DNA of 64,000 bases from the NCBI GenBank assembly GCA_964448605.1, contig CAYUZV010000001.1:8693-72692 (forward strand), in the 5' to 3' direction. Numbering within the stretch: position 1 is the stretch's first letter; the number at the start of each line of letters is the position of its first letter. A program made the position numbers and the translations under genes. Shown piece by piece: positions 1 to 64,000 of the stretch. The notes under the pieces were generated by a model, which saw only the letters and a program-made list of their open reading frames with translations, did no database searches and had not been told where the DNA came from. This DNA comes from Candidatus Woesearchaeota archaeon (lineage in GTDB: Archaea > Nanobdellota > Nanobdellia > Pacearchaeales > GW2011-AR1).

Positions 1-37
1 TTGAATTGAAGGAAGATTTGAAGAAGGTTTTTTTAGA

Positions 38-1252
38 GTGATGTTTCAAAAACTGAAACAAATTTATATAGGTTGTTTCAACTATTGTAATAATATGAAG
101 AGTAAAATTAAGTCATTTGGATTGATTGGAATAGTTTTTTTAGTTTTATTTTTGAATTTAAATCTTGTTTTGAGTGAGGAACAGAGCATTATGTATGATG
201 TTCATCTTCATGTTTTTTATGGGCAGGGATGTTCTCATTGTTCTAAGTTGTTGAGTTTTTTGGATGATATTAGGGATGATTATCCTACTCTTAAGATTTA
301 CGAGCATGAGGTTTATAATGATTTTGAGGGCAGAGAGCTTTTTCAGGAGTTTGTTGATAAATATGGTACTAAAATGAGAGGTGTTCCTACTTGTTTTATT
401 GATGATAAGGTAATTGTTGGTTTCAGTAATAGTATTGGAGATTCTATTGAAGAGGAGATTAGGAGATGTTTGAAGGAGGATTGTGGTAATCCTTTAATTG
501 AGGGCAAGGGTGATGTTGAGGAGATTGAGGGGCATTCTTCGCCCACTTCGAGGAGGGGTTTAGATAAACTTACTATTCCAATTGTTATTGCAGCCGCTGC
601 TGTTGATGCTATTAATCCTTGTGCTTTTGCTGTTTTGATTATTCTTATGACTGCTGCTTTGTCAATTGCAGATAAAAAAAGAGCTTTGAAATTTGGATTA
701 GCTTTTACTGTTTCAATTTATATTTCTTATTTTTTAATGGGGCTTGGTTTATTTTCTGCCTTGCAGGCAACTGGAATAAGTCATACATTTTATATTATTG
801 TTACTGTTATTGCAGTTATTGTTGGATTATTGAATATTAAAGATTATTTTTGGTATGGTAAGGGTTTTTTGATGGAAGTTCCTGTTTCGTGGAGACCTGC
901 AATGAAAAAATTATTAAAAAGTGTTACCTCTCCTCTTGGTGCTTTTTTAATGGGTTTTGTTATTTCGCTTTTTGAACTTCCCTGCACTGGAGGTCCTTAT
1001 ATTGTTATTTTAGGATTATTGGCTAAAGAAGTTACAAGAACTACAGGGATATTTTATTTGCTTCTTTATAATTTAGTTTTTGTAACTCCTTTGATTATTC
1101 TTTCAATTATTATTTATAGAGGATTATCTACAACTGAAAGGCTTGAAAGAATAAGGCAGAGTAAATTGAGATTATTGCATTTAGTTGCAGGTATTTTGAT
1201 GCTATTAATTGCGAGTGTTATGATTTTTTCTTTGATTTACGGATGGGTTTGA
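38..1252 (+). CDS. DsbD/CcdA-like thiol:disulfide transfer membrane protein. N-terminal signal/TM segment and thioredoxin-like domain with a CSHC motif, followed by a CcdA-type multi-TM domain.
   Basis: Motifs YGQGCSHCSKL (Trx-like CxxC), NPCAF and LPCTGGPY (the paired CcdA/DsbD transmembrane Cys motifs). Several hydrophobic helices. True start may be the internal Met at about nt 98. Confidence 0.55.
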   Translation: MMFQKLKQIYIGCFNYCNNMKSKIKSFGLIGIVFLVLFLNLNLVLSEEQSIMYDVHLHVFYGQGCSHCSKLLSFLDDIRDDYPTLKIYEHEVYNDFEGRELFQEFVDKYGTKMRGVPTCFIDDKVIVGFSNSIGDSIEEEIRRCLKEDCGNPLIEGKGDVEEIEGHSSPTSRRGLDKLTIPIVIAAAAVDAINPCAFAVLIILMTAALSIADKKRALKFGLAFTVSIYISYFLMGLGLFSALQATGISHTFYIIVTVIAVIVGLLNIKDYFWYGKGFLMEVPVSWRPAMKKLLKSVTSPLGAFLMGFVISLFELPCTGGPYIVILGLLAKEVTRTTGIFYLLLYNLVFVTPLIILSIIIYRGLSTTERLERIRQSKLRLLHLVAGILMLLIASVMIFSLIYGWV

Positions 1253-1309
1253 TTTTTTTAGTTTATTTTGTTTTTGAAAGAATTTATAAATAAATTTATC
1301 TTTGTTTAT

Positions 1310-2530
1310 ATGAAAATGAAAGAGGTTGATAGAAATGAGGCATATGAGAATTCCTTGAAATTGCTTTATAATTGTTCTACTCCGAATGGTTTTGTTGCAT
1401 CTTCAGAGGAGAATTATAATTATAAAAGAGTTTGGGGGAGAGATAGTATGATTTGTTCTTTGGGTGCTTTGATGACTAAGGATAAGAATTTGATTAGTCA
1501 GGTTAAAAAATCTCTTTTAACTTTAATAAAATTTCAGCATAAGCAAGGACAGATTCCGAGTAATGTTGAGGTTTCAACGAAAAAAATTAGTTATGGAATG
1601 AGCACTGGAAGAATTGATGCTACACTTTGGTTTTTGATTGTTTTTTCTCAGTACATTAAAAGAACTTCTGATATTAGTTTTTTGAAAAAGTATTATGAGA
1701 ATATCAAGAGGGCTTTGAGTATTTGTCATTTGTATGAATTTAATGACAGAGGATTTATTTATGTTCCAAAAGGCGGTGATTGGGCAGATGAATATATTCA
1801 GGAAGGTTATGTTCTTTATGACCAGCTTCTTTATTATAAAGCAATAGAGGAGTTTATTTATTTAAGAAAAAAGTTGAATAAAGAAATTAAGGATTATGGG
1901 AAAAGATTGGATAATTTGAAAAATAGGATTTTGGTTAATTTTTGGTTTGATAAGGGTAATAAGAATTCAAGTTATGTTTATCATAGGATTTTGTTTGAAA
2001 GGTATTCTGGAAAAAAGAAATATCAGAAAGATTATTTGCTTCCGTATTTTAATCCGTCTGGTTATGGTTTTCGTTTTGATGGTATGGGAAATTCTCTTGC
2101 ACTTTTGTTTGATATTGTTGGGGATAAAAAGGAGAAAAAGATAAGAGATTATATTCAGAATAATTTTTCAAAATCAAGCAAGTATCTTCTTCCTGCTTTT
2201 TATCCCCCGATAACTTCAAAAGATATTGAGTGGGGAGAGTTGAAGTGCAGTTATTCTTCTAAATTTAAGAACAAGCCAAATCAGTATCATAATGGAGGAC
2301 TTTGGCCTGTTGTTACTGGTTTTTATGTTGCTTCTTTGAAAGATAAGGAGATTGCGGGAAAATATCTTGATGGAATAAATAATGCTAATTTTCCAAATGG
2401 TGAGTTTATTTTTCCTGAATTTATAAATAGCAAAACTTTCAAGTCAGGAGGACATAAAAAAATGGCTTGGTCTGGAGTTGCTTCAATTATTGGATTTAAT
2501 CATCTCAAGGGAAGGAGGGTTTTTGTATGA
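1310..2530 (+). CDS. Glycoside hydrolase of (alpha/alpha)6-barrel type, GH63 / glycogen-debranching / mannosylglycerate-hydrolase-like.
   Basis: Motifs GGDWADEY and YHNGGLWP are typical of GH63/GDE-C-like six-hairpin glycosidases. The ORF track starts at a TTG at 1268; the ATG at 1310 lies about 15-25 nt downstream of TATA-like AATTTATAAATAAATTT. Stop overlaps the start of the next gene (ATGA). Confidence 0.5.
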   Translation: MKMKEVDRNEAYENSLKLLYNCSTPNGFVASSEENYNYKRVWGRDSMICSLGALMTKDKNLISQVKKSLLTLIKFQHKQGQIPSNVEVSTKKISYGMSTGRIDATLWFLIVFSQYIKRTSDISFLKKYYENIKRALSICHLYEFNDRGFIYVPKGGDWADEYIQEGYVLYDQLLYYKAIEEFIYLRKKLNKEIKDYGKRLDNLKNRILVNFWFDKGNKNSSYVYHRILFERYSGKKKYQKDYLLPYFNPSGYGFRFDGMGNSLALLFDIVGDKKEKKIRDYIQNNFSKSSKYLLPAFYPPITSKDIEWGELKCSYSSKFKNKPNQYHNGGLWPVVTGFYVASLKDKEIAGKYLDGINNANFPNGEFIFPEFINSKTFKSGGHKKMAWSGVASIIGFNHLKGRRVFV

Positions 2531-3324
2531 AATTAATTGCAACAGATTTGGACAGGACTTTGATTCCAAATGGAAATTCTAAAGAAGATAAAAATTCTAT
2601 GAATATTTTTAAAAGTTTGTTAAAGAAGAATGGAATTAGTTTGATTTTTATTACAGGAAGACCTAAATATTTGGTTAAAGATGCTATTGAAAGGTATAAA
2701 CTTCCTGAACCGATTTATTGTGTTTCAATGGTTGGGACTGTGATTTATGAGGTTAAGGGAGGAAGGTTTGTTGAGTTAAGGGAATGGGAGGATTATCTTG
2801 AGAGTGAGGTTAAAAATTATAATCAAAATAAGATAAAATCGCTTTTGAAAAAAGAAGGTTTTAAATTGCAATCAAAAAAATATCAGAATTCTTTTAAGTT
2901 AAGTTATTATTTTAAGGATTTTAAGAGGGCGGAGAATGTTAAGAGTTTGCTTAGGAAAAATAAGATTTTTTGCAATGTGGTTTTGAGTCATGATTGCAAG
3001 AGAAATGTTGGTTTGCTTGATGTTCTTCATCCAGGTGCTTCTAAGAAAAAAGCATTTGAATTTTTGTTAGAGAAATTGGATGTTAAAAAAAGTGAAGTTG
3101 TTTATTCAGGTGATTCTGGAAATGATTTGAGTATTTTGAAATCTGGAATCAAAGGTATTTTAGTTAAGAATGCTGAAATCGAGGTTAGGAAGAAAATAAA
3201 GAGTGGTTTGTGCAGGATTTATATTGCAAAAGGGAATTTTAAGGTTCCTGATAGAAATGTAAAATTGAATGGAAATTATGTTTCAGGAATAATTGAGGGT
3301 TGTTATCATTGGAGTATTTTTTAA
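2527..3324 (+). CDS. HAD-superfamily class IIB sugar phosphatase (MPGP / SPP / Cof-like).
   Basis: N-terminal IATDLDRTL (HAD motif I, DxD). ITGRP (motif II). SGDSGND (motif IV). Translationally coupled to the upstream GH gene by a 4-nt overlap. Confidence 0.6.
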   Translation: MKLIATDLDRTLIPNGNSKEDKNSMNIFKSLLKKNGISLIFITGRPKYLVKDAIERYKLPEPIYCVSMVGTVIYEVKGGRFVELREWEDYLESEVKNYNQNKIKSLLKKEGFKLQSKKYQNSFKLSYYFKDFKRAENVKSLLRKNKIFCNVVLSHDCKRNVGLLDVLHPGASKKKAFEFLLEKLDVKKSEVVYSGDSGNDLSILKSGIKGILVKNAEIEVRKKIKSGLCRIYIAKGNFKVPDRNVKLNGNYVSGIIEGCYHWSIF

Positions 3325-3405
3325 TTGTTATTTTGAAGGATATTTTTTAATTCTTTAGAAACTCTTTTTGGATTTTTGATTTTTTTGCTATATATTTTTC
3401 TGTAA

Positions 3406-3753
3406 TTATCCATAAAGAATAATACTTATTACCATATAAACATGTAAAATAACCCAGCAGAAATTTGCAAGGATTATTGGTCTGTTTTTAGTGAAAACTC
3501 CCAGAAGAAGCCAAAAGAAAGATATTATTAAATATGATATCCATGTTGTTAATGAAAATCCTGCAACAATATGGGTAGTCCATATTCTGTATATTTGCGG
3601 GAGAGTCATAACAGGCCCTATTATGGCAAAGAAGTAAACAGTTCTTTTTAGAAATTTTGCAATTCTTTTTTGAACTGTATCAGGGAGTGAATCTTTTAAA
3701 TAATAATTCACATATTCATAAAATATTTTTTCTATTTTGTTTTTTATTCTCAT
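3406..3753 (-). CDS. SemiSWEET / PQ-loop (MtN3-like) small membrane transporter.
   Basis: 115 aa with three predicted TM helices and a PQ motif (TLPQIYRIW) in the first helix. Confidence 0.4.
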   Translation of the reverse strand: MRIKNKIEKIFYEYVNYYLKDSLPDTVQKRIAKFLKRTVYFFAIIGPVMTLPQIYRIWTTHIVAGFSLTTWISYLIISFFWLLLGVFTKNRPIILANFCWVILHVYMVISIILYG

Positions 3754-3754
3754 T

Positions 3755-4396
3755 TTATTTGTTAAATCTTTTTGATGCTAAAATATAGCCAATAAATCCA
3801 ATGTTTAATGCCATTCCCAATATAGCTTCAATAGTTGCTATTAGCATATTGATTCCAGTTGGTGCAAAGTCTCCATAACCTACTGTTGTAAATGTAATTG
3901 TGCTGAAGTAGATTGTTTCTTTAAATGTTAATGCTGTGGGATTGTCTGACTCTGTAAATAAATTATTGTTTAGGGCATAGGTTCCTGAAAAGAGGAATAT
4001 AATCGTTACTATAAATAAAATATAACTTAAAATAAATGAAATGACATTTTTTGAATTTGATATTCGTTTTGTAGAGGGTATGACTCCTATTGAATAAAGA
4101 GTTATGAATACTCCAATTACTATTATTGTTGTGTTGATTTTTTGTCCAATTGTGAAAAGACGTAATAGTGTGAAAATTATTAATATGCTTAAGGATATGT
4201 AATCTTCAAAACTGGTTCCTTTGTTTTTAAAAATATGGCTTATTTTTATTAGTATAAAAATTGATAAGAGGACAAGGATTGTGAAAGATGGAAAAAATTC
4301 AAAAAATTCTAATGACAAGAGTGATGCAATAAGAAGTATTGCGATTATTATAGCTAAGATAAATTCTATTGAAATTTTTTTCTTTCCTCTTTTCAT
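3755..4396 (-). CDS. Potassium channel (pore-loop cation channel).
   Basis: Canonical K+ selectivity filter TTVGYGDFAP preceded by a pore helix. Multiple TM helices. 1-nt spacing to the downstream SemiSWEET-like gene. Confidence 0.65.
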   Translation of the reverse strand: MKRGKKKISIEFILAIIIAILLIASLLSLEFFEFFPSFTILVLLSIFILIKISHIFKNKGTSFEDYISLSILIIFTLLRLFTIGQKINTTIIVIGVFITLYSIGVIPSTKRISNSKNVISFILSYILFIVTIIFLFSGTYALNNNLFTESDNPTALTFKETIYFSTITFTTVGYGDFAPTGINMLIATIEAILGMALNIGFIGYILASKRFNK

Positions 4397-4439
4397 TTTA
4401 ATAAATAGTTATTTTAACTTAAAAATGTTTTGAGATTCA

Positions 4440-5696
4440 TTAATTTTTTAGTATATCTCTCAATTTTTTAGAAACTCTTTTTGGATTTTTGTCTTTTGTT
4501 ATTGCTCCTCCAATAGTGATTATGTCTGCATTGTATTCTTGAAGTTTTTTTAATTTTTTTTCATTAATTCCTCCTGCAAGTGCTGTTAAAACTTTTTTTT
4601 CATTGCAGAGTTTTATCATTTTTTTAAGGTTTGAGAATTTGTCTTTTTTCTGAACATCAATTGCAATATGTATGCAAATTATATGAGGAAGATTTTTTAA
4701 TTTGAGTATTTCTTTTAATCTTTTTTCTCTGTCTGATTTTTTTACATCAATTAAATCCACTAATACTTTTTTGTTTTTTTGATTTGCTATTTCAACTGCT
4801 CCTTCAATTGTTTCATCTGCTGAACCTCCTAAAACACTTACAATATCTGCTCCTTCCTTGAATGCTAAATCTGCTTCAAATTTTCCAGTGTCTGCTGTTT
4901 TAATATCTGCCATAATTATCTTTTTATATTTTTGTATTTTTTTTATTATCTTTAATCCATTCTCTTTTATTAGAGGAGTTCCTAATTCAATTATGTCAAT
5001 GTTTTCTGTTGTTTTGTTTATGAGGTTGAGTGCTTTTTTTTCTTGAGCAATATCAACTGCTATTTGGAGAAAACTATTTTTTGGTTTTATGAATGTTTTT
5101 TTAAGTTGTTTGTTGTATCCAACTACAATTAGATTTGGTAATTTAGTGAATAATCCTGAACACCAGTATTTTTCTAATTTGTCCTCTAAATCTTTAGTTT
5201 TTATTTTTTTTGATTTAATCCAGATTTTGTAAAATTCTCCAAAAACTCTGCTTGAATGTTTTATATAAGGTGCTTTTGGTTTTTTTACACTTTTAATCAG
5301 AATTGGATAATCTTTTATATCGTCTATGAATTTTCTTGAATCTGCTAATAGAATTGTTTTTTCTGCCTGATAATCTAATTTTTTTTCTTTTTCAAATGCA
5401 TATCCTCCAAATCCCTTTAAGACATTAAAATTTTTGTCTATTTTATCTGCTCCGTCAAATGAAATATTGGGTTTGTCTTTTTTGGAGATTTTGAGTTTAT
5501 ATTTTTTGCATATTTTTTTTATGTTTTCATTTACTGGAATTATTTTTATTTTGAGATTTTCGAATTTTACTTTTTTTGCTAATTCTTTTATGAAAATTTT
5601 TATTGTGCTTCCTTCTCCAAGTCCAATTGTCATACCGGATTTTACAAAAAACAATGCTTCTTTTGCAACAAGTTTTTTTTCTTTTGTTTTTATCAT
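4440..5696 (-). CDS. Fusion protein: N-terminal ribose-5-phosphate isomerase A-like domain plus C-terminal 3-hexulose-6-phosphate synthase / KGPDC (OMPDC-fold) domain.
   Basis: N-terminus GMTIGLGEGSTI resembles the RpiA GLGTGST motif. C-terminus KIIMADIKTADTG...ADIVSVLGG resembles the HPS/KGPDC family (ADLKTMDAG). 418 aa. Confidence 0.5.
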   Translation of the reverse strand: MIKTKEKKLVAKEALFFVKSGMTIGLGEGSTIKIFIKELAKKVKFENLKIKIIPVNENIKKICKKYKLKISKKDKPNISFDGADKIDKNFNVLKGFGGYAFEKEKKLDYQAEKTILLADSRKFIDDIKDYPILIKSVKKPKAPYIKHSSRVFGEFYKIWIKSKKIKTKDLEDKLEKYWCSGLFTKLPNLIVVGYNKQLKKTFIKPKNSFLQIAVDIAQEKKALNLINKTTENIDIIELGTPLIKENGLKIIKKIQKYKKIIMADIKTADTGKFEADLAFKEGADIVSVLGGSADETIEGAVEIANQKNKKVLVDLIDVKKSDREKRLKEILKLKNLPHIICIHIAIDVQKKDKFSNLKKMIKLCNEKKVLTALAGGINEKKLKKLQEYNADIITIGGAITKDKNPKRVSKKLRDILKN

Positions 5697-5820
5697 TTTT
5701 TTCAGAGTATTTTTAGGTTACTTTTTTCCCACTGAATTCGGCTAATGCCGAAAACCCTCCCTACCTTTTACACCTTGTTCACCCTTCGCCCATTGAGTAA
5801 ATTAGGTAACCTAAAAACAT
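5697..5820 (+). repeat. Conserved intergenic element, copy A. Homologous to 20470-20650.
   Basis: TTCCCACTGAATTCGGCTAATGCCGAAAACCC aligns with TTCTCACTGAATTCGTCTATTGACAAAACTC (26 of 32). Downstream ...CCTTCGCCCATTGAGTAAATTAGGTAA aligns with ...TCTCGTCCATCCTCAATAAAATTAGGAAT. Contains the perfect hairpin TTCGGCTAATGCCGAA at 5737-5752. Confidence 0.45.
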
Positions 5821-6681
5821 TTATTTTTTTATTTTTTTTACAATTGCATTTGCGCAGTCAATTTTGCCTGCTTTATTTGGAATTGTGTTTGTTGTGATTA
5901 CTTTTCCTATTTTTTTTAATTTAGATAGGGCTCCTTCTGCGAAAAGTCCGTGCATTCCGATGAAATAGATGTTTCCTTTTGTGAGTTTTGATGCTTCAAT
6001 TAAAGTGTGTCCTGATGAAATTATGTCGTCGATAATAACTATGTTTTTGTTTTTTGTTTTTTTCCCTTTTATTTTTACTTTTCTTGAATTGAATCTTTGT
6101 TTTTTTAGAATTTTATGTTCGGCATTTAATTTTTTTGCAACTGGAATAACCCATTGTTCGCTTTCTATATCAGGACCTACAATTACTGGATTTTTTATTT
6201 TTCTCTTTATGTAATTTGCTGTTTCATCTGCTAATGAAATTCTTACTGCATTTGGAAAAAATTCCTTAAAGCTGTGGAGTCTGTGAAGGTGAGGTTCTAC
6301 AATATAGACTTTATTGAAAATTTTGCAAAGGTTTACTAAAATTCTATTTGCTACTGCTTCTCCTTTTTTGAAACTCATGTCTTGTCTTAGATATGCAAAA
6401 TAAGGTGAGATTAAATTTATTTTTTTTGCACCTAAGGATTTTGCAGTATGTGCTGCGAATAAAAGTTCTATTAATTTGTCATTTATGTCCAGATTTTTAT
6501 CCTTGTAGAAACTTTGAACAAAGAAAACTTTTTTGTTTTTTATTTCTGCATTTATTCGAACTTTTATTTCAGTGTCTGGAAATCTCTCTATAATTGTTTC
6601 TCCATAAGATGCTTTTAGTTTTTTTGCAATCTTTTTTCCAAGATGTTTTCCACCTGAACAAGAAATTATCACCTCTTTCAT
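5821..6681 (-). CDS. prs: Ribose-phosphate pyrophosphokinase (PRPP synthetase).
   Basis: Archaeal Prs-like N-terminus (VIISCSGGKHLGKKIAKKL). PRPP-binding loop IVIIDDIISSGHT. Length 286 aa. Confidence 0.75.
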   Translation of the reverse strand: MKEVIISCSGGKHLGKKIAKKLKASYGETIIERFPDTEIKVRINAEIKNKKVFFVQSFYKDKNLDINDKLIELLFAAHTAKSLGAKKINLISPYFAYLRQDMSFKKGEAVANRILVNLCKIFNKVYIVEPHLHRLHSFKEFFPNAVRISLADETANYIKRKIKNPVIVGPDIESEQWVIPVAKKLNAEHKILKKQRFNSRKVKIKGKKTKNKNIVIIDDIISSGHTLIEASKLTKGNIYFIGMHGLFAEGALSKLKKIGKVITTNTIPNKAGKIDCANAIVKKIKK

Positions 6682-6803
6682 TTTTTATTTAAGTAATAAG
6701 GATATAAAAAGTTAATTGAAGGTTTGGTTTTATTGGTGGTTGATTAATTTGAATCGACGATTTAATGGATTTTAGTTTTGAGAGATATAAGAAGGATTAA
6801 TAA

Positions 6804-8684
6804 TCAGTTATCATAAAAAACATCTCTATACAAATTCCAGGTTCTTATGAATTCTGCATGAGGCCAGGCAAGAGGAAGAACTGAATAGGCTAATCCCTTG
6901 GTTTTATAGGGTTCTGATTTTCTTATGTTTTTGAGCATGATTTCTCTGTCTTTTCTCATTATTCCTGCTTTTTTGTATTCACTTACCCATTCTTCAAAAT
7001 CTTCTTTTAGTGCAATGTGTTCTGGAAGCAGATTTTTGTGTGCTTTCTCTATTATCCAATTTAGATAAATCTCTGCTTTTTTCTTGTTTTTTAATTTTAT
7101 GAAATGTCTTGCAATCATTAGTGTGAAATGAGGCCAGGGTCCATAACCTCCATTGTTTCTTCCAATGTATTCTTTGTATCTGCAGATTCCTCCTAACTTA
7201 TCATGCCAAAGTTCCTTAATAATCTCCTTAACAGTTTTCTTCACTTTTGAATTATTATCTCCCAAAACATCAAAATCTGCTATGGCATATGTGCTTGCAT
7301 CAATGTCATCTGCTACTGAACTTGATTCTGCAATTCTTATTGTTTTAACAAAACTATCCTCTCCCCAGAAATATTTTTCTATTGCTTGTTTTATTTTTTT
7401 TGTTGGAAATGTTTTTACTCTTATTTTTTTTAATTCTTCTAATGCACTTAGGCAGACAGAGTTTGACCAAATTTCATATCCTGCTTCATAAGGTGGAAAT
7501 TCGTGTATGCTGTTTGGTGTGTAAAAAAGATTTTTTTCATGGAGTTTTGATTTTAAATATTTTACTGCCTTTTCAATTTTTAATTTATTGAATGCGAGAA
7601 ATTCTTTGTCTTTTGTTTCTTGAATATATTTTGCAAATGCATAAATAGTTAGTCCAGTGTTGTCTATTTGTATTGGTTTGTAACTTTTGTCTTTCGCTTT
7701 TTTGTCCATTCTTTGAGGGAAACTTCCGTTTGAGTTTTGTCCTTTTAAAACAAATTGCAATGCTTTTTTTGCTTCTTTATATAATCCTGCTGAAATTAAA
7801 CCTAATATGCAAATTGCATGGTCACGAGGATAAACATAAGGATACCTGCCTTTTGGAAAACTCGCCAGAATTGCTCCATTTTTTAATTGCATTTTTTTCA
7901 GAACTTCTATGCTTTTCCAATATAATTCATCTCCTTTTTTTAGAAGTTTGTTTTCATAATCCATTAATTCTATTACAATCTTGCTCCATTCATTTGGACT
8001 CTTTATTAAAAATGGTTTTTTTACTTTTTTTAACATGGGTTTATCATTGTCTGAATCTCCTAATGCAATTGTTTCAATTTTTCCATATTTGTTCTTATAA
8101 AATTCTGAGAGGATTTTTACTGCCTTTCCTTTGTTGTTATTTCCTAAGATGTGATAGTATCTTCCACCTTTTGTGTATTTTAGTTTGTGTTTTTTTATTA
8201 ATTGGAAAAGTTGTTTTTCATCTTTTTTATTTTCTAATTCAAATGCTTCGTCATATTCTCTTTTTTTTGCAAGTTTTGCTTGTTTTAAATTTAGTCCTGA
8301 ATTTTTACTTAATTCTTTTGCAGACATTTGTGAGAATCCTCTTAAGGGTATTTTCTTTTTTATTTTTTTTAAAGTTTGCACAAGTTTTGAATATTTTGTT
8401 CCGAGTTCTATTATCTTGTATTTTTTTTTAAGTTTGTTTTTGTTTTCTTCTGCAAAATAATTTTGAGGAATAAAAATTGCTCCTCCGTTTTCAGAGATGA
8501 ATGGGTGATTATTTTTTGTTTTTTTTCTGTAAACTTCAATTTCTGCTCTTGTTTTACTGCTTACGAAAATTAGAGGTATGTTGAAATGCTTTGTTATTTC
8601 AATTCCAGGTTCTGCTTTTTTAAAACTATATTTGTCGTCTAATAATGTTCCGTCTAAATCAGTGAATATCACCTTTTTTTCCAT
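6804..8684 (-). CDS. Fusion of an HAD-IIB phosphatase (MPGP-like) with a GH15-type (alpha/alpha)6 glycoside hydrolase (glucoamylase / trehalase-like).
   Basis: N-terminus IFTDLDGTLLD (HAD motif I) and GDSDNDKPM (motif IV). C-terminal half carries GRYPYVYPRDHA and GGYGPWP-type motifs typical of GH15. Confidence 0.55.
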   Translation of the reverse strand: MEKKVIFTDLDGTLLDDKYSFKKAEPGIEITKHFNIPLIFVSSKTRAEIEVYRKKTKNNHPFISENGGAIFIPQNYFAEENKNKLKKKYKIIELGTKYSKLVQTLKKIKKKIPLRGFSQMSAKELSKNSGLNLKQAKLAKKREYDEAFELENKKDEKQLFQLIKKHKLKYTKGGRYYHILGNNNKGKAVKILSEFYKNKYGKIETIALGDSDNDKPMLKKVKKPFLIKSPNEWSKIVIELMDYENKLLKKGDELYWKSIEVLKKMQLKNGAILASFPKGRYPYVYPRDHAICILGLISAGLYKEAKKALQFVLKGQNSNGSFPQRMDKKAKDKSYKPIQIDNTGLTIYAFAKYIQETKDKEFLAFNKLKIEKAVKYLKSKLHEKNLFYTPNSIHEFPPYEAGYEIWSNSVCLSALEELKKIRVKTFPTKKIKQAIEKYFWGEDSFVKTIRIAESSSVADDIDASTYAIADFDVLGDNNSKVKKTVKEIIKELWHDKLGGICRYKEYIGRNNGGYGPWPHFTLMIARHFIKLKNKKKAEIYLNWIIEKAHKNLLPEHIALKEDFEEWVSEYKKAGIMRKDREIMLKNIRKSEPYKTKGLAYSVLPLAWPHAEFIRTWNLYRDVFYDN

Positions 8685-8724
8685 ATATGGAAATGTTTTT
8701 ATAGTTTAAAATAGTTTGGTTTTT

Positions 8725-9345
8725 ATGAGAGTTGTTTTAATTGGACCTGGTGATATTGATTATCATTATGAAAAGTTGTTGGGTTTTGAAAGGAGAGAAT
8801 TTGATAAAGAGTTGGATGGGATTGCTCAGGGATTAGTTGATTTAGGATGTGAATTAGTTGTGCTTCCAGATAGGGGTGTTTCTTTTGAGATTGCTCAGAA
8901 ATATCGTGAGTTAGGAGGTTCTAAGATTATTGCTTCTGTTCCTAAATCTGATAGGACTTTTGGGATTAAGCATTTGGAGAAGTATATGAATAAGATTAAA
9001 TTTGATGAAGTGATTGATACAGGTGATTGGTATAAGCATGATTTGATTAAGGGGCTTTTGGGTGATGCTGTCTTGTATTTGGGTTCTAGTCCTGGAACAA
9101 ATGGTGAGTTGAATTATGCTGTTTATCTTTATAAGTTGTTGAAAGGCAGAAAAGAAGGTGTTAGTGTTGCTGGTAAGTTTATTCATTCTGAGGTTAGGGC
9201 TGGTGATGATTATAAGATATTTGTTTATTCTTGTTTTTTGAAAGGCAAGAAGTTGGATTTTGAAATTGAAAATTATATTAAGAAGTTTGGAATTGATTTG
9301 GTTTATGTTTCTGATAGTGAGAAATTGAGGGAAGTTTTGAGATGA
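8725..9345 (+). CDS. Rossmann-fold LOG/SLOG-like (TIGR00725-type) nucleotide-binding protein.
   Basis: VVLIGPGD N-terminus. Glycine-rich LGSSPGTNGELNYA resembles the LOG-family PGGxGTxxE motif. The ORF track starts at a TTG at 8716; the first ATG is at 8725. Confidence 0.35.
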   Translation: MRVVLIGPGDIDYHYEKLLGFERREFDKELDGIAQGLVDLGCELVVLPDRGVSFEIAQKYRELGGSKIIASVPKSDRTFGIKHLEKYMNKIKFDEVIDTGDWYKHDLIKGLLGDAVLYLGSSPGTNGELNYAVYLYKLLKGRKEGVSVAGKFIHSEVRAGDDYKIFVYSCFLKGKKLDFEIENYIKKFGIDLVYVSDSEKLREVLR

Positions 9346-9349
9346 TTTA

Positions 9350-9598
9350 TTGAACTCGCACCTGACTTTGTCTAAGTGCTCTTTTGATTTTATTGTGATG
9401 AATTTAATACAATGGTTAGTTGAGTTTTTAAAGAAAGATTTTAAAATCTGCGAAGTTTATTTATTCATGGAATTAGAAAATCTTGATTGTCCTTGTTCTT
9501 ATGATTGTGAGAGGCATGGAAAATGTTCTGAATGCAAGGAACACCATCATTCAAAAAGTGAGAAGACTTTTTGTGAGAAGATGGATGATAAGAAATAG
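9350..9598 (+). CDS. Small Cys/His-rich putative metal-binding protein.
   Basis: C-terminus CPCSYDCERHGKCSECKEHHHSKSEKTFCEK. No recognisable family. Confidence 0.25.
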   Translation: MNSHLTLSKCSFDFIVMNLIQWLVEFLKKDFKICEVYLFMELENLDCPCSYDCERHGKCSECKEHHHSKSEKTFCEKMDDKK

Positions 9599-9719
9599 TT
9601 TTATTTACTAATTCATATTTGAATTTTTTAGAATGTTTGTTTTATTTAAAGATATTTTTTCTGTAGTGTCCTAATATTTTTTCCAAAAAATATAAAAAGG
9701 GTTTTTGATTGGTTCTTTC

Positions 9720-9986
9720 ATGGTTAAGGTAAAAAGAGGAATAAATTTTTGGGATGTTCTTGCCTGGATAGTTTTAATTGGGATATTTATTTGGTTGATT
9801 TTGAAGGTTTTTGGGATTATTAATACCCCTGTTCTAATAGAATATGCTCCTTATTTTGGTGCTGTTTATTTGGCTGGTTGGGCTATGCATAAGTTAGAGA
9901 TGGTAAATGAGGATGTTAAAGATTTGAAAAAATTTAGATATGATACTATTACTGAAATTAATAAATTAAAAAGAGGTTTAAAATGA
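9720..9986 (+). CDS. Small membrane protein with two TM helices. Its stop overlaps the RuBisCO start.
   Basis: Hydrophobic helices VLAWIVLIGIFIWLILKVFGII and FGAVYLAGWAM. ATGA overlap with the 9983 start. Confidence 0.35.
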   Translation: MVKVKRGINFWDVLAWIVLIGIFIWLILKVFGIINTPVLIEYAPYFGAVYLAGWAMHKLEMVNEDVKDLKKFRYDTITEINKLKRGLK

Positions 9987-11236
9987 AGGTGTCTGATTTT
10001 ATAGATTTGAAGTATAAACCGAAGTCGTCGGATTTGGTTTGTTTGTTTAGAGTTGAGAGTGCTGGTTTGCCTATGAAGGTGGTGGCTCCTACTATTGCAT
10101 TGGAGTCAAGTGTTGGAACTTGGACAGATGTTCATGAGAAAAAATATGTTAGGCGGTTGGGTGCTAAGGTTTTTTGGATTAGAGGGAATATGGTTAAGAT
10201 TGCTTATCCTAATGAATTATTTGAGAAAGGAAATGCTCCGAATATTCTTTCATCAATTGCTGGCAATATCTTTGGAATGAAGGCTGTTAAGAATCTTAGA
10301 CTCGAAGATGTGAAAATTCCTCCTGAAATATTAAAATCATTTAAAGGTCCTAAGTATGGTGTTGAGGGTGTTCGGAAAATTTTGAAAGTGGGAGACAGGC
10401 CTTTGGTTGGGACAATTGTTAAACCTAAACTTGGTTTAAAGACAAAGGATCATGCTCAGACTGCTTATGATGCTTGGATGGGTGGTTGTGATGTTGTTAA
10501 GGATGATGAGAATTTGGCTAGTCAGAAATTTAATAAATTTGAGAATAGATTGGCTCGGACCTTGGAGAAAGCAAATAAGGCAGAAGAACAGACAGGTGAG
10601 AAAAAAGCTTATTTAGTTAATGTTACTGCAGAGACTTCTGAAATGATTAGGAGGGCTCAATTGGCTGAAGATTTGGGTTGTAAGTATGTTATGATAGATA
10701 TTGTTACTGCTGGTTTTTCGGCTTTGCAGACATTGAGAGATGCTAATTTTAAAATGGCTATTCATGCTCATAGGGCAATGCATGCTGCTTTTACAAGAAA
10801 TGGAAAACATGGAATTAGCATGATGTTTCTTGCTGATATTGCTCGTTTGATTGGTGTTGATCAATTGCATATTGGAACTGTTGTTGGAAAGTTGGAAGGT
10901 AGCTTGGATGAGGTTAGTGAGATAAATGAGGAGATGGAGAAGAAAGTTGTTAAAGGGACTAAAAGACGACTTGCTCAGAATTGGGGGAAGATTAAACCTG
11001 TTTTGTCGGTTTCTTCAGGAGGTTTGCATCCAGGGCATGTTCCTTTTTTAATGAAGCATTTAGGTCGTGATGTTGTTTTGCAGTTTGGAGGTGGAATTCA
11101 TGGACATCCAAATGGGACTTTAAGAGGAGCTATTGCAGCTCGTCAGGCAGTTGATGCTGTAATGCGAGGTATTTCACTTAAGGAGTTTTCTAAAAATCAT
11201 GTTGAATTGAAAGATGCTTTGGAGTTATGGGGTTAG
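9983..11236 (+). CDS. rbcL: Ribulose-1,5-bisphosphate carboxylase/oxygenase, form III (archaeal type, nucleotide-salvage RuBisCO).
   Basis: Motifs TIVKPKLGL (site of carbamylated Lys), GGCDVVKDDENL, MAIHAHRAMHAAF and SGGLHPGH, all characteristic RuBisCO large-subunit motifs. 417 aa fits form II/III. Confidence 0.85.
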   Translation: MKVSDFIDLKYKPKSSDLVCLFRVESAGLPMKVVAPTIALESSVGTWTDVHEKKYVRRLGAKVFWIRGNMVKIAYPNELFEKGNAPNILSSIAGNIFGMKAVKNLRLEDVKIPPEILKSFKGPKYGVEGVRKILKVGDRPLVGTIVKPKLGLKTKDHAQTAYDAWMGGCDVVKDDENLASQKFNKFENRLARTLEKANKAEEQTGEKKAYLVNVTAETSEMIRRAQLAEDLGCKYVMIDIVTAGFSALQTLRDANFKMAIHAHRAMHAAFTRNGKHGISMMFLADIARLIGVDQLHIGTVVGKLEGSLDEVSEINEEMEKKVVKGTKRRLAQNWGKIKPVLSVSSGGLHPGHVPFLMKHLGRDVVLQFGGGIHGHPNGTLRGAIAARQAVDAVMRGISLKEFSKNHVELKDALELWG

Positions 11237-11404
11237 TGAATTGTGAGATTAATAATATAAATTTTTATAAACAATTTTTTATTTAATTGTTATGGTTATG
11301 CAAGAAGGAACTGCTGAATTGGCTGAAAATTTTGGAAAGGATAGTGTAAGAATAGTGGTGGACATGGACTTAGTTACTTTCAAGGATATACGAAACAAGG
11401 AGAT

Positions 11405-11656
11405 ATGCAGGTAAACTGGTATATTCGAGCCCCATCTCCAGAAATAGGTTTTATTGATGAAGATACTAATTTGTATATGGGAAAAGCTCTTATTAGGAAA
11501 GGCAGGGTTCATTTTTATGATAGGTATCCTTGTGGTGGTAGACCTTTCAGGGTTAGTGATTTTACGGATGATGAATTTAGAAAAAGAGCTGAACTGATAT
11601 CTCATAATATAGAATCTTTGCTTGAAACTTTTTCTGAAAAGTTTAAAGTTGAATAA
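11405..11656 (+). CDS. Hypothetical protein. A possible upstream 40-codon ORF (11292-11414) in another frame overlaps it.
   Basis: The plus-strand translation is protein-like, whereas the antisense 131-aa ORF is low-complexity F/K/S/I-rich. No family recognised. Confidence 0.25.
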   Translation: MQVNWYIRAPSPEIGFIDEDTNLYMGKALIRKGRVHFYDRYPCGGRPFRVSDFTDDEFRKRAELISHNIESLLETFSEKFKVE

Positions 11657-11717
11657 TCTTTTGAATTTATTCATTGGATGAGCATAATTTTATAAACACT
11701 TTTCATCTATTTTATTT

Positions 11718-13418
11718 ATGAAAATATTATGTTTGCATTGTGATTATATTAAGTTTAAGGCATTGAAGAAAGCTTTGAGGAATCCTGAGGAGCTTACATC
11801 TGAATGGAAGGAGGGTGTTTTGGTTGAGGATAGTTTGGTTGTGCTTACTGCGATTGAGAAACAAGATGAGGGAAATGTTAATGTTGTTGAGGAGTTTGTT
11901 AATGAGATTGTCAGTGTTAGTGGGCAAGTAGGTTGTAAAAATATTGTGCTTTATCCCTATGCTCATTTATCTGTTTCTTTGTCTTCTCCGAATTTTGCAT
12001 TGGATGTTTTGCAGAAAACAGAGAAAGAATTAAAAGGAAAGAAATTTAGTGTTTCTCGTGCACCTTTTGGATATTATAAAGAGTTTGAGTTGAAGGTTAA
12101 AGGGCATCCTCTTTCAGAGTTGAGTAGGGAGATAAAGTTTTCTGGTTCTTTGGATTCTGGAGAGATTTATGATTATAAGAAATTGTTGAATGAGATTTCT
12201 AAAGGTAAGTTGGATACTCGTAAGTTGAAAGAAAATGACCATAGGATTATTGGACAGAAGATGGATTTGTTTTCATTTTCAGAAACTGCTCCTGGAATGG
12301 TTTTTTGGCATAATAATGGTTTGATTATTTTTAATGAGTTGGTTAAATTTTGGAGAGAGGAGCATAGAAAGTCAGGTTATGAGGAGATTAAAACTCCTCA
12401 AGTTTTAGATAAGAAATTATGGCAGATTTCAGGACATTGGGAAAAGTATCGGGAGAATATTTTTTTGACTGATTATGAAGGGAGAGAGTTTGCTGTGAAG
12501 CCAATGAATTGTCCTGGAGGAATGTTGGTTTATAAAAATTCTACAAAATCTTACAGGGATTTTCCATTGAGAGTAGGAGAATTAGGAGTTGTTCATAGAC
12601 AGGAATTGTCAGGAGTTTTAGGTGGTTTATTTAGAGTTATACAATTTACACAAGATGATGCTCATATTTTTTGCACAGAGAAACAGGTTGAGGGGGAGTT
12701 GGTTGGAGTTATTGATTTGATTGATAGATTTTACAAATTGTTTGGATTTGATTATTTTGTTGAACTTTCTACTCGTCCTGAAAAGAGAATTGGAAGTGAT
12801 AAAATTTGGGATAAAGCAGAAAGTGTTTTAGAGAAAGTTTTGAAAAAAAAGAAAATGAAGTTTAAGGTTAATAAGGGTGATGGGGCTTTTTATGGACCGA
12901 AGATTGATTTTCATATTAAGGATTCGTTGGGAAGGACTTGGCAGATGGGAACTTTGCAGTTGGATTTTGCAATGCCTGAAAGGTTTGATTTGAGTTTTGT
13001 TGATAAAGATAATAAAATTAAAAGACCTGTGATGTTGCACAGAGTTGTTTATGGAAGTATTGAAAGATTTATTGGAATTTTGTTAGAACATTATAAAGGA
13101 CATCTTCCTGTTTGGTTGTCACCTGTTCAAGTTAGAGTGATTAATTATACAGATAGAAATAATAAATCTTGTGAGGATTTTTGTAATGAGTTGAAAGAGA
13201 AAGGTTTGAGATTTGATGTTGATTTATCTCAGGAGCCATTAGGTGGAAAGATAAGACAGGCAGAGGTTGAGAAGATTCCTTATATAATTGTTATTGGTGA
13301 TAAGGAAGAGAAGGCAGGAGAGGTTGCTGTTAGAGTTAAGGGCAAGGTTAAGAATTATAAAAAGGGTGAGTTTGTTGATAGAGTGGTGGAGGAGGTTGAG
13401 GGGCAGAAGGGTTTTTAG
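11718..13418 (+). CDS. thrS: Threonyl-tRNA synthetase, archaeal type with N-terminal editing domain.
   Basis: Class II core motifs (HRKSGYEEIKTPQVLDKKLWQISGHWEKY, FRVIQFTQDDAHIF, HRVVYGSIERFIGILLEH). C-terminal anticodon-binding domain. Distinct N-terminal domain of about 140 aa. Confidence 0.85.
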   Translation: MKILCLHCDYIKFKALKKALRNPEELTSEWKEGVLVEDSLVVLTAIEKQDEGNVNVVEEFVNEIVSVSGQVGCKNIVLYPYAHLSVSLSSPNFALDVLQKTEKELKGKKFSVSRAPFGYYKEFELKVKGHPLSELSREIKFSGSLDSGEIYDYKKLLNEISKGKLDTRKLKENDHRIIGQKMDLFSFSETAPGMVFWHNNGLIIFNELVKFWREEHRKSGYEEIKTPQVLDKKLWQISGHWEKYRENIFLTDYEGREFAVKPMNCPGGMLVYKNSTKSYRDFPLRVGELGVVHRQELSGVLGGLFRVIQFTQDDAHIFCTEKQVEGELVGVIDLIDRFYKLFGFDYFVELSTRPEKRIGSDKIWDKAESVLEKVLKKKKMKFKVNKGDGAFYGPKIDFHIKDSLGRTWQMGTLQLDFAMPERFDLSFVDKDNKIKRPVMLHRVVYGSIERFIGILLEHYKGHLPVWLSPVQVRVINYTDRNNKSCEDFCNELKEKGLRFDVDLSQEPLGGKIRQAEVEKIPYIIVIGDKEEKAGEVAVRVKGKVKNYKKGEFVDRVVEEVEGQKGF

Positions 13419-13579
13419 GGAAGGTGAGAGACGGAAACAATAGTTCTTATAAAATTCATCGACTTTGGAAAGCTGAATTTTTTATCATTCTGAAAAGGTT
13501 CAATTTACTGCGAGAGATTAATAGGTTTTATTTGATTATTCGCAAAATATAAAAACAAGGAATTCTTCTTTTTAGTAAG

Positions 13580-14263
13580 ATGAAAAAATTAGTGATAAGT
13601 TTGGGCGGAAGTTTGATAATTCCTGATAAAATTAATCTGAATTTTTTAGAGGATTTTAAAAAAGTTTTGTTAGGATGTAGGGATTATAGGTTTGTGGGAG
13701 TGTGCGGGGGTGGGATGACTGCAAGGAATTATATTTATGGTTTGGATAATCTTCGGTTAAAAAAGAAAGATTTGTTACAATCTTATTTAGGAATCTCGTG
13801 CACCCGTTTAAATGCTCGTTTTATGACTTATTTTTTTGGGAGTGATGCAAATAAAGGAATGCCTAAAGATATGAAAGATGTTGAGGATTATCTTCGTAGG
13901 AAGAGAATTGTTTTTTGCGGTGCTTTGAGATATTCTTCTAATCAGACCTCTGATTCAACTGCTGTAAAACTTGCGAATTATTTTAATTGTGATTTTGTGA
14001 ATTTGTCTAATGTTAAGGGTTTGTATGATAAAGATCCTAAGAAGTATAAAAGTGCGAAATTTATTCCTAAAATTTCGCATAAGGATTTGTGGAAAATGGT
14101 TAAAGGCAGGAATTTTAAACATGGGCAGAATTTTATTTTAGATTCTAATGCTGTTAAATTGATGAAGAAGTATAAGGTAAGGACTTATATTTTGGGTGGT
14201 GATGTTGATAATTTTAAAAGGTTTTTGAAAGGCGAGCATTTTGTTGGAAGTGTTGTAGGATAG
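13580..14263 (+). CDS. Amino-acid-kinase-family protein, probably UMP kinase.
   Basis: N-terminus KLVISLGGSLI and CGGGMTARNY (glycine-rich loop of the AAK fold). 227 aa matches archaeal PyrH length. Confidence 0.45.
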   Translation: MKKLVISLGGSLIIPDKINLNFLEDFKKVLLGCRDYRFVGVCGGGMTARNYIYGLDNLRLKKKDLLQSYLGISCTRLNARFMTYFFGSDANKGMPKDMKDVEDYLRRKRIVFCGALRYSSNQTSDSTAVKLANYFNCDFVNLSNVKGLYDKDPKKYKSAKFIPKISHKDLWKMVKGRNFKHGQNFILDSNAVKLMKKYKVRTYILGGDVDNFKRFLKGEHFVGSVVG

Positions 14264-14289
14264 TTTTATAAAAATTGATTTATGAATAT

Positions 14290-15075
14290 TTAGTTTATTT
14301 TATCGTGTGATATCACATAAAAAATCTCATTATCTGTCTCAAACTTTTTAAAGGATAGGTTGTTTTTTTTAAGATGATTTTCAAAACCTGTTCTTTGTTT
14401 TAATTGAAATGGTTTTCTTGAGAGTGATTTTGTTGCAAAACTCACTACGATAAAAGGTGATTTTGTTATGAGTTTTTGGAGGATGTTTTTTTTAGTGTTT
14501 TTTTCTAAAAGGTCGTAGAGTTTGAACATTAAAATAATATCTGATTTTTTTATTTTTTTTAGATTGTTTAAATCTGTGATTTCTGCTGTTCCTTTTAGAT
14601 TCATTATATTGAGATATTTTTTAATTATTTTTTGGTCTTGTTTATTTATGTCGTGTGCATAATAGGTTAGAGTTTTTAGATTCATAAAAGGAAAACTAAA
14701 GATATTTAATCCTGCTCCTAAATCTGTTATTGTTTTTGGTTTTCCTGTGATTGAGAAAATTTTTTTGTAGATTTCTTTGTAGTTTTTTAATCTTTCTTTT
14801 GTTGAAAGTGTTGTTTCTAAGAGTTTTGTTGTGCTGTTTTTTGGTTCTTTTAGGTATTTTTCAATTTTATTTTTTTTGTTTGTTTGATAGCTTGAATAAG
14901 TCCTGTGAAGTTTAGCTCTTATGTTTTTTATTATTTGTTTTTGTTTTTGATTAGGATGAAATTTTAGGTAAGAATTGATTTCTTTTTTAATTATGTCGTC
15001 GGAGATTGAAGAGTATTTTTTATGGGATTTAATTTTTTCTAAAAGTTCTTTTTTCTCTGATTTTGGATTTATCAT
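14290..15075 (-). CDS. SAM-dependent methyltransferase, possibly an rRNA/tRNA methyltransferase.
   Basis: Motif I-like ITDLGAGLNIFSF. Rossmann-type alternation. 261 aa. Confidence 0.4.
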   Translation of the reverse strand: MINPKSEKKELLEKIKSHKKYSSISDDIIKKEINSYLKFHPNQKQKQIIKNIRAKLHRTYSSYQTNKKNKIEKYLKEPKNSTTKLLETTLSTKERLKNYKEIYKKIFSITGKPKTITDLGAGLNIFSFPFMNLKTLTYYAHDINKQDQKIIKKYLNIMNLKGTAEITDLNNLKKIKKSDIILMFKLYDLLEKNTKKNILQKLITKSPFIVVSFATKSLSRKPFQLKQRTGFENHLKKNNLSFKKFETDNEIFYVISHDKIN

Positions 15076-15086
15076 AAATAATTAAG

Positions 15087-15100
15087 AATAGAAAAGTTTA
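15087..15100 (+). promoter_or_regulatory. TATA-box-like element (TTTATAAATG) upstream of the EF-1alpha gene.
   Basis: AT-rich TATA consensus in the intergenic region, about 50 nt upstream of the ATG at 15148. Confidence 0.3.
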
Positions 15101-15147
15101 TAAATGCATTTTTTTATGATATACTATTAAAAATTTATATAGATAAA

Positions 15148-16437
15148 ATGGCTGGAGAAAAACCAACAATGAATATAGTATTTGTAGGTCATGTTGACCA
15201 TGGTAAAAGTACTTGTGTAGGTCAGCTTATGTTTGTTAGTGGAATCATACCTGAACAGGAAATGAAGAAACTGAAGGAAGAAGCTGAAAAACAAGGAAAA
15301 CCTGGTTTTGAATTTGCTTATATTATGGACCATATTAAAGAAGAAAGAGAAAGAGGAGTTACTATTGATTTAGCTTATAAGAAAATTATTACACCTAAAA
15401 GACAGATTACAATAATTGATGCACCTGGACACAAGGATTTTGTTAAAAATATGATTACTGGTGCTTCACAAGCTGATGCTGCTTTTTTGACAATTGCTGC
15501 TAAAGAAGGTGTTCAACCACAGACAAAAGAGCACTTATGGTTGTTAAGAACCATGGGTGTTACTGATATTGCAGTAGTTGTGAATAAAATGGATACTGTT
15601 GAATATAAAGAAGAAGCTTTTAATAAGGTTAAGGAAGATGTTTCTAATCTTTTGAAAACTGTAGGAATTAATCCTGAAAAAGTTACTTTTTTAGCTGTTT
15701 CAGGGCTTAAAGGAGATAATATTAAGGAGAAATCTCAGAATATGTCTTGGTATAAAGGACCTACTTTGTTTGAGCAATTGGATTTATTTCCAGAACCTCA
15801 AAAACCTGTTGATTTGCCAATGAGAATGCCTGTTCAGGATGTTTATGAAATTACAGGTATTGGAACTGTTCCTGTTGGTAAAATTGAAACTGGTATTATG
15901 AAAATAGGACAAAAAGTTATTGTTCTTCCAGCTCGTTCTGGTAGAGGGGTTGAAGGAGAAGTTAAGAGTATTGAAATGCATCATGAACAATATCAAGAAG
16001 CAGAACCAGGATATAATGTTGGTATAAATATTAGAGGTATTGGTAAGAAAGATATTGCAAGAGGAGATGTTATTGCAGATGCTGGTAAACCTCCAACAAT
16101 TGCTGAAGAATTTACTGCTCAAGTTGCGATTATAAATCATCCAACTGTTGTTGCTAAAGGTTATACACCTGTTTTCCATGTTCATACTGCTCAAGTTCCT
16201 TGTCAGTTAATAGAGATTGTTCACAAGATTGATCCAACAAGTGGACAACCAATGGAAGGTCAAGTTGATTTCTTAAAGAATGGAGATGTTGCTATTTGCA
16301 AGTTCAAGCCAATGGGTAATTTGGTAATTGAAAAAGCAGGAGAAAATCCACATATGGCAAGATTTGCTATTCGAGATGCTGGTGCAACTGTTGCTGCTGG
16401 TGTATGTCAGGATTTGGTTGAGAAGAAGCTGGGTTAA
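15148..16437 (+). CDS. tuf: Translation elongation factor 1-alpha (aEF-1alpha / EF-Tu family).
   Basis: G1 GHVDHGKST, G3 DAPGH, G4 NKMD. 429 aa. Archaeal-type sequence throughout. Confidence 0.95.
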   Translation: MAGEKPTMNIVFVGHVDHGKSTCVGQLMFVSGIIPEQEMKKLKEEAEKQGKPGFEFAYIMDHIKEERERGVTIDLAYKKIITPKRQITIIDAPGHKDFVKNMITGASQADAAFLTIAAKEGVQPQTKEHLWLLRTMGVTDIAVVVNKMDTVEYKEEAFNKVKEDVSNLLKTVGINPEKVTFLAVSGLKGDNIKEKSQNMSWYKGPTLFEQLDLFPEPQKPVDLPMRMPVQDVYEITGIGTVPVGKIETGIMKIGQKVIVLPARSGRGVEGEVKSIEMHHEQYQEAEPGYNVGINIRGIGKKDIARGDVIADAGKPPTIAEEFTAQVAIINHPTVVAKGYTPVFHVHTAQVPCQLIEIVHKIDPTSGQPMEGQVDFLKNGDVAICKFKPMGNLVIEKAGENPHMARFAIRDAGATVAAGVCQDLVEKKLG

Positions 16438-17056
16438 GAGTTGTTGTAGAGGGTGAGGAGAGATAATATGATTGATGACATAAATAGAATTTTTTGAAGA
16501 TTGGTTCTCAGGAGATGAAATAGATTTTAGTGAGGAGGTAGAATATTATCTTGAGAAATTTTTGTATTATTCTGTAAATCAAGATGAAAGAAGTAAAAGG
16601 AATCTGATAATAGTTTTAAGGAACATCAAAGGTTAATATATTTTGATGAATTAATGAAATTTATGATTAGATGCCAGGAAGATATTGATGGGATGTGTTT
16701 AGGACATTAATCGACATATTCTCATTATATATAAACCTTCCTAAATCTTTTTAAAAGAAAATTTTTTGTGTGGATTTTTATGAGTTTATAAATCTTTAGA
16801 AATGTTTTAAAAAGAAAGTTTATTATGTTTTTATTTAAAATGGAGGTGAATAAATTGGAGTGACCGATTCATGGGGAGCCGTTGTTTCCCAATGATTATG
16901 ACAAGACGATTGGATATTGCAAAAGATGCAAGGTCTGGTATGAGTTTGAAGATTTGCAGAAAGAGAAAGAAGAGTGATGTTTATTTTATTTCACATAAGT
17001 TTATTAATATTGTTTTCTTTTAATTTTATTGAAATTATTTATTATGGGATTTTAAG

Positions 17057-17506
17057 ATGCCACACCAATGTACAAAATGCGGAGAAATGTATCCTGATGC
17101 ATCTGAAGAGTTGTTAAAGGGTTGTAAATGTGGGAGCAGGTTTTTTTATTATATTAGGCAGGATAAATATGATTCATTACGGGAAGAGTATAAGAAAAAG
17201 ATTGTTGAATTGGAAAAGGCAGATAAAGAGCAGATTGAAAAAGATATTCGTGAGTTGACTGGTTTAGATAAAAAACCTGATAAGCCAGTTGTTTTAGATT
17301 TGGAGAGTGTGAGAGTTTTGGAGCCGGGTAAATTTGAAATTGATTTGATTAATTTGTTTGCGAAATCAAGACCTTTGATTTACAAATTAGAGGAAGGAAA
17401 GTATGTTATTGATTTGGAGAATTCTTTTAAGAAAGGAGAGATTTATGAGAGGGATTATTTTGAAGAAGAGGAGAATTCAGAAGAGGGTGATTTTGAAAAA
17501 ACTTAA
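17057..17506 (+). CDS. Zn-ribbon-containing protein (DUF2072-like) with an acidic C-terminus.
   Basis: N-terminus CTKCGEMYPD...CKCGSRFFYY (CxxC...CxC ribbon). Immediately upstream of the SMC-like gene. Confidence 0.4.
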   Translation: MPHQCTKCGEMYPDASEELLKGCKCGSRFFYYIRQDKYDSLREEYKKKIVELEKADKEQIEKDIRELTGLDKKPDKPVVLDLESVRVLEPGKFEIDLINLFAKSRPLIYKLEEGKYVIDLENSFKKGEIYERDYFEEEENSEEGDFEKT

Positions 17507-17568
17507 ATTTGAACAAACTTAAAAACCCTAATTGCTTTTGTTAGTATTATAAATTTATTGAGGTTAAT

Positions 17569-20433
17569 ATGACATATATAAAAAAATTAGGTATGAAAGG
17601 GTTTAAGAGTTTTGCAAGAGAGACTCCAATTTATTTTGACAGGCATGTTGTTTGCATTGTTGGTCCTAATGGTTCTGGAAAGTCGAATGTTCTTGATGCA
17701 CTTTGTTTTGTTTTAGGAAGATTGTCGATAAAGTCGATTCGAGCTTCAAAAGCTTCGCATTTAATTTTTTCAGGAAACAAACATTATAAACCTGCGAATC
17801 AGGCATATGTTGAAATTGTTTTTGATAATTCTGATAAAACTTTTGCATTGGATAATGATGAAATTGCGATTCGGAGAATTGTTAAAAAAAATGGACAGGG
17901 AGTTTATAAAATAAATGGACAGGTAAAAACAAGGCAGGAGGTTTTGGAGTTGTTGGGGCAGGCAGGAATTGACCCTTATGGTTTTAATATTGTTTTGCAA
18001 GGTGAGATTGAAAAATTTGTTAAGATGCCTGCTGAAGAAAGAAGAAAAGTTATTGAAGAAGTTTCTGGAATTTCTATTTATGAAATGAGAAAAGAAAAGT
18101 CTATGAAAGAATTGGATAAAACAAATGAAAAACTTAAACAAATAAATTCAGTTTTGAGAGAGAGGGCGAATTATATTAGAAATCTTGAGAAGGAGAGAGA
18201 GCAGGCATTAAGATATAAAAAACTTCAGGGTTCTATTAAGAGATATAAGGCATCAATTATTCAGAGAAATATTTTAGACAGGGAAAAAGAGCTTAAGGAA
18301 ATTTTGAAAAATATGGAGGGCAAGAATTCTGATGTGAATAAAAAAGATGAGATTATTATTAAATTCAGGAGAGATATTGGGAATTTGAATAAAAGTGTGG
18401 AAGATATTTCCAAAGAGGTTCAGCAGAAATCTGGTTTTGAGCAGGATTCTCTTTTGAATGAAATTTCTGAAATAAAACAAGACATTGCTGGATTAGGTGC
18501 GAGGAAAGAGAATTATGAGAATAATCTTGTTGAATTAGATAGAAGGAAAGAGAGGTTGAATGTTGATATAAAAAATCTTAATGAGGAGATTGATAGAATG
18601 AGTAAGGAGAAGGGTAGAAATGTTAAAAGGGAATTGGAGGTTAAGAAAAATAAACTTGATGAGTTGGAAGAGACGAAAAGGCAGTATTATCTTATAAGGT
18701 CAAATTTGTCTTCTGTGAATAATCAGATTTCAGATAAGATGAGGCAGATTGCAAAATTAAATAATGAGAGTGATTTTATTTTGAATTCAATTGAGAATCT
18801 TGAAGATGAAATTAAAATAAGGGATGGTTTGGAGGAGCATGAAAAGAAAATTGAGAATTTGAATAAGAAGTTAAAGGTTAGTGAGAAAAAGATTGAAGAG
18901 ATGGAGGAGAGTTTGATGGTTAAGGAAAGAGAGTGTGCTATTAATGGAAGATTGATTGAGGATTCTGAAAAAATTAAGAGCCAGATTTCTGAACTTGATG
19001 TTTGTCCTTTGTGCAAGACAAAAGTTACTAAAGAGCATATTAAAGATGTTATTAGAAAAGTTGATGGAGATATTTCTGGTGCTCGGGAAGTTATTGAGAA
19101 TAATGAAAAAGAAATTAAAAAGATGAATTTTGAAATTGAGAAATTGAAGGAATTTATTGAGAAGGGAAATGAGGAAGTTAAAATTCGAGAGATTTGTATT
19201 GTGAAGATAAGAAATATTCGTGAGAAAAAAGATAGTTTGAGGAGAAATAATGAAGAGATGAAGGCGATTAAGAGCGAGTTGAAGGTTCTTGAAGATAAAA
19301 AGAGAATGTATGAGAATAAAGTTTCTTCAATAAAAATAAGTGAAGAGATGTATGAAAATTTGAAGTTGGAAGTTAGCGAACTGCAGAGGAGTGAGGAAAA
19401 AAATCTTGGAATTGAGATTGCGACAAAACAGAGAGAGGTTGACAGGGCTCGTTTAGCAATAAAGCAAATTGTTCGGGACAGAGAAGAGTTAGTTGAAGAA
19501 TTGAAAGATATAAATGAAAGTTTAGAGGAAAAGGAAAGTGTTGTTGAGGAAAAAGAAGAGCAGGCAGAGATTTTAAAGAAAAAGTATCAGAAAATGTTTG
19601 AAGAGAAAAATAAATTGCAGGACAGGGTTAGGAGTATTGAAAGTGATTTGATGAAAGTTCAGAATGAAAAGAGATTGCTTGAAAATGATATTAATAATTT
19701 GAAGATTTCTTGTGCACAGATTAATGCTAAGATTGATTCTTTGAAAGAGGAGATTGAGGAATTTGGGAAATTTGAATTTTTGAATTTGAATATTGATAAA
19801 CTGAAAGAGAAATTGAGAAATGCAGAGGTTATTTTGGAAAGGATTGGAAGTGTTAATATGAAGGCCTTGGAAGTTTATGAAGGTGTTAAAGAAGAGTATG
19901 ATAAAATTCGGGCGAAGGTTGAACAACTTGATAAAGAGAAAGAGGAGATTTTGAAAGTTATTGAACAGATTGACAGGAAAAAGAGGAGGACTTTTATGAG
20001 GACTCTGAAAGGTGTTAATGAATTGTTTTCAAGGAATTTTTCTCAATTAAGTGATAAGGGAGTTGTTAATCTTGAGGTTCAGGATAAAAAAGAGATTTTT
20101 AATGCAGGGCTTGATATTGTGATTAAAGTTGGTGCTGGAAAATATTTTGATATTACTTCATTGTCAGGAGGTGAGCAGACTCTTGTTGCTTTGTCTTTGA
20201 TTTTTGCAATTCAGGAACATCGTCCTTATAGTTTTTATGTTTTTGATGAAATTGATGCTGCTTTGGATAAAAGGAATAGTCAGAGATTAGCTTATCTTTT
20301 GAAAAAGCATATGAAAGAAGGGCAGTATTTGATTATAACTCATAATGATTCTATTATTTCAGAATCTTCTAATGTTCTTTATGGAGTTAGTATGCAGGAA
20401 GGTATTTCTAAGGTTTTGAGTTTGGAGGTTTGA
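17569..20433 (+). CDS. SMC-family ATPase with a Rad50-like CxxC zinc-hook in place of a hinge.
   Basis: N-terminal Walker A head (KGFKSF...IVGPNGSGKSNVLDALCFVLG). C-terminal signature and Walker B (LSGGEQTLVALSLIFAIQEHRPYSFYVFDEIDAALD). About 700 aa of coiled coil. The mid-coil motif DVCPLCKTKV at roughly nt 19000 replaces a Gly-rich SMC hinge. Confidence 0.8.
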   Translation: MTYIKKLGMKGFKSFARETPIYFDRHVVCIVGPNGSGKSNVLDALCFVLGRLSIKSIRASKASHLIFSGNKHYKPANQAYVEIVFDNSDKTFALDNDEIAIRRIVKKNGQGVYKINGQVKTRQEVLELLGQAGIDPYGFNIVLQGEIEKFVKMPAEERRKVIEEVSGISIYEMRKEKSMKELDKTNEKLKQINSVLRERANYIRNLEKEREQALRYKKLQGSIKRYKASIIQRNILDREKELKEILKNMEGKNSDVNKKDEIIIKFRRDIGNLNKSVEDISKEVQQKSGFEQDSLLNEISEIKQDIAGLGARKENYENNLVELDRRKERLNVDIKNLNEEIDRMSKEKGRNVKRELEVKKNKLDELEETKRQYYLIRSNLSSVNNQISDKMRQIAKLNNESDFILNSIENLEDEIKIRDGLEEHEKKIENLNKKLKVSEKKIEEMEESLMVKERECAINGRLIEDSEKIKSQISELDVCPLCKTKVTKEHIKDVIRKVDGDISGAREVIENNEKEIKKMNFEIEKLKEFIEKGNEEVKIREICIVKIRNIREKKDSLRRNNEEMKAIKSELKVLEDKKRMYENKVSSIKISEEMYENLKLEVSELQRSEEKNLGIEIATKQREVDRARLAIKQIVRDREELVEELKDINESLEEKESVVEEKEEQAEILKKKYQKMFEEKNKLQDRVRSIESDLMKVQNEKRLLENDINNLKISCAQINAKIDSLKEEIEEFGKFEFLNLNIDKLKEKLRNAEVILERIGSVNMKALEVYEGVKEEYDKIRAKVEQLDKEKEEILKVIEQIDRKKRRTFMRTLKGVNELFSRNFSQLSDKGVVNLEVQDKKEIFNAGLDIVIKVGAGKYFDITSLSGGEQTLVALSLIFAIQEHRPYSFYVFDEIDAALDKRNSQRLAYLLKKHMKEGQYLIITHNDSIISESSNVLYGVSMQEGISKVLSLEV

Positions 20434-20469
20434 GAGGGGTTTTAGAGTATCTCTGATGAGTTTTTACTA

Positions 20470-20650
20470 TTTTGCAATTCATGGCTCACCATCCTGCTCG
20501 TTATTTTTTTACTTTTCGCAAAATGGTTCGTTTCTCACTGAATTCGTCTATTGACAAAACTCAAGTTCTGACTTTGTTATTTTTAAGATTTAGTCAAAAT
20601 TCTCGTCCATCCTCAATAAAATTAGGAATTACAAAGTTTATTTATAAATA
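20470..20650 (+). repeat. Conserved intergenic element, copy B. Homologous to 5697-5820.
   Basis: Same core CACTGAATTCG and AAATTAGG(T/A)A blocks in the same order and orientation. Overlaps only a dubious 65-aa ORF. Confidence 0.45.
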
Positions 20651-20674
20651 TCGGAGATACTCGTTTTAACTGAA

Positions 20675-21016
20675 ATGTTTATAAGTGCACAATGTGTCTA
20701 TTTTGTATACAAAATGACTGAATTAATATCTACAAGGGCTCCTAAGGAAGTAATAGAAGAAGTTGATAGATTTGCTAAAGAAAAAGGGTTGGGAAGGACA
20801 GTCTTAGTGAAAATTTTACTTACAAAGGGTCTTGAAAAATTCAAGATTGAATATGCTATTGAAAAATACAGAAAGGGAGAAGTATCTCTTTGGAAAGGAG
20901 CTGATTTAGCAGGAGTTTCTTTATGGGTTTTTATGGATGAGGTTAAAAATAAAAAAATATCTCATTACACATTAGAAGATGCTAAGGAAGATATAAAACA
21001 GGTTTTTGGTAAATGA
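20675..21016 (+). CDS. UPF0175-family antitoxin-like protein.
   Basis: Small protein about 110 aa. Overlaps the downstream PIN-like gene by 4 nt. The UPF0175/DUF3368 pairing is a known TA architecture. Confidence 0.5.
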   Translation: MFISAQCVYFVYKMTELISTRAPKEVIEEVDRFAKEKGLGRTVLVKILLTKGLEKFKIEYAIEKYRKGEVSLWKGADLAGVSLWVFMDEVKNKKISHYTLEDAKEDIKQVFGK

Positions 21017-21525
21017 TATCAGTATGTAATTCGAGTCCATTAATTTATTTAGTAAAACTGAATAAACTAAATTTGCTTAAAAAAATTTATGAGAAAGTTT
21101 TTATTCCTGAAGAGGTTTTTGAGGAAGTTGTTTTAGAAGGAAAAAGATTGAATCAAAAAGAAGTTTTATTAATTGAAAAAGAAATAGGAGAAGGTTTTAT
21201 TGTTGTTAAAAAATCTGGAAGAGTTAAGAAACTAAGGGATTTGTCTCATTTGCATAAGGGTGAGATTTGTGCTATTTCTCTTTGTCTGAATTTTAATGAA
21301 AAAAATATTTTAATTGATGATAAAGAGGCTTATAAGATATGTCAACTTCTTGATTTGAATCCTGTTCGGACGAGTGCTATTTTTATTAGATTTTTTAAGG
21401 AAAAATTAATAGGTTTTGAAGAATATAAAAAATTGCTTATAGATTTGAGTAATGAAGGATATTATATTGATATTGAGACTTTTAATTATCTTTTGAATGA
21501 AGCGAGTAGATATGAGAAGGTTTAA
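21013..21525 (+). CDS. DUF3368-type PIN-domain toxin-like nuclease.
   Basis: N-terminus ISVCNSSPLIYLVKLNKLNLL is typical of DUF3368 PIN-like proteins. An acidic residue lies near the N-terminus. 170 aa. Confidence 0.5.
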   Translation: MISVCNSSPLIYLVKLNKLNLLKKIYEKVFIPEEVFEEVVLEGKRLNQKEVLLIEKEIGEGFIVVKKSGRVKKLRDLSHLHKGEICAISLCLNFNEKNILIDDKEAYKICQLLDLNPVRTSAIFIRFFKEKLIGFEEYKKLLIDLSNEGYYIDIETFNYLLNEASRYEKV

Positions 21526-21549
21526 AATACCTGGTTTCTTAGAGAGGTT

Positions 21550-24198
21550 ATGAAAAAGAGTGTATTATTGAGTATATTTGTAATATTAATGAGTTTGAAT
21601 TTTGTATTTGCTGGTTTTGAAGTTGGTGAGCCGTCGCATGAGATTGAGGGTTCTTATGTTTTTGGTCAGTATTTGGAGGGGTGGGTGAATATTAGTTTGA
21701 ATGGAGAGTCAGGTAATTCGCTTTTGACTGCTTTTGATTCTGAAATAACTTTGTATGATTTTTTGAAAAATAGTGATGAGAATTATACTTGTAATCCTTT
21801 TAATTGCAAGAATGATTATATTGGAGAAGATTCAAATGATTATAAGGGTGTGAAAATTGAACCTTATGAAAAGAGTTTGGTGGGTATTGAGTTAAAGGGT
21901 GTTATTGATAGAATTGATGAGTTGAGTTTCAAGGTTGTTCCAGATACATTGGAGTCTTGTTTAAATCCTTTGAAAATAGATTTGCTTGATGATGGTGAGG
22001 TGGAATGGGATGATGCAGATGTTTTGAATGATAGTTTTTGTGATTCTGTTAATCCTGATGGTTGTTTTAATTTAGAAGATTCTGAAGATGAAAGTTCTAT
22101 TTTAGAGGGAGAGATTTATTGTCAGGAGATAAGGTTGGATGTTGCAAAAGGATTTAAAATTGGTGCTGAATTGATTGGAGAAGGTAGTGCTGAAGTTAGC
22201 ATGTCTGTTTCAACTGAAGAAGATTATGAAAAGTGTTCTGTAATTGGGAATGGTGAGATTGGATGTGTTGTTGAATTTGATAGTGAGGTTAAGGATTCTG
22301 AAAAAGCTGAAGTTTGTATGGAGGTTGAAGATTTAGTTGGTGAATTGAGTATAAGATACGAGGATGTTAATCCTTGTGGTTATGTTGGAAGTTATTCGCA
22401 TGATTTTCAGATTTTTGCTAAACCTCTGAAGTATGCTCCTTTAAAAGAATTTTTCTTTAATGAAACTTCATTAGGAATTGATTTAACAGATTATGTTGAG
22501 GATTATGTTTTGATGAATTATGAGGGAGATTGTGGTGAGGGCTGTTTTATTCCTATTTCTTTTTCAGGAATTTCACAAAATGTTATTTTAAGTGATTTGA
22601 AACTTTTTTACAAATCAGAAGGAATTACTATGAATGGTGAATATTTTTATGATATTGAAATGAAGAATTTTACAATTGATTCAGATTTTATTAAACTTGA
22701 TTTAGAGCATGGTGAGTTTGAAGTTACTTCAAGTGATTTGGTTTTTGAGTTAGGAAGTTCAAAGATTTTTGAAGAAGATTTGATTTTTAGCGAGGGTTCT
22801 GGAATCTTTGATATTATTCCTTCTGAAGTTCCTGCTTTGGTTCCTGTAACTTTTGTTGCTGTTACTAATGGTTCAGTAAATAATACTTTTGAGTGGGATT
22901 TTGGAGAGGGTACTAAAAAAATAACTCTTTCTAATAAAGTAGTGCATACTTATCCAAAAACAGGAGATTATACAATTAATCTTGATGTTGGAGGTTCAAG
23001 CAAATCTGTTGAAATAAAAGTTGTTTCTCCAAAGGGTTCTATTGTAAAAAAAATTGGTGAGTTGAGAGATAATATCGAGGATATTGAGGGAAAGATTGAT
23101 GAATTTGATTCATGGATAAAACACGATTTGGTTCAAAGATTGAATTTTGAAGAGATTAAGGGTGATATTGATGAACAGGAGTTAGAGTATAATGTTGAGA
23201 TTAGTGAGGACAAGGCAGTTGAGATTATGACTGCTCTTTATGATTTGAAAGTTCCTGAGGATTTAAGGACAAGTGTTATTATAAATAATGTTGATTTTTT
23301 GCAAGATGATGAAAGAATTGATTTTGCTGTTTTGTCAGAAATAGGTGCAGGTGATATGAATCGGGATTATGTTAATTCAATAAATAGATGGGTTGATAAT
23401 AATCTTGAAATGAAAGTTGAGTCTAAGACCTATTCTCTTGTTTATAATTCTGAAGAGAGTGATTTTGTTTCCCATATTAAGGTTTCTTTGATTCCTAAAA
23501 ATGATTTGAAAGATGTTTATGTAGTTTTGGATGGGAATTCTGATAAAATTACTTCTAAGAAAGTTTTTCAGGGTAAAGGGAATAATTTGTTTAAGGAGTT
23601 AGATTTAGAAGAGAGTTTTGAATTTGAGTTTATTTATCCTGGAAGAGTTGATTTGGGCAGTATTCCTGTTTATGTTGTTCCTGATTCAAGTCAGTTGAGT
23701 GTTATTGATGTTGATGTTTGCAATAATAATGGTGTTTGCGAGGAGGGTGAGACAAATAAGAATTGTCCTAATGACTGCAAGAAATGGTTTAGTACTTTTG
23801 TTATTTTAGGAGTGCTTTTTTTTATTGCTCTTATTGTTTATATTATTTTGCAGGAATGGTATAAAAGGAATTATGAGAAGCATTTGTTTAAGAATAAGAA
23901 TCAGTTGTTTAATCTTGTTAATTTTATGAATATTTCTTTAAAGCATGGTTCTAAGAAAAATACTATTTTTGATAAGTTGAAGGGAGTTGGTTGGACAAAA
24001 GAGCAAATGAATTATGCTTGGAGAAAATTGCATGGCAAGAGAACTGGAATGTGGGAGATTCCTTTGTTTAAATGGTTTGAGAATAGAGAAGTTAAAAAGG
24101 AATTGGCTCAGAGGAATGTAAATCATAAAAACTCTAATAAAGGTTTGAAAAATATCAAGGGTTCTGGATTTAAAGGAAGACATATTAATACTAAATAG
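21550..24198 (+). CDS. Large secreted/cell-surface protein with signal peptide, PKD-like domain, C-terminal TM anchor and cytoplasmic tail of about 110 aa.
   Basis: Signal peptide MKKSVLLSIFVILMSLNFVFAG. PKD-like motif WDFGEGT...HTYPKTGDYTINLDV. Acidic, Cys-containing extracellular region. TM helix FSTFVILGVLFFIALIVYIIL near the C-terminus. Confidence 0.6.
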   Translation: MKKSVLLSIFVILMSLNFVFAGFEVGEPSHEIEGSYVFGQYLEGWVNISLNGESGNSLLTAFDSEITLYDFLKNSDENYTCNPFNCKNDYIGEDSNDYKGVKIEPYEKSLVGIELKGVIDRIDELSFKVVPDTLESCLNPLKIDLLDDGEVEWDDADVLNDSFCDSVNPDGCFNLEDSEDESSILEGEIYCQEIRLDVAKGFKIGAELIGEGSAEVSMSVSTEEDYEKCSVIGNGEIGCVVEFDSEVKDSEKAEVCMEVEDLVGELSIRYEDVNPCGYVGSYSHDFQIFAKPLKYAPLKEFFFNETSLGIDLTDYVEDYVLMNYEGDCGEGCFIPISFSGISQNVILSDLKLFYKSEGITMNGEYFYDIEMKNFTIDSDFIKLDLEHGEFEVTSSDLVFELGSSKIFEEDLIFSEGSGIFDIIPSEVPALVPVTFVAVTNGSVNNTFEWDFGEGTKKITLSNKVVHTYPKTGDYTINLDVGGSSKSVEIKVVSPKGSIVKKIGELRDNIEDIEGKIDEFDSWIKHDLVQRLNFEEIKGDIDEQELEYNVEISEDKAVEIMTALYDLKVPEDLRTSVIINNVDFLQDDERIDFAVLSEIGAGDMNRDYVNSINRWVDNNLEMKVESKTYSLVYNSEESDFVSHIKVSLIPKNDLKDVYVVLDGNSDKITSKKVFQGKGNNLFKELDLEESFEFEFIYPGRVDLGSIPVYVVPDSSQLSVIDVDVCNNNGVCEEGETNKNCPNDCKKWFSTFVILGVLFFIALIVYIILQEWYKRNYEKHLFKNKNQLFNLVNFMNISLKHGSKKNTIFDKLKGVGWTKEQMNYAWRKLHGKRTGMWEIPLFKWFENREVKKELAQRNVNHKNSNKGLKNIKGSGFKGRHINTK

Positions 24199-24246
24199 AT
24201 TTTTTATAATGAAAAAGAACAATATTCTTTATAAACTTAAAAATAT

Positions 24247-24897
24247 TTGTTTTATATGGTTTTTAAAGTATTGACAAATTTTACAAAGAGGATGTTTAAT
24301 TCGCTTTTTAGTCAGAGGAAAGAGATTTCATTAGGTTTTTATGGTCCTCCAAATGGGGGTAAAACTACTTTAGCTAATCGTATTTGTAAGGATTGGACTG
24401 GTGAGGAGATTGGTAAAGTTAGTAAAATGGCACATGAGACAAGGAAAGTTCAGTTTAAGGAAGAAGTTGAAATTAAGTATAAGGAAAAATCTCTGAAATT
24501 TAAACTTGTGGATACTCCTGGAATTGCTACGAAAATTGATTATGAGGATTTTATGAAGTTTAAGATGAAGAAAAAGCAGGCACAGAAAAGGGCTAAGGAG
24601 GCGACACAAGGAATTGTTGAATCAATTAAATGGCTTGATGATATGGATGCTGTTATTGTTGTTGTAGATGCTACTGAGAATCCTTATTCGCAAGTTAATA
24701 TTACCATGGTTGGCAATTTGGTTGCTCGGAAGATTCCTGTGCTTGTTGTTGCAAATAAGATAGATTTAAGAAAGGCGGATATTAAAAAAATTGAATCTGC
24801 TTTTCCTGATTATGATGTGATTGGAATTTCAGCTAAATATGGAAAAAACATGGACGAGTTTTATGAGTCTGTATTTAAGTTAGCTAAAAAAGTTTAA
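24247..24897 (+). CDS. Small GTP-binding protein (P-loop GTPase).
   Basis: G1 GPPNGGKTT, G3 DTPG, G4 NKIDL. True start may be a downstream Met near 24292. Confidence 0.6.
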   Translation: MFYMVFKVLTNFTKRMFNSLFSQRKEISLGFYGPPNGGKTTLANRICKDWTGEEIGKVSKMAHETRKVQFKEEVEIKYKEKSLKFKLVDTPGIATKIDYEDFMKFKMKKKQAQKRAKEATQGIVESIKWLDDMDAVIVVVDATENPYSQVNITMVGNLVARKIPVLVVANKIDLRKADIKKIESAFPDYDVIGISAKYGKNMDEFYESVFKLAKKV

Positions 24898-24921
24898 TGG
24901 ATAACATTTAAATATATATAA

Positions 24922-25341
24922 TTGATTATAGGTATAAAAGAGATGAAAATGGGAAAGAATAAGTTTAGAAAAGGATTGACATTGCACTTTGTGCCTTTTT
25001 CAGAAATATCCGGGCTTGATAGTGTGGATAGGATAAAGAAACTTTTGAGAATTGTTTTAGATAATAAATTGATTGTTCTTCAGGGTCGTTTGAGAGCAGA
25101 AGAGGAAACTCGTTTGATTGAAGATACTATGGTTATGATTGATAATATTAAGGGATTCAAAGGTGTTGAACTTGCTGTGATAACTCCTGACCAGGCTGAA
25201 GAGAGTTTTTTTAGTAAGTTTAAAAGTGGGCTTGCGAATATGTTAACTGGACAGCAAAATGCTTTGACGATTATAGGACCTGCAACAATTGTTAAAGAAA
25301 TGAAAAGAGACCCTTCTAAGCTTGAAGTTATGATGAGGTGA
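24922..25341 (+). CDS. Conserved archaeal hypothetical protein (DUF2073-like), adjacent to the GTPase.
   Basis: 139 aa with no motif. Gene order GTPase then small conserved protein is recurrent in archaea; this is recalled, not verified. Confidence 0.3.
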   Translation: MIIGIKEMKMGKNKFRKGLTLHFVPFSEISGLDSVDRIKKLLRIVLDNKLIVLQGRLRAEEETRLIEDTMVMIDNIKGFKGVELAVITPDQAEESFFSKFKSGLANMLTGQQNALTIIGPATIVKEMKRDPSKLEVMMR

Positions 25342-25344
25342 ATA

Positions 25345-25590
25345 TTATTTAGATTTTAAAGCAGATGCTATACTTGCAATTAGTGATGAAAGCAGTCCAA
25401 ATGCACTTATTAAAAGACCCGTAACATCGAGAACCTCTAATTGTAATAATACTACTGCGAAATAAATGAAAATCATGAAATTAATTATTTGAGAAAAAAT
25501 TGTTAAAGCATCTGCTGTTTTCATTTTAAGAATAGTTCTCTTATTATCCCATAAGATAAGAGTGTGAGGGCAATAAAACCCATTATCCAT
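25345..25590 (-). CDS. Small membrane protein with two TM helices.
   Basis: Helices IINFMIFIYFAVVLL and LLISAFGLLSSLIASIA. Confidence 0.25.
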   Translation of the reverse strand: MDNGFYCPHTLILWDNKRTILKMKTADALTIFSQIINFMIFIYFAVVLLQLEVLDVTGLLISAFGLLSSLIASIASALKSK

Positions 25591-25660
25591 GCAATATATT
25601 GAAATATTTCAATTGTTCTTTTTTTCATGTTATTATCAGGATTTTTTAATTTATAAGTTT

Positions 25661-26233
25661 TTATCCTCGAATATCTAATTCATTATTGATTATTATAAAT
25701 GTTTGAGAAGCAAAATAAGTTTCAGGTCCTATTGAAATTTTTGGATAAGATTTGATTTCTTTTTTTGGCAATCCTTCGTGGTCTCCTATGAGGAAAACTT
25801 TGTTTTTTAGGTTTTTTAGATTTCTTATATTTTCTCCTTTTTTATCTAAAACTAAAATTTCTTTTTCTTGGAAGAGTTCTTTTAGTAGTTTGTTTAAAGA
25901 TTTTTTTTCAATAAAGCAACCTGGAAAAACTTCTGTGTTTTTGTCTTTTTTGTATTTGTAGAGCATTCTTTTTATTAATCCTCCTATGTCTTTTTTGCTG
26001 ATTGTTTCTTTGTTTAATTTTTCTGTGATTAGGGTTAGGTGCATTGGAGGATTTGGAGGTCCGTTGAAAATTAAATGGAGTTTTATGTCTTTTCTGAGTT
26101 TGTTAGATAGAAATAGAGTTTGAATTATTACATTACAAACTATATCCATTCTTCCTGCTTTCATGAGATTTCTCTCTGGAAAGTTTCCAGATGTTCTTGC
26201 TTTTGATGAAAAGTAGATGAATTCTCTTATCAT
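25661..26233 (-). CDS. trmY: tRNA (pseudouridine54-N1)-methyltransferase TrmY-like (SPOUT, DUF358).
   Basis: 190 aa. N-terminus FIYFSSKARTSGNF...GRMDIVCNVIIQTLFLSNKLRKD and GPPNPP closely resemble TrmY. Confidence 0.55.
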   Translation of the reverse strand: MIREFIYFSSKARTSGNFPERNLMKAGRMDIVCNVIIQTLFLSNKLRKDIKLHLIFNGPPNPPMHLTLITEKLNKETISKKDIGGLIKRMLYKYKKDKNTEVFPGCFIEKKSLNKLLKELFQEKEILVLDKKGENIRNLKNLKNKVFLIGDHEGLPKKEIKSYPKISIGPETYFASQTFIIINNELDIRG

Positions 26234-26253
26234 ATAAATTGAAGGATGTAAAT

Positions 26254-26264
26254 CTTTATAAATA
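26254..26264 (+). promoter_or_regulatory. TATA box CTTTATAAATA about 20-29 nt upstream of the ATG at 26283. It lies inside a 42-nt block duplicated at 26753-26794.
   Basis: Canonical archaeal TATA spacing for a leaderless transcript. Duplicated with the downstream paralog. Confidence 0.4.
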
Positions 26265-26282
26265 ATTTTGTTTTTATTTTGG

Positions 26283-26747
26283 ATGGTTGAAAAAAAATAT
26301 GATATAATGGAATTTATGCCTGATTATTTTCATTATAGGGATAATGGGTTGGGTGAATTAGCTCTCATGGCTGCTGTTTCAATAAATTCTTATGGAAGAG
26401 ATACTTCTACAGATATTCGTCCTGTTATTAGGTTGGGAAGAATCATGCAGGTTTCAACTCAATCTGATGAGGATTGTCCTTATGAATCTGGAGGTATTCC
26501 TCTTAAAGATGATATTAATTTGGGTTGTTTTATGTATGATGTTTTTAGTTCATTAGGTAAAAGATATGAAACTGCTGATGAAATCATTGAGGAAACAAAA
26601 AAGATATCATTATCTTTGTTAGATTTTCAAAGGAGTGATAGGAATCAAAGAAAAGATTTAATTGATTTTTGCACTAATCTATCTCAAAAGGCTGAATCCT
26701 GGTGGCATTGGGAAAATCCAAATGGTTTCAGAAAATATATTGCTTGA
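26283..26747 (+). CDS. Hypothetical protein, first of two tandem paralogs sharing an identical promoter and 5' end.
   Basis: Begins MVEKKYDIMEF. The ORF track starts at an in-frame TTG at 26268. Confidence 0.4.
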   Translation: MVEKKYDIMEFMPDYFHYRDNGLGELALMAAVSINSYGRDTSTDIRPVIRLGRIMQVSTQSDEDCPYESGGIPLKDDINLGCFMYDVFSSLGKRYETADEIIEETKKISLSLLDFQRSDRNQRKDLIDFCTNLSQKAESWWHWENPNGFRKYIA

Positions 26748-26781
26748 GTAATCTTTATAAATAATTTTGTTTTTGTTTTGG

Positions 26782-27186
26782 ATGGTTGAAAATAATTTAG
26801 ATATTTATCCAGAGAGATTTGATTTGGAAGATGGAAGGTTTTCTTTTCTTTTTGCTTCAGTAGGTTGTAGTATTGAGGGTTATTTGAATGGGCAAGATGT
26901 TGATTATAAAGATTTGGAAAGGGCAGGAAATATTTTAAAAGATTTTGGAGAGAGTGATTCAGAAAGTTTTTATTTGGAATTTTTATCAAATATTATTGAG
27001 GAGTGCGAAGATTCTGAAATTAATTATAGGCATGTGAGAGATTATGTTTTTGGAAGAGGTTTAGATTTTTTAAAATTTGATAGATTAGAAGATGATTCTA
27101 AGGAACGTTTAAGGGATTTTTCAATTGTTTTATCAAGAAAAGCAAGAGAATATAGAAATTATTATTTTAAAGGCGTTAGTTTGTGA
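26782..27186 (+). CDS. Hypothetical protein, second tandem paralog.
   Basis: Begins MVENNLDIYPERF. The same 42-nt upstream and start sequence as the first paralog, with 1 mismatch. Confidence 0.4.
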   Translation: MVENNLDIYPERFDLEDGRFSFLFASVGCSIEGYLNGQDVDYKDLERAGNILKDFGESDSESFYLEFLSNIIEECEDSEINYRHVRDYVFGRGLDFLKFDRLEDDSKERLRDFSIVLSRKAREYRNYYFKGVSL

Positions 27187-27544
27187 TTATTTTGGGATAT
27201 TTTGTTGAAAGAGGTTTGATTATGTTTTGGAGTATGTCTTCTTTTAAGTCAGGAGATTTAATATTTTTTAATTTGTTTTTTATAAATTTCCAAGTTTTGA
27301 TATCAAATTCTTTTTTGTAAAGTTTTAGGGTTTGTATTGCAAGTGTTTTTTCAAGTTCTTTTGAAGAATTCCAGAGTTTGTTGAAAATTTTGTAGAATTC
27401 TTCTAAAGAATGTTCCTCGTATAATATTTTTGAAAGTGTTTTTAATTCTGGAAGTTTTGTTTTGTAGAATTTATGATTTGTTTTAATGTAATCTTTTATA
27501 TCTTTTTCAATCTCTTTATTATTCAATTTCTGCAATGATTTCAT
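27176..27544 (-). CDS. Hypothetical helical protein.
   Basis: 122 aa, K/E-rich. Tightly packed upstream of the L31e gene. Confidence 0.3.
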   Translation of the reverse strand: MKSLQKLNNKEIEKDIKDYIKTNHKFYKTKLPELKTLSKILYEEHSLEEFYKIFNKLWNSSKELEKTLAIQTLKLYKKEFDIKTWKFIKNKLKNIKSPDLKEDILQNIIKPLSTKYPKIITN

Positions 27545-27545
27545 C

Positions 27546-28094
27546 TTATTTTGCTATTGGATCTTGGTCAACCACTTTTTTATCTTTGGAAATATGCTTT
27601 TTTTCCTTAGCTTCTTTGTCTGCCTTTTTTTCTGATTCTTCTTCTGATGATTCTATTGCTTCTTTTTCAGTTTTTTCTTCAGCAGGTTTTATTTTCTCTT
27701 CTATTGCCTTTCTTTCATCTGCTTTTTCTTTTACTTTCTTTTTTATTTTTTCAGATTTTTTTTCATCTCTTGTTTTTTTGAATTTTAAAGGGTCTGGAAG
27801 TTTTGCAAGTTCTACATTCACTATTCCGTCTGAAGATTTTTTTGCTTTTACTTCAATTTTTGCAGGCGGTTTTTTCATACCTTTATATCGTATTTCATTG
27901 TTTAAATTTATGTCAAGTTTTACTTTTTTTAAATCTCTATCATAAATCTTCATATGTTTTGCAATAAATTTTTTTAATGCTTTAACTGCTTTTGTTGCTC
28001 TTTTATATTCAGGAACTTTTAACCATTCTTTTCTAAGTGGAACTATATAAGTTCTTTCAGATTCTATTTTTGGAGTTTCTGGTTTAGTTGCCAT
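27546..28094 (-). CDS. rpl31e: Ribosomal protein L31e with a K/E-rich C-terminal extension.
   Basis: N-terminal 90 aa match L31e (ERTYIVPLRK...KATKAVKALKKFIAKHMK...LNNEIRYKG). Remaining 90 aa are a low-complexity K/E tail. Sits in the conserved archaeal L39e-L31e neighbourhood. Confidence 0.65.
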   Translation of the reverse strand: MATKPETPKIESERTYIVPLRKEWLKVPEYKRATKAVKALKKFIAKHMKIYDRDLKKVKLDINLNNEIRYKGMKKPPAKIEVKAKKSSDGIVNVELAKLPDPLKFKKTRDEKKSEKIKKKVKEKADERKAIEEKIKPAEEKTEKEAIESSEEESEKKADKEAKEKKHISKDKKVVDQDPIAK

Positions 28095-28095
28095 T

Positions 28096-28302
28096 TTATC
28101 CTAATTGTTTTTTTCTTTGTCTTCTTGGTTTAATTTTTAATTTTGTTCTTCTCCAGTTTCTTCTATTTGATGTGATTGATGAAGGATGCATTCTTTTTCC
28201 TGGTCCGAATTTTTTTAGAATTGTCCAGACAGGAGCCCATCTGGTTCTTTTATTTGCTTTGCTTAATTTTATTTTCTTTTGATATCTTCTTTTTATTGGC
28301 AT
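28096..28302 (-). CDS. rpl39e: Ribosomal protein L39e.
   Basis: Basic protein of 68 aa (KKIKLSKANKRTRWAPVWTILKKFG...RRNWRRTKLKI). Adjacent to L31e as in most archaea. Confidence 0.65.
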   Translation of the reverse strand: MPIKRRYQKKIKLSKANKRTRWAPVWTILKKFGPGKRMHPSSITSNRRNWRRTKLKIKPRRQRKKQLG

Positions 28303-28475
28303 TTTATTATTCTTTCCTGTGTTTTAGTATTCTTCCTCCCTTCTTTGATATTTTTAGTGCTTCTTTCTTCTCTTGAACCTATTTCTCCCTGAACAATATG
28401 AAAATATAGGTTTGTTCCAGTAACAAATCCGTAATAACCTTCTTCTTTTTTTCTGTTCATACATAAGCATCCCAT
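28293..28475 (-). CDS. Small hypothetical protein between S19e and L39e.
   Basis: 60-aa ORF in the position where many archaea carry a small conserved gene. No motif recognised. Confidence 0.2.
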   Translation of the reverse strand: MGCLCMNRKKEEGYYGFVTGTNLYFHIVQGEIGSREERSTKNIKEGRKNTKTQERIIKCQ

Positions 28476-28476
28476 T

Positions 28477-28890
28477 TTATTTAACTCCCTCTAAAAGTTC
28501 TTTTCCTTTATCAGTAAGTTTTCTGCCTGCTCTTTTTCCTGACTCTTTTGATTTTTCTAAAACTCCAGCATTTTCTGCTTGTTGGATAATTGTTCTTATT
28601 ATTTTTCCACTTGCTTTTTTAAATCTTTCAGGTTTATATCCTCTGTTTTTTTTGCTCCCATATCTTGTTCTTAATCTGTTAACTCCAACTACATTATTTA
28701 GATAAATCTGTCTTAGAATACTTGATGCTCTTTTGTGCCAGAAATTTTTTTCTTGAGGAGGTCTTTTTTTACTTGTTCCTGTTTTAACAAAAAAACTCCA
28801 TTCAGGTTGTTCAAATTCAGGCATACTTTTCAGTATTTCTGCTAATTTTTGATTATATTCTCCTGCTTGTAATTCATATACTGGATTCAT
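28477..28890 (-). CDS. rps19e: Ribosomal protein S19e.
   Basis: 137 aa. PEWSFFVKTGTSKKRPPQ...WHKRASSILRQIYLNNVVGVNRLRTRYG is a close match to S19e. Confidence 0.75.
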   Translation of the reverse strand: MNPVYELQAGEYNQKLAEILKSMPEFEQPEWSFFVKTGTSKKRPPQEKNFWHKRASSILRQIYLNNVVGVNRLRTRYGSKKNRGYKPERFKKASGKIIRTIIQQAENAGVLEKSKESGKRAGRKLTDKGKELLEGVK

Positions 28891-29021
28891 TTTAATTAGG
28901 CATTCCTTTCGGAATTAGATAAGTTTTTAACTTAAACCTGAGTATAGGTTAGAAAGAAGGTTTATAAATGTTGTTGTTGAGGTGAAATTTGTTTTTAAAT
29001 TAATGATGTTGTAAATTATAT

Positions 29022-31082
29022 CTATTTCTCAGCACTCTGTTCTTTCTTTTGTCTCTCTAAAAAATTTCTTATAAATTCTTTGTTTTTTTCATAATCAATT
29101 ACCTTTTTTATTTCATAAACCTCTCCTTCACCAATCTCTTTTTTATCTGCTTTTATTTCAGAGATTCCTTTTTTGTAAGATTCTTTTGTTACTAAGATTT
29201 GTTTATCAGATGCATCTGCTAATCTCTTTGCAGTGCTTATAAAATTGCCTAATGCTGTAAATTTTAATTTTTTATTTTCTATTTTGCTTACAATATCTCC
29301 TGAATTTATTCCAATCCCAAATTCAAACTTGTCATTGAATTTTTTATTGTGTTCTTTTAAGAAAAGTGCTATTTTTTCAGCACATTTTGCTGCGACTCCT
29401 TCATTTTTGTTTGATTTTGTCATTACAGGACTGAAAATCATATATAAATAATCTCCTTGTTCATAAATCGCTCCTTTGTTTTTGTAAACACATTCAACTG
29501 CTTTTTCCAAACTTTTTTTAGAATTATCATTTATTTTATTTTTTATTTTTAAAACAATTGCTACTGCCTTGTTTTTATCTCCTTTTGCAACTAATCCTTG
29601 TTCTGCTTGATTTGGTGCTTTTAGAGTTTCTTTTGTTTTTACAGATGTTTTGTTTTTTTTCTTTTTAAAAAAAGGATATGCAAATGATTTTTTCTTAAAT
29701 ATATTTCTGAATAGGAATAGTGTTCCTGCTCCAAGAATAAGAATGAAAAAAATCCAGACAATTGGTGTTTTTAGTGCCATTGAACCTGTTTCTTTAATGT
29801 CTCTTACACTAACTGCATTTCCAGTTAAAACAACTCCTCCTTGGTTTAGTTCGTTTTCTCCATCACTTATTCTTATATTATATTCTTCTCCTGAACCTGT
29901 TAATTTGAATTCTTTGCTGTTTCCTAATTCAAGTTCAACTTTTTTTACAAAAGGTTTGCCATTTAATTCTATTTGAATGTCTTTTTGGTAAGGTATGTTT
30001 CCAATGTTTTTGACAATTAAGCTATTGTTAATTAATTCAAAAGAAGCTATTTCTTTTTCATTTATGTAGAATTTTTTTATATTGTTTACATCTTTGCTTG
30101 ATGCTTCTATTTCATAATATCCTGATGTTTGATTGAATGGTATTTTGAAAAATACTGTTTCGTCTGATTGGACTATTTTTTCAAATATTCTTTCAGATTG
30201 TGAGTTTCTTATAATTACAGAAATTTCGTCTGGAATTAGGTTTCCAGTTTGGTCTAAAAGTATTGGTTTGAATTGGAGTTCTTCTCCAGGGTTAATGTTT
30301 TGATTATTTAATGCGATGTCTGCTTCTGTTAGTATCTGAAAGATTTCCAGATTTGCCATTGCTATTCCCTCGCTTGCTCTTGTTCCTGAAACTTGCTCGT
30401 AAACAAGTGCATCTATTCGATATTCTCCTGCCGGAGATTCATAAGGAATTTGAATATCTACTGAAAAAAAACCTTCGTCTACTTTTCCATAAAATTTTCC
30501 AGCTTCAATATCAGGAGTTATTGAATTTGTTGTTTCTTCTGTTTGATTTGTTTGATTGTTTTCTTCCTGGATTTCAGGTTCTTCTGTGATTGTTTCTAGA
30601 ATAGTTAAAAGAGGAATTGTTACTTCAACATTTCCATTTGCTGGAGCTCCATTTATTTTTTTTGCATTTCCTGAGATTGTTAGAGTTTCTCCAGGATTTG
30701 CATAAAATGATTCTGTGTCTAAATAAACTTCTAATGCATTTGAGATTTTGAATTTTCGGCTTTCTTGTGATTCTTGGTCATACTCTGTGTAGAGGTGACA
30801 TTCTCCGTTTGCTTCATTTATTGTATGAAAATTTAAAGGTAATTTAATTTCGACTATTCCCTCTTCTGAAGGGAGTAGATTAAAACTTATTACATTAGTG
30901 CCAGTGCATATTAAATCAGTTTTAATTAAGTGTCCTTCTTTTATTAAGTCTACATTTACTTCAACATCAATTCTATCACCGAGATTGTAAGTTGGCTGAA
31001 TATTATCATAGTAAATTCCTGCCTGTATAAACTGGATTACTAAGGACAAGATTATAATTATTAACAAACTTCTCTTTTTCAT
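29022..31082 (-). CDS. Receptor-like membrane protein. Signal peptide, extracellular domain of about 430 aa, one TM helix, and an intracellular class III nucleotidyl-cyclase-homology (CHD) domain that looks degenerate.
   Basis: Signal MKKRSLLIIIILSLVIQFIQAG. TM helix TPIVWIFFILILGAGTLFLF. C-terminal region aligns by eye to the CHD consensus: AVAIVLKIKN vs VxxLFADIxGFT (first metal Asp replaced by Lys), QGDYLYMIF vs IGDAYMVAF, FEFGIGINSGDIV vs LRIGIHTGPVV, KFTALGNFISTAKRLAD vs EYTVIGDTVNLASRLE. Confidence 0.5.
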   Translation of the reverse strand: MKKRSLLIIIILSLVIQFIQAGIYYDNIQPTYNLGDRIDVEVNVDLIKEGHLIKTDLICTGTNVISFNLLPSEEGIVEIKLPLNFHTINEANGECHLYTEYDQESQESRKFKISNALEVYLDTESFYANPGETLTISGNAKKINGAPANGNVEVTIPLLTILETITEEPEIQEENNQTNQTEETTNSITPDIEAGKFYGKVDEGFFSVDIQIPYESPAGEYRIDALVYEQVSGTRASEGIAMANLEIFQILTEADIALNNQNINPGEELQFKPILLDQTGNLIPDEISVIIRNSQSERIFEKIVQSDETVFFKIPFNQTSGYYEIEASSKDVNNIKKFYINEKEIASFELINNSLIVKNIGNIPYQKDIQIELNGKPFVKKVELELGNSKEFKLTGSGEEYNIRISDGENELNQGGVVLTGNAVSVRDIKETGSMALKTPIVWIFFILILGAGTLFLFRNIFKKKSFAYPFFKKKKNKTSVKTKETLKAPNQAEQGLVAKGDKNKAVAIVLKIKNKINDNSKKSLEKAVECVYKNKGAIYEQGDYLYMIFSPVMTKSNKNEGVAAKCAEKIALFLKEHNKKFNDKFEFGIGINSGDIVSKIENKKLKFTALGNFISTAKRLADASDKQILVTKESYKKGISEIKADKKEIGEGEVYEIKKVIDYEKNKEFIRNFLERQKKEQSAEK

Positions 31083-31121
31083 AGTTAATTAAAATAAGAG
31101 GTATATTTAAAGGTTGCGAAG

Positions 31122-31460
31122 TTATTTATCAGAATCAATTAATGCAATTATTCCACCAATTAGTGCAAGAATTCCAATAAGTGAGCTTATTGATAAAACA
31201 CCTACAACTATAGCAATTATTGCACCTGTTCTGACTGTTTTGGGATTTTTCATTTTTTCAGATGCATTCCAAAGCAATAATCCTATTGCAAAGATTATTA
31301 GAGAGATTAGTAAAATTATAAATATTAAATTAAAAGGCAGTCCTTGGTATAGGGACAATCCTATGATTAATATTATTCCTAATAATAGGATTATTCCTGC
31401 AGTTATGAGATTTATGATTGCTGCGATTTTTGTTAATAGAGCACCTGTTTTGCTTTTCAT
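31122..31460 (-). CDS. Small integral membrane protein with 3-4 TM helices.
   Basis: Strongly hydrophobic helices. Preferred over the overlapping plus-strand ORF on genomic context. Confidence 0.3.
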   Translation of the reverse strand: MKSKTGALLTKIAAIINLITAGIILLLGIILIIGLSLYQGLPFNLIFIILLISLIIFAIGLLLWNASEKMKNPKTVRTGAIIAIVVGVLSISSLIGILALIGGIIALIDSDK

Positions 31461-31490
31461 AATTGTGTAGGGAGAATAAAGTTTATAAAA

Positions 31491-31709
31491 TTAAGGTTTC
31501 ACTAAATTTTCTAATTCTCCTCTTATTTCTTCTAAAGATGTTTCTTGATTTATTTCATTTAAAATATGATTTATTGCTAAGGTGTATCCATAATAGCATG
31601 CTCGGGTGTATGCTCCTGTTCCAGTCATTACCTTTGTTCCTTTTTCATTTGGTTTTGTTTCTTGTTTTATTTTTCTTTTATAGAAATCTATTTGGTTGGT
31701 GAAAATCAT
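31491..31709 (-). CDS. Hypothetical small protein.
   Basis: 72 aa of diverse composition. Same strand as neighbours. Confidence 0.2.
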   Translation of the reverse strand: MIFTNQIDFYKRKIKQETKPNEKGTKVMTGTGAYTRACYYGYTLAINHILNEINQETSLEEIRGELENLVKP

Positions 31710-32048
31710 TTTTAATAAACCTCCTTTCAGATATTTTTAGAGAATTCAGAAACAGGTTATAAATCTTAGAGAACATTTTATTCAGAGAGATTAATTAAGA
31801 TTAATCTATAATAGAAGTAAAGCTAGTAAATTTAGTTTTTTTAGAACTTGGTTTTTACTAAGCATTATTTTTTTAGGCGAAGAGAGTTTTTAAGTTTGTT
31901 GGTTTTGAAATTGTATGGTTTCACATTTGACATTTGTTGAACTGTTTCGCAAAAATATCTGTATCTGGTAAATATTATTCGTTTCGTTAGGAACTCTTAT
32001 GAAAGGGCTTGGTTGGACTTATCTTTTAGATAACTGATATAATCAGTT

Positions 32049-33995
32049 TTATTGATTTGGTGTTCCTGACATTCGGCTTCCGCCTCCTGGAATTTCTCCA
32101 CCTAATTCCATTGGCAGTGTATGGAATCCTGCTCCGTATGTTTGGTGATGTATTGATGGATTTATTGTTCCGTGTCCTCCATAATATGGTCCGAAAGATG
32201 CCATTGCCTGATTCCAGAAAGGACCTGCCATTCCAGAGTATATTGGTGAACCTCCACTTTCTAATGTATAAATAAATGGGCTTGTTTGGAAATGCTGGAA
32301 AAAATTTCCACCTTCAAAAATCCTTTTACCCTTGAATCCACCTTTTTTTAATTCTTCTAAAATATCTTTCATTGGAAGATTTCCCATTCCAGGGGGGAGG
32401 TCTGTGTGTGTTGAACCAAAATTGTCATTGTAGTGGAGGTGTTTTACAAATGGTGCAATTTCCTTTGTCTCTTTTGTAATTTGTTCAGGACCAAAACCTT
32501 GTTTTCTCATCATAGAAATGTGAGAGGTGTCCCATGTGGCTCCAATTAATCTTTTTGCTGCTGCTTCTGCTTCTTTTTTTGATTTACCTTGCTTGATTAA
32601 TTTGTCTTGGAAATTTTTTCTTGTTTTTTGGATTAATTCTTTTAATTCTTTTCCTGATGAAAGAGCATATCCGTAAAGTGGATTTTCAACACTCAGTATT
32701 GGTGCTTTTTCTCCGTATTTTTCATAAGCATGAAGTGCAGTATTTGCCAGAGTTTCACTTGATTTTTCATTTGTGAATTTTTCTATTGGGACGAATTGTT
32801 GGGGAATTGGTATACTTCCAAAACCTTCCAGAGTTTCATCAAATAATTGAGATTGTTTTAAAATAATTTCAGGTTTTCTTTTTCTGTATTCTTGAGGGTT
32901 ATTATATTGTAAATTAAACTCTTCTTCAGAATTTTTATTCCATTTCCTTTGTATTACCTTTAAATAGTCTCTTACTTTTACTACTTTTCCAGTCTTAGGG
33001 TCTTTTATACCTTCTCCTGTTTGAGGGTTTCTTAATAAAGGGTCATCTAATTCACTAAATCTTGCAGCTTTTTCAAAGGTATTCTGCAAACTCATTTGAA
33101 CATTTTCTAAAAATCTTTCTGCTCTGTCTAATTCTTTTAATGCAGGTTGATAATATTCTTGTTCTTCTGTTGTTATTTTTTCACCCTTTGATACTTTTTC
33201 TAAATAAGGGATTAATTGAGGTTGGACTCTTCGTATTATTTCATCTGCCTCTTTTTTATAAAAATCAATTTCCCGAATATTATTCCTCCATTGGCTTGTA
33301 TTTACCATTTTTAATCTTCTTTCTGGGTCAAATATTTGTCCTTTTGCTTTTTTTCCTTCTAAATTTGTTTCTTCTGGGAAATAAGTGTAATCTCTTTCTA
33401 ATGCAGTTGGTTTTCCTGTTTGTTGGTCAATTACAACTAATCTTCCTATTTCAGGACCTTTTCCTTTTTTTTGTTCTGGAATTAATTCTGTTCCAGGAAG
33501 TTCGTGAGATGCATGGACTGTTACAGGCATGTTTCCTTTTGGACTTAGCTCTTGTGCTCTTGCTATTATTGTTTTAAATTGTTCTTCTGCTGATTCTCTA
33601 TTTTGCTCTGACCATCCTTGCTGTGTGATTCCAGAAGGTTCAATTAGAGGTGCATGAAGTGTTGATTCTGCTCCTGTTAATTCATTTAATCTTTTAATTT
33701 CATTTAAATGTCCTTTGGGCATCATTTCAAAAACTTCAGGGTTGATTACAGAAACTTCAGTTGTTTTCATTCCTTGATTAAGTAGTTTAGAAACTTCTTT
33801 TAATTGATTAGAGGTTTGAATTGAAGTTGTTCCTCCCATTTCTCCAACTGGAACTCTGTAACCCATAAAGTTATAACTAGGGTCAAGAAGATAAGTTGTG
33901 CCTGGATAAATAGATTCATATGATACCATCTTTTTATTAAAAGGTTTGGATTGTTTATATATTTTTGGGAGTAGATTATAGAAATATTTAAACAT
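32049..33995 (-). CDS. Large uncharacterised protein with a divergent xylose-isomerase-like / endonuclease-IV-like TIM-barrel split by an insertion of about 300 aa, plus a G/P-rich C-terminal tail. Last gene of the five-gene operon.
   Basis: By-eye correspondence to AP-endonuclease-2 / sugar-phosphate-isomerase TIM-barrel motifs: YRVPVGEMGG (~VGAHVSAAGG), TLHAPL, VTVHASHE, TWDTSH (~DTCH), VKHLHYNDNFG...PPGMGNLPMKDILEELKKGGFKGKRIFE (~HLHLND...GEG.I.........GY.G....E). C-terminal tail GGEIPGGGSRMSGTPNQ. No overall family match recognised. Confidence 0.4.
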   Translation of the reverse strand: MFKYFYNLLPKIYKQSKPFNKKMVSYESIYPGTTYLLDPSYNFMGYRVPVGEMGGTTSIQTSNQLKEVSKLLNQGMKTTEVSVINPEVFEMMPKGHLNEIKRLNELTGAESTLHAPLIEPSGITQQGWSEQNRESAEEQFKTIIARAQELSPKGNMPVTVHASHELPGTELIPEQKKGKGPEIGRLVVIDQQTGKPTALERDYTYFPEETNLEGKKAKGQIFDPERRLKMVNTSQWRNNIREIDFYKKEADEIIRRVQPQLIPYLEKVSKGEKITTEEQEYYQPALKELDRAERFLENVQMSLQNTFEKAARFSELDDPLLRNPQTGEGIKDPKTGKVVKVRDYLKVIQRKWNKNSEEEFNLQYNNPQEYRKRKPEIILKQSQLFDETLEGFGSIPIPQQFVPIEKFTNEKSSETLANTALHAYEKYGEKAPILSVENPLYGYALSSGKELKELIQKTRKNFQDKLIKQGKSKKEAEAAAKRLIGATWDTSHISMMRKQGFGPEQITKETKEIAPFVKHLHYNDNFGSTHTDLPPGMGNLPMKDILEELKKGGFKGKRIFEGGNFFQHFQTSPFIYTLESGGSPIYSGMAGPFWNQAMASFGPYYGGHGTINPSIHHQTYGAGFHTLPMELGGEIPGGGSRMSGTPNQ

Positions 33996-34494
33996 CTCTT
34001 AATCTGAAATCCTTTTCTTTTTGTTCAAATGGAAGAGGTCCTGAATCTTGTTGAAATCCTGGTGTGTAGTTTTGGTTTTGATTGTTCATTCCTGGATAAT
34101 TTGTTGCTGAAGCTCTCATATCAACATCTCTTTGAAATCCAGGTGCTCCTCGATTTATTGCACTTATTCCTGTATTTTGAGGAGAGGTTTCATATTCTGT
34201 ATTGTTGTTTTCTTCATAAGGATTGTTTGTTTCCTGATAAGTATTCTGAATTCCTGTGTAAGGGTTTAAATTGTTTTCTTCTTGTTCATCATTTCTTCTT
34301 ATTCTTACATTTCTTAATCCTTGTTCTAAATCTGTAATTGGTTCTGTGTCCAGAGTGTGTTGGGGATTTTCAGTTCTTCTGAATGGAGTGAATGTTGTAG
34401 TTTCATCTATGATGTTTTCTAGTTCTTCGTCAAGGTCTTCATCTTCAGATTCCTCTTCAAAATCTTCATCCTCTTGTGATTCTTCTTCTTCCAT
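33988..34494 (-). CDS. Highly acidic, N/Q/E-rich intrinsically disordered protein. Fourth gene of the operon.
   Basis: MEEEESQEDEDFEEESEDEDLDEELEN... then N/Q/T/Y/P-rich low complexity. 8-nt overlap with the downstream gene. Confidence 0.4.
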   Translation of the reverse strand: MEEEESQEDEDFEEESEDEDLDEELENIIDETTTFTPFRRTENPQHTLDTEPITDLEQGLRNVRIRRNDEQEENNLNPYTGIQNTYQETNNPYEENNNTEYETSPQNTGISAINRGAPGFQRDVDMRASATNYPGMNNQNQNYTPGFQQDSGPLPFEQKEKDFRLRDV

Positions 34495-34524
34495 GATTAA
34501 TTAAAGATATACAAATATAAATAA

Positions 34525-36003
34525 TTATCGTCCACCCATTCCCAGATGAACTTTTCCAAATGTTGAAGGTGATTCTTTTGAGCCTTTTTCTCCACCTGTT
34601 CTTACTGATGCCATTCCCATTGATTTCTTGAAAATATCATAAACTGTGAATCCAGCATCCATTGAATCAGCTTCAGCATAATTTCTCAAAAATTGTTCAT
34701 AATAATTATCTGGTTTGATTCCTTTTTCTTTTATTATTTTTAATTTTTCTTTTTCTTTATCTTCTTCTGATTTTTTTGGTTTTTTTTCAGAAGTAAATGC
34801 AAAAAGGGCTGAAAATGGATTTGTATCATCTTTGTTTTTTAATTTTTCTTCTTCTTTATCTTCTTCTAAAAATTCCTTTATGTCATCAGATAATTGTGCA
34901 AGAGAGTCGTCTGTCACTCCTTTTACAAGTTTCAGTGAATCTTCTAAATCTGACTCGTTTAATTTATCTTTTAGTAACATTATTTCTTCATGGTTTAAGC
35001 AATATGATTTGAAGGATATGTCTGCTCGTCCTCCAAAAACATAATGTTGTCCTGCTTTTTGAGGTATTCCTCTAAATGTGAATGTTACAAAAAGAACCTG
35101 AAAATATTCTCTTAATGCTTTTTTTTCTTCTAGTTTTAGGAATTTTTCTGGAAGGTCTTCATTGATAACTGCTCCTTGTATGTTGAATTTTTTTGTTCCC
35201 ATTAAAGTTAATTCTAAAAGTATTGTATTGAATGCAGTTACTAATGCTGCATCTTTTTGAAGTCCTTCGTCTTCTGAAAGTTGTTCTGCTGCTCTTAAAT
35301 ATGGCTTTGCCCATTTTGAGTAGAGTTTTAAAGAGTCTACTTCACTTTTTAAGTATCTTTTTTCAATTTCATATCTTTTTCTTAATTCTTGTTCACTTCT
35401 TTTTTTCCATTCAAAAAATTCCTGGAGTCTTGGTTTTAGTATTCTTTTTACTCTATCATTTAAATCCATACCATCTACTGCTTTTACTGATTTTGCTGAT
35501 AAAAATGCATCTCTTAGGGTTACAAAACTTAGTTCTCCTGCTGTGAGTGCATTTATGCTTCCTTGTCCTCTTTGGACATCAACTTTATCCATCCATATTT
35601 GTTTTAATGCTAATAGTCCTGCTTCTGCTTTTTGAGGGTCTTTTGATTTTGCAGTTTCATAATGGCTTAATCTTATTTTGAATTCTTTTAAGTCGTAAAT
35701 AATATTCATTGTTCCTTTTAGAACATTATTTACATTTCCTAAAATTCTTGCTGCTTCTTGTTGCATCTGAGTTGCTTTTCCTCTTAGTTCTGAAAAATGC
35801 CCACTTCCAGGTGATGAAGCAAAATTGTCTGTGATTTTTTCAACTTTTTTAAAACTATTATTCATAAAATCAAGAATCCAGAAATAAACTGGTTCTAATG
35901 TTTCAGATGCTGAATCAAAAGTTAGTTTATGCTCTATTGCAGGATTGCCTTTTTTATATCTTGGACTTATTTTACTAATGATTTTTCCTATTTCCATTTT
36001 CAC
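34525..36003 (-). CDS. Uncharacterised 492-aa predicted alpha-helical/coiled-coil protein with an acidic K/E-rich C-terminal region. Third gene of the operon.
   Basis: Long ORF with protein-like composition. No recognisable catalytic motif. Central heptad-like region (KKRSEQELRKRYEIEKRYLKSEVDSLKLYSKWAKPYL). Confidence 0.45.
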   Translation of the reverse strand: MKMEIGKIISKISPRYKKGNPAIEHKLTFDSASETLEPVYFWILDFMNNSFKKVEKITDNFASSPGSGHFSELRGKATQMQQEAARILGNVNNVLKGTMNIIYDLKEFKIRLSHYETAKSKDPQKAEAGLLALKQIWMDKVDVQRGQGSINALTAGELSFVTLRDAFLSAKSVKAVDGMDLNDRVKRILKPRLQEFFEWKKRSEQELRKRYEIEKRYLKSEVDSLKLYSKWAKPYLRAAEQLSEDEGLQKDAALVTAFNTILLELTLMGTKKFNIQGAVINEDLPEKFLKLEEKKALREYFQVLFVTFTFRGIPQKAGQHYVFGGRADISFKSYCLNHEEIMLLKDKLNESDLEDSLKLVKGVTDDSLAQLSDDIKEFLEEDKEEEKLKNKDDTNPFSALFAFTSEKKPKKSEEDKEKEKLKIIKEKGIKPDNYYEQFLRNYAEADSMDAGFTVYDIFKKSMGMASVRTGGEKGSKESPSTFGKVHLGMGGR

Positions 36004-36047
36004 CTTTTTATGTTATAGATAAGAAGAAGATATTTATAAGGTTTTGT

Positions 36048-36632
36048 TTAGAGGCATCTGAATGTTTGTTTTAATTTTTTTGATGCTCTTCTTATTAATT
36101 CTATGTCTGATTTTCCTGCTTCAAGCATGTATGTTAGTTCTTCTAAACTTTCTGATTGAGGCATAAAAGACATTGAGGGAAGTTCGACTAAATGAATTAG
36201 TTTTCCCAGATTTTTGTAAGTTTCATCTTCTATTAAATAGGCTCTTTCATTTTCAGGCTCTGATATTTCAATTGTTTCTTTTTGCCATTCCTGTTGTTCT
36301 TGGGAAATACCCTCTGTTATTTGCATTGGTGTCCAGAGTGTTTTAGTTGCATGTTCAGGAGTTTTTATTTCACAGTATTTGAAACGACCTGTTTTTAAAT
36401 TGTTAGAAATGCAAAATCCAATATATGATGGACTGAATTGAACATATGGAAAATCATCAAATTTTATAAAAGTAGGTTGTGTATGAACATGAGTTGCATA
36501 TTTTAATTTTACATCATCAGATTTTGGATAAACCATTCCTAATACATCTCCTGTTACAACTTCAACAGGAGTGTGAATTCTTTTTCCTATTTCTAATAGG
36601 AATAAATCTCTGTTGTCTGTTTTTTTGTTCAT
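36048..36632 (-). CDS. Uncharacterised 194-aa protein. Second gene of the operon.
   Basis: 4-nt overlap with the upstream gene. No family recognised. Contains YATHVHTQP but not a canonical JAMM motif. Confidence 0.4.
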   Translation of the reverse strand: MNKKTDNRDLFLLEIGKRIHTPVEVVTGDVLGMVYPKSDDVKLKYATHVHTQPTFIKFDDFPYVQFSPSYIGFCISNNLKTGRFKYCEIKTPEHATKTLWTPMQITEGISQEQQEWQKETIEISEPENERAYLIEDETYKNLGKLIHLVELPSMSFMPQSESLEELTYMLEAGKSDIELIRRASKKLKQTFRCL

Positions 36633-37123
36633 TTCTTTTTCACCAAATCCATCATTGATTTTCTTTCAAATTTTAGGATATTGCCTGTTTCTGAATCAAT
36701 TAAAATATGAAGAATTATTAGTCCTTCTAACATGCAGGTTAGATTCCAGACTTGTTTTTCTTGGTGAGTTTGTAGGACTGCGATTATTTTGTTAATTTTT
36801 GCTGAAATTCCATTGTCAAGTGCTTTTATTCCAACTAATCCTTTTAGGTCCTGGAGTTCGGTTTTTACTTCTGGTTTTATTGGATTCAGAGGTTTTGTTG
36901 AATCAAGAATTTTATCTTCTTTTATAATTACTTCATTATTTTTATTTAAATCAAATGTGAAGATTTTATCTTCTACTTTGTAATCTAAGTTTTTTTTAAT
37001 ATCATTACTTAAAAAATCAATTATAAAAAATCCTGCACATAATTCTGCATTTGGATGTTTTTCTCTGAAGTTTTTGAATGTTTGCGATTCTGTTATTTTT
37101 TGGTATGTTTGTGTGAATGACAT
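36629..37123 (-). CDS. Uncharacterised 164-aa protein. First gene of the operon.
   Basis: First gene of the co-directional cluster. Upstream AT-rich promoter region at 37124-37197. No family recognised. Confidence 0.4.
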   Translation of the reverse strand: MSFTQTYQKITESQTFKNFREKHPNAELCAGFFIIDFLSNDIKKNLDYKVEDKIFTFDLNKNNEVIIKEDKILDSTKPLNPIKPEVKTELQDLKGLVGIKALDNGISAKINKIIAVLQTHQEKQVWNLTCMLEGLIILHILIDSETGNILKFERKSMMDLVKKK

Positions 37124-37197
37124 ATTAGAATAAAAAAATTGTTGTTTATAAGATTAATTATTCTAAAACTTTATAAATTTCCTTTATCTTTCAATCA

Positions 37198-38502
37198 ATG
37201 GTAAAAGAGATAATAAAAGCAAAAAGTTTCGCAGTAGTAGGTGCTTCTGATGATGGGAGGAAGGTTGGACATATTGTTTTTAAAAATTTGTTTGATAAAA
37301 GGGTTAAAGTTTATCCTGTGAATAATAAGGGCGGGGAAGTTTTAGGAGAGAAATGTTTTAAGAATCTTAGAGAGATTAATGAAAAAGTTGATTGTGTGAT
37401 TGTTGCTATTCCTTCTAAATTTGTTTTGGAAGTTTTAAAAGAAGCAGGAGAAAATAAAATAAAAAATATTGTGATTATTAGTGCTGGTTTTTCTGAATCA
37501 GGTGATGGTGAGTTGAGTGAAGAGGTTGAGAAAGTTGCTAAAAAGTATGATTTGAAGATTGTTGGTCCAAATACTCTGGGTTTTATTAATCCTTATACAA
37601 ATGTTAATGCGAGTTTTTTTGATGGAAGGATTGTTAAAGGAGATGTAGCTTTTTTGAGTCAGTCAGGTGCAATTGGAGTTGGTGTTTTGGATAAGGGTGT
37701 TGGGTTATCTGGTTTTGTTTCATTGGGAAATTCTTTGATAAATGATGTTAGTGATTTTATTGAGTATTATGGTAAAGATGAGAATACTAAAAAGATTGCT
37801 GTTTATTTGGAGTCTTTGGGTGTTGGTTGTGGTAAAAGATTTATTGATGTTTGTAAAAAATGTGAGAAACCAATTTATATTTTGAAGGCAGGTAAGAGTT
37901 CTGAAGGGCAGAAGGCAGCGAGTTCTCATACTGCTGCACTTGCTTCTGAAAAAGGAATTTATGAAGGTGTTTTTAAGCAGTGTGGAATCAAGGAAGTTGA
38001 TTCTATTTCAGAGTTGTTTGGTTTTAATTTTGAAAGAGTTGAGGGAGACTTTAAGGTTAAGGGCAATCGGAGTTTGATTATTACAAATGCAGGAGGTTTG
38101 GGTGTTTTGGTTTCTGATTATTGTTCTGAAAATGGAATTGAGATTTCTGATTTGCCTTCTGATATTAAGGTTGAGCTTGGGAAAGTTTTACCTCGTGCAT
38201 GGAGTAAAGGAAATCCTATTGATGTTTTAGGTGATGCACAGGCAGATAGGTTTGAAAAAAGTTTTGAGATTTTGGAAAAAGGTGATTTTTTTGATTTTTA
38301 TATTGTTCTTTTAACTCCTCAATATATGACAGAACCTGAAAAAACTGCTGAAATTTTATTAGATTTGAAAAAGCCAGTTGTTGCTTGTTTTTTAGGTGGT
38401 GAGAAAGTTGTTAGTGCTTTTGGGGTTTTGAAGGGCAAGATTCCTGTTTTTAAGGAGCCGAAGGAGATGTGTGAGTGGGTTGGGAGAAAAATCATTCTCT
38501 AA
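37198..38502 (+). CDS. Acetyl-CoA synthetase (ADP-forming) alpha-type subunit, with CoA-binding and succinyl-CoA-synthetase-like domains.
   Basis: N-terminal CoA-binding domain (KSFAVVGASDDGRKVGHIVFKNL). ISAGFSESG. IVGPNTLGFINP. 434 aa. Confidence 0.65.
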   Translation: MVKEIIKAKSFAVVGASDDGRKVGHIVFKNLFDKRVKVYPVNNKGGEVLGEKCFKNLREINEKVDCVIVAIPSKFVLEVLKEAGENKIKNIVIISAGFSESGDGELSEEVEKVAKKYDLKIVGPNTLGFINPYTNVNASFFDGRIVKGDVAFLSQSGAIGVGVLDKGVGLSGFVSLGNSLINDVSDFIEYYGKDENTKKIAVYLESLGVGCGKRFIDVCKKCEKPIYILKAGKSSEGQKAASSHTAALASEKGIYEGVFKQCGIKEVDSISELFGFNFERVEGDFKVKGNRSLIITNAGGLGVLVSDYCSENGIEISDLPSDIKVELGKVLPRAWSKGNPIDVLGDAQADRFEKSFEILEKGDFFDFYIVLLTPQYMTEPEKTAEILLDLKKPVVACFLGGEKVVSAFGVLKGKIPVFKEPKEMCEWVGRKIIL

Positions 38503-39058
38503 AAAGATATTCTCCACTTTGCTCATAAAAAATTTCTCCTTTAAACTGCTCTCCTTCCTGATATAATGGAGATTGATAGGCTTGATTTAAAACTGATGCT
38601 ACTTCGTCAGCAGTTTGTTTATTTGTTGAGTTAGGATAAGTTGCTTCCATAACATACTTAGTCCCGCTTTCCTTACCGATATCAATTATTTGGACAAGTC
38701 TAGCAAATCTTGAAAAATTTTCATCTAAATCTATTTCATCTTTTATTGCACGAATAACTGAAGAATATTCGCTATTAAATGAGTTCCCTTCAGAAGCAGA
38801 TTTTGCTATACTCATCAAACTTTCATCAGGGTTTTCTGTTAAAGAAAGCTCTAATTCAGAAGGAGTCTTAACAGCAGTTCTAATATTGGGTAATTCTGCC
38901 TCAATTTGTTCATAATTAGCACTACAATCAAAAAATGCATATGCCTTACCTATCTTTGCAGATTTTCTTGCATCATAGTCTTTTTTGCTAGGATGAACTA
39001 CATTGCCTTGTCTATCAACAAAAGACATATCTCTTGGAAATTCTTTTTTATTTGTCAT
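38492..39058 (-). CDS. Hypothetical protein.
   Basis: 188 aa, acidic. Sits between the ACD alpha and beta genes. Confidence 0.3.
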   Translation of the reverse strand: MTNKKEFPRDMSFVDRQGNVVHPSKKDYDARKSAKIGKAYAFFDCSANYEQIEAELPNIRTAVKTPSELELSLTENPDESLMSIAKSASEGNSFNSEYSSVIRAIKDEIDLDENFSRFARLVQIIDIGKESGTKYVMEATYPNSTNKQTADEVASVLNQAYQSPLYQEGEQFKGEIFYEQSGEYLFRE

Positions 39059-39122
39059 ATTTTATATACGCATAACTACTATTTAAACCTTTCCTTTTGT
39101 AACTACTTGATAATTAAAACAT

Positions 39123-39683
39123 TTATCCACTCCTTGCATCAACAATAATCGCCTTGTCTTTTGTAAGAATTACAGGATTTAAATCTAATTCATTAAAATT
39201 TAATTTAGATATTTTGTATGCAAGTTCTGTGAATTTGGTTAGGGGTTGAGTTTTGTTTTTTATTTGATTGTAGTTTTTGAGTTGTTCTATTGCTTGTTTT
39301 ATTTCTTCTTTGTTTATTGGAATCGCTCTGAATTCAACATCTTTTTTTTCTTCAATACTTGAACCTCCAAAACCTATCATTAACATTTTTCCAAAAACTT
39401 TATTTTCTTTTATTCCAATAACCATTTCTGTCCCTTTAATTTCTTTCTGAATTATTATATTTGTTTTTGGAAATTTTTCTTTTAATTTTTTTAGATTTTT
39501 TGTTGCTTCTTTTTGATTGTTTATTTTTATTACCCCTCCTGATTTTAATTTGTGTTTTCCTGAATCTATTTTCATGTAATAAGGAGTTGGAATTTTGCTT
39601 AGGTCTTTTTCTGATTTTATTAATAGAGTTTTAGCTAAAGGTAGATTTTTTAGTTTGTTGAATGTTTGAAGTAGTGTTTCCAT
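39123..39683 (-). CDS. Acetyl-CoA synthetase (ADP-forming) beta-type subunit, ATP-grasp domain.
   Basis: 186 aa. C-terminus LDLNPVILTKDKAIIVDARSG matches the ACD beta ATP-grasp end (EINPL...AVDARI). Confidence 0.55.
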   Translation of the reverse strand: METLLQTFNKLKNLPLAKTLLIKSEKDLSKIPTPYYMKIDSGKHKLKSGGVIKINNQKEATKNLKKLKEKFPKTNIIIQKEIKGTEMVIGIKENKVFGKMLMIGFGGSSIEEKKDVEFRAIPINKEEIKQAIEQLKNYNQIKNKTQPLTKFTELAYKISKLNFNELDLNPVILTKDKAIIVDARSG

Positions 39684-39742
39684 TTTTTATTAAAGTATTT
39701 TTATTATATAAATATTTATAAGTTTAGATATTTTAATATTTA

Positions 39743-40063
39743 ATGGAAGAGAGATATTTTATGCCTTTAATTAGGAGAGAGGGTAATGAGGATTTTGAAT
39801 CTGTTTGGAGTTATTGTGTTAGAGTGGATTTGCCTTGGATGTATGGTGCAAGTTCTGAAGATGCTGTTGAATGTGCAAAAGATATTATTGATGTTCTTTC
39901 TTCTAAGAGCAATGATGATTTTAACATAGGAGATGTGATTGAATATGGTTCAAAAGATGTGACACATTTGGTTAAGGATGGATTTTTTGAAGGTAGGAGA
40001 TTGGTTACATATGGAGAGGTTGATAAAGAAATGATTGAAATGGGTTTTGTTTTAAGGGATTAA
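39743..40063 (+). CDS. Hypothetical protein.
   Basis: 106 aa, acidic. No motif. Confidence 0.25.
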   Translation: MEERYFMPLIRREGNEDFESVWSYCVRVDLPWMYGASSEDAVECAKDIIDVLSSKSNDDFNIGDVIEYGSKDVTHLVKDGFFEGRRLVTYGEVDKEMIEMGFVLRD

Positions 40064-40064
40064 T

Positions 40065-40493
40065 TCACTTCAAAATTTTATTAAAATATCTTAAACATTT
40101 TCTTTGGTTAGTCCAGGTTAAAAGTTTAAGTGCTGTTTTATAATCAACCCATTTATAATTTGAATGTTCTTTTTTGTCTATTTTTATTTTTTCTGTTTTT
40201 ATTTCTGCTGAATAAAGTATGTATGACTGGTGAGTTATGTTTGGTCTGTCTGTTAATTTTTTGTCGTATTTGTATTTTCCTTTTAGTTTGGAATTTTTTA
40301 TGTTGATTGGTTTTTGCCCTGTTTCTTCTTTTACTTCTCTTTTTAATGCTTTAAGTATAGATTCGTTTTTTTCAATTCCTCCTTTTAGTAATTCCCAGCC
40401 CTTCCAATGAAGTTTTCTTTTTAGTAAAAGATATTTTATTTTATTTTTTTCTTTTCTGTATATTATACAAAAAAAACCTTTTCTTGTTTTCAT
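40065..40493 (-). CDS. NUDIX hydrolase.
   Basis: Nudix box GGIEKNESILKALKREVKEETG (Gx5Ex7REUxEExGU). Confidence 0.7.
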   Translation of the reverse strand: MKTRKGFFCIIYRKEKNKIKYLLLKRKLHWKGWELLKGGIEKNESILKALKREVKEETGQKPINIKNSKLKGKYKYDKKLTDRPNITHQSYILYSAEIKTEKIKIDKKEHSNYKWVDYKTALKLLTWTNQRKCLRYFNKILK

Positions 40494-40580
40494 GGTTGAA
40501 AATAGTTGTAGAGGATTATAAAGTTAATTGTTGAAGGGAATTACGCAAAGATTTAATAATCTAAGAGTTTAATATTTAAG

Positions 40581-41126
40581 ATGGGAAAAAGGTTTCGGAG
40601 ATTTATTTTTACATTGCTTTTGTTAGTTGGACTGATTATTTGTCTGTTGAATTACAATTTTTTGTCTAGTTTTGCAGAGAATTATTTGGAGACACAGATT
40701 GAGAATCTTGGTTATCTTGGAGTTATTTTTTCGGTTTTTGTTTTAGAGTTGATTCCTCAACCTTTTTTAAGTGCTTTGATTCCTTTTACAACAGGACTTT
40801 TGTTTAATCTTAATGCATATTATCTTCTTTTTATGGTGATTGTTACTTCAATAGTCGCGAATTATCTTGCTTATTTTCTTGGTTTTAGATATGGAGATTC
40901 AATTGCTAATTTTTTTGTAAGTGAAAAAAATTATGAGAAAACTACAAAGTGGTTTGATAAATATGGAAAAATTTCAATTACGATTTTGGCTTTGACACCT
41001 CTTCCTTATTTTCCGATTATGGGGGGTATTTTTAAAATGACTTTTAAGGAATTTACTACTTATGCGATTGTTCCAAGAATGTTTCATTTCATTATTTTTT
41101 CATCATTAATAATCTGGATATTGTAA
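40581..41126 (+). CDS. DedA / SNARE-associated (TVP38) family membrane protein.
   Basis: 181 aa with multiple TM helices. LELIPQPF...PFTTGLLF pattern typical of DedA. Confidence 0.45.
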   Translation: MGKRFRRFIFTLLLLVGLIICLLNYNFLSSFAENYLETQIENLGYLGVIFSVFVLELIPQPFLSALIPFTTGLLFNLNAYYLLFMVIVTSIVANYLAYFLGFRYGDSIANFFVSEKNYEKTTKWFDKYGKISITILALTPLPYFPIMGGIFKMTFKEFTTYAIVPRMFHFIIFSSLIIWIL

Positions 41127-41187
41127 AAATATAAAAAGGAAGGAAAATATAAAATAAAATGAGATTAACAAAAAGACAAGGATATTT

Positions 41188-41436
41188 TTGATAGTTGTAA
41201 TTTTATTAGTTGGTTTGCTTATTTTTTTGTTGATAAATATGAGTTTGTTTTATAATAAAATTGATGTTTTTAAGGATGCTGAAAAGTGTTGCGAGTCTTT
41301 GGAAGAAGGTGAGGAATGTAGTTTTTATTTAGATGATAAATCAATAGAGGGTTTTTGTGAGAGAGGTAAGAAAGATGTTTTGATTTGTAAACCTCTGGAA
41401 CCTTCTCCCAATCTGGAGAGATTTTTTAGAAAGTAG
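41188..41436 (+). CDS. Small secreted/membrane-anchored Cys-rich protein.
   Basis: N-terminal TM/signal helix, then CCESLEEGEECSFY...CERGKKDVLIC. Confidence 0.25.
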   Translation: MIVVILLVGLLIFLLINMSLFYNKIDVFKDAEKCCESLEEGEECSFYLDDKSIEGFCERGKKDVLICKPLEPSPNLERFFRK

Positions 41437-41648
41437 ATTTTTAGTTTATCTTGTTATGGAGATGGAAAACTTAGAGAAGAATATGTATTTAGGATAGAGA
41501 TTTTGGTGATAGAATGAAGGGGCCAAGTGGTTTTTGAAAGGGTGAGTATCCTTGTAATTTTAAATAATTTTTTTTGTTTTGGAAATGGATTTGAAGTCTA
41601 TTTTTAAGAGGAGTAAGATTTAAATAAGGGTGTTTTTTTTGGAAGTTT

Positions 41649-42227
41649 ATGGCATCTCCAAGTTCTAATGGGAAAAGTAAAGTTGATTTTCTTTTGCATA
41701 GTTCTGGACCTCTTCCTAAGGATTATTTTAGGGAATTGGGCGATTATCTTAGGAGAGATGGTTTTAGATTGAAATTTTTTGATGGGAATTGTGATTCTGC
41801 AATTGAAAAGATTGAAAAATATAAGCCTAAAGCTGTTTATCTTAATGGGATTATTCATCAGGCATGTGAAATTGAATATTGTAATAGAGGAGTTTTTGGT
41901 GTTGAGAAGGCAAGTTGGAATTCAAGAAAACCAAGTAGGAAAAATTATGAATTAATAGATTCAGTATGGCAGAATAAATTAAAGTTTCCTGAAGTTGTAA
42001 AAGATGCTGCAAATACCTTGGATGTTGTTGATTTTTTACTTGAAAGAGATGCATTGGTTTTTTATAGTGATATGTGGAAAGGTAGACATTCTCCAATACC
42101 TCATTTGTCAACTTTAATTGGAAGAAGAAAGAGAGCTTTTTGCATTCCTTATAGAGATATTATGTTTTCTCCAGAAGAACTTTATTATTTTTTTACAGAT
42201 AATTTAGAAGTTTTTGAATCTGGTTAA
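41649..42227 (+). CDS. Hypothetical protein.
   Basis: 192 aa with no motif. Followed by a double stem-loop at 42238-42345. Confidence 0.3.
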   Translation: MASPSSNGKSKVDFLLHSSGPLPKDYFRELGDYLRRDGFRLKFFDGNCDSAIEKIEKYKPKAVYLNGIIHQACEIEYCNRGVFGVEKASWNSRKPSRKNYELIDSVWQNKLKFPEVVKDAANTLDVVDFLLERDALVFYSDMWKGRHSPIPHLSTLIGRRKRAFCIPYRDIMFSPEELYYFFTDNLEVFESG

Positions 42228-42237
42228 ATATTAAACA

Positions 42238-42345
42238 TAGAGAAATCTCTCATTTTTAAGTGAGGGTGAGGAATTTCTCTAGCATCACAAAACCCTAAAC
42301 AAACCCCTGCCTTTTGGTTGGGGTTGAAACTGAAGGTTTTGTGAT
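42238..42345 (+). terminator. Two consecutive strong stem-loops. Candidate terminator or structured RNA.
   Basis: GAGAAAT(42240)...ATTTCTC(42273) inverted repeat. Then ATCACAAAACC(42284-42294)...GGTTTTGTGAT(42335-42345), enclosing AACCCC(42302)/GGGGTT(42320). Confidence 0.35.
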
Positions 42346-42562
42346 ATTTAGATTTTATTTTAGCTTAGAAAAAGTATGGATAAAATGCTCTGATTCCTAA
42401 TGTTAGTGCAATTAATCTAATTATGAATGGTTATTTTTTCTTTTTGTTCTTTTTTTGAGAATTCTTATTCATCTTTTTGCTTGTATTTTTTCAATTGATG
42501 AACTCATTGCAATTAGATATTTCAAAAAGATTTAAAAGTATTTTGTTTTTGTTATAAGTGAG

Positions 42563-43573
42563 GTGAAAATGAAAAAGAGGAAGTTTTATCATCCCAGAGG
42601 GAAATTGCTTTGGGATATTTGGTTTTTGAGAGATAAGAATGGATTTGATATGTTTCATCTTCAGAACAATATGAGTATTGCGAAGAAGGAAAAGAATCGT
42701 ATAAATGGTGTTTCAGTTGGACATGCTTTTTCAAAAAATTTGATTAAATGGAAAGAGTTTCCTAGTGCATTAGAGCCAGGTGAAAAGGGTGAGTGGGATG
42801 ATTTGTCAATTTGGACTGGAAGTGCAATAAAGAAAGGTAAAAAATGTTATATGTTTTATACTGGAAGAGGGAGTCGAAGGAAAGAGGAATGGGTGCAGAG
42901 AATAGGGTTGGCGATTTCAAAAAATAAAAAAGATTGGGAAAAATATTCTGGAAATCCTGTTTTAAAAGCAGATGGAAAATATTATTCAACTTCTAAGATG
43001 AAAAATCGATTAAGGAAAATTCCTGCATTTAGAGACCCTTATGTTTTTAAGGATCCTAAATCTAAAAAGTTTTACATGATATTTTTTGCTCGTAAGAGAG
43101 GTTTTAAATCTGTTTATAATGCTTGTATTGGTATTGCAGAGTCAGAGAATTTGATTAATTGGAAGTTAAAAAAACCAATTTTGTCTCCTGGAAGATATGA
43201 TGAAATGGAATGTCCTCAAATGGTTGTTCATAAAGGTAAATATTATGTTTTCTTTTTGGTTCCTTGGGAAATTTGTTATGAGCCTCGTTGGGGAGAAGAG
43301 AATGGAGCTTTTCCTGGATTGCATTGTTATGTTGCAAATTCTCTTTTTGGAGAATATAAACCTGTTAATGTTAATGGAGTTGTCATAAGTAATGGAAGAT
43401 ATATTTATGGAACAAGATTGCTTAAAAATAAAAGAGATGTTTATACTGCAATTGGATGGTATAATCTTGATAATGAAAGTAATTTTATTGGGAAACTTTC
43501 TCATCCTTATGAAATTGTCATTAAAGGAATGAGTGTTAAAAAGAGAGAGATTGAGTTAACAAAAAGTTTTTAA
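42563..43573 (+). CDS. Five-bladed beta-propeller glycoside hydrolase, GH32/GH43/GH68-like.
   Basis: WDIWFLRDKNG (nucleophile-region-like), FRDPYVFKD (RDP motif), DEMECPQMV (EC motif). 336 aa. Confidence 0.45.
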   Translation: MKMKKRKFYHPRGKLLWDIWFLRDKNGFDMFHLQNNMSIAKKEKNRINGVSVGHAFSKNLIKWKEFPSALEPGEKGEWDDLSIWTGSAIKKGKKCYMFYTGRGSRRKEEWVQRIGLAISKNKKDWEKYSGNPVLKADGKYYSTSKMKNRLRKIPAFRDPYVFKDPKSKKFYMIFFARKRGFKSVYNACIGIAESENLINWKLKKPILSPGRYDEMECPQMVVHKGKYYVFFLVPWEICYEPRWGEENGAFPGLHCYVANSLFGEYKPVNVNGVVISNGRYIYGTRLLKNKRDVYTAIGWYNLDNESNFIGKLSHPYEIVIKGMSVKKREIELTKSF

Positions 43574-43606
43574 ATGAAATTTTATTATATTTAAAAAAGG
43601 TGTAAA

Positions 43607-44209
43607 ATGATTCAGTATATAATAGCTTTTTTAGTGATGTTAAATCCTTTTGCAATGTTTCTTTATCTTCGTCCTGTTATGAAAGAATTGGATGATAAAA
43701 CTTTTTATAAAGTTTTGTGGAAAGCGAGTTTTATTTCTTTTATAATTTTTGCTTTGTTTTTATTTTCTGGAAATTTTCTTTTTGAAAATGTATTTCATAT
43801 TAATTTTGAATCATTTAGAGTTTTTGGGGGGATAATTATTTTTTCATTTTCTTATTTGTTTATTGTTGGTGGTAGAAAAGCATTGGTTCAGTTGAAAGAG
43901 GATTTGGATGATTTAGCTTCAGAGATTGCTCTGCCTTTTATGATTGGGGCTGGAACAATTTCTTTGACACTTTTAATGGCTTATGAAATTAGTATGATGG
44001 CTGCTTTTTTGGGAATTATTTTAATTTTGTCTTTGAATTTTTTGACTATTGGTTTTTTGAAATTTTTCAAGGATCATATAAGGTCTAAAAATTTCCAGAT
44101 TGCTTTTGATAAAAATATGGAATTGTTATTAAGATTGAATGGTTTTTTTCTTGGTGCTATTGGTATTAATATGATTGTTACTGGATTGAATAATTTGGGT
44201 GTTTTTTAG
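43607..44209 (+). CDS. MarC-family (UPF0056) integral membrane protein.
   Basis: 200 aa with about 6 TM helices. N-terminus IIAFLVMLNPFAMFLYL is typical of MarC. Confidence 0.45.
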   Translation: MIQYIIAFLVMLNPFAMFLYLRPVMKELDDKTFYKVLWKASFISFIIFALFLFSGNFLFENVFHINFESFRVFGGIIIFSFSYLFIVGGRKALVQLKEDLDDLASEIALPFMIGAGTISLTLLMAYEISMMAAFLGIILILSLNFLTIGFLKFFKDHIRSKNFQIAFDKNMELLLRLNGFFLGAIGINMIVTGLNNLGVF

Positions 44210-44327
44210 TTTAGAAGCGAAAGGATATATTTTTTGCATCTAAATTTTGAAAGTATTCTTTGATAAATATTTTTTAATAGCAAGGTTTATATGCTTTGAA
44301 TTTAGAATTATTTAGGGGGAAATTCAA

Positions 44328-44417
44328 ATGCCAAGAAATAGAGTTACAAGAAAGGTTAAGGCTCGGAGTAAGCAGGCTCAGAGACGGAAGTCTAAATTGA
44401 GAAAGTTAAAGAAGTGA
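44328..44417 (+). CDS. Very small basic protein of 29 aa (MPRNRVTRKVKARSKQAQRRKSKLRKLKK), possibly a small ribosomal-type protein.
   Basis: Preceded by a GGGGG Shine-Dalgarno-like run 8 nt upstream. Extremely K/R-rich. Not in the ORF track because it is under 60 aa. Confidence 0.25.
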   Translation: MPRNRVTRKVKARSKQAQRRKSKLRKLKK

Positions 44418-44493
44418 TTTATAAAGTTTTTAAAATGAGTAGTTTTTTTGATGGTAGAGTTGCAAAAATTTTGTAGTTAATAGAAAATAATAA

Positions 44494-44853
44494 TCAATAC
44501 AATGAGGCAAGATATTTTGGTAAATTTTCATTTTGAGCGAGTAATTTTTGTGTAATAGTTTCTTGCCGAGCAGGTCTAGTTCCAACTGCTGTTTTAACAT
44601 CGCCAGTGATAACTTTACCCTCAGCAACATAAGTAACTCTTTGATTGACTAATTCACTTCCAATATATGCACGAAAATCAATTGGAATTGTCTTACCCCT
44701 ATCAGTTAGTATTTCTAATTTAGTAGTAATTCTTGTATCTTTTAAAGAATGTCCAGAAGGACCTGTTGTAGAGTTATGATATGTTTCATAGGATATTATT
44801 CTTTTTAATAAACCTGTTACACTAAATTTCTCAGGTATTTCTTGTTCAGTCAT
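44494..44853 (-). CDS. Hypothetical protein.
   Basis: 119 aa with no motif. Confidence 0.3.
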   Translation of the reverse strand: MTEQEIPEKFSVTGLLKRIISYETYHNSTTGPSGHSLKDTRITTKLEILTDRGKTIPIDFRAYIGSELVNQRVTYVAEGKVITGDVKTAVGTRPARQETITQKLLAQNENLPKYLASLY

Positions 44854-44981
44854 CTCAATATAATTTAAACAGAATTTTTAAAGATTTATATACTTTGTAA
44901 TATTATTAAAATTCAGTAAGCTCTACAAAATATAGACCTTCTTGCTAAGATAGGTTACAGAAATGTAACACTTAGTAGATT

Positions 44982-45239
44982 TTATTTCAACATCTTCTTT
45001 AAATCAGGTAATTGTTCTTCAATAAATTCTATTATTTCTTTTTTGTATTTTGTATTCAAAGATATCCCAGTATAATTTGGTTTCTTTTTGATTAATAGCC
45101 AACCCATCTTATTTAACTCTTTTATTATTTTATCTAGATTTTGAAATCTTCTGAAATGTTCTAATCTATCATATTTTGCTCCCCAGTTCTTTTTTGAAAA
45201 TGCTAGTTTAAACATTAATTTCGCTTTCTCTTTTTCCAT
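44982..45239 (-). CDS. Hypothetical small protein.
   Basis: 85 aa, basic. Confidence 0.25.
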   Translation of the reverse strand: MEKEKAKLMFKLAFSKKNWGAKYDRLEHFRRFQNLDKIIKELNKMGWLLIKKKPNYTGISLNTKYKKEIIEFIEEQLPDLKKMLK

Positions 45240-45365
45240 TATTTTGGCAAGTTTTGATATTATTTAAATATTTCTCATCTTGATAGTTTAAATGTTTAAA
45301 AGAGAAATATTTAAATAGTTTAAATAATTTGAATATCCATAAAAGTTTGAATTGAGTGAAATAAG

Positions 45366-45716
45366 ATGGAAAAAAGCCAATCTGCATTTTTAGAATATTT
45401 TGGAGATACTCCTAAATTGAGATTTTTAGATTTCTTAATTGGAAATCATTTTTTTGATTTCAATATGACTGATATGGCTAGAGAGGCAAATATTAGTTAT
45501 AATTCTCTTATAAGTTTTTTTGATGAGTTTTTAGAAAAAGGAATAATTATTAAGACAAGAAGAGTTGGAAAGTCTGATATGTATAAATTGAATTTAGATA
45601 ATTCTATTTCAAAGAGATTTTTACAATTTGCTTGGTTTTTGACTAAGCAGGATTTGGATGTTGGGAGTGATGATGATTCTTCTTTAGTTGATAATAGAGA
45701 AGTTGTTAGAGTTTAA
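45366..45716 (+). CDS. Winged-helix DNA-binding transcriptional regulator.
   Basis: FNMTDMAREANISYNSLISFFDEFLEKGIIIKTRRVGKSDMYKL is an HTH plus wing pattern. Confidence 0.4.
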   Translation: MEKSQSAFLEYFGDTPKLRFLDFLIGNHFFDFNMTDMAREANISYNSLISFFDEFLEKGIIIKTRRVGKSDMYKLNLDNSISKRFLQFAWFLTKQDLDVGSDDDSSLVDNREVVRV

Positions 45717-45909
45717 TGATTTTAAAAATTAAAATACCCCTTCGGCAAGTCAAACCTGCCGATAAAGGATTTGAACCTTGGGGAACCAGCAACATGGCAT
45801 TGGTTTATTTTTACCAGTTTATACCCTTAGCACATGGCTATTTAATTTTTTTACAGGGTGATGAGATTAAAAATCTCGATTCATATTATGTTTAATATAT
45901 AAACTATGA

Positions 45910-46257
45910 TTAAGTCTGTATTGTTGGTGAGATTTTGCTAATTTCTTCTATTGATTTTAATGCTTCTTCTATTGCTTTAATCTGCTCGTTAAAAACAGCT
46001 TCTTTATCTTTTAATTGCTCCTGTGCATTTTCATATTCTTGAGAAGTTCTTTCTATTTCTATTTCTAATTTCCTTTGCTCTCTTTTAATATCTTCTTGAA
46101 TATCTTTTTTCCAGTTTTCTAAATCTTTTTTAAGTTTTTCAACATTCTGCTCTTTAGCAGTAACATTCTCCTTAAGTTTAGATTTACTACTCATTATTTC
46201 TAGTTTTCTGGTTGTTAATCTTTCAACTATACTATATCTTGATTGACTTTCTGCCAT
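45910..46257 (-). CDS. Coiled-coil protein.
   Basis: 115 aa of heptad-rich K/E sequence. Confidence 0.3.
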   Translation of the reverse strand: MAESQSRYSIVERLTTRKLEIMSSKSKLKENVTAKEQNVEKLKKDLENWKKDIQEDIKREQRKLEIEIERTSQEYENAQEQLKDKEAVFNEQIKAIEEALKSIEEISKISPTIQT

Positions 46258-46420
46258 CTTAGATTTAGAGAAAATACCTTTTTAAAATTTTATGTTTTTG
46301 GGTTAGAGGTATTTTAATGTCACAGGAATTTTAGAATAGTGATACTCTACAATTGGCAAAATAGAATTATTGAAAGTTGTTGAAATAGGTAACCTTATAA
46401 ATTATTAAATATCTTTATAT

Positions 46421-46455
46421 TTCGCTTCGCATACAGAGATTGAAAATCTCTGTCT
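46421..46455 (+). repeat. Hairpin-containing repeat unit, copy 1 (TTCGCTTCGCATACAGAGATTGAAAATCTCTG).
   Basis: Perfect 8-bp stem CAGAGATT/AATCTCTG with a GAAA loop. Related copy at 46873-46916. Confidence 0.4.
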
Positions 46456-46697
46456 TCTTGGTTCTTACGACCTTTGGATAAAGGTATTGCCGAGCAATTT
46501 GCAATTGACAATTTATGAGAATAACAATTGTAAATTGGGAGTAGAGCAAAAGCAATTTTACTAAAAACTCAATAATAAGAAATTGCTTTTGGGAGCAGGA
46601 TTGTTAAAATAGTAAGATAAAAATGGGCACTATGTTAAAAACAGATAATTATTTAAGGATTAGATTACTAATATTTTAGAAAATGGAAAAACAAATA

Positions 46698-46838
46698 ATG
46701 GATTTTAGTGTGTTTATAGAACAAGATGGAGATGGAATTTATGTAGCAAAGGTCCCTGAAATTGAAGGTTGTTATACTCAAGGTAAAACTTTAGAAGAAG
46801 TTATGGAGAGAATAGTAAAGAAGAGTACGAAGAATTGA
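46698..46838 (+). pseudogene. Truncated HicB-like (UPF0150) antitoxin fragment.
   Basis: 46-aa ORF MDFSVFIEQDGDGIYVAKVPEIEGCYTQGKTLEEVMERIVKKSTKN matches the N-terminal HicB/UPF0150 fold motif. No cognate HicA recognisable upstream. Confidence 0.45.
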
Positions 46839-46872
46839 GGGAAAGGTTTAAAACTACATTATTTTTATCATA

Positions 46873-46916
46873 TTCGTATGCCAACATCGCATCCAGAGAA
46901 TCTTTGATTCTCTGCC
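46873..46916 (+). repeat. Hairpin-containing repeat unit, copy 2 (TTCGTATGCCAACATCGCATCCAGAGAATCTTTGATTCTCTG).
   Basis: 9-bp stem CAGAGAATC/GATTCTCTG. Shares a CGCAT[A/C]CAGAGA(A)T core with copy 1. Confidence 0.4.
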
Positions 46917-46941
46917 TCATTCAAATTCATAGAATTTGAAT

Positions 46942-46968
46942 ATAATGGTATTGCACCAGATTGCTAAG
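46942..46968 (+). repeat. Partial copy of the tRNA-Ser 5' region (D-arm through anticodon loop).
   Basis: ATAATGGTATTGCACCAGATTGCTAA is identical to positions 47438-47463 of the intact tRNA, then diverges. Confidence 0.5.
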
Positions 46969-47233
46969 ATGGTTGAACAAAATAGGGCAATTAGTAAAAA
47001 TGAAAAAACAAAATAAAAAACTGACTCATATTAATTTTTTGCTTTATTTTGGAATCCCTCTACTTTTATTAGGAATATTACTTTCAATAACTCATTTTTA
47101 TCTGGGTAGTTGGATTAATCTAATACCTTCATCTTCTGCACCTATTATTGCTTCGTTAGTTATGATTATTGGTGGTTTAATTTTAGTTATTGGATGGTTA
47201 AAACACTTTTTAAAAGGAACAAAATATATTTAA
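46961..47233 (+). CDS. Small membrane protein lying between the two tRNA-fragment repeats.
   Basis: 90 aa with 2 TM helices. Likely ATG at 46969. Confidence 0.25.
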   Translation: MLRWLNKIGQLVKMKKQNKKLTHINFLLYFGIPLLLLGILLSITHFYLGSWINLIPSSSAPIIASLVMIIGGLILVIGWLKHFLKGTKYI

Positions 47234-47280
47234 GATAAGAATAGTAAGCTTTAAATCTCCTTAATTTCTTTTATTTTTAT

Positions 47281-47318
47281 GCCCACTTCGTATAATGGTA
47301 TTGCACTTGGTTGCTAAG
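47281..47318 (+). repeat. Second, more divergent partial tRNA 5' copy (GCCCACTTCGTATAATGGTATTGCACTTGGTTGCTAAG).
   Basis: Acceptor/D-arm-like 5' end similar to the tRNA-Ser (GCCGCAGTCGCATAATGGTATTGCA). The anticodon stem cannot pair. No 3' half found downstream. Confidence 0.45.
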
Positions 47319-47427
47319 AAGGACTACAAAGTGTTACACTGGTTAGAAATTAGTTATAAAATAATAACGAAAAAATCATAATCACTAACACAAAACTTTA
47401 AATCATCAAAAGGACACAGAAATATAT

Positions 47428-47508
47428 GCCGCAGTCGCATAATGGTATTGCACCAGATTGCTAATCTGGACCCTTCGGGGTGCGTAGGTTCGATTCCTGC
47501 CTGCGGCG
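47428..47508 (+). tRNA. tRNA-Ser (anticodon GCU), type II with long variable arm. No encoded CCA.
   Basis: Manually folded. Acceptor GCCGCAG/CTGCGGC. D-arm GCAT-AATGGTA-TTGC. Anticodon stem CCAGA/TCTGG with loop TTGCTAA. Variable arm ACCCTTCGGGGTG. T-arm GTAGG-TTCGATT-CCTGC. Discriminator G. Followed by a T-rich tract. Confidence 0.8.
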
Positions 47509-47567
47509 TTTTTATTTTAAATTCATTAACTTTAAATAATCTATATATTTTTGAATTTAATAAAAAG

Positions 47568-49088
47568 ATGAAACTTAATATTTTAATTGGTGGAAAAGCA
47601 GGACAAGGAATTAATAAGATATCAGAGATTATTTCAAATGTTTTTACTAAAAATGGATATTTTGTTTTTAATTATCGGGATTATCCTTCGTTGATTCGGG
47701 GAGGACATAATTTTAATGTTCTTACGATTTCTGATTCAGAGGTTTTTTCAAATGAGTCTAAATTTGATGCTGTGATTGCTATGGATGAGAATAGTGTTAA
47801 GGTTCACGAAGGTGAGTTGAAAAAGGAGGGTGTTGTTTTTAAGGGAGATGATTATAAGGATTTGGGAAGAGATTTGAATATTGCTCTTGCTTCTGCTTAT
47901 CTTAAGAGTATTGGTATTTCTAAGGAAGTTGTGGTTGAAGAAGTTAAATCTCATTTTGAACATGAGGGTGCTAGAAATGCTGTTGAGGAAGGTTATTCAT
48001 TTGAGGGAGATATTGATGATTGTGGTTTTTGTAAGAGGGATGGTGATATTGTGAAAATGACTGGAAGTGTGGGGATTTCTGAAGGTGCAATTAATTCAGG
48101 TATTGATGTTTATCTTGCTTATCCAATGACTCCTGCAACAGGAGTTTTGCATGATTTAGCGAGTAAGCAGGAGAAACATGGTTTTTTGGTTTTTCAACCT
48201 GAAAATGAGATTGCTGTTGCAAATGCTTCTTTGGGTTGCAGTTTTGCTGGTGCTAAAACAATGGTTGGGAGTTCAGGAGGAGGTTATGATTTGATGACAG
48301 AGGCATTGAGTATGCAGGGGATGGCTGAAATTCCTTTAGTTGTTTATCTTGCTTCAAGACCCGGACCTGGTACAGGTGTTCCAACTTATTCATTACAAGA
48401 TGATTTAGATGTTGCTTTAAGGGGAGGGCATGGAGAATTTCCAAGAGTAGTGATTGCTCCTGGAGACCCTGTTGAATGTATTGAAAATACTAATGAGGCA
48501 TTTTATTTATCTGAGAAATTTGGAGTTTTGAGTATTGTTTTAAGTGATAAACATCTGGCTGAAAGTGAATTTAGTTCTGATAGAGATTTAAAAAAATCTT
48601 TGAAGGTTGAGGTTAAAAGAAAAGTTCCAGGTGAGGGAATTGTTAAGTCAAGCAGTTATGAACACGATAAGAATTGGAACACTATTGAAGATGCTGAAAC
48701 TGCTAAGGAATTTGCTGATAAGAGGGTTGCTCGTTATGGTTTGATTAAGGATGAGTGTAAGAAGTTTGATATGATTAAAATTCATGGGAAAACGGATAGT
48801 AAGAATTTGGTGATTGGTTGGGGTTCTACTAAAGGAGCTATTTTAGATGCTATTCGGGGAGAGGATTTTAAATTTTTGCAGGTTTTATATTTGAAACCTT
48901 TGAGCGATGAGATAAGGAAAGAGATAGAGAGTGCTAATAAGATAATTTTGGTTGAACAAAATGTTACAGGGCAGTTGGGCAGGTTGATTAGAGAGAAAAC
49001 TGGAATTAAGATTGATAAAAGGATTTTGAGATATGATACTCGTCCTTTTAATAGTGATGAGTTAAAGGTGGAGTTATTGAAAATTTAA
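47568..49088 (+). CDS. 2-oxoacid:ferredoxin oxidoreductase, fused gamma-alpha subunit (PorG/PorA-like).
   Basis: N-terminus MKLNILIGGKAGQGINKISEII (gamma-subunit GGxGGQG motif). Alpha-domain motifs AYPMTPATG and GGGYDLM. The ORF-track start at 47442 lies inside the tRNA and is rejected. No beta subunit is adjacent. Confidence 0.7.
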   Translation: MKLNILIGGKAGQGINKISEIISNVFTKNGYFVFNYRDYPSLIRGGHNFNVLTISDSEVFSNESKFDAVIAMDENSVKVHEGELKKEGVVFKGDDYKDLGRDLNIALASAYLKSIGISKEVVVEEVKSHFEHEGARNAVEEGYSFEGDIDDCGFCKRDGDIVKMTGSVGISEGAINSGIDVYLAYPMTPATGVLHDLASKQEKHGFLVFQPENEIAVANASLGCSFAGAKTMVGSSGGGYDLMTEALSMQGMAEIPLVVYLASRPGPGTGVPTYSLQDDLDVALRGGHGEFPRVVIAPGDPVECIENTNEAFYLSEKFGVLSIVLSDKHLAESEFSSDRDLKKSLKVEVKRKVPGEGIVKSSSYEHDKNWNTIEDAETAKEFADKRVARYGLIKDECKKFDMIKIHGKTDSKNLVIGWGSTKGAILDAIRGEDFKFLQVLYLKPLSDEIRKEIESANKIILVEQNVTGQLGRLIREKTGIKIDKRILRYDTRPFNSDELKVELLKI

Positions 49089-49427
49089 CAGATGATTTTA
49101 AAAACCGAAGGTTTTGGAGTATTTTGGGAAGCTATACTATTCTGAAATTTTTATTTGATTGGTAACTTAAATCTATATTGTATTTAGCATTAGAGAATAC
49201 TTTTATTTCTAAAAATAAAAAATTTCATCGCTCATTTTATATCTATATAATTTGTAAAATACTTTTTTCATAAACTACAAGGGATTTTTAAAATTCCCAA
49301 TCTCATTTTGTTGTTTATGTTTATTAGTCAAATGTAATTGCTCACCCCTAACTGAATCGTCTCTTTTCTCAGAGCAAACTCCGGAGTATAAGATTCATTC
49401 GGAGCAATTAATAAAATAAAAATTTAA

Positions 49428-49631
49428 TTAGTTAAAACTATTTCTTTTCTTTTCAAAACATTCTTTACAATAAACTGGTCTGCCTTCTGTGGGTTTGAAT
49501 GGAACTTCGCATTCTTTTTTGCATTCATCACAAGTTGCTTTGTGCATTTCTCTTGGTCCAAAATTTCTATTAAAGCCACGATTGGAATTATCTCTTTGTC
49601 TATTGTTTCTTTGATTGTCAAAATTTTTCAT
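49428..49631 (-). CDS. Small zinc-ribbon protein with an R/N/G-rich N-terminal tail.
   Basis: CDECKKECEVPFKPTEGRPVYCKECF (CxxC...CxxC). N-terminus NQRNNRQRDNSNRGFNRNFGPR. Confidence 0.4.
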   Translation of the reverse strand: MKNFDNQRNNRQRDNSNRGFNRNFGPREMHKATCDECKKECEVPFKPTEGRPVYCKECFEKKRNSFN

Positions 49632-49792
49632 ATTTTTTCCTCCTGATTATTTATTTGAATTATCGTAGAATTATAAATTCTAAGATTATTAAACAAAATT
49701 AAAGGCATTTTTAAATGTTTGTGATAGGAAGATTTATCCAATCAGTGATTAACCCGAACCTTTTTAAACCCCTTTTTTTTAGATATTTTAGA

Positions 49793-51595
49793 ATGGTAGA
49801 TAAAGAAAATAAAGATTCTGAATCAACTCTTGATGCACGACAATATCAGAGTCCTGATTTGAAAAATGTTCCTCAAAATATTAAGGGTCCGACTCTTGAA
49901 GAGCAAAAGGAAATGGACAGGGTTAGGGCTAAGCTTGAGGTTTTGAAGAAGTGGATTTGTTCAAAAATTAAGGGTGTTAATGCAATTGGAATTATTCCTC
50001 CACAGGCTGCTGAAAAGTTTGACGAGGAAAATGAGTTGAATGAAGAGGAGAAATCTAAGAAACCGATGCATCTTGTTGTTGTTCTTGAAAATGAAAAGGA
50101 GAAAGAATTTAATCAGATTAGAGGAGAGATAATTAAGAAGATTGCAGAAGAGAAGCAGAACATTTGGTTGAATTTGTTTATTGAGAAAGATATTTGGGAG
50201 ATTTGTCTTGACAGCAAGTATGATATTTCAGAAGCAATTGGAATGTCTTATCCTTTGTTTGACAAGGGAATTTTAGGTGCTTTGAGAGTTGCACAGATTC
50301 ATAAGTCATTAGTTTTAAAGAAATTTGAGAAATATGTTTATAGTTATGTTATTGGGGGGAGTATTGTGAGAGGTGAGGCAATCAAAACAAGTGATGTTGA
50401 TGCTTATATTATAATTGATGATACTGATGTTAAAAGAATGCCTCGTCTTGAGTTAAAGGAGAAGTTAAGGAATATTATTTATTCTTATATTATGCAGGCA
50501 GGTGAGTTGGCTGGTGTTAAAAATAAGTTGAGTGTGCAGGTTTATTTGTTGACTGAATTTTGGGAAGGTGTAAAAGATACTAATCCTATTTTTTATACTT
50601 TTTTGAGAGATGGTATTCCTCTTTATGATAGGGGAGGATTTTTGCCATGGAAGTTGTTATTAAGAATGGGAAAGATTAAACCAAGTCCAGAGGCAATTGA
50701 TATGTTTATGAATTCAGGTGATAAAACAAGAGATATGGTTAAAAGAAGGTCTATTGATATTATGATTGATATTTTTTATGGTGTTTCAATGCCGAGTCAG
50801 GGGCTTTTGATGTTGTATGGTGTTCCACCTACAAATGTTAAAGAGACTGTTGCTGAAATGAAAAGGATTTTTGTTGATAAGGAAAAATTATTGGAGAAAA
50901 AGTATATTGATATTTTAGAAGAGATTATGATAAAGTATTACAAAGGTTATGAGCATGGGAAGGTTAAAGAGTTGAGTGGTGCTGAAATTGATAAACTTTT
51001 GAAAAATTTTGATGAGTATCAAAAAAGATTGAAGCAGTTGAAAGAACAGATTGAGAAGAGAATGATGGAAAAGAATTTTAAGAAGATTTACGAGGATATT
51101 TTTAAGATTTTGAAAAATATGTTTGGTTCTAAGAGCGATAGTGCTTTGATTAATGAGTATGAAAGTGAGATTGTGAATAAGGCAAAAGGAAATCCAAAGT
51201 ATTTGCATACTCTGAATCAGTTAGTTGATATGAAGAAGAAATACAAGGACAAGAAGATTCCGAGTCGTTATGATTTTGAGAGATTGAAAAGAGATGCTAT
51301 TTATATGACTCAGGAGTTGATAGAGTATGCTCAAAGAAAGGATATGGGGCTTTTGCAAAAGACAAAGGTTGTTGTGACATTTAAAGGCGGACATAAGGAA
51401 TTGTTTTTGACTAAACCTGCCTTTTTAGTTGATGATAAAGAAGTTAAAAAGATTGAAGGTGGGGAGATTATGAATAGTGATATGAATGAGATGAATGAAG
51501 TTTTAAGTAAGTATAAAGGTAGTCGTGTGGTTTTAGATGGTGAAATTATGAATGCTTTAAAAAAAGAGTTTGGAGAGTTTGGAGTTAGTTTGTAA
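49793..51595 (+). CDS. Pol-beta-superfamily nucleotidyltransferase-domain protein with N- and C-terminal coiled-coil extensions. Paralog of 61154-61990.
   Basis: NTase motif YVIGGSIVRGEAIKTSDVDAYIIIDD (GS...[DE]x[DE]). The shared downstream motif MGKIKPSPEAID aligns with DGKIKPTPESI in the paralog. The ORF track begins at 49715; the first ATG is at 49793. Confidence 0.5.
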   Translation: MVDKENKDSESTLDARQYQSPDLKNVPQNIKGPTLEEQKEMDRVRAKLEVLKKWICSKIKGVNAIGIIPPQAAEKFDEENELNEEEKSKKPMHLVVVLENEKEKEFNQIRGEIIKKIAEEKQNIWLNLFIEKDIWEICLDSKYDISEAIGMSYPLFDKGILGALRVAQIHKSLVLKKFEKYVYSYVIGGSIVRGEAIKTSDVDAYIIIDDTDVKRMPRLELKEKLRNIIYSYIMQAGELAGVKNKLSVQVYLLTEFWEGVKDTNPIFYTFLRDGIPLYDRGGFLPWKLLLRMGKIKPSPEAIDMFMNSGDKTRDMVKRRSIDIMIDIFYGVSMPSQGLLMLYGVPPTNVKETVAEMKRIFVDKEKLLEKKYIDILEEIMIKYYKGYEHGKVKELSGAEIDKLLKNFDEYQKRLKQLKEQIEKRMMEKNFKKIYEDIFKILKNMFGSKSDSALINEYESEIVNKAKGNPKYLHTLNQLVDMKKKYKDKKIPSRYDFERLKRDAIYMTQELIEYAQRKDMGLLQKTKVVVTFKGGHKELFLTKPAFLVDDKEVKKIEGGEIMNSDMNEMNEVLSKYKGSRVVLDGEIMNALKKEFGEFGVSL

Positions 51596-51626
51596 AACTT
51601 TATAATCTTGTTTAGATTGTTATTTT

Positions 51627-51893
51627 ATGCTGAAAAAATATATGAGTTTAGGTATTTTGGGGTTGAGTTTTTTTAGTGGTGATTGTCTTGATAAGGATTA
51701 TTCTCGGGTTGTTCCGAAGAGTAGGGGAGTTAGTGAGAATTATGTTATTTTGAGAGAGGGTTCTGTTTTGAGGGGTGTTGATGTTAGTGTTTCTCGTGGG
51801 GAGGGTATTTTTGAAATAGAAGGATGTTATATTAAAGGAGAGTATTCTTTTCTTTCTAATTCTGTTTATATTGAGGAGATTGAGAGAAGATGA
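51627..51893 (+). CDS. Small hypothetical protein, possibly secreted.
   Basis: 88 aa with an N-terminal hydrophobic segment. Confidence 0.2.
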   Translation: MLKKYMSLGILGLSFFSGDCLDKDYSRVVPKSRGVSENYVILREGSVLRGVDVSVSRGEGIFEIEGCYIKGEYSFLSNSVYIEEIERR

Positions 51894-51937
51894 TTTTCGC
51901 AAAGCTTTAAAAACCTAATTTTTCTTTAATTTTCAAG

Positions 51938-52192
51938 ATGAAAGGCAAGGTTGTTCAGTTTAGAAGAGGAAAGAAAAGAATACATGAAAGGCACTTTTTG
52001 TTAGATGTAGGTGCGAAGAGTCGGGAAGAGGCTTCTCAATTAGTTGGGAAAGAAGTTTCGTGGAAAAGTTCTGGTGATAAAGTGATTAATGGAAAAATAA
52101 GTTCTGCTCATGGGAATAAAGGGCTTGTTAGGGCGATTTTTGAAAAAGGTTTGCCTGGGCAGGCGAGAAATGAGGAGGTGGAAGTGAAATGA
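51938..52192 (+). CDS. rpl35ae: Ribosomal protein L35Ae.
   Basis: GKVVQFRRGKKRIHERHFLLDV...EEASQLVGKEVSW...GKISSAHGNKGLVRAIFEKGLP closely parallels L35Ae. Confidence 0.75.
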   Translation: MKGKVVQFRRGKKRIHERHFLLDVGAKSREEASQLVGKEVSWKSSGDKVINGKISSAHGNKGLVRAIFEKGLPGQARNEEVEVK

Positions 52193-52371
52193 GTGTTGAA
52201 TATCCAAGTCAAAATAAAACATTGAGAAATAATTTAGAAAGGTTTTATGTTATAGGTGAAATGAGAGATGATATATTTGGAAAAGAAGATTCAGAAGCTG
52301 TGAGTATTGTGTTTGAATCAATGAGGAAAGGAAGTTATTTTACTTATGAAGATTATGTAAATGTAAATTAA
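52189..52371 (+). CDS. Small hypothetical protein, start overlapping the L35Ae stop.
   Basis: 60 aa with ATGA coupling. Confidence 0.2.
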   Translation: MSVEYPSQNKTLRNNLERFYVIGEMRDDIFGKEDSEAVSIVFESMRKGSYFTYEDYVNVN

Positions 52372-52395
52372 TAATTAAATTTAGGAAAAGATAAA

Positions 52396-52938
52396 ATGGC
52401 AAGCAAACGAAAAGCATCGGCATATTCAAAGAGAAAACCTATTAGTAATACTCGTAGAAGTAAAAAACAACAAAAGAGTTATATTAAGACGATTCCACCT
52501 CAAAAGATTGTTAAATTCAATATGGGGAATTACAAGGATTTTGAGGCTGGGAAATACAAGATAAAAGTTACGATTTTTGCTGAAGAGAATATTCAGATTC
52601 GGGATTTTGCACTTGAGGCTGTTCGTCAGTCATTAAATAAAGATTTCACTAAATTATTGCCTAAAAACTTTTTTTTAAGATGCAATGTTTATCCTCATAA
52701 TATTTTGAGGAACAATAAGATTTTTTCAGGAGGTAGCAAGGGTGAAAGAATTCAGACAGGAATGAGAAATAGTTTTGGAAGTCCTGAAGGCAGGGCTGCG
52801 GTGATTAAAAAAGGAAATCCTATCTTCACTGCTTATTTTAATGGTGAGGAACATTTGCCTAAGGTTCGATTAGCTTTTAAGAAAGTTACTCCTAAACTTG
52901 CTTGTAAGACTAAGGTAATTGTTGAGAAGATGAAGTAA
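52396..52938 (+). CDS. rpl10e: Ribosomal protein L10e (uL16).
   Basis: 180 aa. Basic N-terminus. RIQTGMRNSFGSPEGRAAVIKKGNPIF and KVRLAFKKV match the L10e core. Confidence 0.65.
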   Translation: MASKRKASAYSKRKPISNTRRSKKQQKSYIKTIPPQKIVKFNMGNYKDFEAGKYKIKVTIFAEENIQIRDFALEAVRQSLNKDFTKLLPKNFFLRCNVYPHNILRNNKIFSGGSKGERIQTGMRNSFGSPEGRAAVIKKGNPIFTAYFNGEEHLPKVRLAFKKVTPKLACKTKVIVEKMK

Positions 52939-52940
52939 AA

Positions 52941-53201
52941 ATGGAAAATATACCTCATGAAAAAAGTTATCGATTGAGAGTTCTTGAAAAAAGATTAGAT
53001 GAAGCAAATTCTGAATTAGAATGGGCTGAAAGATGGGCTTATGATAGCAGTGTTAGATTAGATATAAGATTGGGTGTTAGATTTTTGCTTCTTCCTCTTT
53101 GTAAGGCGAGTAGTTGTCTTAGTTCATTTTTACATAAATTTGAAAGTTATATTGATAGGTGTGAGGGCGAAGAGTATTTGAAGGATGTTTTAAGGGATTA
53201 G
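52941..53201 (+). CDS. Hypothetical small protein.
   Basis: 86 aa. Confidence 0.2.
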   Translation: MENIPHEKSYRLRVLEKRLDEANSELEWAERWAYDSSVRLDIRLGVRFLLLPLCKASSCLSSFLHKFESYIDRCEGEEYLKDVLRD

Positions 53202-53207
53202 ATTCCA

Positions 53208-53549
53208 TTATTCAAACTCTCCGAGACCTATTTTGATTAGTATTCTTTTGATTTCATTGATTGTTTGTTGTTGGCGTTTCTTATCTGACATTCTTATAAA
53301 TCTTATAAGAAGTTCTGTTAATTTTGAATTATCCATTATCTTTAATTTGTGCCCATCTGTAATGAAATAGAATCTGAAATTTTTGTATTTTATTTCTTTA
53401 ATTACAATTCCTCCAACATTTCCTAATAGTTTTCCTTTTTTTGGATTGTCTTTTAAAGAATACATTTGTTTGAATATTAATTTAGATTTTTGTTTGAATT
53501 TTTTATAAATCTCTTGTTTTAAAGTTTCTGCTATTTTTACTTCTGCCAT
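53208..53549 (-). CDS. RelE/HigB (Gp49)-like toxin candidate.
   Basis: 113 aa. IKEIKYKNFRFYFITDGHKLKI...FIRMSDKKRQQQTINEIKRI resembles Gp49/HigB-type toxins. 13-nt overlap with the upstream small gene. Confidence 0.35.
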   Translation of the reverse strand: MAEVKIAETLKQEIYKKFKQKSKLIFKQMYSLKDNPKKGKLLGNVGGIVIKEIKYKNFRFYFITDGHKLKIMDNSKLTELLIRFIRMSDKKRQQQTINEIKRILIKIGLGEFE

Positions 53550-53806
53550 TTTTGCTCTGCCTCTTTTATGGCTTCTTCAATTGGAACGAATCCTTCATCA
53601 GACATTAGAAATTCTTTTAATTGTTCTTTTAAGGCCAAGGAGTAAATTCTCTTTATGATGTCTTCGTAGCTTTCTCCCTTAAGTCCGAATGAACTTATTT
53701 TATCTTTTGTTTCTTTGCTTAATTGAATTGTTGTTATTTCCATTCTATAGATTCTATAGTTGCTATGGTTTATAAATTTTTTCTTTGATGATTTTAATAT
53801 TTTCAA
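53537..53806 (-). CDS. Small antitoxin-like protein paired with the downstream toxin candidate.
   Basis: Probable true start at MEITTIQLSKETKDKISSFG (about nt 53743). Coupled to the toxin-like ORF. Confidence 0.3.
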   Translation of the reverse strand: MKILKSSKKKFINHSNYRIYRMEITTIQLSKETKDKISSFGLKGESYEDIIKRIYSLALKEQLKEFLMSDEGFVPIEEAIKEAEQKWQK

Positions 53807-53846
53807 ACCCCATAAACTTTAAATATTGTTATCTGTTTTTGTTTAA

Positions 53847-56800
53847 ATGGAATTTAAAAAAGGGATGAATTCATTTATAGATGATGCTATTAAAAATCTG
53901 AATGAGAGTGCAGAAAATTCAGATGATTTAGATGAATCAAGGGATATTAGTGTTGATGAGTTTTTTAATGATAAAAAGGCAGAACTTTCAGGTTATGCAA
54001 AAACTTCGCCACAACCTGATTTGGTAAAATGGTTTTCAGAAGTTAATAACAAAGATGTTCAGACAGTAGGAGGGAAAGGTGCTTCCCTTGGTGAGATGTA
54101 TAATTCTAAGTTTCCAGTTCCACCTGGTTTTGTTATAACTGCACAAGCTTTTGATTTTTTTATAACTAAAAGTGGGATTAAGGATGATATAAAGAAAATT
54201 ATGGAAAGCATTGATTTGGAAGATACAGGGGATTTGCATGAGGCATCTAAAAAAATTCGGAGTTTAATTGAGAGCAAGGAGATTCCTGAAGAGCTTGAAA
54301 AAGAGATTTTGGAATCTTATAATATTTTGAGCAGTGAGGATATTGATGAGATTGGTGTTTCACAGGATGCTTTGAATATTTTGAAAAATTCGCAGGAGCC
54401 AGTTTTTGTTTCAGTTAGAAGTTCTGCAACAACTGAAGATTTAGCTGATGCAAGTTTTGCAGGACAGCAGGAAAGTTTTTTGAATGTAAAAGGAAATTCT
54501 CAATTGATTGAAAAGGTTCGAAAATGTTTTTCTTCTCTTTATACTCCTCGTGCAATTTATTATAGAGGGAGCAAAGGATTTAAGGAAAGTGAAGCACTTT
54601 TAGCTGTTGTTGTTCAAAAGATGATTGATTCTGAAAAGTCAGGTGTTGTTTTTTCAAGAGACCCTGTTAATCTTGATGATAAGGTTGCTATTGAAGCTGT
54701 TTTTGGTTTAGGTGAGGGAATTGTGGGAGGTAAAATTAAACCAGACCATTATATTGTTTCAAGAGATTTAGAAATAAAAGATATGAAAGTTTTTGATAAG
54801 AAGATTGCTATTGTTCGGACAGGGAGTGGTGAGAATGGAATTGTAAAACTTAGTCCTGAAAAAAGTAAGACTCAGGTTTTGAGTCGTGGTGAATTGAAGG
54901 AGATTGCAGATTATGCAGTCAGATTAGAAGAGCATTATAAAAAACCGCAGGATATTGAATTTGCAGTTGAAAATGGTGAGGTTTATATTTTGCAATCAAG
55001 ACCAATTACAACTCTGAATAAAGAGAGTAAAAAAAGTGAGATTAAAGGCAATGTTATTTTGCAGGGACAGAGTGCGAGTTCAGGTGTTGGTTCTGGTGTT
55101 GTTAAAATAATTGAATCAATGGATGATTTGCCTAAGGTGAAAAAAGGTGATGTTTTGGTTACTGAAATGACCAATCCTGATATGGTTGTGGCTATGCAAA
55201 AATCTTCAGCAATTGTTACAAATGAAGGAGGCATGACTTCGCATGCTGCTATTGTTAGTCGTGAAATGGGCATACCTTGTGTTGTTGGAACTGATAATGC
55301 GACAGAAGTTTTGAAGGAAGGTATGAGAATAACTGTTGAAGGTTCATCTGGAAAGATTTTTGAAGGGCAGGTTGCTGAATCAAAATCTGTTGAAATTAAA
55401 AAAGCTGTTTCAACTGAAAAAATAAAAATAAAAGTTATTGTTGATTTGCCTGAATTTTCTGACAGAGCTGCTGAATCAGGTGTTGAAGCAATTGGACTGA
55501 CTCGTCTTGAAGGAATTATCGCAAGTATGAAAAAACACCCTTTGAAGTATGAGAAAGAAAAAAAATTAGATGATTATACAAAAGTTTTAGAAGAAGGTAT
55601 TGCTAAGATTATTAAAAATTTTAAATCAATGTGGGTTCGTGCTTCGGATATTCGGACTGATGAATATAGTTCATTAGAAGGTGCTCCTGAAAAAGAGATT
55701 AATCCTATGCTTGGTTTTCATGGTATTAGGTTTAGTTTAAAACATCCTGAAATTTTGAAAGCAGAATTACAGGCAATTAGAAATATTGCTGATAAGTTTC
55801 CAGAGAAGAAAATAGGGATTATGTTTCCACAGGTTATTTCAATTGAGGAAGTTAAAGATGTTAAAAAAATCTTTGATGAATTCAGAACAGAGAATATGGA
55901 ATTTGGTGCTATGATTGAGACACCTGCAAGTGTTCAGATAATTGATGATATTTGCAAGGAGGTTGATTTTATTTCTTTTGGAACTAATGATTTGACTCAG
56001 TTTACATTAGGAGTTGATAGGAATAATGAAGATGTTCAGTATTTGTATAATGAGATGCATCCTGCAATTTTTTCACAGATTAAAAAAGTTCTTGATGCTT
56101 GTAGGGAGAATGATGTTGAGTCAAGTATTTGCGGGCAGGCAGGTTCTAAAAAAGAAATGGCTGAATTTTTGTTTAAAGAAGGTATTAAAAGTATTTCTGT
56201 TAATGCTGATGCTGCTCATGATATTTCGATTTTGATTAGTGAATTAGAAGGGAATTGGAAAAAAGGAGAGGATGAAAGATTGGAGAATGAGAGGAAGGTT
56301 AAGGAAGAAGAATTTGAAAAAGAGAGATTAGAAAAAGAAAGGGTTGAAAGAGAGGAGCAGGAAAGACAGGAGAGAGAAAGAATTGAAAAAGAAAATATAG
56401 AAGGAGAAGAAAGAGAGAGACAGGAAAAAGAGAGATTAGAAGCAATTGAGAGAGAAAGGCTGGAGAATGAAAAAAAAGGAGAGATGGAAAAATTTGAAGA
56501 AGAAAGGAAAAAGTTTGAAAAAGAGAAATTAGCATTTGATGAAGAAAAAAAGAAATTTGAAGAGGAGAAGTTAGAAAGGGAGAAATTGAAGAGTGAGGAG
56601 ATTGAAAAAGAAGAGCAGGAAAATGAAGTAAGTGAAGAGGAAAAATTGAAAGCACTTGAAAAAGAAAAAGAGGAAAGTGAAAGATTGGAGAGGAAGAAAG
56701 AGGAGGCAATTGAAAGAGAGAAATCTGAAAGTGGTGAGAGTTCCGGAGAATCTGTTGAAGAAGTTTCTGAATCTTTTGATTCTATAAAAGATTTAAAAAA

Positions 56801-57371
56801 GAAATTATGGAAATTAAAAAAACAAAGAAAATGGAAGGAGTTTAAGGAATTGAAAAAAAAGTTGAAGAAAATGGATAATTGGAATAAAAAAGCAGAGCTT
56901 ACTCCTATGAATGTGGAAGGGCAGAAGGTTGAACCTGTTAAAAAAGATGTTGTTGTGCATAATGAAGTTGCTTCTAAAGAAGTTGTTGAAAAAAGGCCTG
57001 GAGTTGAGGAAAGTGTGGAGCCTGAAGTTCCTCGTCCAGATAATTCTTTTAATGTTGAAAAGAATATTCATAAAGTTGATGATGATAAAAGAATTGATAA
57101 GGAAAGTGAGGAAATTCATCAGAGAGTTGAGAGGGAGAATGATGCTGAAGTGAAGGCAATGGATGAAGGTATTGAAGTTAGTAAAGAAGATTATGCTGAT
57201 GTTCCTATTGAGGAGAGAACTAAGGAGATTGGTGGAGAAGAATCTGAAAAAAATGAGCAAGAAGATTCTGTTGATGAGAAAAAAGTGGAAGAGAATGTAG
57301 GAGTTTATAAGCCTGATTTAGAAGAAAAGAAAGAGAAATTTAATTATAATTTTAGTGATTGGGAGGATTAG
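53847..57371 (+). CDS. ppsA: Phosphoenolpyruvate synthase (pyruvate, water dikinase) with a C-terminal E/K/R-rich low-complexity extension of about 370 aa.
   Basis: PEP/pyruvate-utilising domains with a phosphohistidine motif GGMTSHAAIVSREMGIPCVVG. The N-terminal ATP-grasp nucleotide-binding region is ppsA-like. Homology ends around aa 800 (about nt 56250). Thereafter ERLENERKVKEEEFEKERLEKERVEREEQ... is charged low complexity. Confidence 0.85.
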   Translation: MEFKKGMNSFIDDAIKNLNESAENSDDLDESRDISVDEFFNDKKAELSGYAKTSPQPDLVKWFSEVNNKDVQTVGGKGASLGEMYNSKFPVPPGFVITAQAFDFFITKSGIKDDIKKIMESIDLEDTGDLHEASKKIRSLIESKEIPEELEKEILESYNILSSEDIDEIGVSQDALNILKNSQEPVFVSVRSSATTEDLADASFAGQQESFLNVKGNSQLIEKVRKCFSSLYTPRAIYYRGSKGFKESEALLAVVVQKMIDSEKSGVVFSRDPVNLDDKVAIEAVFGLGEGIVGGKIKPDHYIVSRDLEIKDMKVFDKKIAIVRTGSGENGIVKLSPEKSKTQVLSRGELKEIADYAVRLEEHYKKPQDIEFAVENGEVYILQSRPITTLNKESKKSEIKGNVILQGQSASSGVGSGVVKIIESMDDLPKVKKGDVLVTEMTNPDMVVAMQKSSAIVTNEGGMTSHAAIVSREMGIPCVVGTDNATEVLKEGMRITVEGSSGKIFEGQVAESKSVEIKKAVSTEKIKIKVIVDLPEFSDRAAESGVEAIGLTRLEGIIASMKKHPLKYEKEKKLDDYTKVLEEGIAKIIKNFKSMWVRASDIRTDEYSSLEGAPEKEINPMLGFHGIRFSLKHPEILKAELQAIRNIADKFPEKKIGIMFPQVISIEEVKDVKKIFDEFRTENMEFGAMIETPASVQIIDDICKEVDFISFGTNDLTQFTLGVDRNNEDVQYLYNEMHPAIFSQIKKVLDACRENDVESSICGQAGSKKEMAEFLFKEGIKSISVNADAAHDISILISELEGNWKKGEDERLENERKVKEEEFEKERLEKERVEREEQERQERERIEKENIEGEERERQEKERLEAIERERLENEKKGEMEKFEEERKKFEKEKLAFDEEKKKFEEEKLEREKLKSEEIEKEEQENEVSEEEKLKALEKEKEESERLERKKEEAIEREKSESGESSGESVEEVSESFDSIKDLKKKLWKLKKQRKWKEFKELKKKLKKMDNWNKKAELTPMNVEGQKVEPVKKDVVVHNEVASKEVVEKRPGVEESVEPEVPRPDNSFNVEKNIHKVDDDKRIDKESEEIHQRVERENDAEVKAMDEGIEVSKEDYADVPIEERTKEIGGEESEKNEQEDSVDEKKVEENVGVYKPDLEEKKEKFNYNFSDWED

Positions 57372-57381
57372 TTTGGAATAT

Positions 57382-58353
57382 CTAAATTGGAAGATTGTCT
57401 TTATTTGTGTAGATTCTTTTTCCAAAACTCATGATTTCAAATTTTTTTAGAACATTTGGAAATTTTTCTTTTATGTCTTCAATTTCCTGTTGCAGTTCTC
57501 TTATTGAGGGATAGATGAAATTTAGTTCATAATCCCATACACCTGACATTCTCATGAGTATTTTTATGTTTTTGTTCTGACTTAAATATTCTTCAAATTC
57601 TTTTTCTTTTTTTAGGTTTTTAACTTGTATGAATAGGATGAAAGGAGTGTGATTGAATTTTGCAGTATCAAGAGTCATAAAATATCCCATTATTACTTTG
57701 TTTTTTTCAAGTTCTTTTAATCTTGTTGCAATTGTTTTTAGAGATAGTCTGGTTTTATCACTAATTGTTACAATGTTCATTCTTGGATGATGTGCAATTA
57801 TTTTGAGTATTTTTTTATCAGCTTTATTTAGTTTTATTTTTTCACTTGTATTTTCAATTGAATATATTTCTTTTACTGGTTTTTCATGAATAAAATTATA
57901 TCTGAAATAGAAACTTCTGCATATTATTTGAGTGTGTTTTTGATTTATTTTACTGGAGAATCTTTCATTGAATTTGCTAAACTGTTCTATGAAATCCTGA
58001 AGATTTTTTATTAAAAAACAAACTCCTAAATCATAAGGTCCGTAAAATCTCGCAGCCCAAATAACATTTTTTGATTTTTTTAATTCTTTGATGATTGCTT
58101 TTTCAGTTTCTTCATTGTAAAAATCAAATGAATAATAAACTCTTATTTCTGTGAATCCAAGTCTTTTATTATTTATTCCTACAAGATTATGCAACATATA
58201 TTTTTTTAATTTTTCAAATCTTAATGAAACTGAATTTTTTGAAAGTTTTACTTTTTTTCCTATTTTAGAAAAATTTTGTCTGAAATTTATGTCAAGTTCT
58301 CTTAAAATTTCGTAATCTTTTGTATCTAATTTTAAGGAACTCTGATTTTCCAT
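57382..58353 (-). CDS. Tandem-duplicated Lrp/AsnC-family transcriptional regulator (two HTH plus two RAM-like halves).
   Basis: Two repeats of the pattern DxKDYEILRELDINFRQNFSKIGKKVKLS / DKKILKIIAHHPRMNIVTISDKTRLS. Confidence 0.5.
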   Translation of the reverse strand: MENQSSLKLDTKDYEILRELDINFRQNFSKIGKKVKLSKNSVSLRFEKLKKYMLHNLVGINNKRLGFTEIRVYYSFDFYNEETEKAIIKELKKSKNVIWAARFYGPYDLGVCFLIKNLQDFIEQFSKFNERFSSKINQKHTQIICRSFYFRYNFIHEKPVKEIYSIENTSEKIKLNKADKKILKIIAHHPRMNIVTISDKTRLSLKTIATRLKELEKNKVIMGYFMTLDTAKFNHTPFILFIQVKNLKKEKEFEEYLSQNKNIKILMRMSGVWDYELNFIYPSIRELQQEIEDIKEKFPNVLKKFEIMSFGKRIYTNKDNLPI

Positions 58354-58592
58354 TTTTAATAAAGAGTTTTCTTTTTAAAAAACCTTTCTGTTTTTCTTAG
58401 GATTTTTATGTAAATTATTTAAATTATTTACTTTAATGTCATTTGTATTTAAATTATTGTATGATAATATTATAAAAATGTTTTAAATTTTACTTTTTAT
58501 TATGACAGATGGGTAATAATTTTATAATAACTTCAGGTTTGTTTTAATTTTTTATGTTGTTCTTTTTTATATTTTATTTTCTTGTTTATTTT

Positions 58593-58808
58593 ATGAAAAA
58601 TAATTTAGAATCAATAGGATGTTTTAATGTTCCTGCAAGAATTGAAGGTGGAGAAAGGAAATGTCCAAAGTGTAATGAAAGCACCCTTAGAGAAATTGAC
58701 TGGGTTGAAAGTGCAGGGGGCAGTGGTGATAATGTTACAACTTTTTATAGCTGTCGTAAATGTGACTATAGAGAAAAGGGAGAAACTTTTTTTACAAATG
58801 ATTATTAA
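58593..58808 (+). CDS. Small Zn-ribbon protein (CPKC...CRKC).
   Basis: GERKCPKCNESTLREIDWVESAGGSGDNVTTFYSCRKCDYRE. Paralog of the next gene. Confidence 0.35.
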   Translation: MKNNLESIGCFNVPARIEGGERKCPKCNESTLREIDWVESAGGSGDNVTTFYSCRKCDYREKGETFFTNDY

Positions 58809-58889
58809 TGTATTTTTTTATTTGATTCTATTAAATTGTCCTAAATTTTTTGGTTTTGGTTTTATATATTTTTTTGATTTAATTAATTT

Positions 58890-59114
58890 ATGAGTTTAAG
58901 AAATAATGAAAGTTTGGAAATGATTGATAGTTTTGAGTCAGGTATTAGAATGGAAGGAAGTTATCAGGAAAGATGCAGGAAGTGTGGAGAGTTAGTTGTT
59001 GTTAAAAAATATTTGGAAAAAGGAGGTGGTTCAGATAATCTTGTTGGAGAGTATTCTTGCAGAGAGTGTGGTTTTTATCACAGAGAGGAACATATGAATA
59101 CTGATTTTTGGTAA
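58890..59114 (+). CDS. Small Zn-ribbon protein (CRKC...CREC), paralog of 58593-58808.
   Basis: QERCRKCGELVVVKKYLEKGGGSDNLVGEYSCRECGFYHRE. Same architecture as the upstream paralog. Confidence 0.35.
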   Translation: MSLRNNESLEMIDSFESGIRMEGSYQERCRKCGELVVVKKYLEKGGGSDNLVGEYSCRECGFYHREEHMNTDFW

Positions 59115-59115
59115 A

Positions 59116-60297
59116 ATGGTTTTGAGTTTGTCAAGGGAAAATTTAACAAAACTTTATCGTCCTGTTCATGGTTTGGAAGATATTTTTGAAGTTGTAAAAA
59201 AATGCGAGGATGTTATGGGTAATGGACCGAGTTATGTTACAATTGATCCCCGGGATTTTGAAGTTAATGTTTATTCAGATAAAAGGAGATTGAGACCTTA
59301 TGATATTTCTGAACAAAAAAAGAAAGATGAATCTGAGAGTAATGTTAGAAAAGATATTCTTGAAAAAGGAGAGTGTGTGATTTGCAAGGGTTTTTTTGAT
59401 TCAGGAAATCCAACAACAACTCCGGTAATTAGTTATGATAATTTTTCTGATGAGAGTTATTCTTTTACAAATATTAATAAATTTCCTGTTGCAGTTCCTG
59501 AAAAAATTCCTATTCATGGCAGGATTCCTGAAATATTTTTTAGATTTAATGATGATATAAATAGTCAGTTTGGAGTTCATTTGTTATCATGGGCAACTAA
59601 TTTTCATAGAGATGTTCATCAGATGAGTTCTGAAGAGCATGTAAATTGTCTTGAAAATATTTTGAAGACTCAAGAACTATTGTTTTCTGGAAATGGGAAT
59701 GTTCGTTTTTATTCTCAATTAATTAAGAATACGGGAGGGATTGCTGGATGTAGTCTTGAACATGGACATTATCAAATGGTTTTTTCAAATATTCCTTCTG
59801 GAAAAAATATTTCAGATTTTAAATTTAGAATTGATAATGGAATTAGTTTTGCAGAACATGTAAGAAAAGAGAATCCTTCGGATTTGGAAATTGAAGGGAA
59901 TTATGGTTCAGTTAGGTTAGTTGTTCCTTATGTAACTGAAAAACCTTTTGAATTAATGATATTTCCGAAAAATAGTGGAATAAGTAATTTTAGGGATATT
60001 TCTGATGAGAGGACTTTTTCTGGTTTGTCTCAGGCGATTATAGATTGTGCAAGGGTTTTTTATTATTTTGCAGATTTTTCAAATAAACCTTTTGGTTATA
60101 ATATTGAATTTCATGAGGGTTTGACAAAAGATGATGAAATGTATGTTGAACTTATTCCAAGCACTCAAATAACTGCCGGGCTTGAACTTTTGGGTTATAA
60201 TGTTTGTCAGCAGACACCTGAAAGCTCTTCAAAATTATTTAATGAAATTTTGAAAGAATTGCCTGAAAATCCTGAGGAGTATTCTATTGTTCCTTAA
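59116..60297 (+). CDS. GalT-like (HIT superfamily branch III) nucleotidyltransferase / phosphorylase.
   Basis: HGHYQ motif (CSLEHGHYQMVF) analogous to the GalT HPHGQ. N-terminal Zn-type CVICKGFF. Two-half domain length of 393 aa. Confidence 0.4.
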   Translation: MVLSLSRENLTKLYRPVHGLEDIFEVVKKCEDVMGNGPSYVTIDPRDFEVNVYSDKRRLRPYDISEQKKKDESESNVRKDILEKGECVICKGFFDSGNPTTTPVISYDNFSDESYSFTNINKFPVAVPEKIPIHGRIPEIFFRFNDDINSQFGVHLLSWATNFHRDVHQMSSEEHVNCLENILKTQELLFSGNGNVRFYSQLIKNTGGIAGCSLEHGHYQMVFSNIPSGKNISDFKFRIDNGISFAEHVRKENPSDLEIEGNYGSVRLVVPYVTEKPFELMIFPKNSGISNFRDISDERTFSGLSQAIIDCARVFYYFADFSNKPFGYNIEFHEGLTKDDEMYVELIPSTQITAGLELLGYNVCQQTPESSSKLFNEILKELPENPEEYSIVP

Positions 60298-60374
60298 GGT
60301 TTTTGTCCTAACTTTTAAGTAATTACAAATAGAAAGATTTATAAAGGTTTGAGGGTTGTATAGTGTAAGAGAAA

Positions 60375-61157
60375 ATGGCGCAGATATTACCTGAACCAAA
60401 TGTAATTGATATATTAGGAAAATATTCTGATACAAAGAGAGATTTTTTAAGAGCAGCTAGTGCTGTAGTAACTTTAGAAGAATTAGCTAATGGAAAAGAT
60501 TGGTCAAATCCTGAAGATAGGCAGAGTTTGGGAAAAATGATTTATCCTGAAAATCCTGGTCTTTTTGAAGGAAGGGCTGTTGATGTTTTTAGAAATGATG
60601 TTTCAGTTCTTAGTTCTGTTGTTCCTGCTCAATTAAGTGCTTATATGTCAAATGGCGATAATAGGGATGATATATTTGGAGAGTTAGTTGATGAAGATGT
60701 AATTTTTGAACTTCCTATGGAATTGCCTTTTGTTGAGACAGGAGATGAAAAAAAGGATAGATTGGGAATAAGTGCTGTTAAATATAAACAGGTTTCAAGA
60801 GTTTTGGAAATGAGAGAAGAAGAAAGACAAAGATATGTTTTAAATAGGCTTCAAAAAAGTAAAATTCCTGAAGCTTGGTTGTATGGTTTTAATCCTAGTA
60901 ATTCTAATGATATTTATATGACTTTAAATTCTTATAGGTTATCTGATGGAGCTACTTACAAAAGAAATGTTTTTTCTGCCGGAGCTAATGGTGTTATAGA
61001 TTATGCTAAGAGAGTTTTAGAAGTTATTAAAGGTGAGAATAAAGATAGAGAATTGGTTCTTTTTGATAGAGGTTTAGCTAAAACAGCTTTAGGTCAGTTT
61101 GGTTATACTCAAAGAAAGGAAGAAGCTGAAAAATCTAAAGAGAATAAGTCAGATTAA
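60375..61157 (+). CDS. Hypothetical protein.
   Basis: 260 aa with no motif. Convergent with the NTase paralog. Confidence 0.3.
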   Translation: MAQILPEPNVIDILGKYSDTKRDFLRAASAVVTLEELANGKDWSNPEDRQSLGKMIYPENPGLFEGRAVDVFRNDVSVLSSVVPAQLSAYMSNGDNRDDIFGELVDEDVIFELPMELPFVETGDEKKDRLGISAVKYKQVSRVLEMREEERQRYVLNRLQKSKIPEAWLYGFNPSNSNDIYMTLNSYRLSDGATYKRNVFSAGANGVIDYAKRVLEVIKGENKDRELVLFDRGLAKTALGQFGYTQRKEEAEKSKENKSD

Positions 61158-61990
61158 ACAATCTCCTTAATTAATTTCATAGTTACATTAAAGAATTCTT
61201 CTGCTTTGTCTTGCCACATGTCAATTACATTTCCTGAAATGTCTTTGATTTCTCCGTGCATGATTTTTTTGTGGAGTTCGTAGATTTCTTTGAAGTCTTT
61301 TACATATTTTGATTTTAAAAGATTTTTATTTACAAAATGTTCATTTAGAAATGCTGTTAAATGTTCATATGAAGGAGGAGTTACATTAACTGCCATAAGA
61401 AGTGCTTGTGCAGAATCTACCATTGCCCAGAAGCTTCCTTCAATTGCAGATATTTCTGACTGCTTGCTTCTTATAATGTGGAATGGAACTCTGTTTAAGC
61501 AGGCATGGATTGATTCAGGTGTTGGTTTTATTTTTCCATCTTGTAAAAGTAATTTCAAAGGATTAAAAAAACCTCCAAAGTCAATTAGGACTTCTCCGTA
61601 TCTTAAAACATTAATTACAGTCGGGTCTCCGTTTGTTAAATCCTGCCACCATGTTGTGAGTTTTATTGTGTTTATGTGCAAATCTCTTTTGTATGGGTTT
61701 GATTTCATTATTTTTCCTAATTCATCTCTATACCATGCAATAAGTTTTTCATCAAATTTTATAGAGGCATCATCTATGATAATTATTATGTCAATATCAG
61801 AACCAGTTACCATTGTTTGTTTTGTTGCTGAACCAAAAAGGACGATTGACTTCACCATTTTGTCAAATTTTGTGTAAACTTTTTGAGCAAAATCCATTGC
61901 AATATCTCTTTCTGATTTTATGTGCAGGGTTGGATGTTTAGTAGATTTTGTTTTAGTTACTTCTTTTTTTTCAGATTTTTTCTTTTTCAT
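61154..61990 (-). CDS. Pol-beta-superfamily nucleotidyltransferase fused to a C-terminal helical (HEPN-like) domain, KNTase-like architecture. Paralog of 49793-51595.
   Basis: VLFGSATKQTMVTGSDIDIIIIIDD (NTase motif). DGKIKPTPESIHACLNRVPFHIIR. Confidence 0.5.
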   Translation of the reverse strand: MKKKKSEKKEVTKTKSTKHPTLHIKSERDIAMDFAQKVYTKFDKMVKSIVLFGSATKQTMVTGSDIDIIIIIDDASIKFDEKLIAWYRDELGKIMKSNPYKRDLHINTIKLTTWWQDLTNGDPTVINVLRYGEVLIDFGGFFNPLKLLLQDGKIKPTPESIHACLNRVPFHIIRSKQSEISAIEGSFWAMVDSAQALLMAVNVTPPSYEHLTAFLNEHFVNKNLLKSKYVKDFKEIYELHKKIMHGEIKDISGNVIDMWQDKAEEFFNVTMKLIKEIV

Positions 61991-62213
61991 GTTCGCCTCT
62001 TTATTATATATAAAATAATTTAGTATTTAAAATGTTTGTGTTTTTGTGTTTTGTTTATTCGCATCCAGACTTCATCACAGATGCTTGTATTATTAAGAGG
62101 TAACTTATAATTCGATAGATGATTTTTTAGGGTTGAGTTTGTTAGATTTGATTGGTGTAAATTTAATCTTTTCAAATCAACATCTTTAAATATAGAGGGT
62201 TATAATTATATTT

Positions 62214-63320
62214 ATGAAAAATGTTGTGAATCCGTGGGAAGTTAAGGGAAGTGTGAATTATGAAAAGTTGATGAAGGAGTTTGGAATTTCTGCTATGAAG
62301 AAACTGCCGAATGTTTTTGATAAGGAGCTTCTTTTTAGAAGGAGAATTATTTTTGCTCATAGAGATATTCAAAGGATTTTAGAGGCAATTAAAAATAAGA
62401 AAAAGTTTGTGATGATGACTGGTTTGATGCCTACTGGGAAGTTTCATTTAGGGCATGCGATTTTGGCTAAGCAGTTTGTTTTTTATCAGAATTTGGGTGC
62501 TAAGATTTATATTGCTGTTGCTGATTTAGAGGCATATAATGCTCGTGGGCAATCTTTGGAAGATTCGCGGAAGATTGCGATTGAAGAATATATTACAAAT
62601 TATATTGCTCTTGGTTTGAAGCCTGAGAATTGTGAAATTTATTTTCAGAGTGAAAGGTCTAAAGATGGAAAGAAAGCGAATGCTTATTATAGATTGCAGA
62701 ATCTATTGGCTCGCCATGTGACTTTTTCAGAATTTAAAGCTGTTTATGGAGATATTAGTTCTGGAAAAATGTTAGCTTCATTGTTGCAGGCATCGGATAT
62801 GTTGCATCCTCAACTTTCTGAATTTGAAGGAGAGTGTCCTGTTTTAGTTCCTGTTGGAATTGACCAAGACCCTCATTTAAGACTGGCAAGAGATATTTCA
62901 AAAAGATTTAAAGTTTATAATTTTACTCAACTTTCGTCTACTTATCATCTTTTTGCACCTGGTTTAAAGGGTGATAAGATGTCTGCATCTGATGCTAATT
63001 CATATATTGCTTTAACTGATGATGAAAAAACTGTTAAAAATAAAATAAACAAATATGCTTTTTCAGGAGGACAACCTACATTAGAAGAACACAAGAAAAA
63101 AGGCGGTAATCCGAATATTGATGTTTCATTTCAGTATTTGAAAATGTTTTTAGAAGAAGATGATTCTAAGTTAGAGGATATTTATGAGAAATATAAGAAA
63201 GGTGAGATGTCTACTGGTGAATTGAAGAAATATACTATTGAGAAATTGAATGAATTTTTGAAGGAGCATAGGGCTAATCGGGAGAAGGCTAAAGGTGCTG
63301 TTGAGAGAGTTGTTGAGTGA
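62214..63320 (+). CDS. trpS: Tryptophanyl-tRNA synthetase, archaeal/eukaryotic type.
   Basis: Class I HIGH-type motif (PTGKFHLGHA). KMSAS (KMSKS variant). N-terminus NPWEVKGSVNYEKLMKEFGIS resembles the euk/arch TrpRS N-terminus. Confidence 0.7.
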   Translation: MKNVVNPWEVKGSVNYEKLMKEFGISAMKKLPNVFDKELLFRRRIIFAHRDIQRILEAIKNKKKFVMMTGLMPTGKFHLGHAILAKQFVFYQNLGAKIYIAVADLEAYNARGQSLEDSRKIAIEEYITNYIALGLKPENCEIYFQSERSKDGKKANAYYRLQNLLARHVTFSEFKAVYGDISSGKMLASLLQASDMLHPQLSEFEGECPVLVPVGIDQDPHLRLARDISKRFKVYNFTQLSSTYHLFAPGLKGDKMSASDANSYIALTDDEKTVKNKINKYAFSGGQPTLEEHKKKGGNPNIDVSFQYLKMFLEEDDSKLEDIYEKYKKGEMSTGELKKYTIEKLNEFLKEHRANREKAKGAVERVVE

Positions 63321-63463
63321 TTTTTTTAGATGATTTGGAATGTGAAAATAATTGTATGATTTTTACCAATAAAAACATTTATTAACTTATATTTTTTTAA
63401 TATTTTAATGCAAAACAATTATGCAATTAGGGGTGAATTAATTAATTTACAGGTAGGTAGAAG

Positions 63464-63796
63464 ATGGTTGCAAGGAACGACCCAGAGTCAGAAATCACAA
63501 TTGAAGAGTTTAATGAAATCATTAATAATTCTCATAGATTAGTTGTTGTTGATTTTTATGCTGAGTGGTGCATGCCCTGCCTGATGTTGTCTCCGATTAT
63601 TGAAGAATTAGCTGAAAAATTAAAAGAAATAAAATTTGTTAAGATAAATATTGATGAGAATAAGGAACTTGCTAATAAGCATGGTATTTCAAGCATTCCT
63701 TGTTTGATTATTTTTAAGGATGGTGTTGAGGTTGACAGGATTATTGGGGCGCAGACTGGAGAGGAGATTGAGGAAAAATTAAGAAGGTTTTTGTGA
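63464..63796 (+). CDS. trx: Thioredoxin.
   Basis: 110 aa. Active site WCMPC (CxxC). Typical Trx fold spacing. Confidence 0.7.
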   Translation: MVARNDPESEITIEEFNEIINNSHRLVVVDFYAEWCMPCLMLSPIIEELAEKLKEIKFVKINIDENKELANKHGISSIPCLIIFKDGVEVDRIIGAQTGEEIEEKLRRFL

Positions 63797-63856
63797 TTAA
63801 TTTTTATTATCTTTTAGAATAACAATTATTATAAAGTTTTATTGAGGATTTTTTTA

Positions 63857-64000
63857 TGGTTAGAAAGAAAAAAACTGCAATGAAGTCTACTCGGGAATCT
63901 TTTGATAATGAAAAATTATTGAGAGAGATTGCAAATTCAAGAATTATGTATTTTGAAAGTCTTGGAGATTATTGTGATAGACCTTCGTGGAATGAGATAT
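63857..64000 (+). CDS. Hypothetical protein, 5' partial; continues beyond the window.
   Basis: Open frame from the ATG at 63857 to the window end. Confidence 0.2.

Follow-up and report, generated by a model that had tools for sequence, protein, structure and literature searches.

A hinge-less SMC protein with a central Rad50-like zinc hook as a probable natural SMC/Rad50 chimera in DPANN archaea

The 954-aa protein encoded at positions 17569-20433 (+ strand) of the 64-kb stretch of archaeal DNA analyzed here, referred to as the window, lacks a hinge and carries a zinc hook motif at its center. We regard it, with a probability of about 75%, as a natural SMC/Rad50 chimera of the tiny Pacearchaeota/Nanoarchaeota (DPANN) that acts as the condensin-type SMC of this lineage. 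In the literature searched no description of a natural SMC/Rad50 chimera was found, and the protein would be the natural counterpart of an SMC-zinc hook chimera that has so far been described only as a laboratory construct.

Results

Heads and head-proximal arms

ORF calling in the window confirmed two ORFs on the + strand, at 17057-17506 (149 aa) and 17569-20433 (954 aa), as claimed in an initial annotation made from the sequence alone; the segments and motifs given below by coordinate lie on the same strand. The head motifs named there were all located in the larger ORF (SMC_N, 1e-49): KGFKSF, the Walker A motif GPNGSGKSN (aa 32-40, nt 17662-17688), the signature LSGGEQ (aa 865-870, nt 20161-20178) and the Walker B/D-loop FYVFDEIDAALD (aa 889-900, nt 20233-20268); the H-loop is H925. 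The sequence DVCPLCKTKV (aa 477-486, nt 18997-19026) includes the CPLC motif (aa 479-482), which had been placed at about 19000-19017 and is found at nt 19003-19014, starting at residue 479 of 954 and hence at the exact midpoint of the protein.

The best PDB match of the heads is Pyrococcus Smc (1e-103), as compared to about 1e-14 for Rad50, and the NCBIfam bit scores of the 954-aa protein are 519 for SMC, 125 for ASRP and 108 for Rad50. The match to TIGR02169 (1.7e-155) falls into two stretches on either side of the hinge position. Its 519.5 bits lie below the equivalog cutoff of 729.4, as do the 516.2 bits obtained with TIGR02168 (cutoff 567.35), because the hinge is missing; the protein also stays far below the cutoffs of the Rad50 equivalog models. 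Profiles of single segments were scored against sets of SMC and DPANN Rad50 sequences, with reversed sequences as decoys. The N-terminal half of the head (aa 1-165; 17569-18063) reached a median of 200 bits against 70 canonical hinge-bearing SMCs and 11 bits against DPANN Rad50, and the C-terminal half (aa 795-954; 19951-20433) reached 177 and 16.7 bits, respectively. Across the family, G32, N34, G35, G37, K38, S39, N40 and Q144 are invariant in the N-terminal head, as are S866, G867, G868, E869, D893, E894, D896 and H925 in the C-terminal one.

A similar picture was obtained for the coiled coil next to the heads. The proximal N-strand (aa 170-345; 18076-18603) scored 76.5 bits against canonical SMC (decoy 7.6) and 5.0 bits against Rad50 (decoy 1.6), and the proximal C-strand (aa 613-790; 19405-19938) 69.1 bits (decoy 4.2) and 0.7 bits, respectively; these segment scores mark both as SMC-derived. 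SMC profiles built from the sister clade gave 99 bits for the proximal N-strand and 92.7 bits for the proximal C-strand of the hook family. The canonical-SMC profile aligns to query residues 1-474 and 549-954, omitting profile positions ~477-755, and for P0144 residues 470-494 are the sole part left unaligned by it. In the full-length AF2 model the arm helices run outward over residues 169-475 and back over residues 488-827 with discrete breaks, the proximal N-strand consisting of the helices 169-209 and 217-344. A single long antiparallel coiled coil is thereby predicted, with its turn at the CPLC loop.

In a neighbour-joining tree of 325 head columns, rooted at the midpoint, the hook proteins and four derived short forms are united by one split (86/100 bootstrap), and the next clades outside this split all consist of hinge-bearing SMCs. 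Judged by sequence and phylogeny, both the heads and the proximal arms belong to SMC proper.

Absence of a hinge

A normal hinge fold or sequence around the CxxC motif had been set beforehand as the observation that would speak against this reading; none was found, in keeping with the initial annotation, which had seen no glycine-rich hinge. Pfam SMC_hinge (PF06470) has no match in the 954-aa protein. An HMM derived from Pfam-verified hinges matched 99 of 151 SMC representatives, the 35 that bear a hook giving no match, and a hinge profile of the sister clade scored 0.9 bits on the hook family as compared to 184 bits on other SMCs. The AF2 models of the full-length protein and of the hook region contain no globular domain at the apex.

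The zinc hook

Conservation of the CPLC motif among orthologs, proposed earlier as a check, turned out to be strict: the motif is kept at the same position in 120 of 120 orthologs with 62-69% identity, and CP-x-C is present in every full-length representative at the 50% identity level (about 20 sequences, 37-69% identity). Between G289 and A716, a stretch of 427 arm residues, the diverse alignment has no invariant positions other than C479, P480 and C482. The zinc-hook apex (aa 471-495; 18979-19053) resembles Rad50 beyond the cysteines. The family apex profile matched the P. furiosus Rad50 hooks in the PDB (6zff, 3.3e-11; 1l8d, 7.4e-11) and the human RAD50 hook 5gox (5e-5), the next PDB matches being 0.004 or worse, and a hook consensus C-P-[LV]-C-x-[TQR]-x-[IVL]-T-x-E-H at the coil apex is common to the hook family and Rad50. 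Pfam Rad50_zn_hook (PF04423) was matched in 30 of 37 members (best 3e-7). The apex segments of 34 of the 37 matched Rad50 NCBIfam models and those of 29 the ASRP model with about equal scores, so that the hook might also stem from an ASRP-type donor. The AF2 model of the hook region (pLDDT 94.7) consists of two long helices joined by a tight turn, and its top PDB match in Foldseek is 1l8d_A (TM 0.82, rmsd 2.5 A, E-value 0.04). With SMC heads and an apex homologous to Rad50 hooks, the early description of a Rad50-like zinc hook in an SMC-type ATPase is borne out. Each chain has two invariant cysteines, consistent with a four-Cys zinc site shared by two chains, and by analogy dimerisation via such an inter-chain Cys4 site is most likely.

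The apex has its nearest counterpart in the Rad50 of its own DPANN lineage. It is identical in 23 of 40 residues to the ~685-aa DPANN Rad50 family (P0280-P0399) and in 13 of 40 to Pfu Rad50, and the same apex profile scores 76 bits on the former and 45 bits on the latter. The hook core common to the 954-aa protein and DPANN Rad50 is CPLCK-x-K-[IV]-T-x-EH. These Rad50 sequences are labelled Nanoarchaeota/Woesearchaeota, and their genes lie in an mre11-rad50 operon, overlapping an Mre11-like gene; the pairing of this Rad50 with the hook-SMC lineage is based on lineage labels and shared metagenomes.

The Rad50-like distal module and its junctions

Similarity to Rad50 extends from the hook into the distal coiled coil. 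The profile of aa ~353-606 (18625-19386), a segment colinear with Rad50 residues ~210-490, scored a median of 77.3 and a maximum of 112 bits against 120 DPANN Rad50 sequences (decoy 2.8, maximum 15.5), as compared to 8.6 bits against canonical SMC (decoy 8.1), and BLASTP aligned residues 229-439 of L159 Rad50 to query residues 350-565 (32% identity, 7e-14). Without the hook, the C-distal segment 496-606 reached 19.6 bits against Rad50 (decoy 2.0) and the N-distal segment 353-470 reached 11.9 bits (decoy 4.1); these scores, which suggest that the Rad50-derived stretch reaches beyond the hook, are modest. That the SMC signal is lost in the distal arm is in itself weakly informative (p=0.006), because distal arms are poorly conserved among true SMCs too.

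Both ends of the module coincide with predicted breaks in the coiled coil. On the outbound strand, AF2 predicts a break at aa ~345-352 (18601-18624), non-helical and with pLDDT <50 at 347-353, and the change in affinity from SMC to Rad50 falls between the segments 170-345 and 353-470, which gives the position of the junction approximately. The return break at aa ~607-612 (19387-19404), non-helical at 608-612 with pLDDT <50 at 606-613, faces the 345-352 break across the antiparallel coil; SMC affinity resumes in aa 613-790, which places the return junction from Rad50 to SMC at about this point.

Distribution and gene neighbourhood

Clustered at 90% identity, the family falls into more than 120 groups of uniformly ~954 aa, and a copy of ~950-965 aa is present in 78 of 80 metagenome loci. 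RNase HII is encoded upstream in 51 of 63 loci, and EF-1alpha, a Toprim gene and others are found nearby across loci. The gene is a widespread core gene of constant length in a conserved housekeeping synteny. The 149-aa protein encoded upstream in the window (17057-17506) belongs to the Pfam family OapC (PF09845, 3.2e-23); its initial assignment as a Zn-ribbon protein holds, but it is no conserved partner, as in none of the 80 other loci examined does an OapC gene adjoin the hook-SMC gene. Its adjacency is incidental, and RNase HII is the conserved neighbour. Downstream of the hook-SMC gene lies a UPF0175/PIN toxin-antitoxin pair that matches the candidate system PDC-S70 in PADLOC; this adjacency is not conserved across loci.

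ScpA and ScpB, sought with Pfam, as well as Mre11, HerA and NurA were not detected among the window ORFs of at least 90 aa, in agreement with the earlier statement that the gene is not flanked by mre11/herA/nurA or scpA/scpB. A ScpA profile that recovers PDB ScpA at 6e-15 and a positive control at 9e-20 had no match in the window or in the 1.04 Mb of sequence from hook-SMC loci (best E 2.7). In canonical archaeal loci scpA lies directly downstream of smc in 10 of 14 cases. No Metallophos or nuclease gene is linked to the hook-SMC gene in 80 loci.

Discussion

Proposed origin and mode of action

According to the reading that we favor, the 'periphery' of an SMC, i.e. the hinge and the hinge-proximal coil, would have been replaced by its equivalent from a Rad50, a zinc hook with ~100-120 residues of coil on each side. 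The swap may have arisen once, by recombination of smc with the lineage's own rad50 near the discontinuities of the coiled coil, and the chimera would have been inherited vertically since. Two chains would share one Zn2+ between their CPLC motifs in a Cys4 site as in Rad50, and the zinc-joined apex would be constitutively closed and stand in for the hinge. Driven by ATP, the SMC heads and the arms next to them would work as in Smc(-ScpA), so that DNA is entrapped and translocated on or loop-extruded and the small chromosome is organised. With no hinge toroid and no lengthening of the arms, the protein is expected to lack activities that depend on the hinge, such as 'hinge bypass' with an ssDNA/RNA linker and DNA binding by the hinge. 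A kleisin-dependent mechanism is unproven, because ScpA was not found in the 1.04 Mb of loci, as opposed to its frequent adjacency to canonical smc.

Since the hooks of the chimera and of the lineage's Rad50 are nearly alike, the two proteins might pair via a shared zinc ion, or ongoing gene conversion might preserve the likeness of the two genes; a kleisin-free clamp of two subunits in the style of Rad50 belongs to the same group of variants, which we consider possible but rather improbable. Hetero-pairing, if true, would create a physical link between the SMC that folds the chromosome and the Mre11-Rad50 machinery for repair.

Alternative interpretations

A Rad50-like ATPase for the repair or tethering of double-strand breaks, replacing Mre11-Rad50 in a reduced genome, would fit the Rad50-type hook and distal coil, the lack of a kleisin gene nearby and the conserved upstream neighbour RNase HII, another DNA-maintenance gene. 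Such a repair role, which the initial annotation had left as an option, is unlikely because the lineage retains a separate, conventional mre11-rad50 operon with a hook of its own; moreover, the hook-SMC gene has no linked nuclease gene in 80 loci, and the heads are without Rad50-type features (11-17 bits). The Mre11-binding site of Rad50 lies in the head-proximal coil, and it is there that the present protein has an SMC-derived coil. One might also suppose that CP-x-C arose by convergence or is an intramolecular metal or disulfide site, e.g. of the Cys2-His type, that staples the turn of a protein neither related to Rad50 in this part nor dimerising there. The hook was modelled as a monomer, the Foldseek E-value to the Rad50 hook is weak (0.04), and H490, 8 residues downstream of CP-x-C, is invariant in close orthologs. 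However, divergent members have Tyr, Glu or Ala in place of this histidine but always retain C-P-x-C, and the histidine is a feature of the Rad50 hook rather than a new ligand, because the P. furiosus hook is also followed by T-x-E-H. Homology rather than convergence is further indicated by the similarity to Rad50, since it continues for more than 100 residues past the motif and peaks with the lineage's own Rad50. An SMC that does not dimerise at its apex would to our knowledge be without precedent, and we judge the reading of CP-x-C as such a staple to be quite improbable.

Membership in the ASRP family (ClsN, Sph1/Sph2), i.e. a natively zinc-hooked protein that is not an SMC ortholog, deserves consideration because ASRPs are archaeal SMC-superfamily proteins that dimerise via a zinc hook (Yoshinaga et al. 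2022, PMC9389158) and because the NCBIfam ASRP model NF045487 matches the 954-aa protein at 2.6e-36, besides the apex segments of 29 of the 37 members. This match is confined to the coil (aa 298-666) and its 125.4 bits fall short of the cutoff of 300, as opposed to 519 bits on the SMC equivalogs and 1e-103 to Pyrococcus Smc for the heads. With proximal arms colinear with canonical SMC (70-99 bits), heads that branch among hinge-bearing SMCs and a length of 954 aa as compared to ~590 aa of the ASRP model, the scores strongly suggest a grouping with SMC rather than with the heads of ClsN/Sph, and an ASRP is a very unlikely identity. Least credible of all appears a role as the SMC-like component of a system for defence against phages or plasmids, such as Lamassu LmuB or Wadjet JetC. 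The PADLOC matches to mad3 (6.9e-53), LmuB (1.2e-29) and JetC (1.6e-14) and the adjacent pair matching PDC-S70 could be taken in this sense, but with 178, 101 and 51 bits, respectively, against 519 for SMC, these matches are expected cross-matches among SMC-superfamily heads; partners of the LmuA or JetA/B/D type are absent, the toxin-antitoxin pair is not a conserved neighbour, and the gene itself has a conserved housekeeping synteny across 80 loci and a constant length throughout the lineage.

Comparison with known systems

With the canonical archaeal Smc-ScpA of Pyrococcus/Thermococcus the putative chimera shares the heads, all ATPase motifs and a colinear proximal coil, whereas its hinge is absent, its chain is ~200 residues shorter and scpA is not adjacent; the N-strand of the arm measures ~307 aa, as compared to ~345 aa in relatives. 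With Rad50 (1L8D, 6ZFF and the DPANN family) it shares the hook motif and flanking coil, colinear to residues ~210-490, but its heads and proximal arms are not those of Rad50 and mre11 is unlinked. ASRPs form a separate, shorter family (~600 aa) with heads of their own, in contrast to the SMC-proper heads of the present protein. A natural loss of the channel function of the hinge toroid is also seen in the channel-less hinges of Wadjet-II/III JetC, MukB and Acetobacter Smc (PMC12647877); these proteins keep the hinge fold and tend to have longer arms, whereas in the putative chimera the hinge is gone, a hook is found instead and the arms are slightly shorter.

Liu et al. 2025 (PMC12647877) define the hinge and the coiled coil up to the elbow as a 'periphery' that can be separated from the rest and is not required for loop extrusion, and in yeast the converse exchange yields a working Rad50 (PMC6969161). 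The closest likeness is that to the engineered B. subtilis Smc(Zh), in which the P. furiosus Rad50 zinc hook takes the place of the hinge and which supports growth (Burmann et al. 2017, PMC5344682). Smc(Zh) likewise combines SMC heads and arms with an apex closed by a Rad50 zinc hook, and since it is functional, a chimeric architecture is feasible (PMC5344682). Smc(Zh) was, however, made in the laboratory by inserting a short hook, whereas the protein described here would be a natural chimera, fixed in a whole archaeal lineage, with ~250 residues of Rad50-like coil and hook that were apparently donated by the lineage's own Rad50.

An SMC protein with a Rad50-type apex

Both genes are on the + strand, at the positions given in the initial annotation (17057-17506, 149 aa; 17569-20433, 954 aa), and all SMC head motifs quoted there were found in the 954-aa protein. 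Pfam analysis of this protein gave a match to SMC_N, a sub-threshold match to Rad50_zn_hook at residues 467-497 and none to SMC_hinge. The NCBIfam SMC equivalogs match at 1.7e-155, below cutoff and in two stretches, the first of which aligns residues 3-471 with positions 1-466 of the 1165 in the profile; the scores of the NCBIfam models for Rad50 and for archaea-specific SMC-related proteins (ASRPs) are four- to five-fold lower. The best PDB sequence matches are Pyrococcus Smc head constructs (1e-103), with Rad50 heads at about 1e-14, and the catalytic motifs are all invariant across the alignments of the hook-SMC family. The SMC ATPase core and the head-proximal arm are present in this protein.

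The CPLC motif (residues 479-482, nt 19003-19014) lies exactly halfway along the 954 residues. A profile of 136 positions around this apex was searched against all PDB sequences. The top matches were the zinc hooks of P. furiosus Rad50 (6ZFF, 3.3e-11; 1L8D, 7.4e-11) and of human RAD50 (5GOX, 5e-5), which bears out the earlier reading of a Rad50-like hook in the middle of the coiled coil; the remaining matches, at E >= 0.004, were coiled-coil noise. The likeness to Rad50 exceeds the CxxC itself (CPLCKTKITKEH in the hook-SMC family versus CPVCGRELTDEH in P. furiosus). Pfam Rad50_zn_hook was matched singly by 30 of 37 family members, and the apex was recognised by NCBIfam Rad50 models in 34/37 and by ASRP models in 29/37. 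Among 350,542 PDB chains the top structural match of the apex was 1L8D_A (TM 0.82 on target, rmsd 2.5 A), Foldseek statistics being weak for helical hairpins. The protein carries a Rad50-type hook at its apex, with two invariant cysteines per chain, and the hinge is absent. His490 was rejected as an obligatory third metal ligand, since it is replaced by Tyr, Glu or Ala in the family; it is also common to the P. furiosus Rad50 hook.

Conservation of the CxxC motif and absence of a hinge

Loss of the motif among orthologs would have spoken against a hook, but CPLC is kept at the identical position in 120/120 clusters listed. These came from a word-indexed search, among whose listed matches there were at least 120 clusters of about 954 aa with 62-69% identity to the query; hinge annotation was absent from all 120. 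An exhaustive search of 1.84 billion representatives recovered about 20 full-length proteins (946-1023 aa, 39-67% identity) colinear with the query, all with a central C-P-x-C. In an alignment of 33 sequences (37-69% identity) C479, P480 and C482 are the sole invariant residues from 289 to 716, and the 37-sequence apex alignment contains no indels around the motif.

A hidden hinge around the CxxC was sought by profiles and by modelling, and none was found, as the initial annotation had proposed. An archaeal-seeded hinge HMM built from Pfam-verified hinges matches 99 of 151 representatives and 0 of the 35 hook-bearing ones, and a sister-clade hinge profile scores 184 bits on other SMCs versus 0.9 on the hook family. 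In the full-length AF2 model (pLDDT 76) the head carries one long antiparallel coiled coil, which is interrupted by discrete breaks and turns back tightly at 476-487; in a focused apex model (pLDDT 94.7, pTM 0.77) the CPLC loop joins two long helices. There is no hidden hinge in this protein.

A mosaic of SMC and Rad50-like segments

Each segment of the hook family was turned into a profile and compared with two sets, 70 canonical hinge-bearing SMCs and 120 DPANN Rad50s, and with reversed copies of both sets to control for composition; scores are median best-domain bits, with those of these decoys in parentheses. The heads (residues 1-165 / 795-954) reach 200 / 177 (-2.3 / -2.7) with SMCs versus 11 / 17 (-2.4 / -1.5) with DPANN Rad50s, and the proximal arms (170-345 / 613-790) 76 / 69 (7.6 / 4.2) versus 5 / 0.7 (1.6 / 0.2). 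For the distal arm with the hook (353-606) the values are 8.6 (8.1) with SMCs versus 77, maximum 112 (2.8, maximum 15.5), with DPANN Rad50s, and for the hook-free C-terminal distal segment (496-606) 9.2 (6.5) versus 19.6 (2.0). The distal module aligns colinearly with Rad50 residues ~210-490, and the points at which the affinity switches coincide with the coiled-coil breaks of the AF2 model at 345-352 and 607-612.

Lost SMC signal in the distal arm was discarded as a proof of replacement, because in the positive control distal arms are weakly conserved even in true SMCs. When matched for proximal-arm score, canonical SMCs have a median distal score of 18 (up to 140) and the hook family one of 12.7 (at most 22; p=0.006), a deficit which may back a replacement of the periphery and is supportive, not decisive. 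Sliding windows of 50 aa are too weak inside the coiled coil to place junctions, the only parts to emerge clearly being the hook and the head-proximal arm. Since these windows lack power, distal arms are weakly conserved and the distal-score difference is only supportive, the SMC/Rad50 junctions near 345-352 and 607-612 are approximate. Formally, the canonical-SMC profile can also be aligned as far as query residue 474 and again from 495-549 onward; thus arm length and register are roughly preserved. The N strand of the arm measures ~307 aa versus ~345 aa in relatives, and the arms are not longer.

Probable single origin of the hook and other forms lacking the CxxC

In a distance-based neighbour-joining tree of 130 representatives (325 head columns), 21 full-length hook proteins and four short proteins of 779-804 aa form one split with 86/100 bootstrap support, and the next clades outside it are all hinge-bearing. 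Head identity to the query is 55-82% inside the hook clade and 37-55% to hinge SMCs. To our knowledge the SMCs of all domains are hinge-bearing, which makes the hook a derived state; it probably arose a single time, in an ancestor of this Pacearchaeota/Nanoarchaeota group. The source labels of the orthologs are Candidatus Pacearchaeota or Nanoarchaeota, both of which are DPANN archaea. One ortholog, P0080, carries the NCBI label 'Dehalococcoidia bacterium' and is most likely an archaeal contig placed in the wrong bin, not a sign that bacteria have the gene. In databases the hook-SMC proteins are named 'chromosome segregation protein SMC' or 'AAA family ATPase', and neither name hints at the hook, which is an annotation problem.

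The four short proteins (P0140, P0142, P0143, P0146), three of which fall inside the hook clade, are without query residues ~400-590; they have neither hinge nor CxxC and a bare coiled-coil hairpin as apex. A Pacearchaeota label, recorded for P0274, goes with these forms. Neither a match to the archaeal-seeded hinge HMM nor a CxxC was found in SMCs of ~760-780 aa from CPR bacteria (Saccharibacteria/Patescibacteria; loci L009, L026, L029, L032, L034, L046) or of ~960-990 aa from spirochaetes (L006, L007); these too may lack a hinge or have a highly divergent one. Seven hook-SMC orthologs of 1474-1489 aa (P0003, P0010, P0090, P0099, P0107, P0126, P0129) contain an intein (LAGLIDADG_3 and Intein_splicing) in the P-loop after about residue 36-37, and the hook-SMC ortholog P0069/L086 (1116 aa) contains a shorter mini-intein.

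Rad50 of the same DPANN lineage as a possible donor

A metagenome scan with a closer set of hook-SMC orthologs yielded 80 loci, 78 of which have an SMC-type hook gene of ~950-965 aa. The other two (L152, L159) encode instead a protein of ~690 aa whose heads are of Rad50 type and whose hook reads KLDICPLCKQKVTLEHI. It belongs to a Rad50 family of ~685 aa (at least 120 clusters) with the labels Nanoarchaeota, Woesearchaeota or Nanoarchaeia and SbcC/Rad50. In L152 a Metallophos (Mre11-like) gene overlaps the rad50 gene from upstream, with split archaeal rpoB genes nearby; the RpoB' of this locus (15387-18380) is likewise intein-bearing. The mre11-rad50 arrangement was found again in further loci, from GCA_964432435.1 and a Hainich H51 metagenome contig. 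A hook-SMC gene and this Rad50 on a shared contig were not found; the Rad50 contigs come from GCA_964432435.1 and the Hainich H51 metagenome. With one shared apex profile, Rad50s of the DPANN lineage score up to 76 bits (median 54), P. furiosus Rad50 45, human 26 and decoys at most 11, and 23/40 apex residues match the hook-SMC consensus in the best DPANN-lineage Rad50s versus 13/40 in P. furiosus.

After the DPANN mre11-rad50 operon a conserved gene of ~475-492 aa with no Pfam match (L152 11086-12513, L163 12082-13560, L164 2898-4373) stands in the place that HerA/NurA might have filled; its product is possibly a partner not yet characterised.

Gene neighbourhood and genomic context

RNase HII lies upstream of the hook-SMC gene on the same strand in 51 of 63 loci with an upstream gene (directly adjacent in 27), and a 414-aa gene lies downstream on the opposite strand in 44 of the 80 loci examined. 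DUF7557, an AP-endonuclease-2-fold gene, a Toprim gene and EF-1alpha are other conserved neighbours. The hook-SMC gene behaves as a core gene. In 10 of 14 canonical archaeal smc loci, smc is followed by a homologous gene, which is ScpA (PDB 'Segregation and condensation protein A', 6e-15). The ScpA profile recovered Asgard ScpA as a positive control (9e-20) and nothing in the window or at any hook-SMC locus (best E 2.7); thus the smc-scpA linkage has been lost there. No second SMC or hinge was found in 1.04 Mb of hook-SMC flanks, and the one candidate in the window, the ORF of 1174 aa at 53847-57371, encodes a PEP-utilising enzyme (PPDK_N/PEP-utilizers).

The Zn-ribbon gene 17057-17506, which the initial annotation had linked to the ATPase gene, is oapC. 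It lies upstream of the hook-SMC gene in this window and in none of the 80 other loci, and OapC was dismissed as a functional partner because of this unique adjacency. The origin-associated genes are split: an OapA-type GTPase gene (MMR_HSR1, 24247-24897) and oapB (PF09846, 24922-25341) follow ~4 kb downstream of the SMC gene, and between them and oapC lie the SMC gene, a toxin-antitoxin (TA) pair and the gene of an 882-aa PKD-domain membrane protein. Near the oap genes of the window there is neither an Orc1/Cdc6 gene nor a GC-skew inflection. Origin-like features upstream of oapC were sought and set aside: the 620-bp AT-rich EF-1alpha/oapC spacer showed an imperfect 51-nt direct repeat only (16730-16837, 75% identity, 57-nt spacing). 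Two Shine-Dalgarno-like repeats of the GTGAGGAG type are located at 16453 and 16530. The TA pair is of type II, a UPF0175 antitoxin-like gene (20675-21016) overlapping a PIN-domain gene (21013-21525); it matches the PADLOC candidate system PDC-S70 (7.5e-25) and is not conserved beside the SMC gene elsewhere.

The window has a G+C content of ~30% and encodes the archaeal markers EF-1alpha, an archaeal ThrRS editing domain, L31e, S19e and RuBisCO. The Form III-type RuBisCO large subunit gene lies near those of a PRPP synthetase and a fused ribose-5-phosphate-isomerase-like/OMP-decarboxylase-fold protein (9983-11236, 5821-6681, 4440-5696), and sucrose-phosphatase, invertase and GH32 genes are found elsewhere in the window. 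Together they look like a sugar and nucleotide salvage set of a reduced genome. Because tRNA-Ser(GCT) (47427-47509) overlaps the mechanically listed start of a pyruvate:ferredoxin oxidoreductase-type ORF (47442-49088), the true start of this gene lies further downstream.

Possible function, alternatives and comparison with known systems

In the proposed mechanism, Zn2+ would be bound by the Cys4 site of two chains, and the resulting homodimerisation would close the apex. Entrapment and translocation of DNA would proceed as in Smc(-ScpA), powered by the ATP-dependent engagement of the heads together with the head-proximal arm, and hinge-specific activities would be absent. We considered whether the protein might instead be an ASRP paralog, which fails on cutoffs, head identity and length, or a substitute for Rad50, which is unlikely because the lineage has a separate mre11-rad50 operon. 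The central CP-x-C could also be a convergent or intramolecular metal site; this is unlikely, since the likeness to Rad50 is extended and lineage-specific and the His is variable. Nor is a defence-type SMC supported, as neither PADLOC scores nor synteny favour it.

Few features of chromosome biology are as conserved as the SMC hinge, whose function has been debated for two decades. The SMC with a Rad50-type hook described here stands for a whole lineage which, apparently for long, has had its SMC periphery exchanged for that of Rad50 with the arms not lengthened. It is therefore a natural experiment on whether the hinge periphery is separable, and a ready-made, evolution-tested hinge-less SMC for biochemistry. 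The prediction is that hinge bypass is lost, and that this is tolerated in ~1-Mb genomes. The family is also a concrete case of module exchange between SMC-superfamily paralogs near coiled-coil discontinuities, and as such bears on the diversification of the superfamily.

None of the full-text literature searched describes a zinc hook in a natural SMC proper, which is not proof that nobody has noted one; already known are ASRPs that carry hooks, hinges without a channel and engineered exchanges of hinge and hook. B. subtilis Smc bearing the P. furiosus Rad50 hook works (PMC5344682), as does Rad50 bearing the MukB hinge (PMC6969161). In Wadjet, loop extrusion can do without the hinge and the coiled coil to the elbow, but bypass of ssDNA/RNA-tethered obstacles requires them, and the same 2025 study proposes that they form a separable 'periphery' (PMC12647877). 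In view of these swaps and of the Wadjet data, a hook-for-hinge design is feasible. Natural SMCs with channel-less hinges tend to have longer arms (PMC12647877), whereas the arms of the hook-bearing SMC are not longer.

What the first reader, a model, noticed from the sequence alone, without database searches (positions are those of the whole stretch)
29022..31082. Single-pass receptor with an intracellular class III cyclase-homology domain that lacks a canonical metal-binding Asp
The protein has a signal peptide and a ~430-aa extracellular region with beta-rich, Ig/CARDB-like character. It then has one TM helix (encoded around nt 29690-29760) and a ~170-aa cytoplasmic domain. That domain aligns block by block with adenylyl/guanylyl cyclase catalytic domains (GDYLYMIF; FEFGIGINSGDIV; KFTALGNFISTAKRLAD...ILVTKESY). 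The first catalytic Asp of the FADIxGFT block is Lys (VLKIKN), and the transition-state Asn is Ser. This suggests a pseudo-cyclase or a cyclase with altered chemistry. Receptor-type cyclases are rare in archaea, especially DPANN-like lineages.
Basis: inference. Interest (0 to 1): 0.55.

Follow-up and report, generated by a model that had tools for sequence, protein, structure and literature searches.

The report
Archaeal membrane receptor with dead cyclase domain
This gene encodes a conserved, undescribed surface receptor of tiny Woese-/Pacearchaeota-type archaea: four macroglobulin-like domains outside the cell are joined through one membrane helix to an inside domain with the fold of a cAMP/cGMP-making enzyme, which lacks the residues needed to make them and has a conserved lysine-lined pocket instead.

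Summary
ORF 29022-31082 (-) encodes 686 aa: signal peptide, acidic all-beta ectodomain, one TM helix (aa 440-458), and a basic cytoplasmic class III cyclase-homology domain (CHD).

Four tests support the CHD:
- Pfam PF00211 scores above its curated cut-off.
- The family profile hits the cyclases Cya2 and CyaB in the PDB.
- hhalign matches a canonical cyanobacterial cyclase.
- An AF2 model (pLDDT 87) has only class III cyclases among its top 50 Foldseek hits.

The ectodomain is four macroglobulin (MG) domains, as in alpha2-macroglobulin and complement. It has no thioester.

Asp1 is Lys512 and the transition-state Asn is Ser616. Among 268 relatives, none has Asp at position 512 and none has the full D,D,N,R set. 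The second Asp and the Asn column vary. The phosphate-contacting positions stay basic, and a K-I-K-N-K loop is nearly invariant.

The family is large: 315 clusters (50% identity) at E<=1e-30. All members with a source name are 'hypothetical', and it is confined to Woese-/Pacearchaeota MAGs. It has no conserved signalling neighbour and no second CHD.

Best reading: a receptor-type pseudo-cyclase that binds an anionic ligand, not a cNMP synthase. It is a new variant of a known kind, of moderate interest.

The parts
29022..31082 (-). Complete ORF, 686 aa plus stop: receptor-type CHD protein
   Evidence: The family consensus MKKR supports the ATG at 31082. The database copy P0001 is called 11 codons shorter.
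31104..31111 (-). TTTAAATA, a TATA-box-like element about 26 nt upstream of the ATG. It suggests the gene has its own promoter and a leaderless or short-leader mRNA (inference from consensus only).
   Evidence: read directly from the sequence
31020..31082 (-). Signal peptide, aa 1-21 (MKKR, hydrophobic core, ...IQA|G)
   Evidence: Ala21 is invariant in the family
30720..31019 (-). MG-like beta-sandwich 1, aa 22-121, with invariant Cys59 and Cys95 (probable disulfide)
   Evidence: AF2 model pLDDT 86; Foldseek to A2M/complement; invariant residues
30342..30710 (-). MG-like beta-sandwich 2, aa 125-247. It carries a disordered, acidic, poorly conserved insert (about aa 162-192, nt 30507-30599).
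   Evidence: insert: pLDDT <50, 21% identity, net charge -9
30063..30332 (-). MG-like beta-sandwich 3, aa 251-340 (the Pfam MG2 hit covers aa 265-331)
   Evidence: PF01835, 37.8 bits against a cut-off of 32.8
29829..30047 (-). MG-like beta-sandwich 4, aa 346-418, membrane-proximal and the best-conserved ectodomain module (63% identity)
29709..29765 (-). Transmembrane helix, aa 440-458 (PIVWIFFILILGAGTLFLF). It is unusually conserved (69% identity; Trp443 invariant; small-residue G-A-G motif).
29607..29708 (-). Juxtamembrane segment and linker, aa 459-492. A conserved R-N-x-x-K-K-K-S-F-A-Y-P motif (Ser466 invariant) is followed by a variable, Lys-rich, Pro-containing linker. There is no coiled-coil or signalling helix.
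   Evidence: pLDDT <50 at the start of the CHD model
29094..29606 (-). Class III cyclase-homology domain, aa 493-663, with canonical topology b1-a1-b2-b3-a2-b4-b5-a4-b6-a5-b7-b8
29532..29555 (-). V-L-K-I-K-N-K-I (aa 510-517), in place of the F-x-D-I-x-G-F-T metal/phosphate loop. K512 occupies the first metal-Asp position.
29025..29093 (-). C-terminal amphipathic helix, aa 664-686 (invariant Phe670, Phe674, Arg677). It is an addition to the canonical CHD.

Best explanation
The gene encodes a type I single-pass membrane protein that is a conserved, apparently single-copy component of Woese-/Pacearchaeota (GTDB Nanoarchaeota) cells. Outside the cell, four macroglobulin-type beta-sandwich domains form an acidic arm that binds or senses something conserved. 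The arm has no thioester or bait region, so it is not a protease trap. A strongly conserved TM helix and juxtamembrane motif connect it to a cytoplasmic domain with the complete fold of a class IIIb nucleotidyl cyclase. This domain has lost the two-metal catalytic centre. The first metal Asp is Lys in the whole family, the second Asp is dispensable, and the transition-state Asn column is unconstrained. The positions that contact the triphosphate in real cyclases stay basic (K605, R/K620, K644/K647). The former metal loop has become a nearly invariant K-I-K-N-K. The most likely mechanism is therefore a receptor-type pseudo-cyclase. The CHD would dimerise as CHDs do and use the remodelled, lysine-lined pocket to bind an anionic ligand without metal and without cyclising it. 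Candidates are a nucleoside triphosphate, another polyphosphate, a lipid head group, or a partner protein. This would couple the state of the ectodomain to a cytoplasmic binding event rather than to cNMP synthesis. Shown here: architecture, fold, residue substitutions, family-wide conservation, distribution, and lack of conserved partners. Inferred: dimerisation, ligand binding, and absence of catalysis.
For: CHD homology and fold:
- PF00211 scores above its gathering score.
- The family profile hits Cya2 2w01 (E 1.2e-4), 6fht and CyaB 3r5g.
- hhalign to a canonical GAF-GAF-PAS-CHD cyclase gives probability 94.6%, E 6.6e-8.
- The AF2 model has pLDDT 87 and canonical topology.
- The top 50 Foldseek hits are all class III cyclases, E down to 4e-11 over about 190 columns.

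Loss of the catalytic set, across 268 members:
- Position 512 is K211, R13, N12, S11, H6, E3 and never D. No conserved acid lies anywhere in 506-517.
- Position 544 is D in only 171.
- Column 616 is S64, V38, P33, T32, I30, N29.
- 0 of 268 members carry D,D,N,R.

The pocket is still under selection. K514 (237/268), N515 (236), K619 (237), K/R620 (259), K644 (238) and K647 (233) are among the most conserved columns. The CHD is as conserved (60% identity) as any part of the protein.

No cNMP system is in view:
- There is no second CHD in the window or in 359 kb of related loci.
- No cNMP-binding, GAF or PDE protein occurs among the 40 other window ORFs scanned with Pfam; about 20 further ORFs were read by eye only.
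- The only recurrent neighbour is a divergently transcribed class I tRNA synthetase, in 24 of 31 loci.

The ectodomain is a four-MG array. The AF2 model has pLDDT 86, Foldseek gives E about 1e-14 to E. coli A2M, C3, C4, C5, A2ML1 and CD109, and Pfam MG2 matches.
Against: - Nothing here measures activity or binding.
- The placement of Asp1 rests on one profile-sequence alignment of moderate local confidence plus the predicted secondary structure. It is, however, robust to a shift of up to 3 residues.
- The strong conservation of the former active-site loops would also be expected of an enzyme with altered chemistry.
- Nanoarchaeal enzymes with 'radical' active-site substitutions have proved active before (N. 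equitans RNA polymerase, PMC8204694).
- Lys-richness is partly a composition effect of a 30% GC genome.
- Only 64 kb of this genome and about 10 kb per relative were inspected, and about 20 of the window's roughly 60 ORFs were judged by eye rather than scanned. cNMP effectors or a partner CHD could lie elsewhere.
Confidence: 0.6

Rival explanations
1. It is a working nucleotide cyclase, or related nucleotidyl-transferase, with non-canonical chemistry. Lys512/Lys514 would replace metal A or stabilise the transition state, and Asp544 would hold a single metal. The protein would then be a true receptor cyclase producing a second messenger.
For: The former catalytic loops are the most conserved parts of the domain. 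The residues at the phosphate-binding and base-specifying positions are retained (K605, R620, K647, E541, T609). There is precedent for active nanoarchaeal enzymes with radical active-site changes (PMC8204694).
Against: The presumed single-metal ligand Asp544 is itself replaced by N, E, G, S or K in 36% of members and in about half of the divergent subfamily. The transition-state Asn column is unconstrained. To my knowledge, no active class III cyclase lacking the first Asp is known. No cNMP effector or PDE was seen in the window.
Confidence: 0.15
2. It is one half of a heterodimeric cyclase, like mammalian C2 or the sGC beta subunit, and pairs with a second CHD protein that supplies the missing catalytic residues.
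For: Asymmetric CHD heterodimers with one degenerate half are well known (established knowledge). Foldseek hits to mammalian cyclase are to chain B of 1azs, 1cs4 and 1cul. From memory, that chain is the C2 half, which lacks the metal Asps.
Against: This domain lacks residues from both halves (Asp1 and Asn), so a partner would have to supply everything. No second CHD was found in the 64 kb window or in 359 kb of related loci. One locus per genome was found in the species-representative scan. No conserved neighbour of that kind exists.
Confidence: 0.05
3. It is mainly a structural envelope or adhesion protein. The MG arm acts as a spacer or adhesin on the cell surface, and the cytoplasmic CHD serves only as a dimerising anchor or plug with no ligand-dependent signalling.
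For: MG/Ig-like arrays are common in surface and adhesion proteins. The gene is embedded among housekeeping genes, not signalling genes. These symbiotic archaea have very few signalling systems (PMC10249747 notes the absence of two-component systems in Nanoarchaeota).
Against: A mere anchor would not need nearly invariant polar and basic residues at the former active site. Nor would it need a TM helix and juxtamembrane motif conserved at 69%. An adhesin facing diverse hosts would be expected to vary more than about 50% identity with 27 invariant ectodomain positions.
Confidence: 0.15
4. The cyclase resemblance is spurious: a chance or low-complexity match in a Lys-rich protein.
For: The Pfam match covers only profile positions 60-156 and scores just above threshold.
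Against: Four independent lines agree: Pfam, the PDB profile search, hhalign, and a reciprocal phmmer search from a canonical cyclase. In addition, a high-confidence model has a full-length fold match, with the 50 best PDB hits all class III cyclases.
Confidence: 0.01

Closest known systems
Bacterial class IIIb adenylyl/guanylyl cyclase catalytic domains (Cya2 of Synechocystis 2W01, CyaB of P. aeruginosa 3R5G, CyaC of S. platensis 1WC0; the GAF-GAF-PAS-CHD cyclase in locus L032)
   Same: Same fold and secondary-structure order. Shared sequence blocks are GD at the b2-b3 hairpin, GIGINxGE in b4, F-T-A-(I/L)-G-(D/N) in b5 with the class IIIb Thr, the Arg of a4, and the Lys pair in b7-b8.
   Different: The first metal Asp is Lys throughout the family, the second Asp is not fixed, and the transition-state Asn is lost. 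Glu replaces Lys at the purine-specifying position, with a one-residue deletion. Helix a1 is 11 residues shorter, and there is an extra conserved C-terminal helix. The domain occurs in archaea and is fused to an MG ectodomain.
Single-pass receptor cyclases (mammalian natriuretic-peptide receptor GC-A, e.g. 9BCV/9BCS; trypanosomal receptor adenylyl cyclases)
   Same: The layout is the same: extracellular domain, one TM helix, C-terminal cytoplasmic CHD. The GC-A cyclase domain is among the Foldseek hits.
   Different: Those receptors have periplasmic-binding-protein-type ectodomains, helical or coiled-coil transducer segments (and a kinase-homology domain in GC-A), and complete catalytic residues (established knowledge). 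Here the ectodomain is four MG domains, the linker is short, Lys-rich, Pro-containing and not helical, and the catalytic set is incomplete.
Degenerate CHD halves (the C2 domain of mammalian adenylyl cyclase, sGC beta subunit)
   Same: A CHD fold lacking metal-binding Asp residues but keeping phosphate- and base-contacting residues. 1azs_B, 1cs4_B and 1cul_B are in the top hits. That chain B is the C2 domain is from memory.
   Different: Those domains work only with a complementary catalytic half encoded in the same protein or by a paired gene. No such partner is seen here, and this domain also lacks the Asn that C2-type halves contribute.
Alpha2-macroglobulin / complement C3-C5 / CD109 thioester-containing proteins
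   Same: A tandem array of macroglobulin (MG) beta-sandwich domains. Pfam MG2 matches above threshold. Foldseek gives E about 1e-14 over 450-500 columns to E. coli A2M, C3, C4, C5, A2ML1 and CD109.
   Different: There are only four MG domains. There is no thioester motif (no C-x-E-Q), no bait region, and no TED, CUB or receptor-binding domains. The protein is membrane-anchored, with a cytoplasmic CHD.

Membership tests
Class III nucleotidyl cyclase catalytic domain (CHD, Pfam PF00211) | Significant match to the family profile above the curated threshold | tested here: met
   24.5 bits (full protein) and 27.3 bits (C-terminal part) against a gathering score of 21.9, although only profile positions 60-156 of 183 align. 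The family profile hits the PDB cyclases 2w01, 6fht and 3r5g. hhalign gives 94.6%. Reciprocal phmmer is positive.
Class III nucleotidyl cyclase catalytic domain (CHD, Pfam PF00211) | b1-a1-b2-b3-a2-b4-b5-a4-b6-a5-b7-b8 fold with the b4-b5 arm | tested here: met
   AF2 model with pLDDT 87 and this order of elements. The top 50 Foldseek PDB hits are all class III cyclases, TM 0.55-0.73 (one at 0.49). This is a predicted model, not an experimental structure.
Class III nucleotidyl cyclase catalytic domain (CHD, Pfam PF00211) | Two metal-binding Asp residues (end of b1 and the b2-b3 hairpin) | tested here: not met
   Asp1 is K512; 0 of 268 members have Asp there, and no conserved acid lies in 506-517. 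Asp2 is present in the query (D544) but in only 171 of 268 members.
Class III nucleotidyl cyclase catalytic domain (CHD, Pfam PF00211) | Transition-state Asn-Arg pair in helix a4 | tested here: not met
   The Asn position is S616 and the column is variable (S64, V38, P33, T32, I30, N29). The Arg position is R620 (R139, K120).
Class III nucleotidyl cyclase catalytic domain (CHD, Pfam PF00211) | Substrate-specifying pair (Lys-Asp/Thr for ATP; Glu-Cys/Gly for GTP) | tested here: inconclusive
   E541 aligns with the Lys/Glu position after a one-residue deletion. T609 aligns with the class IIIb Thr (T in 236 of 268). This is a hybrid pattern; E541 is conserved only in the close subfamily.
Class III nucleotidyl cyclase catalytic domain (CHD, Pfam PF00211) | Head-to-tail dimer with active sites at the interface; cyclase activity | not testable with these tools
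   No multimer prediction or model coordinates were available, and no biochemistry.
Receptor-type (single-pass) nucleotide cyclases | Ectodomain, single TM helix and C-terminal cytoplasmic CHD topology | tested here: met
   Two hydrophobic segments only (signal peptide and aa 440-458), acidic outside and basic inside.
Receptor-type (single-pass) nucleotide cyclases | Helical or coiled-coil transducer element between membrane and CHD | tested here: not met
   The linker (aa 459-492) is Lys-rich, contains Pro470 and Pro490, and is variable in length and sequence in the family. The residues just before the CHD have pLDDT <50. No dedicated coiled-coil predictor was run.
Alpha2-macroglobulin / thioester-containing protein family | Tandem MG domains | tested here: met
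   Pfam MG2 scores 37.8 bits against a cut-off of 32.8. The AF2 model shows four beta-sandwiches, with Foldseek E about 1e-14 to A2M, C3, C4, C5 and CD109.
Alpha2-macroglobulin / thioester-containing protein family | Thioester domain with the CGEQ motif and a bait region | tested here: not met
   There is no C-x-E-Q motif. The only ectodomain cysteines are C59 and C95. No Pfam TED or A2M domain matches, and the ectodomain ends after the fourth MG domain.
Pycsar-type or other defence-system cyclases | Match to defence-system cyclase models, with an effector gene adjacent | tested here: not met
   PADLOC gives no hit at E <= 1. Neighbours are housekeeping genes.

The most novel reading that the evidence does not exclude
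The lysine-for-aspartate cyclase fold is not a dead enzyme. On this reading it is a new functional type of CHD. It could be a metal-independent, or single-metal and lysine-assisted, nucleotide-transforming enzyme. Alternatively it could be a dedicated transmembrane sensor of cytoplasmic NTP or polyphosphate. Either way, it would be the principal surface-to-cytoplasm signalling device of Woese-/Pacearchaeota, for example reporting host contact in organisms that otherwise lack recognisable signal-transduction systems.
Probability: 0.15. Interest if true: 0.8.

Novelty: new variant of a known kind. Interest (0 to 1): 0.55.

Why it matters
Woese- and Pacearchaeota are abundant, uncultured archaea with small genomes, thought to live as symbionts, and how they sense the outside world or a host is essentially unknown. 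An early census found essentially no class III cyclase domains in archaea (PMC1183210). This study shows that a cyclase-fold receptor is a widespread, vertically conserved gene in this lineage. Only about one member in ten is flagged by Pfam, and every member that carries a source name is labelled 'hypothetical'.

The catalytic centre has been replaced family-wide by a conserved basic pocket. That makes a clean test case for how a signalling enzyme is converted into a non-catalytic or differently catalytic module. It also provides a concrete target for biochemical and structural work in DPANN archaea, including a soluble 200-residue domain.

Tried and rejected
- **NCBIfam:** no family matches; only a sub-threshold, irrelevant enoyl-CoA hydratase hit.
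- **PADLOC defence models:** nothing, so a Pycsar-like role is rejected.
- **Single-sequence PDB search:** only a weak complement C4 MG2 hit. The family profile was needed to reach the cyclases.
- **Alpha2-macroglobulin-like protease trap:** rejected. There is no thioester motif, no bait region and no TED.
no Pfam match; MG2 matches instead.
- **Weak chromodomain-like hits to the C-terminal segment** (E 0.06-0.4): judged to reflect the normal last beta-strands of a CHD plus a Lys-rich helix, not a chromodomain.
- **Conserved operon or partner:** none. The only recurrent neighbour is a divergently transcribed PF00579 tRNA synthetase (24 of 31 loci) and ThrRS (11 of 31). In the window that synthetase lies 31 kb away.
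- **Second CHD or paralogue:** none in the window or in 359 kb of loci.
- **cNMP effectors:** none among the 40 other window ORFs scanned with Pfam. About 20 obvious housekeeping ORFs were read by eye only.
- **Source organism through P0001:** the cluster has one unnamed NCBI member, and the contig is not on record.
- **Literature searches:** four searches found no description of this family. Shenoy & Visweswariah 2004 is not held.
- **'Diapherotrites', 'bacterium' and 'Dojkabacteria' labels on three loci:** treated as probable mis-binning. Two of the three (L019, L020) carry the same tRNA-synthetase neighbour as the other loci. L017 is a 3-kb contig with no informative neighbour, so its label was not tested.
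Full report
**1. Observation**

The ORF at 29022..31082 (minus strand, 686 aa) exists as described. A hydropathy scan finds two hydrophobic segments only. One is an N-terminal signal-like segment. The other is a helix at aa 440-458, PIVWIFFILILGAGTLFLF, encoded at nt 29709-29765.

The part between them (aa 22-439) is acidic, with pI 4.4 and net charge -36. Everything after the helix is basic: the linker has pI 10.5 and the domain pI 9.4. This fits an outside-N, inside-C type I topology.

A TTTAAATA element lies about 26 nt upstream of the ATG. It suggests the gene has its own archaeal promoter, but this is a consensus-level inference only.

Neighbouring genes are archaeal: S19e, L39e and L31e lie downstream, and the window contains EF-1alpha, SMC and form III RuBisCO-like genes. 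The DNA is about 30% GC.

**2. Is the cytoplasmic domain a cyclase-homology domain?**

Yes. Six independent tests agree.

- Pfam Guanylate_cyc (PF00211) scores 24.5 bits with the whole protein and 27.3 bits with the C-terminal 217 aa. The curated cut-off is 21.9 (E = 2e-5 and 3e-6). Only profile positions 60-156 align.
- A profile of 31 family members finds the guanylyl cyclase Cya2 (2w01, E 1.2e-4), a Cya2-derived phytochrome fusion (6fht) and CyaB (3r5g) in the PDB sequence set.
- hhalign of that profile against a canonical cyanobacterial GAF-GAF-PAS-CHD cyclase, picked up as locus L032, gives 94.6% probability and E 6.6e-8 over 138 columns.
- An AlphaFold2 model of aa 488-686 has mean pLDDT 87. 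Its order of elements is exactly that of a CHD, b1-a1-b2-b3-a2-b4-b5-a4-b6-a5-b7-b8, plus one extra C-terminal helix.
- Foldseek of that model against the PDB returns class III adenylyl/guanylyl cyclases in all 50 top places. E-values go down to 4e-11, with about 190 aligned columns and TM 0.55-0.73 (one hit at 0.49).
- In the reverse direction, the canonical L032 CHD used as a phmmer query against 1190 ORFs from 359 kb of related loci plus the window recovers every family member, and only family members, at E <= 0.014. The next hits are two unrelated window ORFs at E 0.12 and 0.44.

The best hits are all class IIIb enzymes, and the family keeps the class IIIb F-T-A-x-G motif.

**3. Catalytic residues**

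The hhalign alignment gives three mappings:

- V510-L-K512-I-K-N-K-I517 aligns with F-S-D-I-R-S-Y-T. The first metal Asp is therefore Lys512.
- Y-E541-(gap)-Q-G-D544 aligns with D-K-Y-I-G-D. Glu541 sits at the purine-specifying Lys/Glu position, and the second metal Asp is present.
- K-F-T609-A-L-G-N-F-I-S616-T-A-K-R620-L aligns with E-F-T-A-I-G-D-G-V-N-L-G-S-R-L. This places the class IIIb Thr, puts Ser at the transition-state Asn position, and keeps the Arg.

The model's b1 ends at Ile513, which is consistent with that placement.

More importantly, they hold for the whole family. I aligned 268 members to the profile.

| Position | Canonical role | Residues seen in 268 members |
|---|---|---|
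| 512 | first metal Asp | K211, R13, N12, S11, H6, E3; never Asp |
| 544 | second metal Asp | D171, N40, E26, G9, S8, K4 |
| 616 | transition-state Asn | S64, V38, P33, T32, I30, N29 |
| 620 | Arg | R139, K120 |

Columns 506-517 contain no conserved acidic residue, so the conclusion survives a shift of the alignment by a few residues. In the more divergent subfamily, position 544 is Asp in only about half of the members. No member has the D,D,N,R set.

The positions equivalent to the phosphate-contacting residues of real cyclases stay basic:

- K605 is equivalent to the b4-b5 Arg.
- Position 620 is R or K.
- K644 and K647 are equivalent to the b7-b8 Lys.

The former metal/phosphate loop has become a nearly invariant K-I-K-N-K, with K514 in 237 of 268 members and N515 in 236. 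These columns are among the 30 most conserved of the domain.

The domain as a whole is 60% identical to the query on average. That is higher than the ectodomain mean of 50%.

**4. The ectodomain**

Pfam finds an MG2 domain at aa 265-331, with 37.8 bits against a cut-off of 32.8. A single-sequence PDB search had already hinted at complement C4.

An AF2 model of aa 22-440 has pLDDT 86 and is all-beta. It has four sandwich domains and one disordered, acidic, poorly conserved insert at about aa 162-192. Foldseek places it with E. coli alpha2-macroglobulin, complement C3, C4 and C5, A2ML1 and CD109, at E about 1e-14 over 450-500 columns. The low TM-scores reflect different inter-domain angles.

There is no C-x-E-Q thioester motif, and there are no further A2M-type domains. 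The only ectodomain cysteines are the invariant pair C59/C95. So this is an MG-domain arm, not a protease trap and not CARDB.

The membrane-proximal MG domain (63% identity) and the TM helix (69%; Trp443 invariant, G-A-G motif) are unusually conserved. So is the juxtamembrane motif R-N-x-x-K-K-K-S-F-A-Y-P, with Ser466 invariant.

The rest of the linker is Lys-rich, contains prolines and varies in length. There is no coiled-coil transducer of the kind found in other membrane cyclases.

**5. Family and distribution**

A word-indexed search found 186 relatives. The 120 listed are full-length proteins of about 620-820 aa, 44-65% identical to the query. Every one that carries a source name is called 'hypothetical protein', from Pacearchaeota, Nanoarchaeota or unclassified archaeal MAGs. 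Only 12 of the 120 carry a precomputed PF00211 hit.

An exhaustive profile search of 1.84 billion representatives with the cytoplasmic domain alone found 315 clusters (50% identity) at E <= 1e-30, 571 at <= 1e-10 and 1123 at <= 1e-3. Among the 150 listed hits, about 110 are full-length proteins of 600-850 aa with the domain in the C-terminal part. The roughly 40 shorter ones are probably fragments.

A pattern-limited scan of one genome per GTDB species gave 30 loci in 30 genomes. Twenty-seven are labelled Woesearchaeota, Pacearchaeota, Nanoarchaeota or 'archaeon'. Two of the three deviant labels ('bacterium', 'Dojkabacteria') sit on contigs carrying the same neighbouring tRNA synthetase as the rest, so they are probably mis-binned. 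The third, a 3-kb 'Diapherotrites' contig, has no informative neighbour.

**6. Context**

In 24 of 31 loci the gene is transcribed divergently from a class I (PF00579, Tyr/Trp-type) tRNA synthetase. In 11 loci a ThrRS lies beyond that. Downstream genes differ from locus to locus.

In the window the orthologous synthetase is 31 kb away, at 62214-63320. The gene instead lies between a small membrane protein and ribosomal protein genes.

There is no conserved signalling partner. There is no second CHD in the window or in the held loci, and no PADLOC defence match. Among the 40 other window ORFs scanned with Pfam there is no cNMP-binding, GAF or phosphodiesterase protein. About 20 further ORFs were read by eye only. 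This absence is weak evidence, because the window is only a fraction of the genome.

**7. Interpretation**

The shown facts are these:

- a receptor-like topology;
- a complete CHD fold of class IIIb ancestry;
- family-wide loss of the two-metal and Asn machinery;
- family-wide retention or gain of basic residues exactly where the triphosphate sits in real cyclases;
- strong purifying selection on those loops.

From established knowledge of class III cyclases, both Asp residues are needed for two-metal catalysis. A homodimer of this protein therefore cannot assemble a canonical active site. It also lacks residues from both halves of an asymmetric dimer.

The variability of Asp544 and of the Asn column among orthologues argues that metal-dependent catalysis is not what selection is preserving. 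The invariance of the K-I-K-N-K loop and of K619, K644 and K647 argues that the pocket itself is still used.

I therefore favour a receptor-type pseudo-cyclase whose remodelled pocket binds an anionic ligand without cyclising it (confidence about 0.6). Candidate ligands are an NTP or another polyphosphate, a lipid head group, or a partner protein. Dimerisation and transmission through the conserved TM and juxtamembrane segment are inferred.

The rivals are:

- an enzyme with altered, lysine-assisted chemistry (0.15);
- a mainly structural surface protein whose CHD is only an anchor (0.15);
- a heterodimer half (0.05);
- a spurious match (refuted).

Three caveats apply. Nanoarchaeal RNA polymerase is active despite radical active-site substitutions (PMC8204694). 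Lys-richness is partly compositional in a 30% GC genome. No activity, binding or dimer model could be tested here.

**8. Comparison with known systems, and novelty**

The protein works like a single-pass receptor cyclase in layout. It is a member of the CHD superfamily by sequence and fold. It fails the catalytic-residue tests that define an active class III cyclase, and it lacks the transducer helix of known membrane cyclases. Its ectodomain belongs structurally to the MG-domain world of alpha2-macroglobulins but lacks everything that defines a thioester protein.

An early census stated that archaea essentially lack class III cyclases, apart from a few diverged and probably inactive ORFs (PMC1183210). 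A 2023 review of archaeal nucleotide messengers discusses archaeal adenylyl-cyclase candidates only as class IV/CYTH proteins and describes no archaeal class III enzyme (PMC10249747). Four full-text searches found no description of this family.

I rate it a new variant of a known kind: a lineage-specific MG(x4)-TM-pseudo-CHD receptor family. Interest is moderate (0.55). A specialist would not be astonished by a degenerate CHD as such. But a widespread, highly conserved, unannotated receptor-like family in DPANN archaea, with a systematically re-engineered active site, is a worthwhile and directly testable target.

Noticed in passing
window 62214-63320 (+) versus 29022-31082 (-): The PF00579-type tRNA synthetase that sits head-to-head next to this gene in 24 of 31 related genomes is 31 kb away in this genome (78% identical to the L001 copy). 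The two genes still point away from each other, so about 31 kb of housekeeping genes has come to lie between them through rearrangement.
   Followed up: partly
window 17057-17506, 17569-20433, 24247-24897, 24922-25341: The origin-associated proteins OapC and OapB (Pfam PF09845, PF09846), an SMC ATPase and an MMR_HSR1-type GTPase cluster together. A replication origin may lie in a nearby intergenic region (about 16.5-17.0 kb or 25.3-25.7 kb).
   Followed up: no
window 20675-21016 and 21013-21525 (+): A UPF0175 (antitoxin-like) gene overlaps by 4 nt a 170-aa ORF with no Pfam match. This is probably a toxin-antitoxin pair.
   Followed up: no
window 21550-24198 (+): An 882-aa secreted, acidic, Cys-rich protein has a PKD domain, a C-terminal TM helix and a basic cytoplasmic tail. 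It is a second single-pass surface protein in the window and is otherwise unannotated.
   Followed up: no
window 26268-26747 and 26767-27186 (+): Two tandem ORFs both begin MFLFWMVE... and have no Pfam match. They appear to be tandem paralogues of unknown function.
   Followed up: no
window 47427-47509 (+): tRNA-Ser(GCT), the only tRNA or Rfam hit in the window, overlaps the mechanically called start (47442) of the pyruvate:ferredoxin oxidoreductase ORF. The real start of that gene must be further downstream.
   Followed up: no
window 53847-57371 (+): An 1174-aa pyruvate phosphate dikinase / PEP synthase-type protein has Pfam domains ending near aa 800. This leaves a C-terminal extension of about 375 aa with no match.
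   Followed up: no
window 31050-31082 (-): The identical database protein (P0001, NCBI) is called 11 codons shorter (675 aa), which removes most of the signal peptide's n-region. The family consensus MKKR supports the ATG at 31082.
   Followed up: partly
window 32049-33995 (-): A 648-aa protein with a C-terminal xylose-isomerase-like TIM barrel (AP_endonuc_2) recurs within a few kb of the receptor gene in 3 related loci (L018, L024, L031) as well as here. The significance is unknown.
   Followed up: no
window 29673-29708 (-), aa 459-470: The juxtamembrane motif R-N-x-x-K-K-K-S-F-A-Y-P is nearly invariant (Ser466 in 60 of 60 members). This is more conserved than expected for a simple stop-transfer sequence. 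It may be a docking or modification site.
   Followed up: no

Follow-up and report, generated by a model that had tools for sequence, protein, structure and literature searches.

A conserved gene module, whose gene order is very likely maintained throughout Woesearchaeota and Pacearchaeota, lies within the window analyzed here, a 64,000-nucleotide stretch of the genome of a Candidatus Woesearchaeota archaeon. Five adjacent minus-strand ORFs, which we name A to E in the direction of transcription, are present as reported in a preliminary description of this DNA, and they encode real proteins rather than artefacts; related genomes contain homologues of four of them. Whereas that description treated the five genes as one unit, only C, D and E are conserved together, usually followed by a Pol-beta-type nucleotidyltransferase (NTase) that in the window lies elsewhere (Table 1). 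These four genes form the conserved co-oriented core of 86 related loci and are confined to Woesearchaeota and Pacearchaeota (GTDB Nanoarchaeota). E is found on the same strand as C and downstream of it in 50 of the 56 loci with enough sequence, D is the sole gene between C and E in 29 of those 50, and the NTase follows E within 2.5 kb in 39 of 46 loci. This synteny bears out the earlier suggestion of a lineage-specific, undescribed module. We conclude that the gene cluster represents real, undescribed biology, because its order is kept, E is endonuclease-IV-like and C is unlike anything known.

The order C, D, E, NTase persists even in the farthest C relatives found (25-27% identity), and the neighbors flanking the core differ from clade to clade. 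In comparative-genomics experience, such persistence usually signals functional coupling in prokaryotes. That order and orientation survive to about 26% C identity while all flanking genes are replaced argues against C, D, E and the NTase being unrelated housekeeping genes, adjacent by chance and devoid of joint function. We consider such residual synteny quite unlikely, even though about 20 of the 56 loci have foreign genes inserted among the core genes (an ABC transporter and a metallo-beta-lactamase are examples of unrelated inserts between C, D and E), the NTase has been translocated in this genome, and C, D and E evolve at strongly different rates. Over 26 genomes, the median pairwise identity is 60.5% for C, 68.9% for the NTase and 44.9% for E, against 60.6% for GluRS, which places the conservation of C at the level of a synthetase. 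The window NTase, about 27 kb from C-D-E, is 63-68% identical to the gene following E in related loci and is, as judged from its sequence, the fourth core gene, moved away from the other three. The window copy of the module is a Pacearchaeota-type version, in which the NTase is relocated, A is a clade-specific add-on and B is a strain-specific ORFan.

Table 1. Genes and promoter-like elements of the cluster and the relocated NTase gene (window positions)
Feature	Position	Strand	Description
Two TATA-like boxes	TTTATAAA 37177-37170; TTATAAA 37151-37145	-	Read from sequence; putative promoter upstream of A
A164	36629-37123	-	ORF; two PepSY-like repeats, cytoplasmic
B194	36048-36632	-	ORF between A and C
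TATA-like box TTATAAATA	36031-36039	-	About 35 nt upstream of the C ATG; putative internal core promoter
C, 490 aa from ATG 35997	34525-35997	-	Founding core protein of the module
D168	33988-34494	-	Acidic, intrinsically disordered, pI 4.05
TATA-like box upstream of E	about 33962-33954	-	Read from sequence
E, 626 aa with start M23 (648 aa with start 33995)	32049-33929	-	AP_endonuc_2 / endonuclease-IV-like TIM barrel
NTase, 278 aa	61154-61990	-	Pol-beta superfamily, MNT/KNT-like, helical C-terminal domain

The five genes had also been proposed to be tightly packed and co-translated from one promoter. The 4-nt overlap between A and B stands, while an 8-nt overlap between D and E is obtained only if E starts at 33995 and becomes a 58-nt gap with M23 (ATG 33929), the start used by homologues and by an NCBI-sourced 626-aa entry (P0121). 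The gap between B and C measures 44 nt to a GTG start and 50 nt to the ATG, which is preceded by a Shine-Dalgarno-like AGGTGA site and is the start in an NCBI-sourced 490-aa entry (P0001); C and D are 30 nt apart. Tight packing of this kind is normal for the genome: coding sequence makes up 87% of the window, same-strand gaps have a median of 57 nt, 21 of these 43 gaps do not exceed 50 nt, and the five genes sit within an 11-gene co-directional run (27176-37123). Co-translation from one promoter finds no support in relatives, where divergently oriented genes often precede C and unrelated inserts sometimes separate C, D and E. In most relatives C heads the co-oriented block, in keeping with the putative internal promoter in front of it. 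Such inserts, together with the unlinked NTase in this genome, imply that co-transcription is not obligatory. The TATA-like boxes, two of which precede A within a divergent intergenic region of 74 nt, carry no statistical distinction, because such motifs are common in DNA of 70% A+T; a sigma-70 promoter scan of the region upstream of A is irrelevant, since the host is archaeal. The membrane and sensor genes at 29022-31709, from which the cluster was said to lie downstream, are themselves downstream of it in the direction of transcription.

The neighborhood conservation that the preliminary description had proposed to check holds for C-D-E-NTase but extends neither to A, whose orthologues (45-63% identity) immediately precede C in about 21 Pacearchaeota-like loci and in L086 and were not found in Woesearchaeota-like loci, nor to B, which was found nowhere else. 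A164 is a clade-restricted accessory gene of Pacearchaeota-like genomes. Of 21 A family members, 7 match the PepSY domain (PF03413), with a best E of 1.8e-4; the window copy is not among them. B194 matched only itself among 5.8 billion proteins, gave nothing in tblastn against the 86 related loci even at E<1, and had no family matches; in relatives A directly adjoins C. B194 is a strain-specific ORFan inserted between A and C, outside the conserved module. The ORFan status of B and the clade restriction of A weigh against a machine of five genes, encoded by one operon and serving the envelope, attachment or anti-virus defence, as does the absence of signal peptides and transmembrane segments on inspection of the five translations, of PADLOC and PHROGs matches for all five proteins, and of relatives on viral contigs. 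GRAVY is negative for all five. Moreover, housekeeping-level conservation and vertical synteny at a single locus are unlike patchy defence islands. A machine of this type is therefore very improbable, although an MG2/cyclase membrane protein recurs as a neighbor near A-C in 7-8 relatives and the co-directional packing, which is the genome norm, would suit it.

The view that none of the five products belongs to a known family needs qualifying for the A family and for E, and holds for C. The C family, with more than 2,500 word-index matches and 706 clusters at 50% identity, none of them named, is classified nowhere and is highly constrained. The AlphaFold2 (AF2) model of C contains the long helices expected of what had been called a coiled-coil protein (49 to 62 residues), but they interrupt a five-stranded alpha+beta domain, and the supposed K/E tail is a K/E-rich linker inside the protein, ahead of a conserved helical domain at the C-terminus. 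No structural relative of C was detectable, nor any recognisable DNA- or RNA-binding fold; its alpha+beta domain bears a weak resemblance to helix-grip, KA1 and lipid-transfer folds. An invariant NPF(S/L)AL(F/I) motif lies in its disordered linker, with related motifs in E tails and in D, and several invariant Gly-rich loops (SSPGSGHF, RGQGS, FGGR) suggest, from their sequence, sites for ligands or catalysis rather than coiled-coil packing. C might polymerise into a cytoskeletal, membrane-associated or compartment-like scaffold, to which short linear motifs recruit D and E as clients, the enzymology of E being secondary. Such a role would fit a 490-aa, non-enzymatic-looking protein with long helices and synthetase-level conservation, and the conserved docking-type motifs, together with the conserved disordered tail on E, recall cargo-targeting peptides. 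We nevertheless find it improbable, since C resembles none of the HK97/encapsulin, ESCRT-III/PspA, BAR, SMC and viral capsid folds, has no membrane anchor, and carries loops that seem suited to ligands or catalysis.

D, rightly described as extremely acidic, carries the short motifs SPxLE, (D/N)LEQGL, E/K-Y and (N/L)PFE. An iterative HMM seeded with the window copy recovered 52 of 2,241 ORFs, 40 of them between C and E and nearly all others next after C where the contig stops short of E. D is a fast-evolving, positionally conserved family.

The earlier recognition of a split TIM barrel in E is upheld by a match to PF01261 (39.3 bits, cut-off 31.1), the AF2 model (pLDDT 85) and Foldseek. The barrel is split after strand 4 by an insertion of about 260 aa, made of beta-hairpins and four long helices, and is followed by a 65-residue Gly/Pro/aromatic tail that is conserved though predicted to be disordered. 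Foldseek returned MJ1311, psicose epimerases and endonuclease IV as top matches, with scores alike for epimerases and endonuclease IV. The E profile matched MJ1311 (E 1.4e-8), and E gave a weak match to CbiR, a small-molecule phosphodiesterase of the AP_endonuc_2 superfamily; when profiles are aligned directly with E. coli Nfo, the match is weak and limited to the C-terminal motifs. Across 51 E sequences, H92, H139, E415, D467, H470, H499 and E539 are invariant, each at the end of a barrel strand or just past it, and positions 508/510 covary perfectly (H/D in 37, D/H in 10 and H/E in 4), aligning with D-E-H of MJ1311 and the D229-x-H231 region of Nfo. All nine endonuclease IV metal-ligand positions are filled by invariant or covarying residues, so E probably acts as a phosphodiesterase with three metals and not as a sugar isomerase. 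E shares its barrel fold with the archaeal endonuclease IV homologues of the AP_endonuc_2 / xylose-isomerase-like TIM-barrel superfamily (P. furiosus PfuAPE/PF0258; MJ1311, PDB 3WQO), among which MJ1311, listed as the M. jannaschii homologue (PMC2770678), is the best PDB match of E by sequence and by structure. In PfuAPE, two N-terminal histidines are needed for AP-endonuclease activity and separate it from the inactive paralogue PF1383 (PMC2770678); both are present in E among the nine ligand positions. Unlike PfuAPE and MJ1311, E is twice as long, with its insertion between strands 4 and 5 and its tail, and belongs to a conserved cluster alongside C, D and the NTase; the D-x-H pair of these homologues is inverted to H-x-D in most E members. 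The insertion could wholly change the substrate.

Our best overall explanation, held tentatively, is a C-D-E-NTase module in which E acts on nucleic acid. E would most likely hydrolyse a phosphodiester bond, possibly at abasic sites or blocked 3' ends, as does its archaeal homologue PfuAPE; its disordered tail and short NPF-type motifs may tether it to C, the putative platform of the module, D would serve as an acidic disordered adaptor or regulator, and the NTase may nucleotidylate a partner to modify or regulate it, rather than fill gaps. It is doubtful that the substrate is DNA or RNA and that C and D are physical partners. In broader terms, and with low confidence, we propose a cytoplasmic module of housekeeping grade, inherited vertically, that centres on an enzyme cleaving phosphodiester bonds and includes partner proteins specific to the lineage. 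Running against the nucleic-acid reading are the presence of sugar isomerases/epimerases and CbiR in the AP_endonuc_2 superfamily, the MNT/KNT type of the NTase, and a C that lacks a recognisable nucleic-acid-binding fold. Alternatively, E might hydrolyse or isomerise a substrate other than nucleic acid, such as a nucleotide-sugar, a cofactor phosphodiester (CbiR-like) or the head group of a scavenged lipid, with the NTase activating or nucleotidylating the same compound and C binding the ligand or a membrane. The epimerases, isomerases and CbiR of the E superfamily agree with such a metabolite module, as do the small-molecule substrates of KNT-like NTases and the reliance of DPANN archaea on scavenged nucleotides and lipids. 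It is unlikely, however, in that E keeps all nine endonuclease IV ligands, beyond the E-D-H-E tetrad that suffices for epimerases, and that no gene for a transporter or a pathway recurs consistently beside the module in the related loci.

The NTase matches PF01909 (31.1 bits, cut-off 21) and, weakly, MntA, ANT(4') and KNT (NCBIfam, PDB), and conserves the motif GS...DIDxxxxxDD; no conserved copy of the HEPN Rx4-6H RNase motif was evident in it on inspection. A role as DNA polymerase was rejected, the family matches being of the minimal nucleotidyltransferase/kanamycin-nucleotidyltransferase (MNT/KNT) type. Enzymes of that type usually target small molecules or proteins, and MntA-type enzymes AMPylate tyrosine in type VII toxin-antitoxin systems. 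The weak MntA-type matches, the synteny of the four genes, the E/K-Y motifs conserved in an otherwise unalignable disordered D and the full phosphodiesterase-type metal site in E would together accommodate a switch in which the NTase adds AMP or NMP to conserved tyrosines of D (or C), E removes it, and C acts as regulated effector or platform. We give this switch little chance: it is wholly inferential, the NTase is unlinked in this genome, the conservation of D tyrosines depends on a difficult alignment, and de-AMPylation of proteins is not known from any member of the endonuclease IV family.

In a presence/absence study, Castelle et al. (2021; PMC8204110) defined Module 98, 51 families common to Woesearchaeota and Pacearchaeota and mostly of unknown function; that work did not analyze this cluster or its structures, and C, D, E and the NTase match the taxonomic distribution of Module 98 exactly and likewise lack annotation. 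Makarova, Wolf and Koonin (2019; PMC6393860) described DPANN-specific "dark matter" families, without the C-D-E linkage. By description only, the NTase, with its helical C-domain, KNT-like matches, unusually high conservation and housekeeping context, can be likened to cls.004259 (MNT fused to HEPN, housekeeping context), and A164, with two PepSY-like repeats, to the double PepSY-like cls.004634; C is not obviously the "alpha-helical" family cls.004340, because it has beta-sheets. The NTase shares its GS...DxD core and domain order with type VII MntA/HepT and kanamycin nucleotidyltransferase, which have an NTase plus HEPN-like architecture, and differs from them in being a vertically inherited single-copy gene that exceeds GluRS in conservation and is neither patchy nor mobile.

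The five co-directional minus-strand ORFs of the preliminary description, A to E, are all present in the window (see table), which has a G+C content of 30%. Archaeal ribosomal protein genes adjoin the cluster region, and the nearest relatives of the window's proteins come from metagenome-assembled genomes labelled Pacearchaeota, Woesearchaeota or Nanoarchaeota. Our analysis corrects the annotation at three points, namely the starts of C and E and the status of B194, an ORFan. C starts at ATG 35997, preceded by an AGGTGA ribosome-binding site that contains the GTG at 36003, and its NCBI-sourced entry is 490 aa long; E starts at M23 (ATG 33929), a start common to all homologues, with an NCBI-sourced entry of 626 aa. 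With E beginning there, the 8-nt overlap previously described between D and E disappears. Close, co-directional packing had been taken as a sign of co-translation; the packing is real, but it is typical of the window, where coding density is 87%, half of the same-strand gaps are ≤50 nt and the cluster genes are part of an 11-gene co-directional run. The single promoter proposed for all five genes is neither shown nor required, given that TATA-like boxes lie upstream of A, C and E. A scan for sigma-70 promoters and intrinsic terminators, models that are uninformative for an archaeon, stayed at or below shuffle expectation, and Rfam and tRNA scans of the window gave no match in or near the cluster.

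Positions of the cluster genes, the NTase and other features discussed in the text
Feature	Positions	Strand	Remarks
A	36629-37123	-	ORF
B	36048-36632	-	ORF
C	34525-36003 as first called; ATG start 35997	-	ORF
D	33988-34494	-	ORF
E	32049-33995 as first called; ATG start 33929	-	ORF
NTase	61154-61990	-	278 aa, helical C-domain; orthologue, 63-68% identical, of the gene after E in most related genomes
686-aa protein	29022-31082	-	
72-aa ORF	31491-31709	-	
Non-coding stretch	31710-32048		
T5 run in the non-coding stretch	31955-31951		
171-aa ORF	33062-33577	+	antisense to E
84-aa CxxC ORF	58554-58808	+	
74-aa CxxC ORF	58890-59114	+	
GalT-like gene	59116-60297		
260-aa gene	60375-61157		convergent with NTase

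No other gap in the 11-gene run is as long as the 340-nt non-coding stretch right after E, in which Rfam and tRNA scans gave no match and a T5 run could be an archaeal terminator. The antisense ORF is Leu/Phe-rich and shows that long spurious antisense ORFs arise in this A+T-rich genome, where the length of an ORF by itself is a poor indicator that it is a gene.

Using ORF clustering and tblastn, we compared 80 genome loci and six further loci obtained by exact-protein look-ups. In these relatives, the genes after C on the same strand are one of 145-240 aa, the E orthologue and usually a nucleotidyltransferase of ~280 aa (NTase), and some loci carry a helical, C-terminally anchored protein between the last two. 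E lies downstream of C on the same strand in 50 of the 56 loci with enough sequence, only the D-position gene intervening in 29, and the NTase follows E within 2.5 kb in 39 of 46. The order is kept even where C has diverged most, at 25-27% identity. The flanks vary with the clade: Pacearchaeota-like loci have ThrRS, an MG2-cyclase protein and A, Woesearchaeota-like loci a small coiled-coil gene, GluRS, a pilin and a U32 peptidase. The results show a conserved C-D-E(-NTase) module that is specific to this archaeal group and has a vertical, single-locus distribution. The neighbourhood conservation that the preliminary description had named as a check is thus found, and its candidate novel system is a real, conserved and undescribed module, but the unit is C-D-E plus a relocated NTase rather than five genes. 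In the window, the NTase is on the same strand as the cluster but ~27 kb from it, not after E; the 260-aa gene convergent with it showed no similarity to the helical families beside the NTase in other loci.

Among the 26 genomes with all compared genes, median pairwise identity is 60.5% for C, 68.9% for the NTase, 44.9% for E and 60.6% for the neighbouring GluRS. C thus lies near, and the NTase above, the level of GluRS, showing strong, housekeeping-grade constraint on both proteins. The shared order could alternatively be plain residual synteny, and two observations speak against a joint mechanism: about 20 loci have foreign genes between the core genes, and in the window genome the NTase lies apart from them. 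On the other side stands the retention of the gene order in distant relatives. The interruptions indicate that the core genes can be expressed from separate promoters. Unrelated genes, encoding a metallo-beta-lactamase-fold protein and an ABC transporter, stand between C/D and E at L085:8438-9022 and in several other loci (e.g., L064, L073 and L057). In 46 Woesearchaeota-like loci (e.g., L040:507-854, minus strand), the place of A directly upstream of C is taken by a divergent gene for a conserved 110-140-aa protein, which has an MGLFGFGKK-type N terminus, is disordered in the middle and ends in a coiled coil.

E, which had been described as a split metal-dependent TIM-barrel of no known family, is indeed modelled as a barrel with a set of putative metal ligands, but its family is known. 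It scores 39.3 bits against PF01261 (cut-off 31.1; residues 472-561 of the 648-aa form), and PF01261 was found in all 120 E homologues among the matches listed. In the AF2 model (pLDDT 85, pTM 0.82), E is predicted to fold as a (beta/alpha)8 barrel in which strands 1-4 (31-139) are separated from strands 5-8 (411-538) by beta-hairpins and four long helices (~148-408). A 65-residue tail rich in Gly, Pro and aromatic residues follows, predicted to be disordered, yet with invariant and near-invariant positions. Foldseek matched the model with probability 1.00 to 3wqo, 8xiv, 3aal, 8edd and 1xp3 (target TM-scores 0.57-0.74), the top matches being MJ1311 (3WQO), ketose 3-epimerases and bacterial endonuclease IV; MJ1311 was also the only PDB sequence match.

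Scores of E for epimerases and for endonuclease IV overlap in Foldseek. Endonuclease IV has nine ligands at its trinuclear site (H69, H109, E145, D179, H182, H216, D229, H231 and E261 in E. coli), epimerases and isomerases a single metal site with an E-D-H-E tetrad, lacking the two N-terminal histidines and the D/H pair. H92, H139, E415, D467, H470, H499 and E539 of E are invariant in 51 of 51 homologues and in the model lie at the C-terminal ends of barrel strands, H470 just after its strand. The remaining two positions, 508 and 510 (window 32400-32410), covary perfectly across the 51 homologues: they read H/D in 37, D/H in 10 and H/E in 4, never two alike and always one His with one Asp or Glu. 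They align with the D-E-H of MJ1311 and map to the region around D229-x-H231 in E. coli Nfo, the D-x-H order of endonuclease IV and MJ1311 being the minority order here. Sequence and model together thus show counterparts in E of all nine ligands, a predicted complete endonuclease IV-type metal site, placed by motif, strand position, the MJ1311 alignment and a partial hhalign alignment to Nfo rather than by superposition. That hhalign alignment is weak, local and restricted to the C-terminal motifs, and global and low-stringency alignments of insertion-trimmed E to Nfo returned none. Equivalents of the isomerase tetrad (E415, D467, H499 and E539) are present alongside the five additional endonuclease IV-type ligands.

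According to Kiyonari et al. (PMC2770678), MJ1311 is the endonuclease IV homologue in M. jannaschii, and the two N-terminal histidines set the active P. furiosus AP endonuclease (PfuAPE) apart from an inactive paralogue. Because E has counterparts of all nine ligands, the two N-terminal histidines among them, we read it as a putative three-metal phosphodiesterase rather than a sugar isomerase, a mapping based on motif and strand position. By analogy with PfuAPE, E may incise AP sites, act as a 3'-diesterase and bind DNA. Members of the endonuclease IV subfamily are compact single-domain proteins of ~280-300 aa, whereas E has 626 aa, with an insertion of ~260 aa between strands 4 and 5 and the 65-aa tail; although the enzyme family is known, this architecture within it is new.

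C gave >2,500 matches in a word-indexed search and has 706 representative clusters at 50% identity, and its named relatives are all “hypothetical protein” of Nano-, Woese- or Pacearchaeota. Its model (pLDDT 77.7) predicts a five-stranded alpha+beta domain (strands 23-31, 53-62, 261-272, 300-317 and 320-337) into which helices of 49, 26 and 62 residues are inserted. Next comes a K/E-rich, disordered linker carrying the motif NPFSALF, and the protein closes with a helical domain that is also conserved. No Pfam or PDB profile or fold match covered the protein. Searches of PDB by phmmer and profiles found nothing meaningful, a Pfam scan of 56 diverse members and of long, N-terminally extended variants gave no consistent match, and Foldseek against BFVD returned nothing with an E-value below 0.01. 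By sequence and model, then, C appears to have no detectable relatives of known structure or family.

The proteins at the D position appeared unrelated by BLAST. An iterative HMM seeded with D of the window nevertheless recovered 52 of 2,241 ORFs: 40 are flanked by C and E, and almost all of the remainder follow C closely on contigs that stop short of E. D thus qualifies as a genuine, rapidly evolving family, with the short motifs SPxLE, (D/N)LEQGL, E/K-Y and (N/L)PFE. A, in turn, immediately precedes C in about 21 Pacearchaeota-like loci and L086, and in no other locus. Two PepSY-like repeats are visible in its family alignment, and PF03413 (PepSY) is matched by 7 of 21 members (best E-value 1.8e-4), A of the window itself having no match; phmmer and profile searches of A against PDB found nothing meaningful. 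Pfam, NCBIfam, PHROGs and PADLOC contained no family match for A-D. B has no relative in any related locus or among 5.8 billion proteins, and since A directly adjoins C in the relatives, B is a strain-specific insertion.

The three proteins of the core may share a docking motif. Within predicted disordered segments, 74 of the 81 C proteins contain NPF(S/L)AL(F/I), which in the window lies at 34790-34810 (C residues ~395-401). In loci L001-L080, GGNPF.PS(I/L) is present in 26 of the 56 E tails, and 15 of the 49 D proteins have (N/D/S)PF at the C terminus; unrelated neighbouring control families gave 0-2. Such motifs are a hint in favor of the docking proposed below, and would also suit a rival in which the module is a structural scaffold.

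The NTase scores 31.1 bits against PF01909 (cut-off 21), and its motif LFGS...SDIDIIIIIDD, conserved in 45 sequences, fits the Pol-beta pattern hG[GS]x9-13Dh[DE]. It has weak matches to MntA, ANT(4') and KNT; weak full-length KNT and ANT(4') matches, together with the description in PMC6393860, hint at a possible C-terminal HEPN domain. Several tyrosines in the E/K-Y motifs of D and its relatives are conserved in otherwise barely alignable, disordered sequence. As the linked NTase is of the MNT type, these tyrosines are candidate sites of modification, e.g., nucleotidylation. A second rival builds on them, a tyrosine-nucleotidylation switch with E as the eraser.

An envelope, attachment or defence role had also been suggested. 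Inspection of the translations of A-E revealed no signal peptide or transmembrane segment, and GRAVY is negative in all. PADLOC-DB gave no match at E-value ≤0.1 for A-E or for the 686-aa neighbour, PHROGs none beyond one at an E-value of 0.08, and IMG/VR contigs no relatives of C. With the vertical, single-locus distribution, these results leave such a machine unsupported; the module looks cytoplasmic and housekeeping-like.

With low confidence, we propose the following mechanism. E would be docked on C via its conserved disordered tail and, like PfuAPE, would cleave a phosphodiester, abasic sites or blocked 3' ends of nucleic acid being the most plausible targets; D would be an acidic adaptor or regulator, and the MNT-type NTase would regulate a partner through nucleotidylation. 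Several points count against a nucleic-acid role: no nucleic-acid-binding fold was found in C, the NTase is not a polymerase, and isomerases and a cofactor phosphodiesterase belong to the same superfamily as E. A further rival is a module related to small molecules or lipids. We consider it rather unlikely that C-D-E-NTase is an undescribed Woesearchaeota/Pacearchaeota-specific machine in which C is a new fold and essential platform, and the endonuclease-IV-derived phosphodiesterase and MNT-type nucleotidyltransferase are an eraser/writer pair acting on nucleic-acid ends or D tyrosines; such a housekeeping system would define the lineage and be without counterpart in other archaea.

Few uncultured archaea are as abundant as Woesearchaeota and Pacearchaeota, and much of their small genomes lacks annotation. 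Makarova et al. 2019 (PMC6393860) described four DPANN-specific conserved families of unknown function; judged by description only, the “MNT fused to HEPN, housekeeping context” family fits the NTase and the “double PepSY-like” family fits A. Castelle et al. 2021 (PMC8204110) reported 51 mostly unknown families common to Woesearchaeota and Pacearchaeota. Both surveys gave lineage-specific families priority but assigned them no functions; the C-D-E cluster, the endonuclease IV-type site in E and the structure of C are absent from both. Literature searches on the cluster, DPANN endonuclease IV, expression data and follow-up of NEQ050/NEQ484 yielded nothing beyond these two papers, and no described system matches the C-D-E plus NTase module. 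Our results join several anonymous families into a single testable unit, a group-wide conserved cluster with E as a directly assayable partner (a candidate three-metal phosphodiesterase), the NTase as second enzyme and C as a protein of synthetase-grade conservation with no detectable structural relative. If E is the AP endonuclease of the clade, this would explain DNA maintenance in reduced genomes and reveal a new tethering of a repair nuclease; a nucleotidylation switch or scaffold would be new cell biology for DPANN archaea. The module thus offers a tangible entry point for experiments on DPANN dark matter.

Other genes of the window deserve mention. The 686-aa protein is hydrophobic near its N terminus, contains an MG2 domain (PF01835) and a transmembrane segment in its middle, and weakly matches an adenylate/guanylate cyclase catalytic domain; its homologues adjoin the A-C genes in the other orientation in 7-8 Pacearchaeota-like loci. 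The 72-aa ORF has a sub-threshold match, probably due to chance, to the Sulfolobus virus coat protein C-terminal domain (PF12193; E-value 1e-3, 19.7 bits against a cut-off of 25.2). Upstream of the GalT-like gene, which has weak NCBIfam galT matches, two small tandem paralogous ORFs each encode two CxxC pairs and are zinc-ribbon-like.
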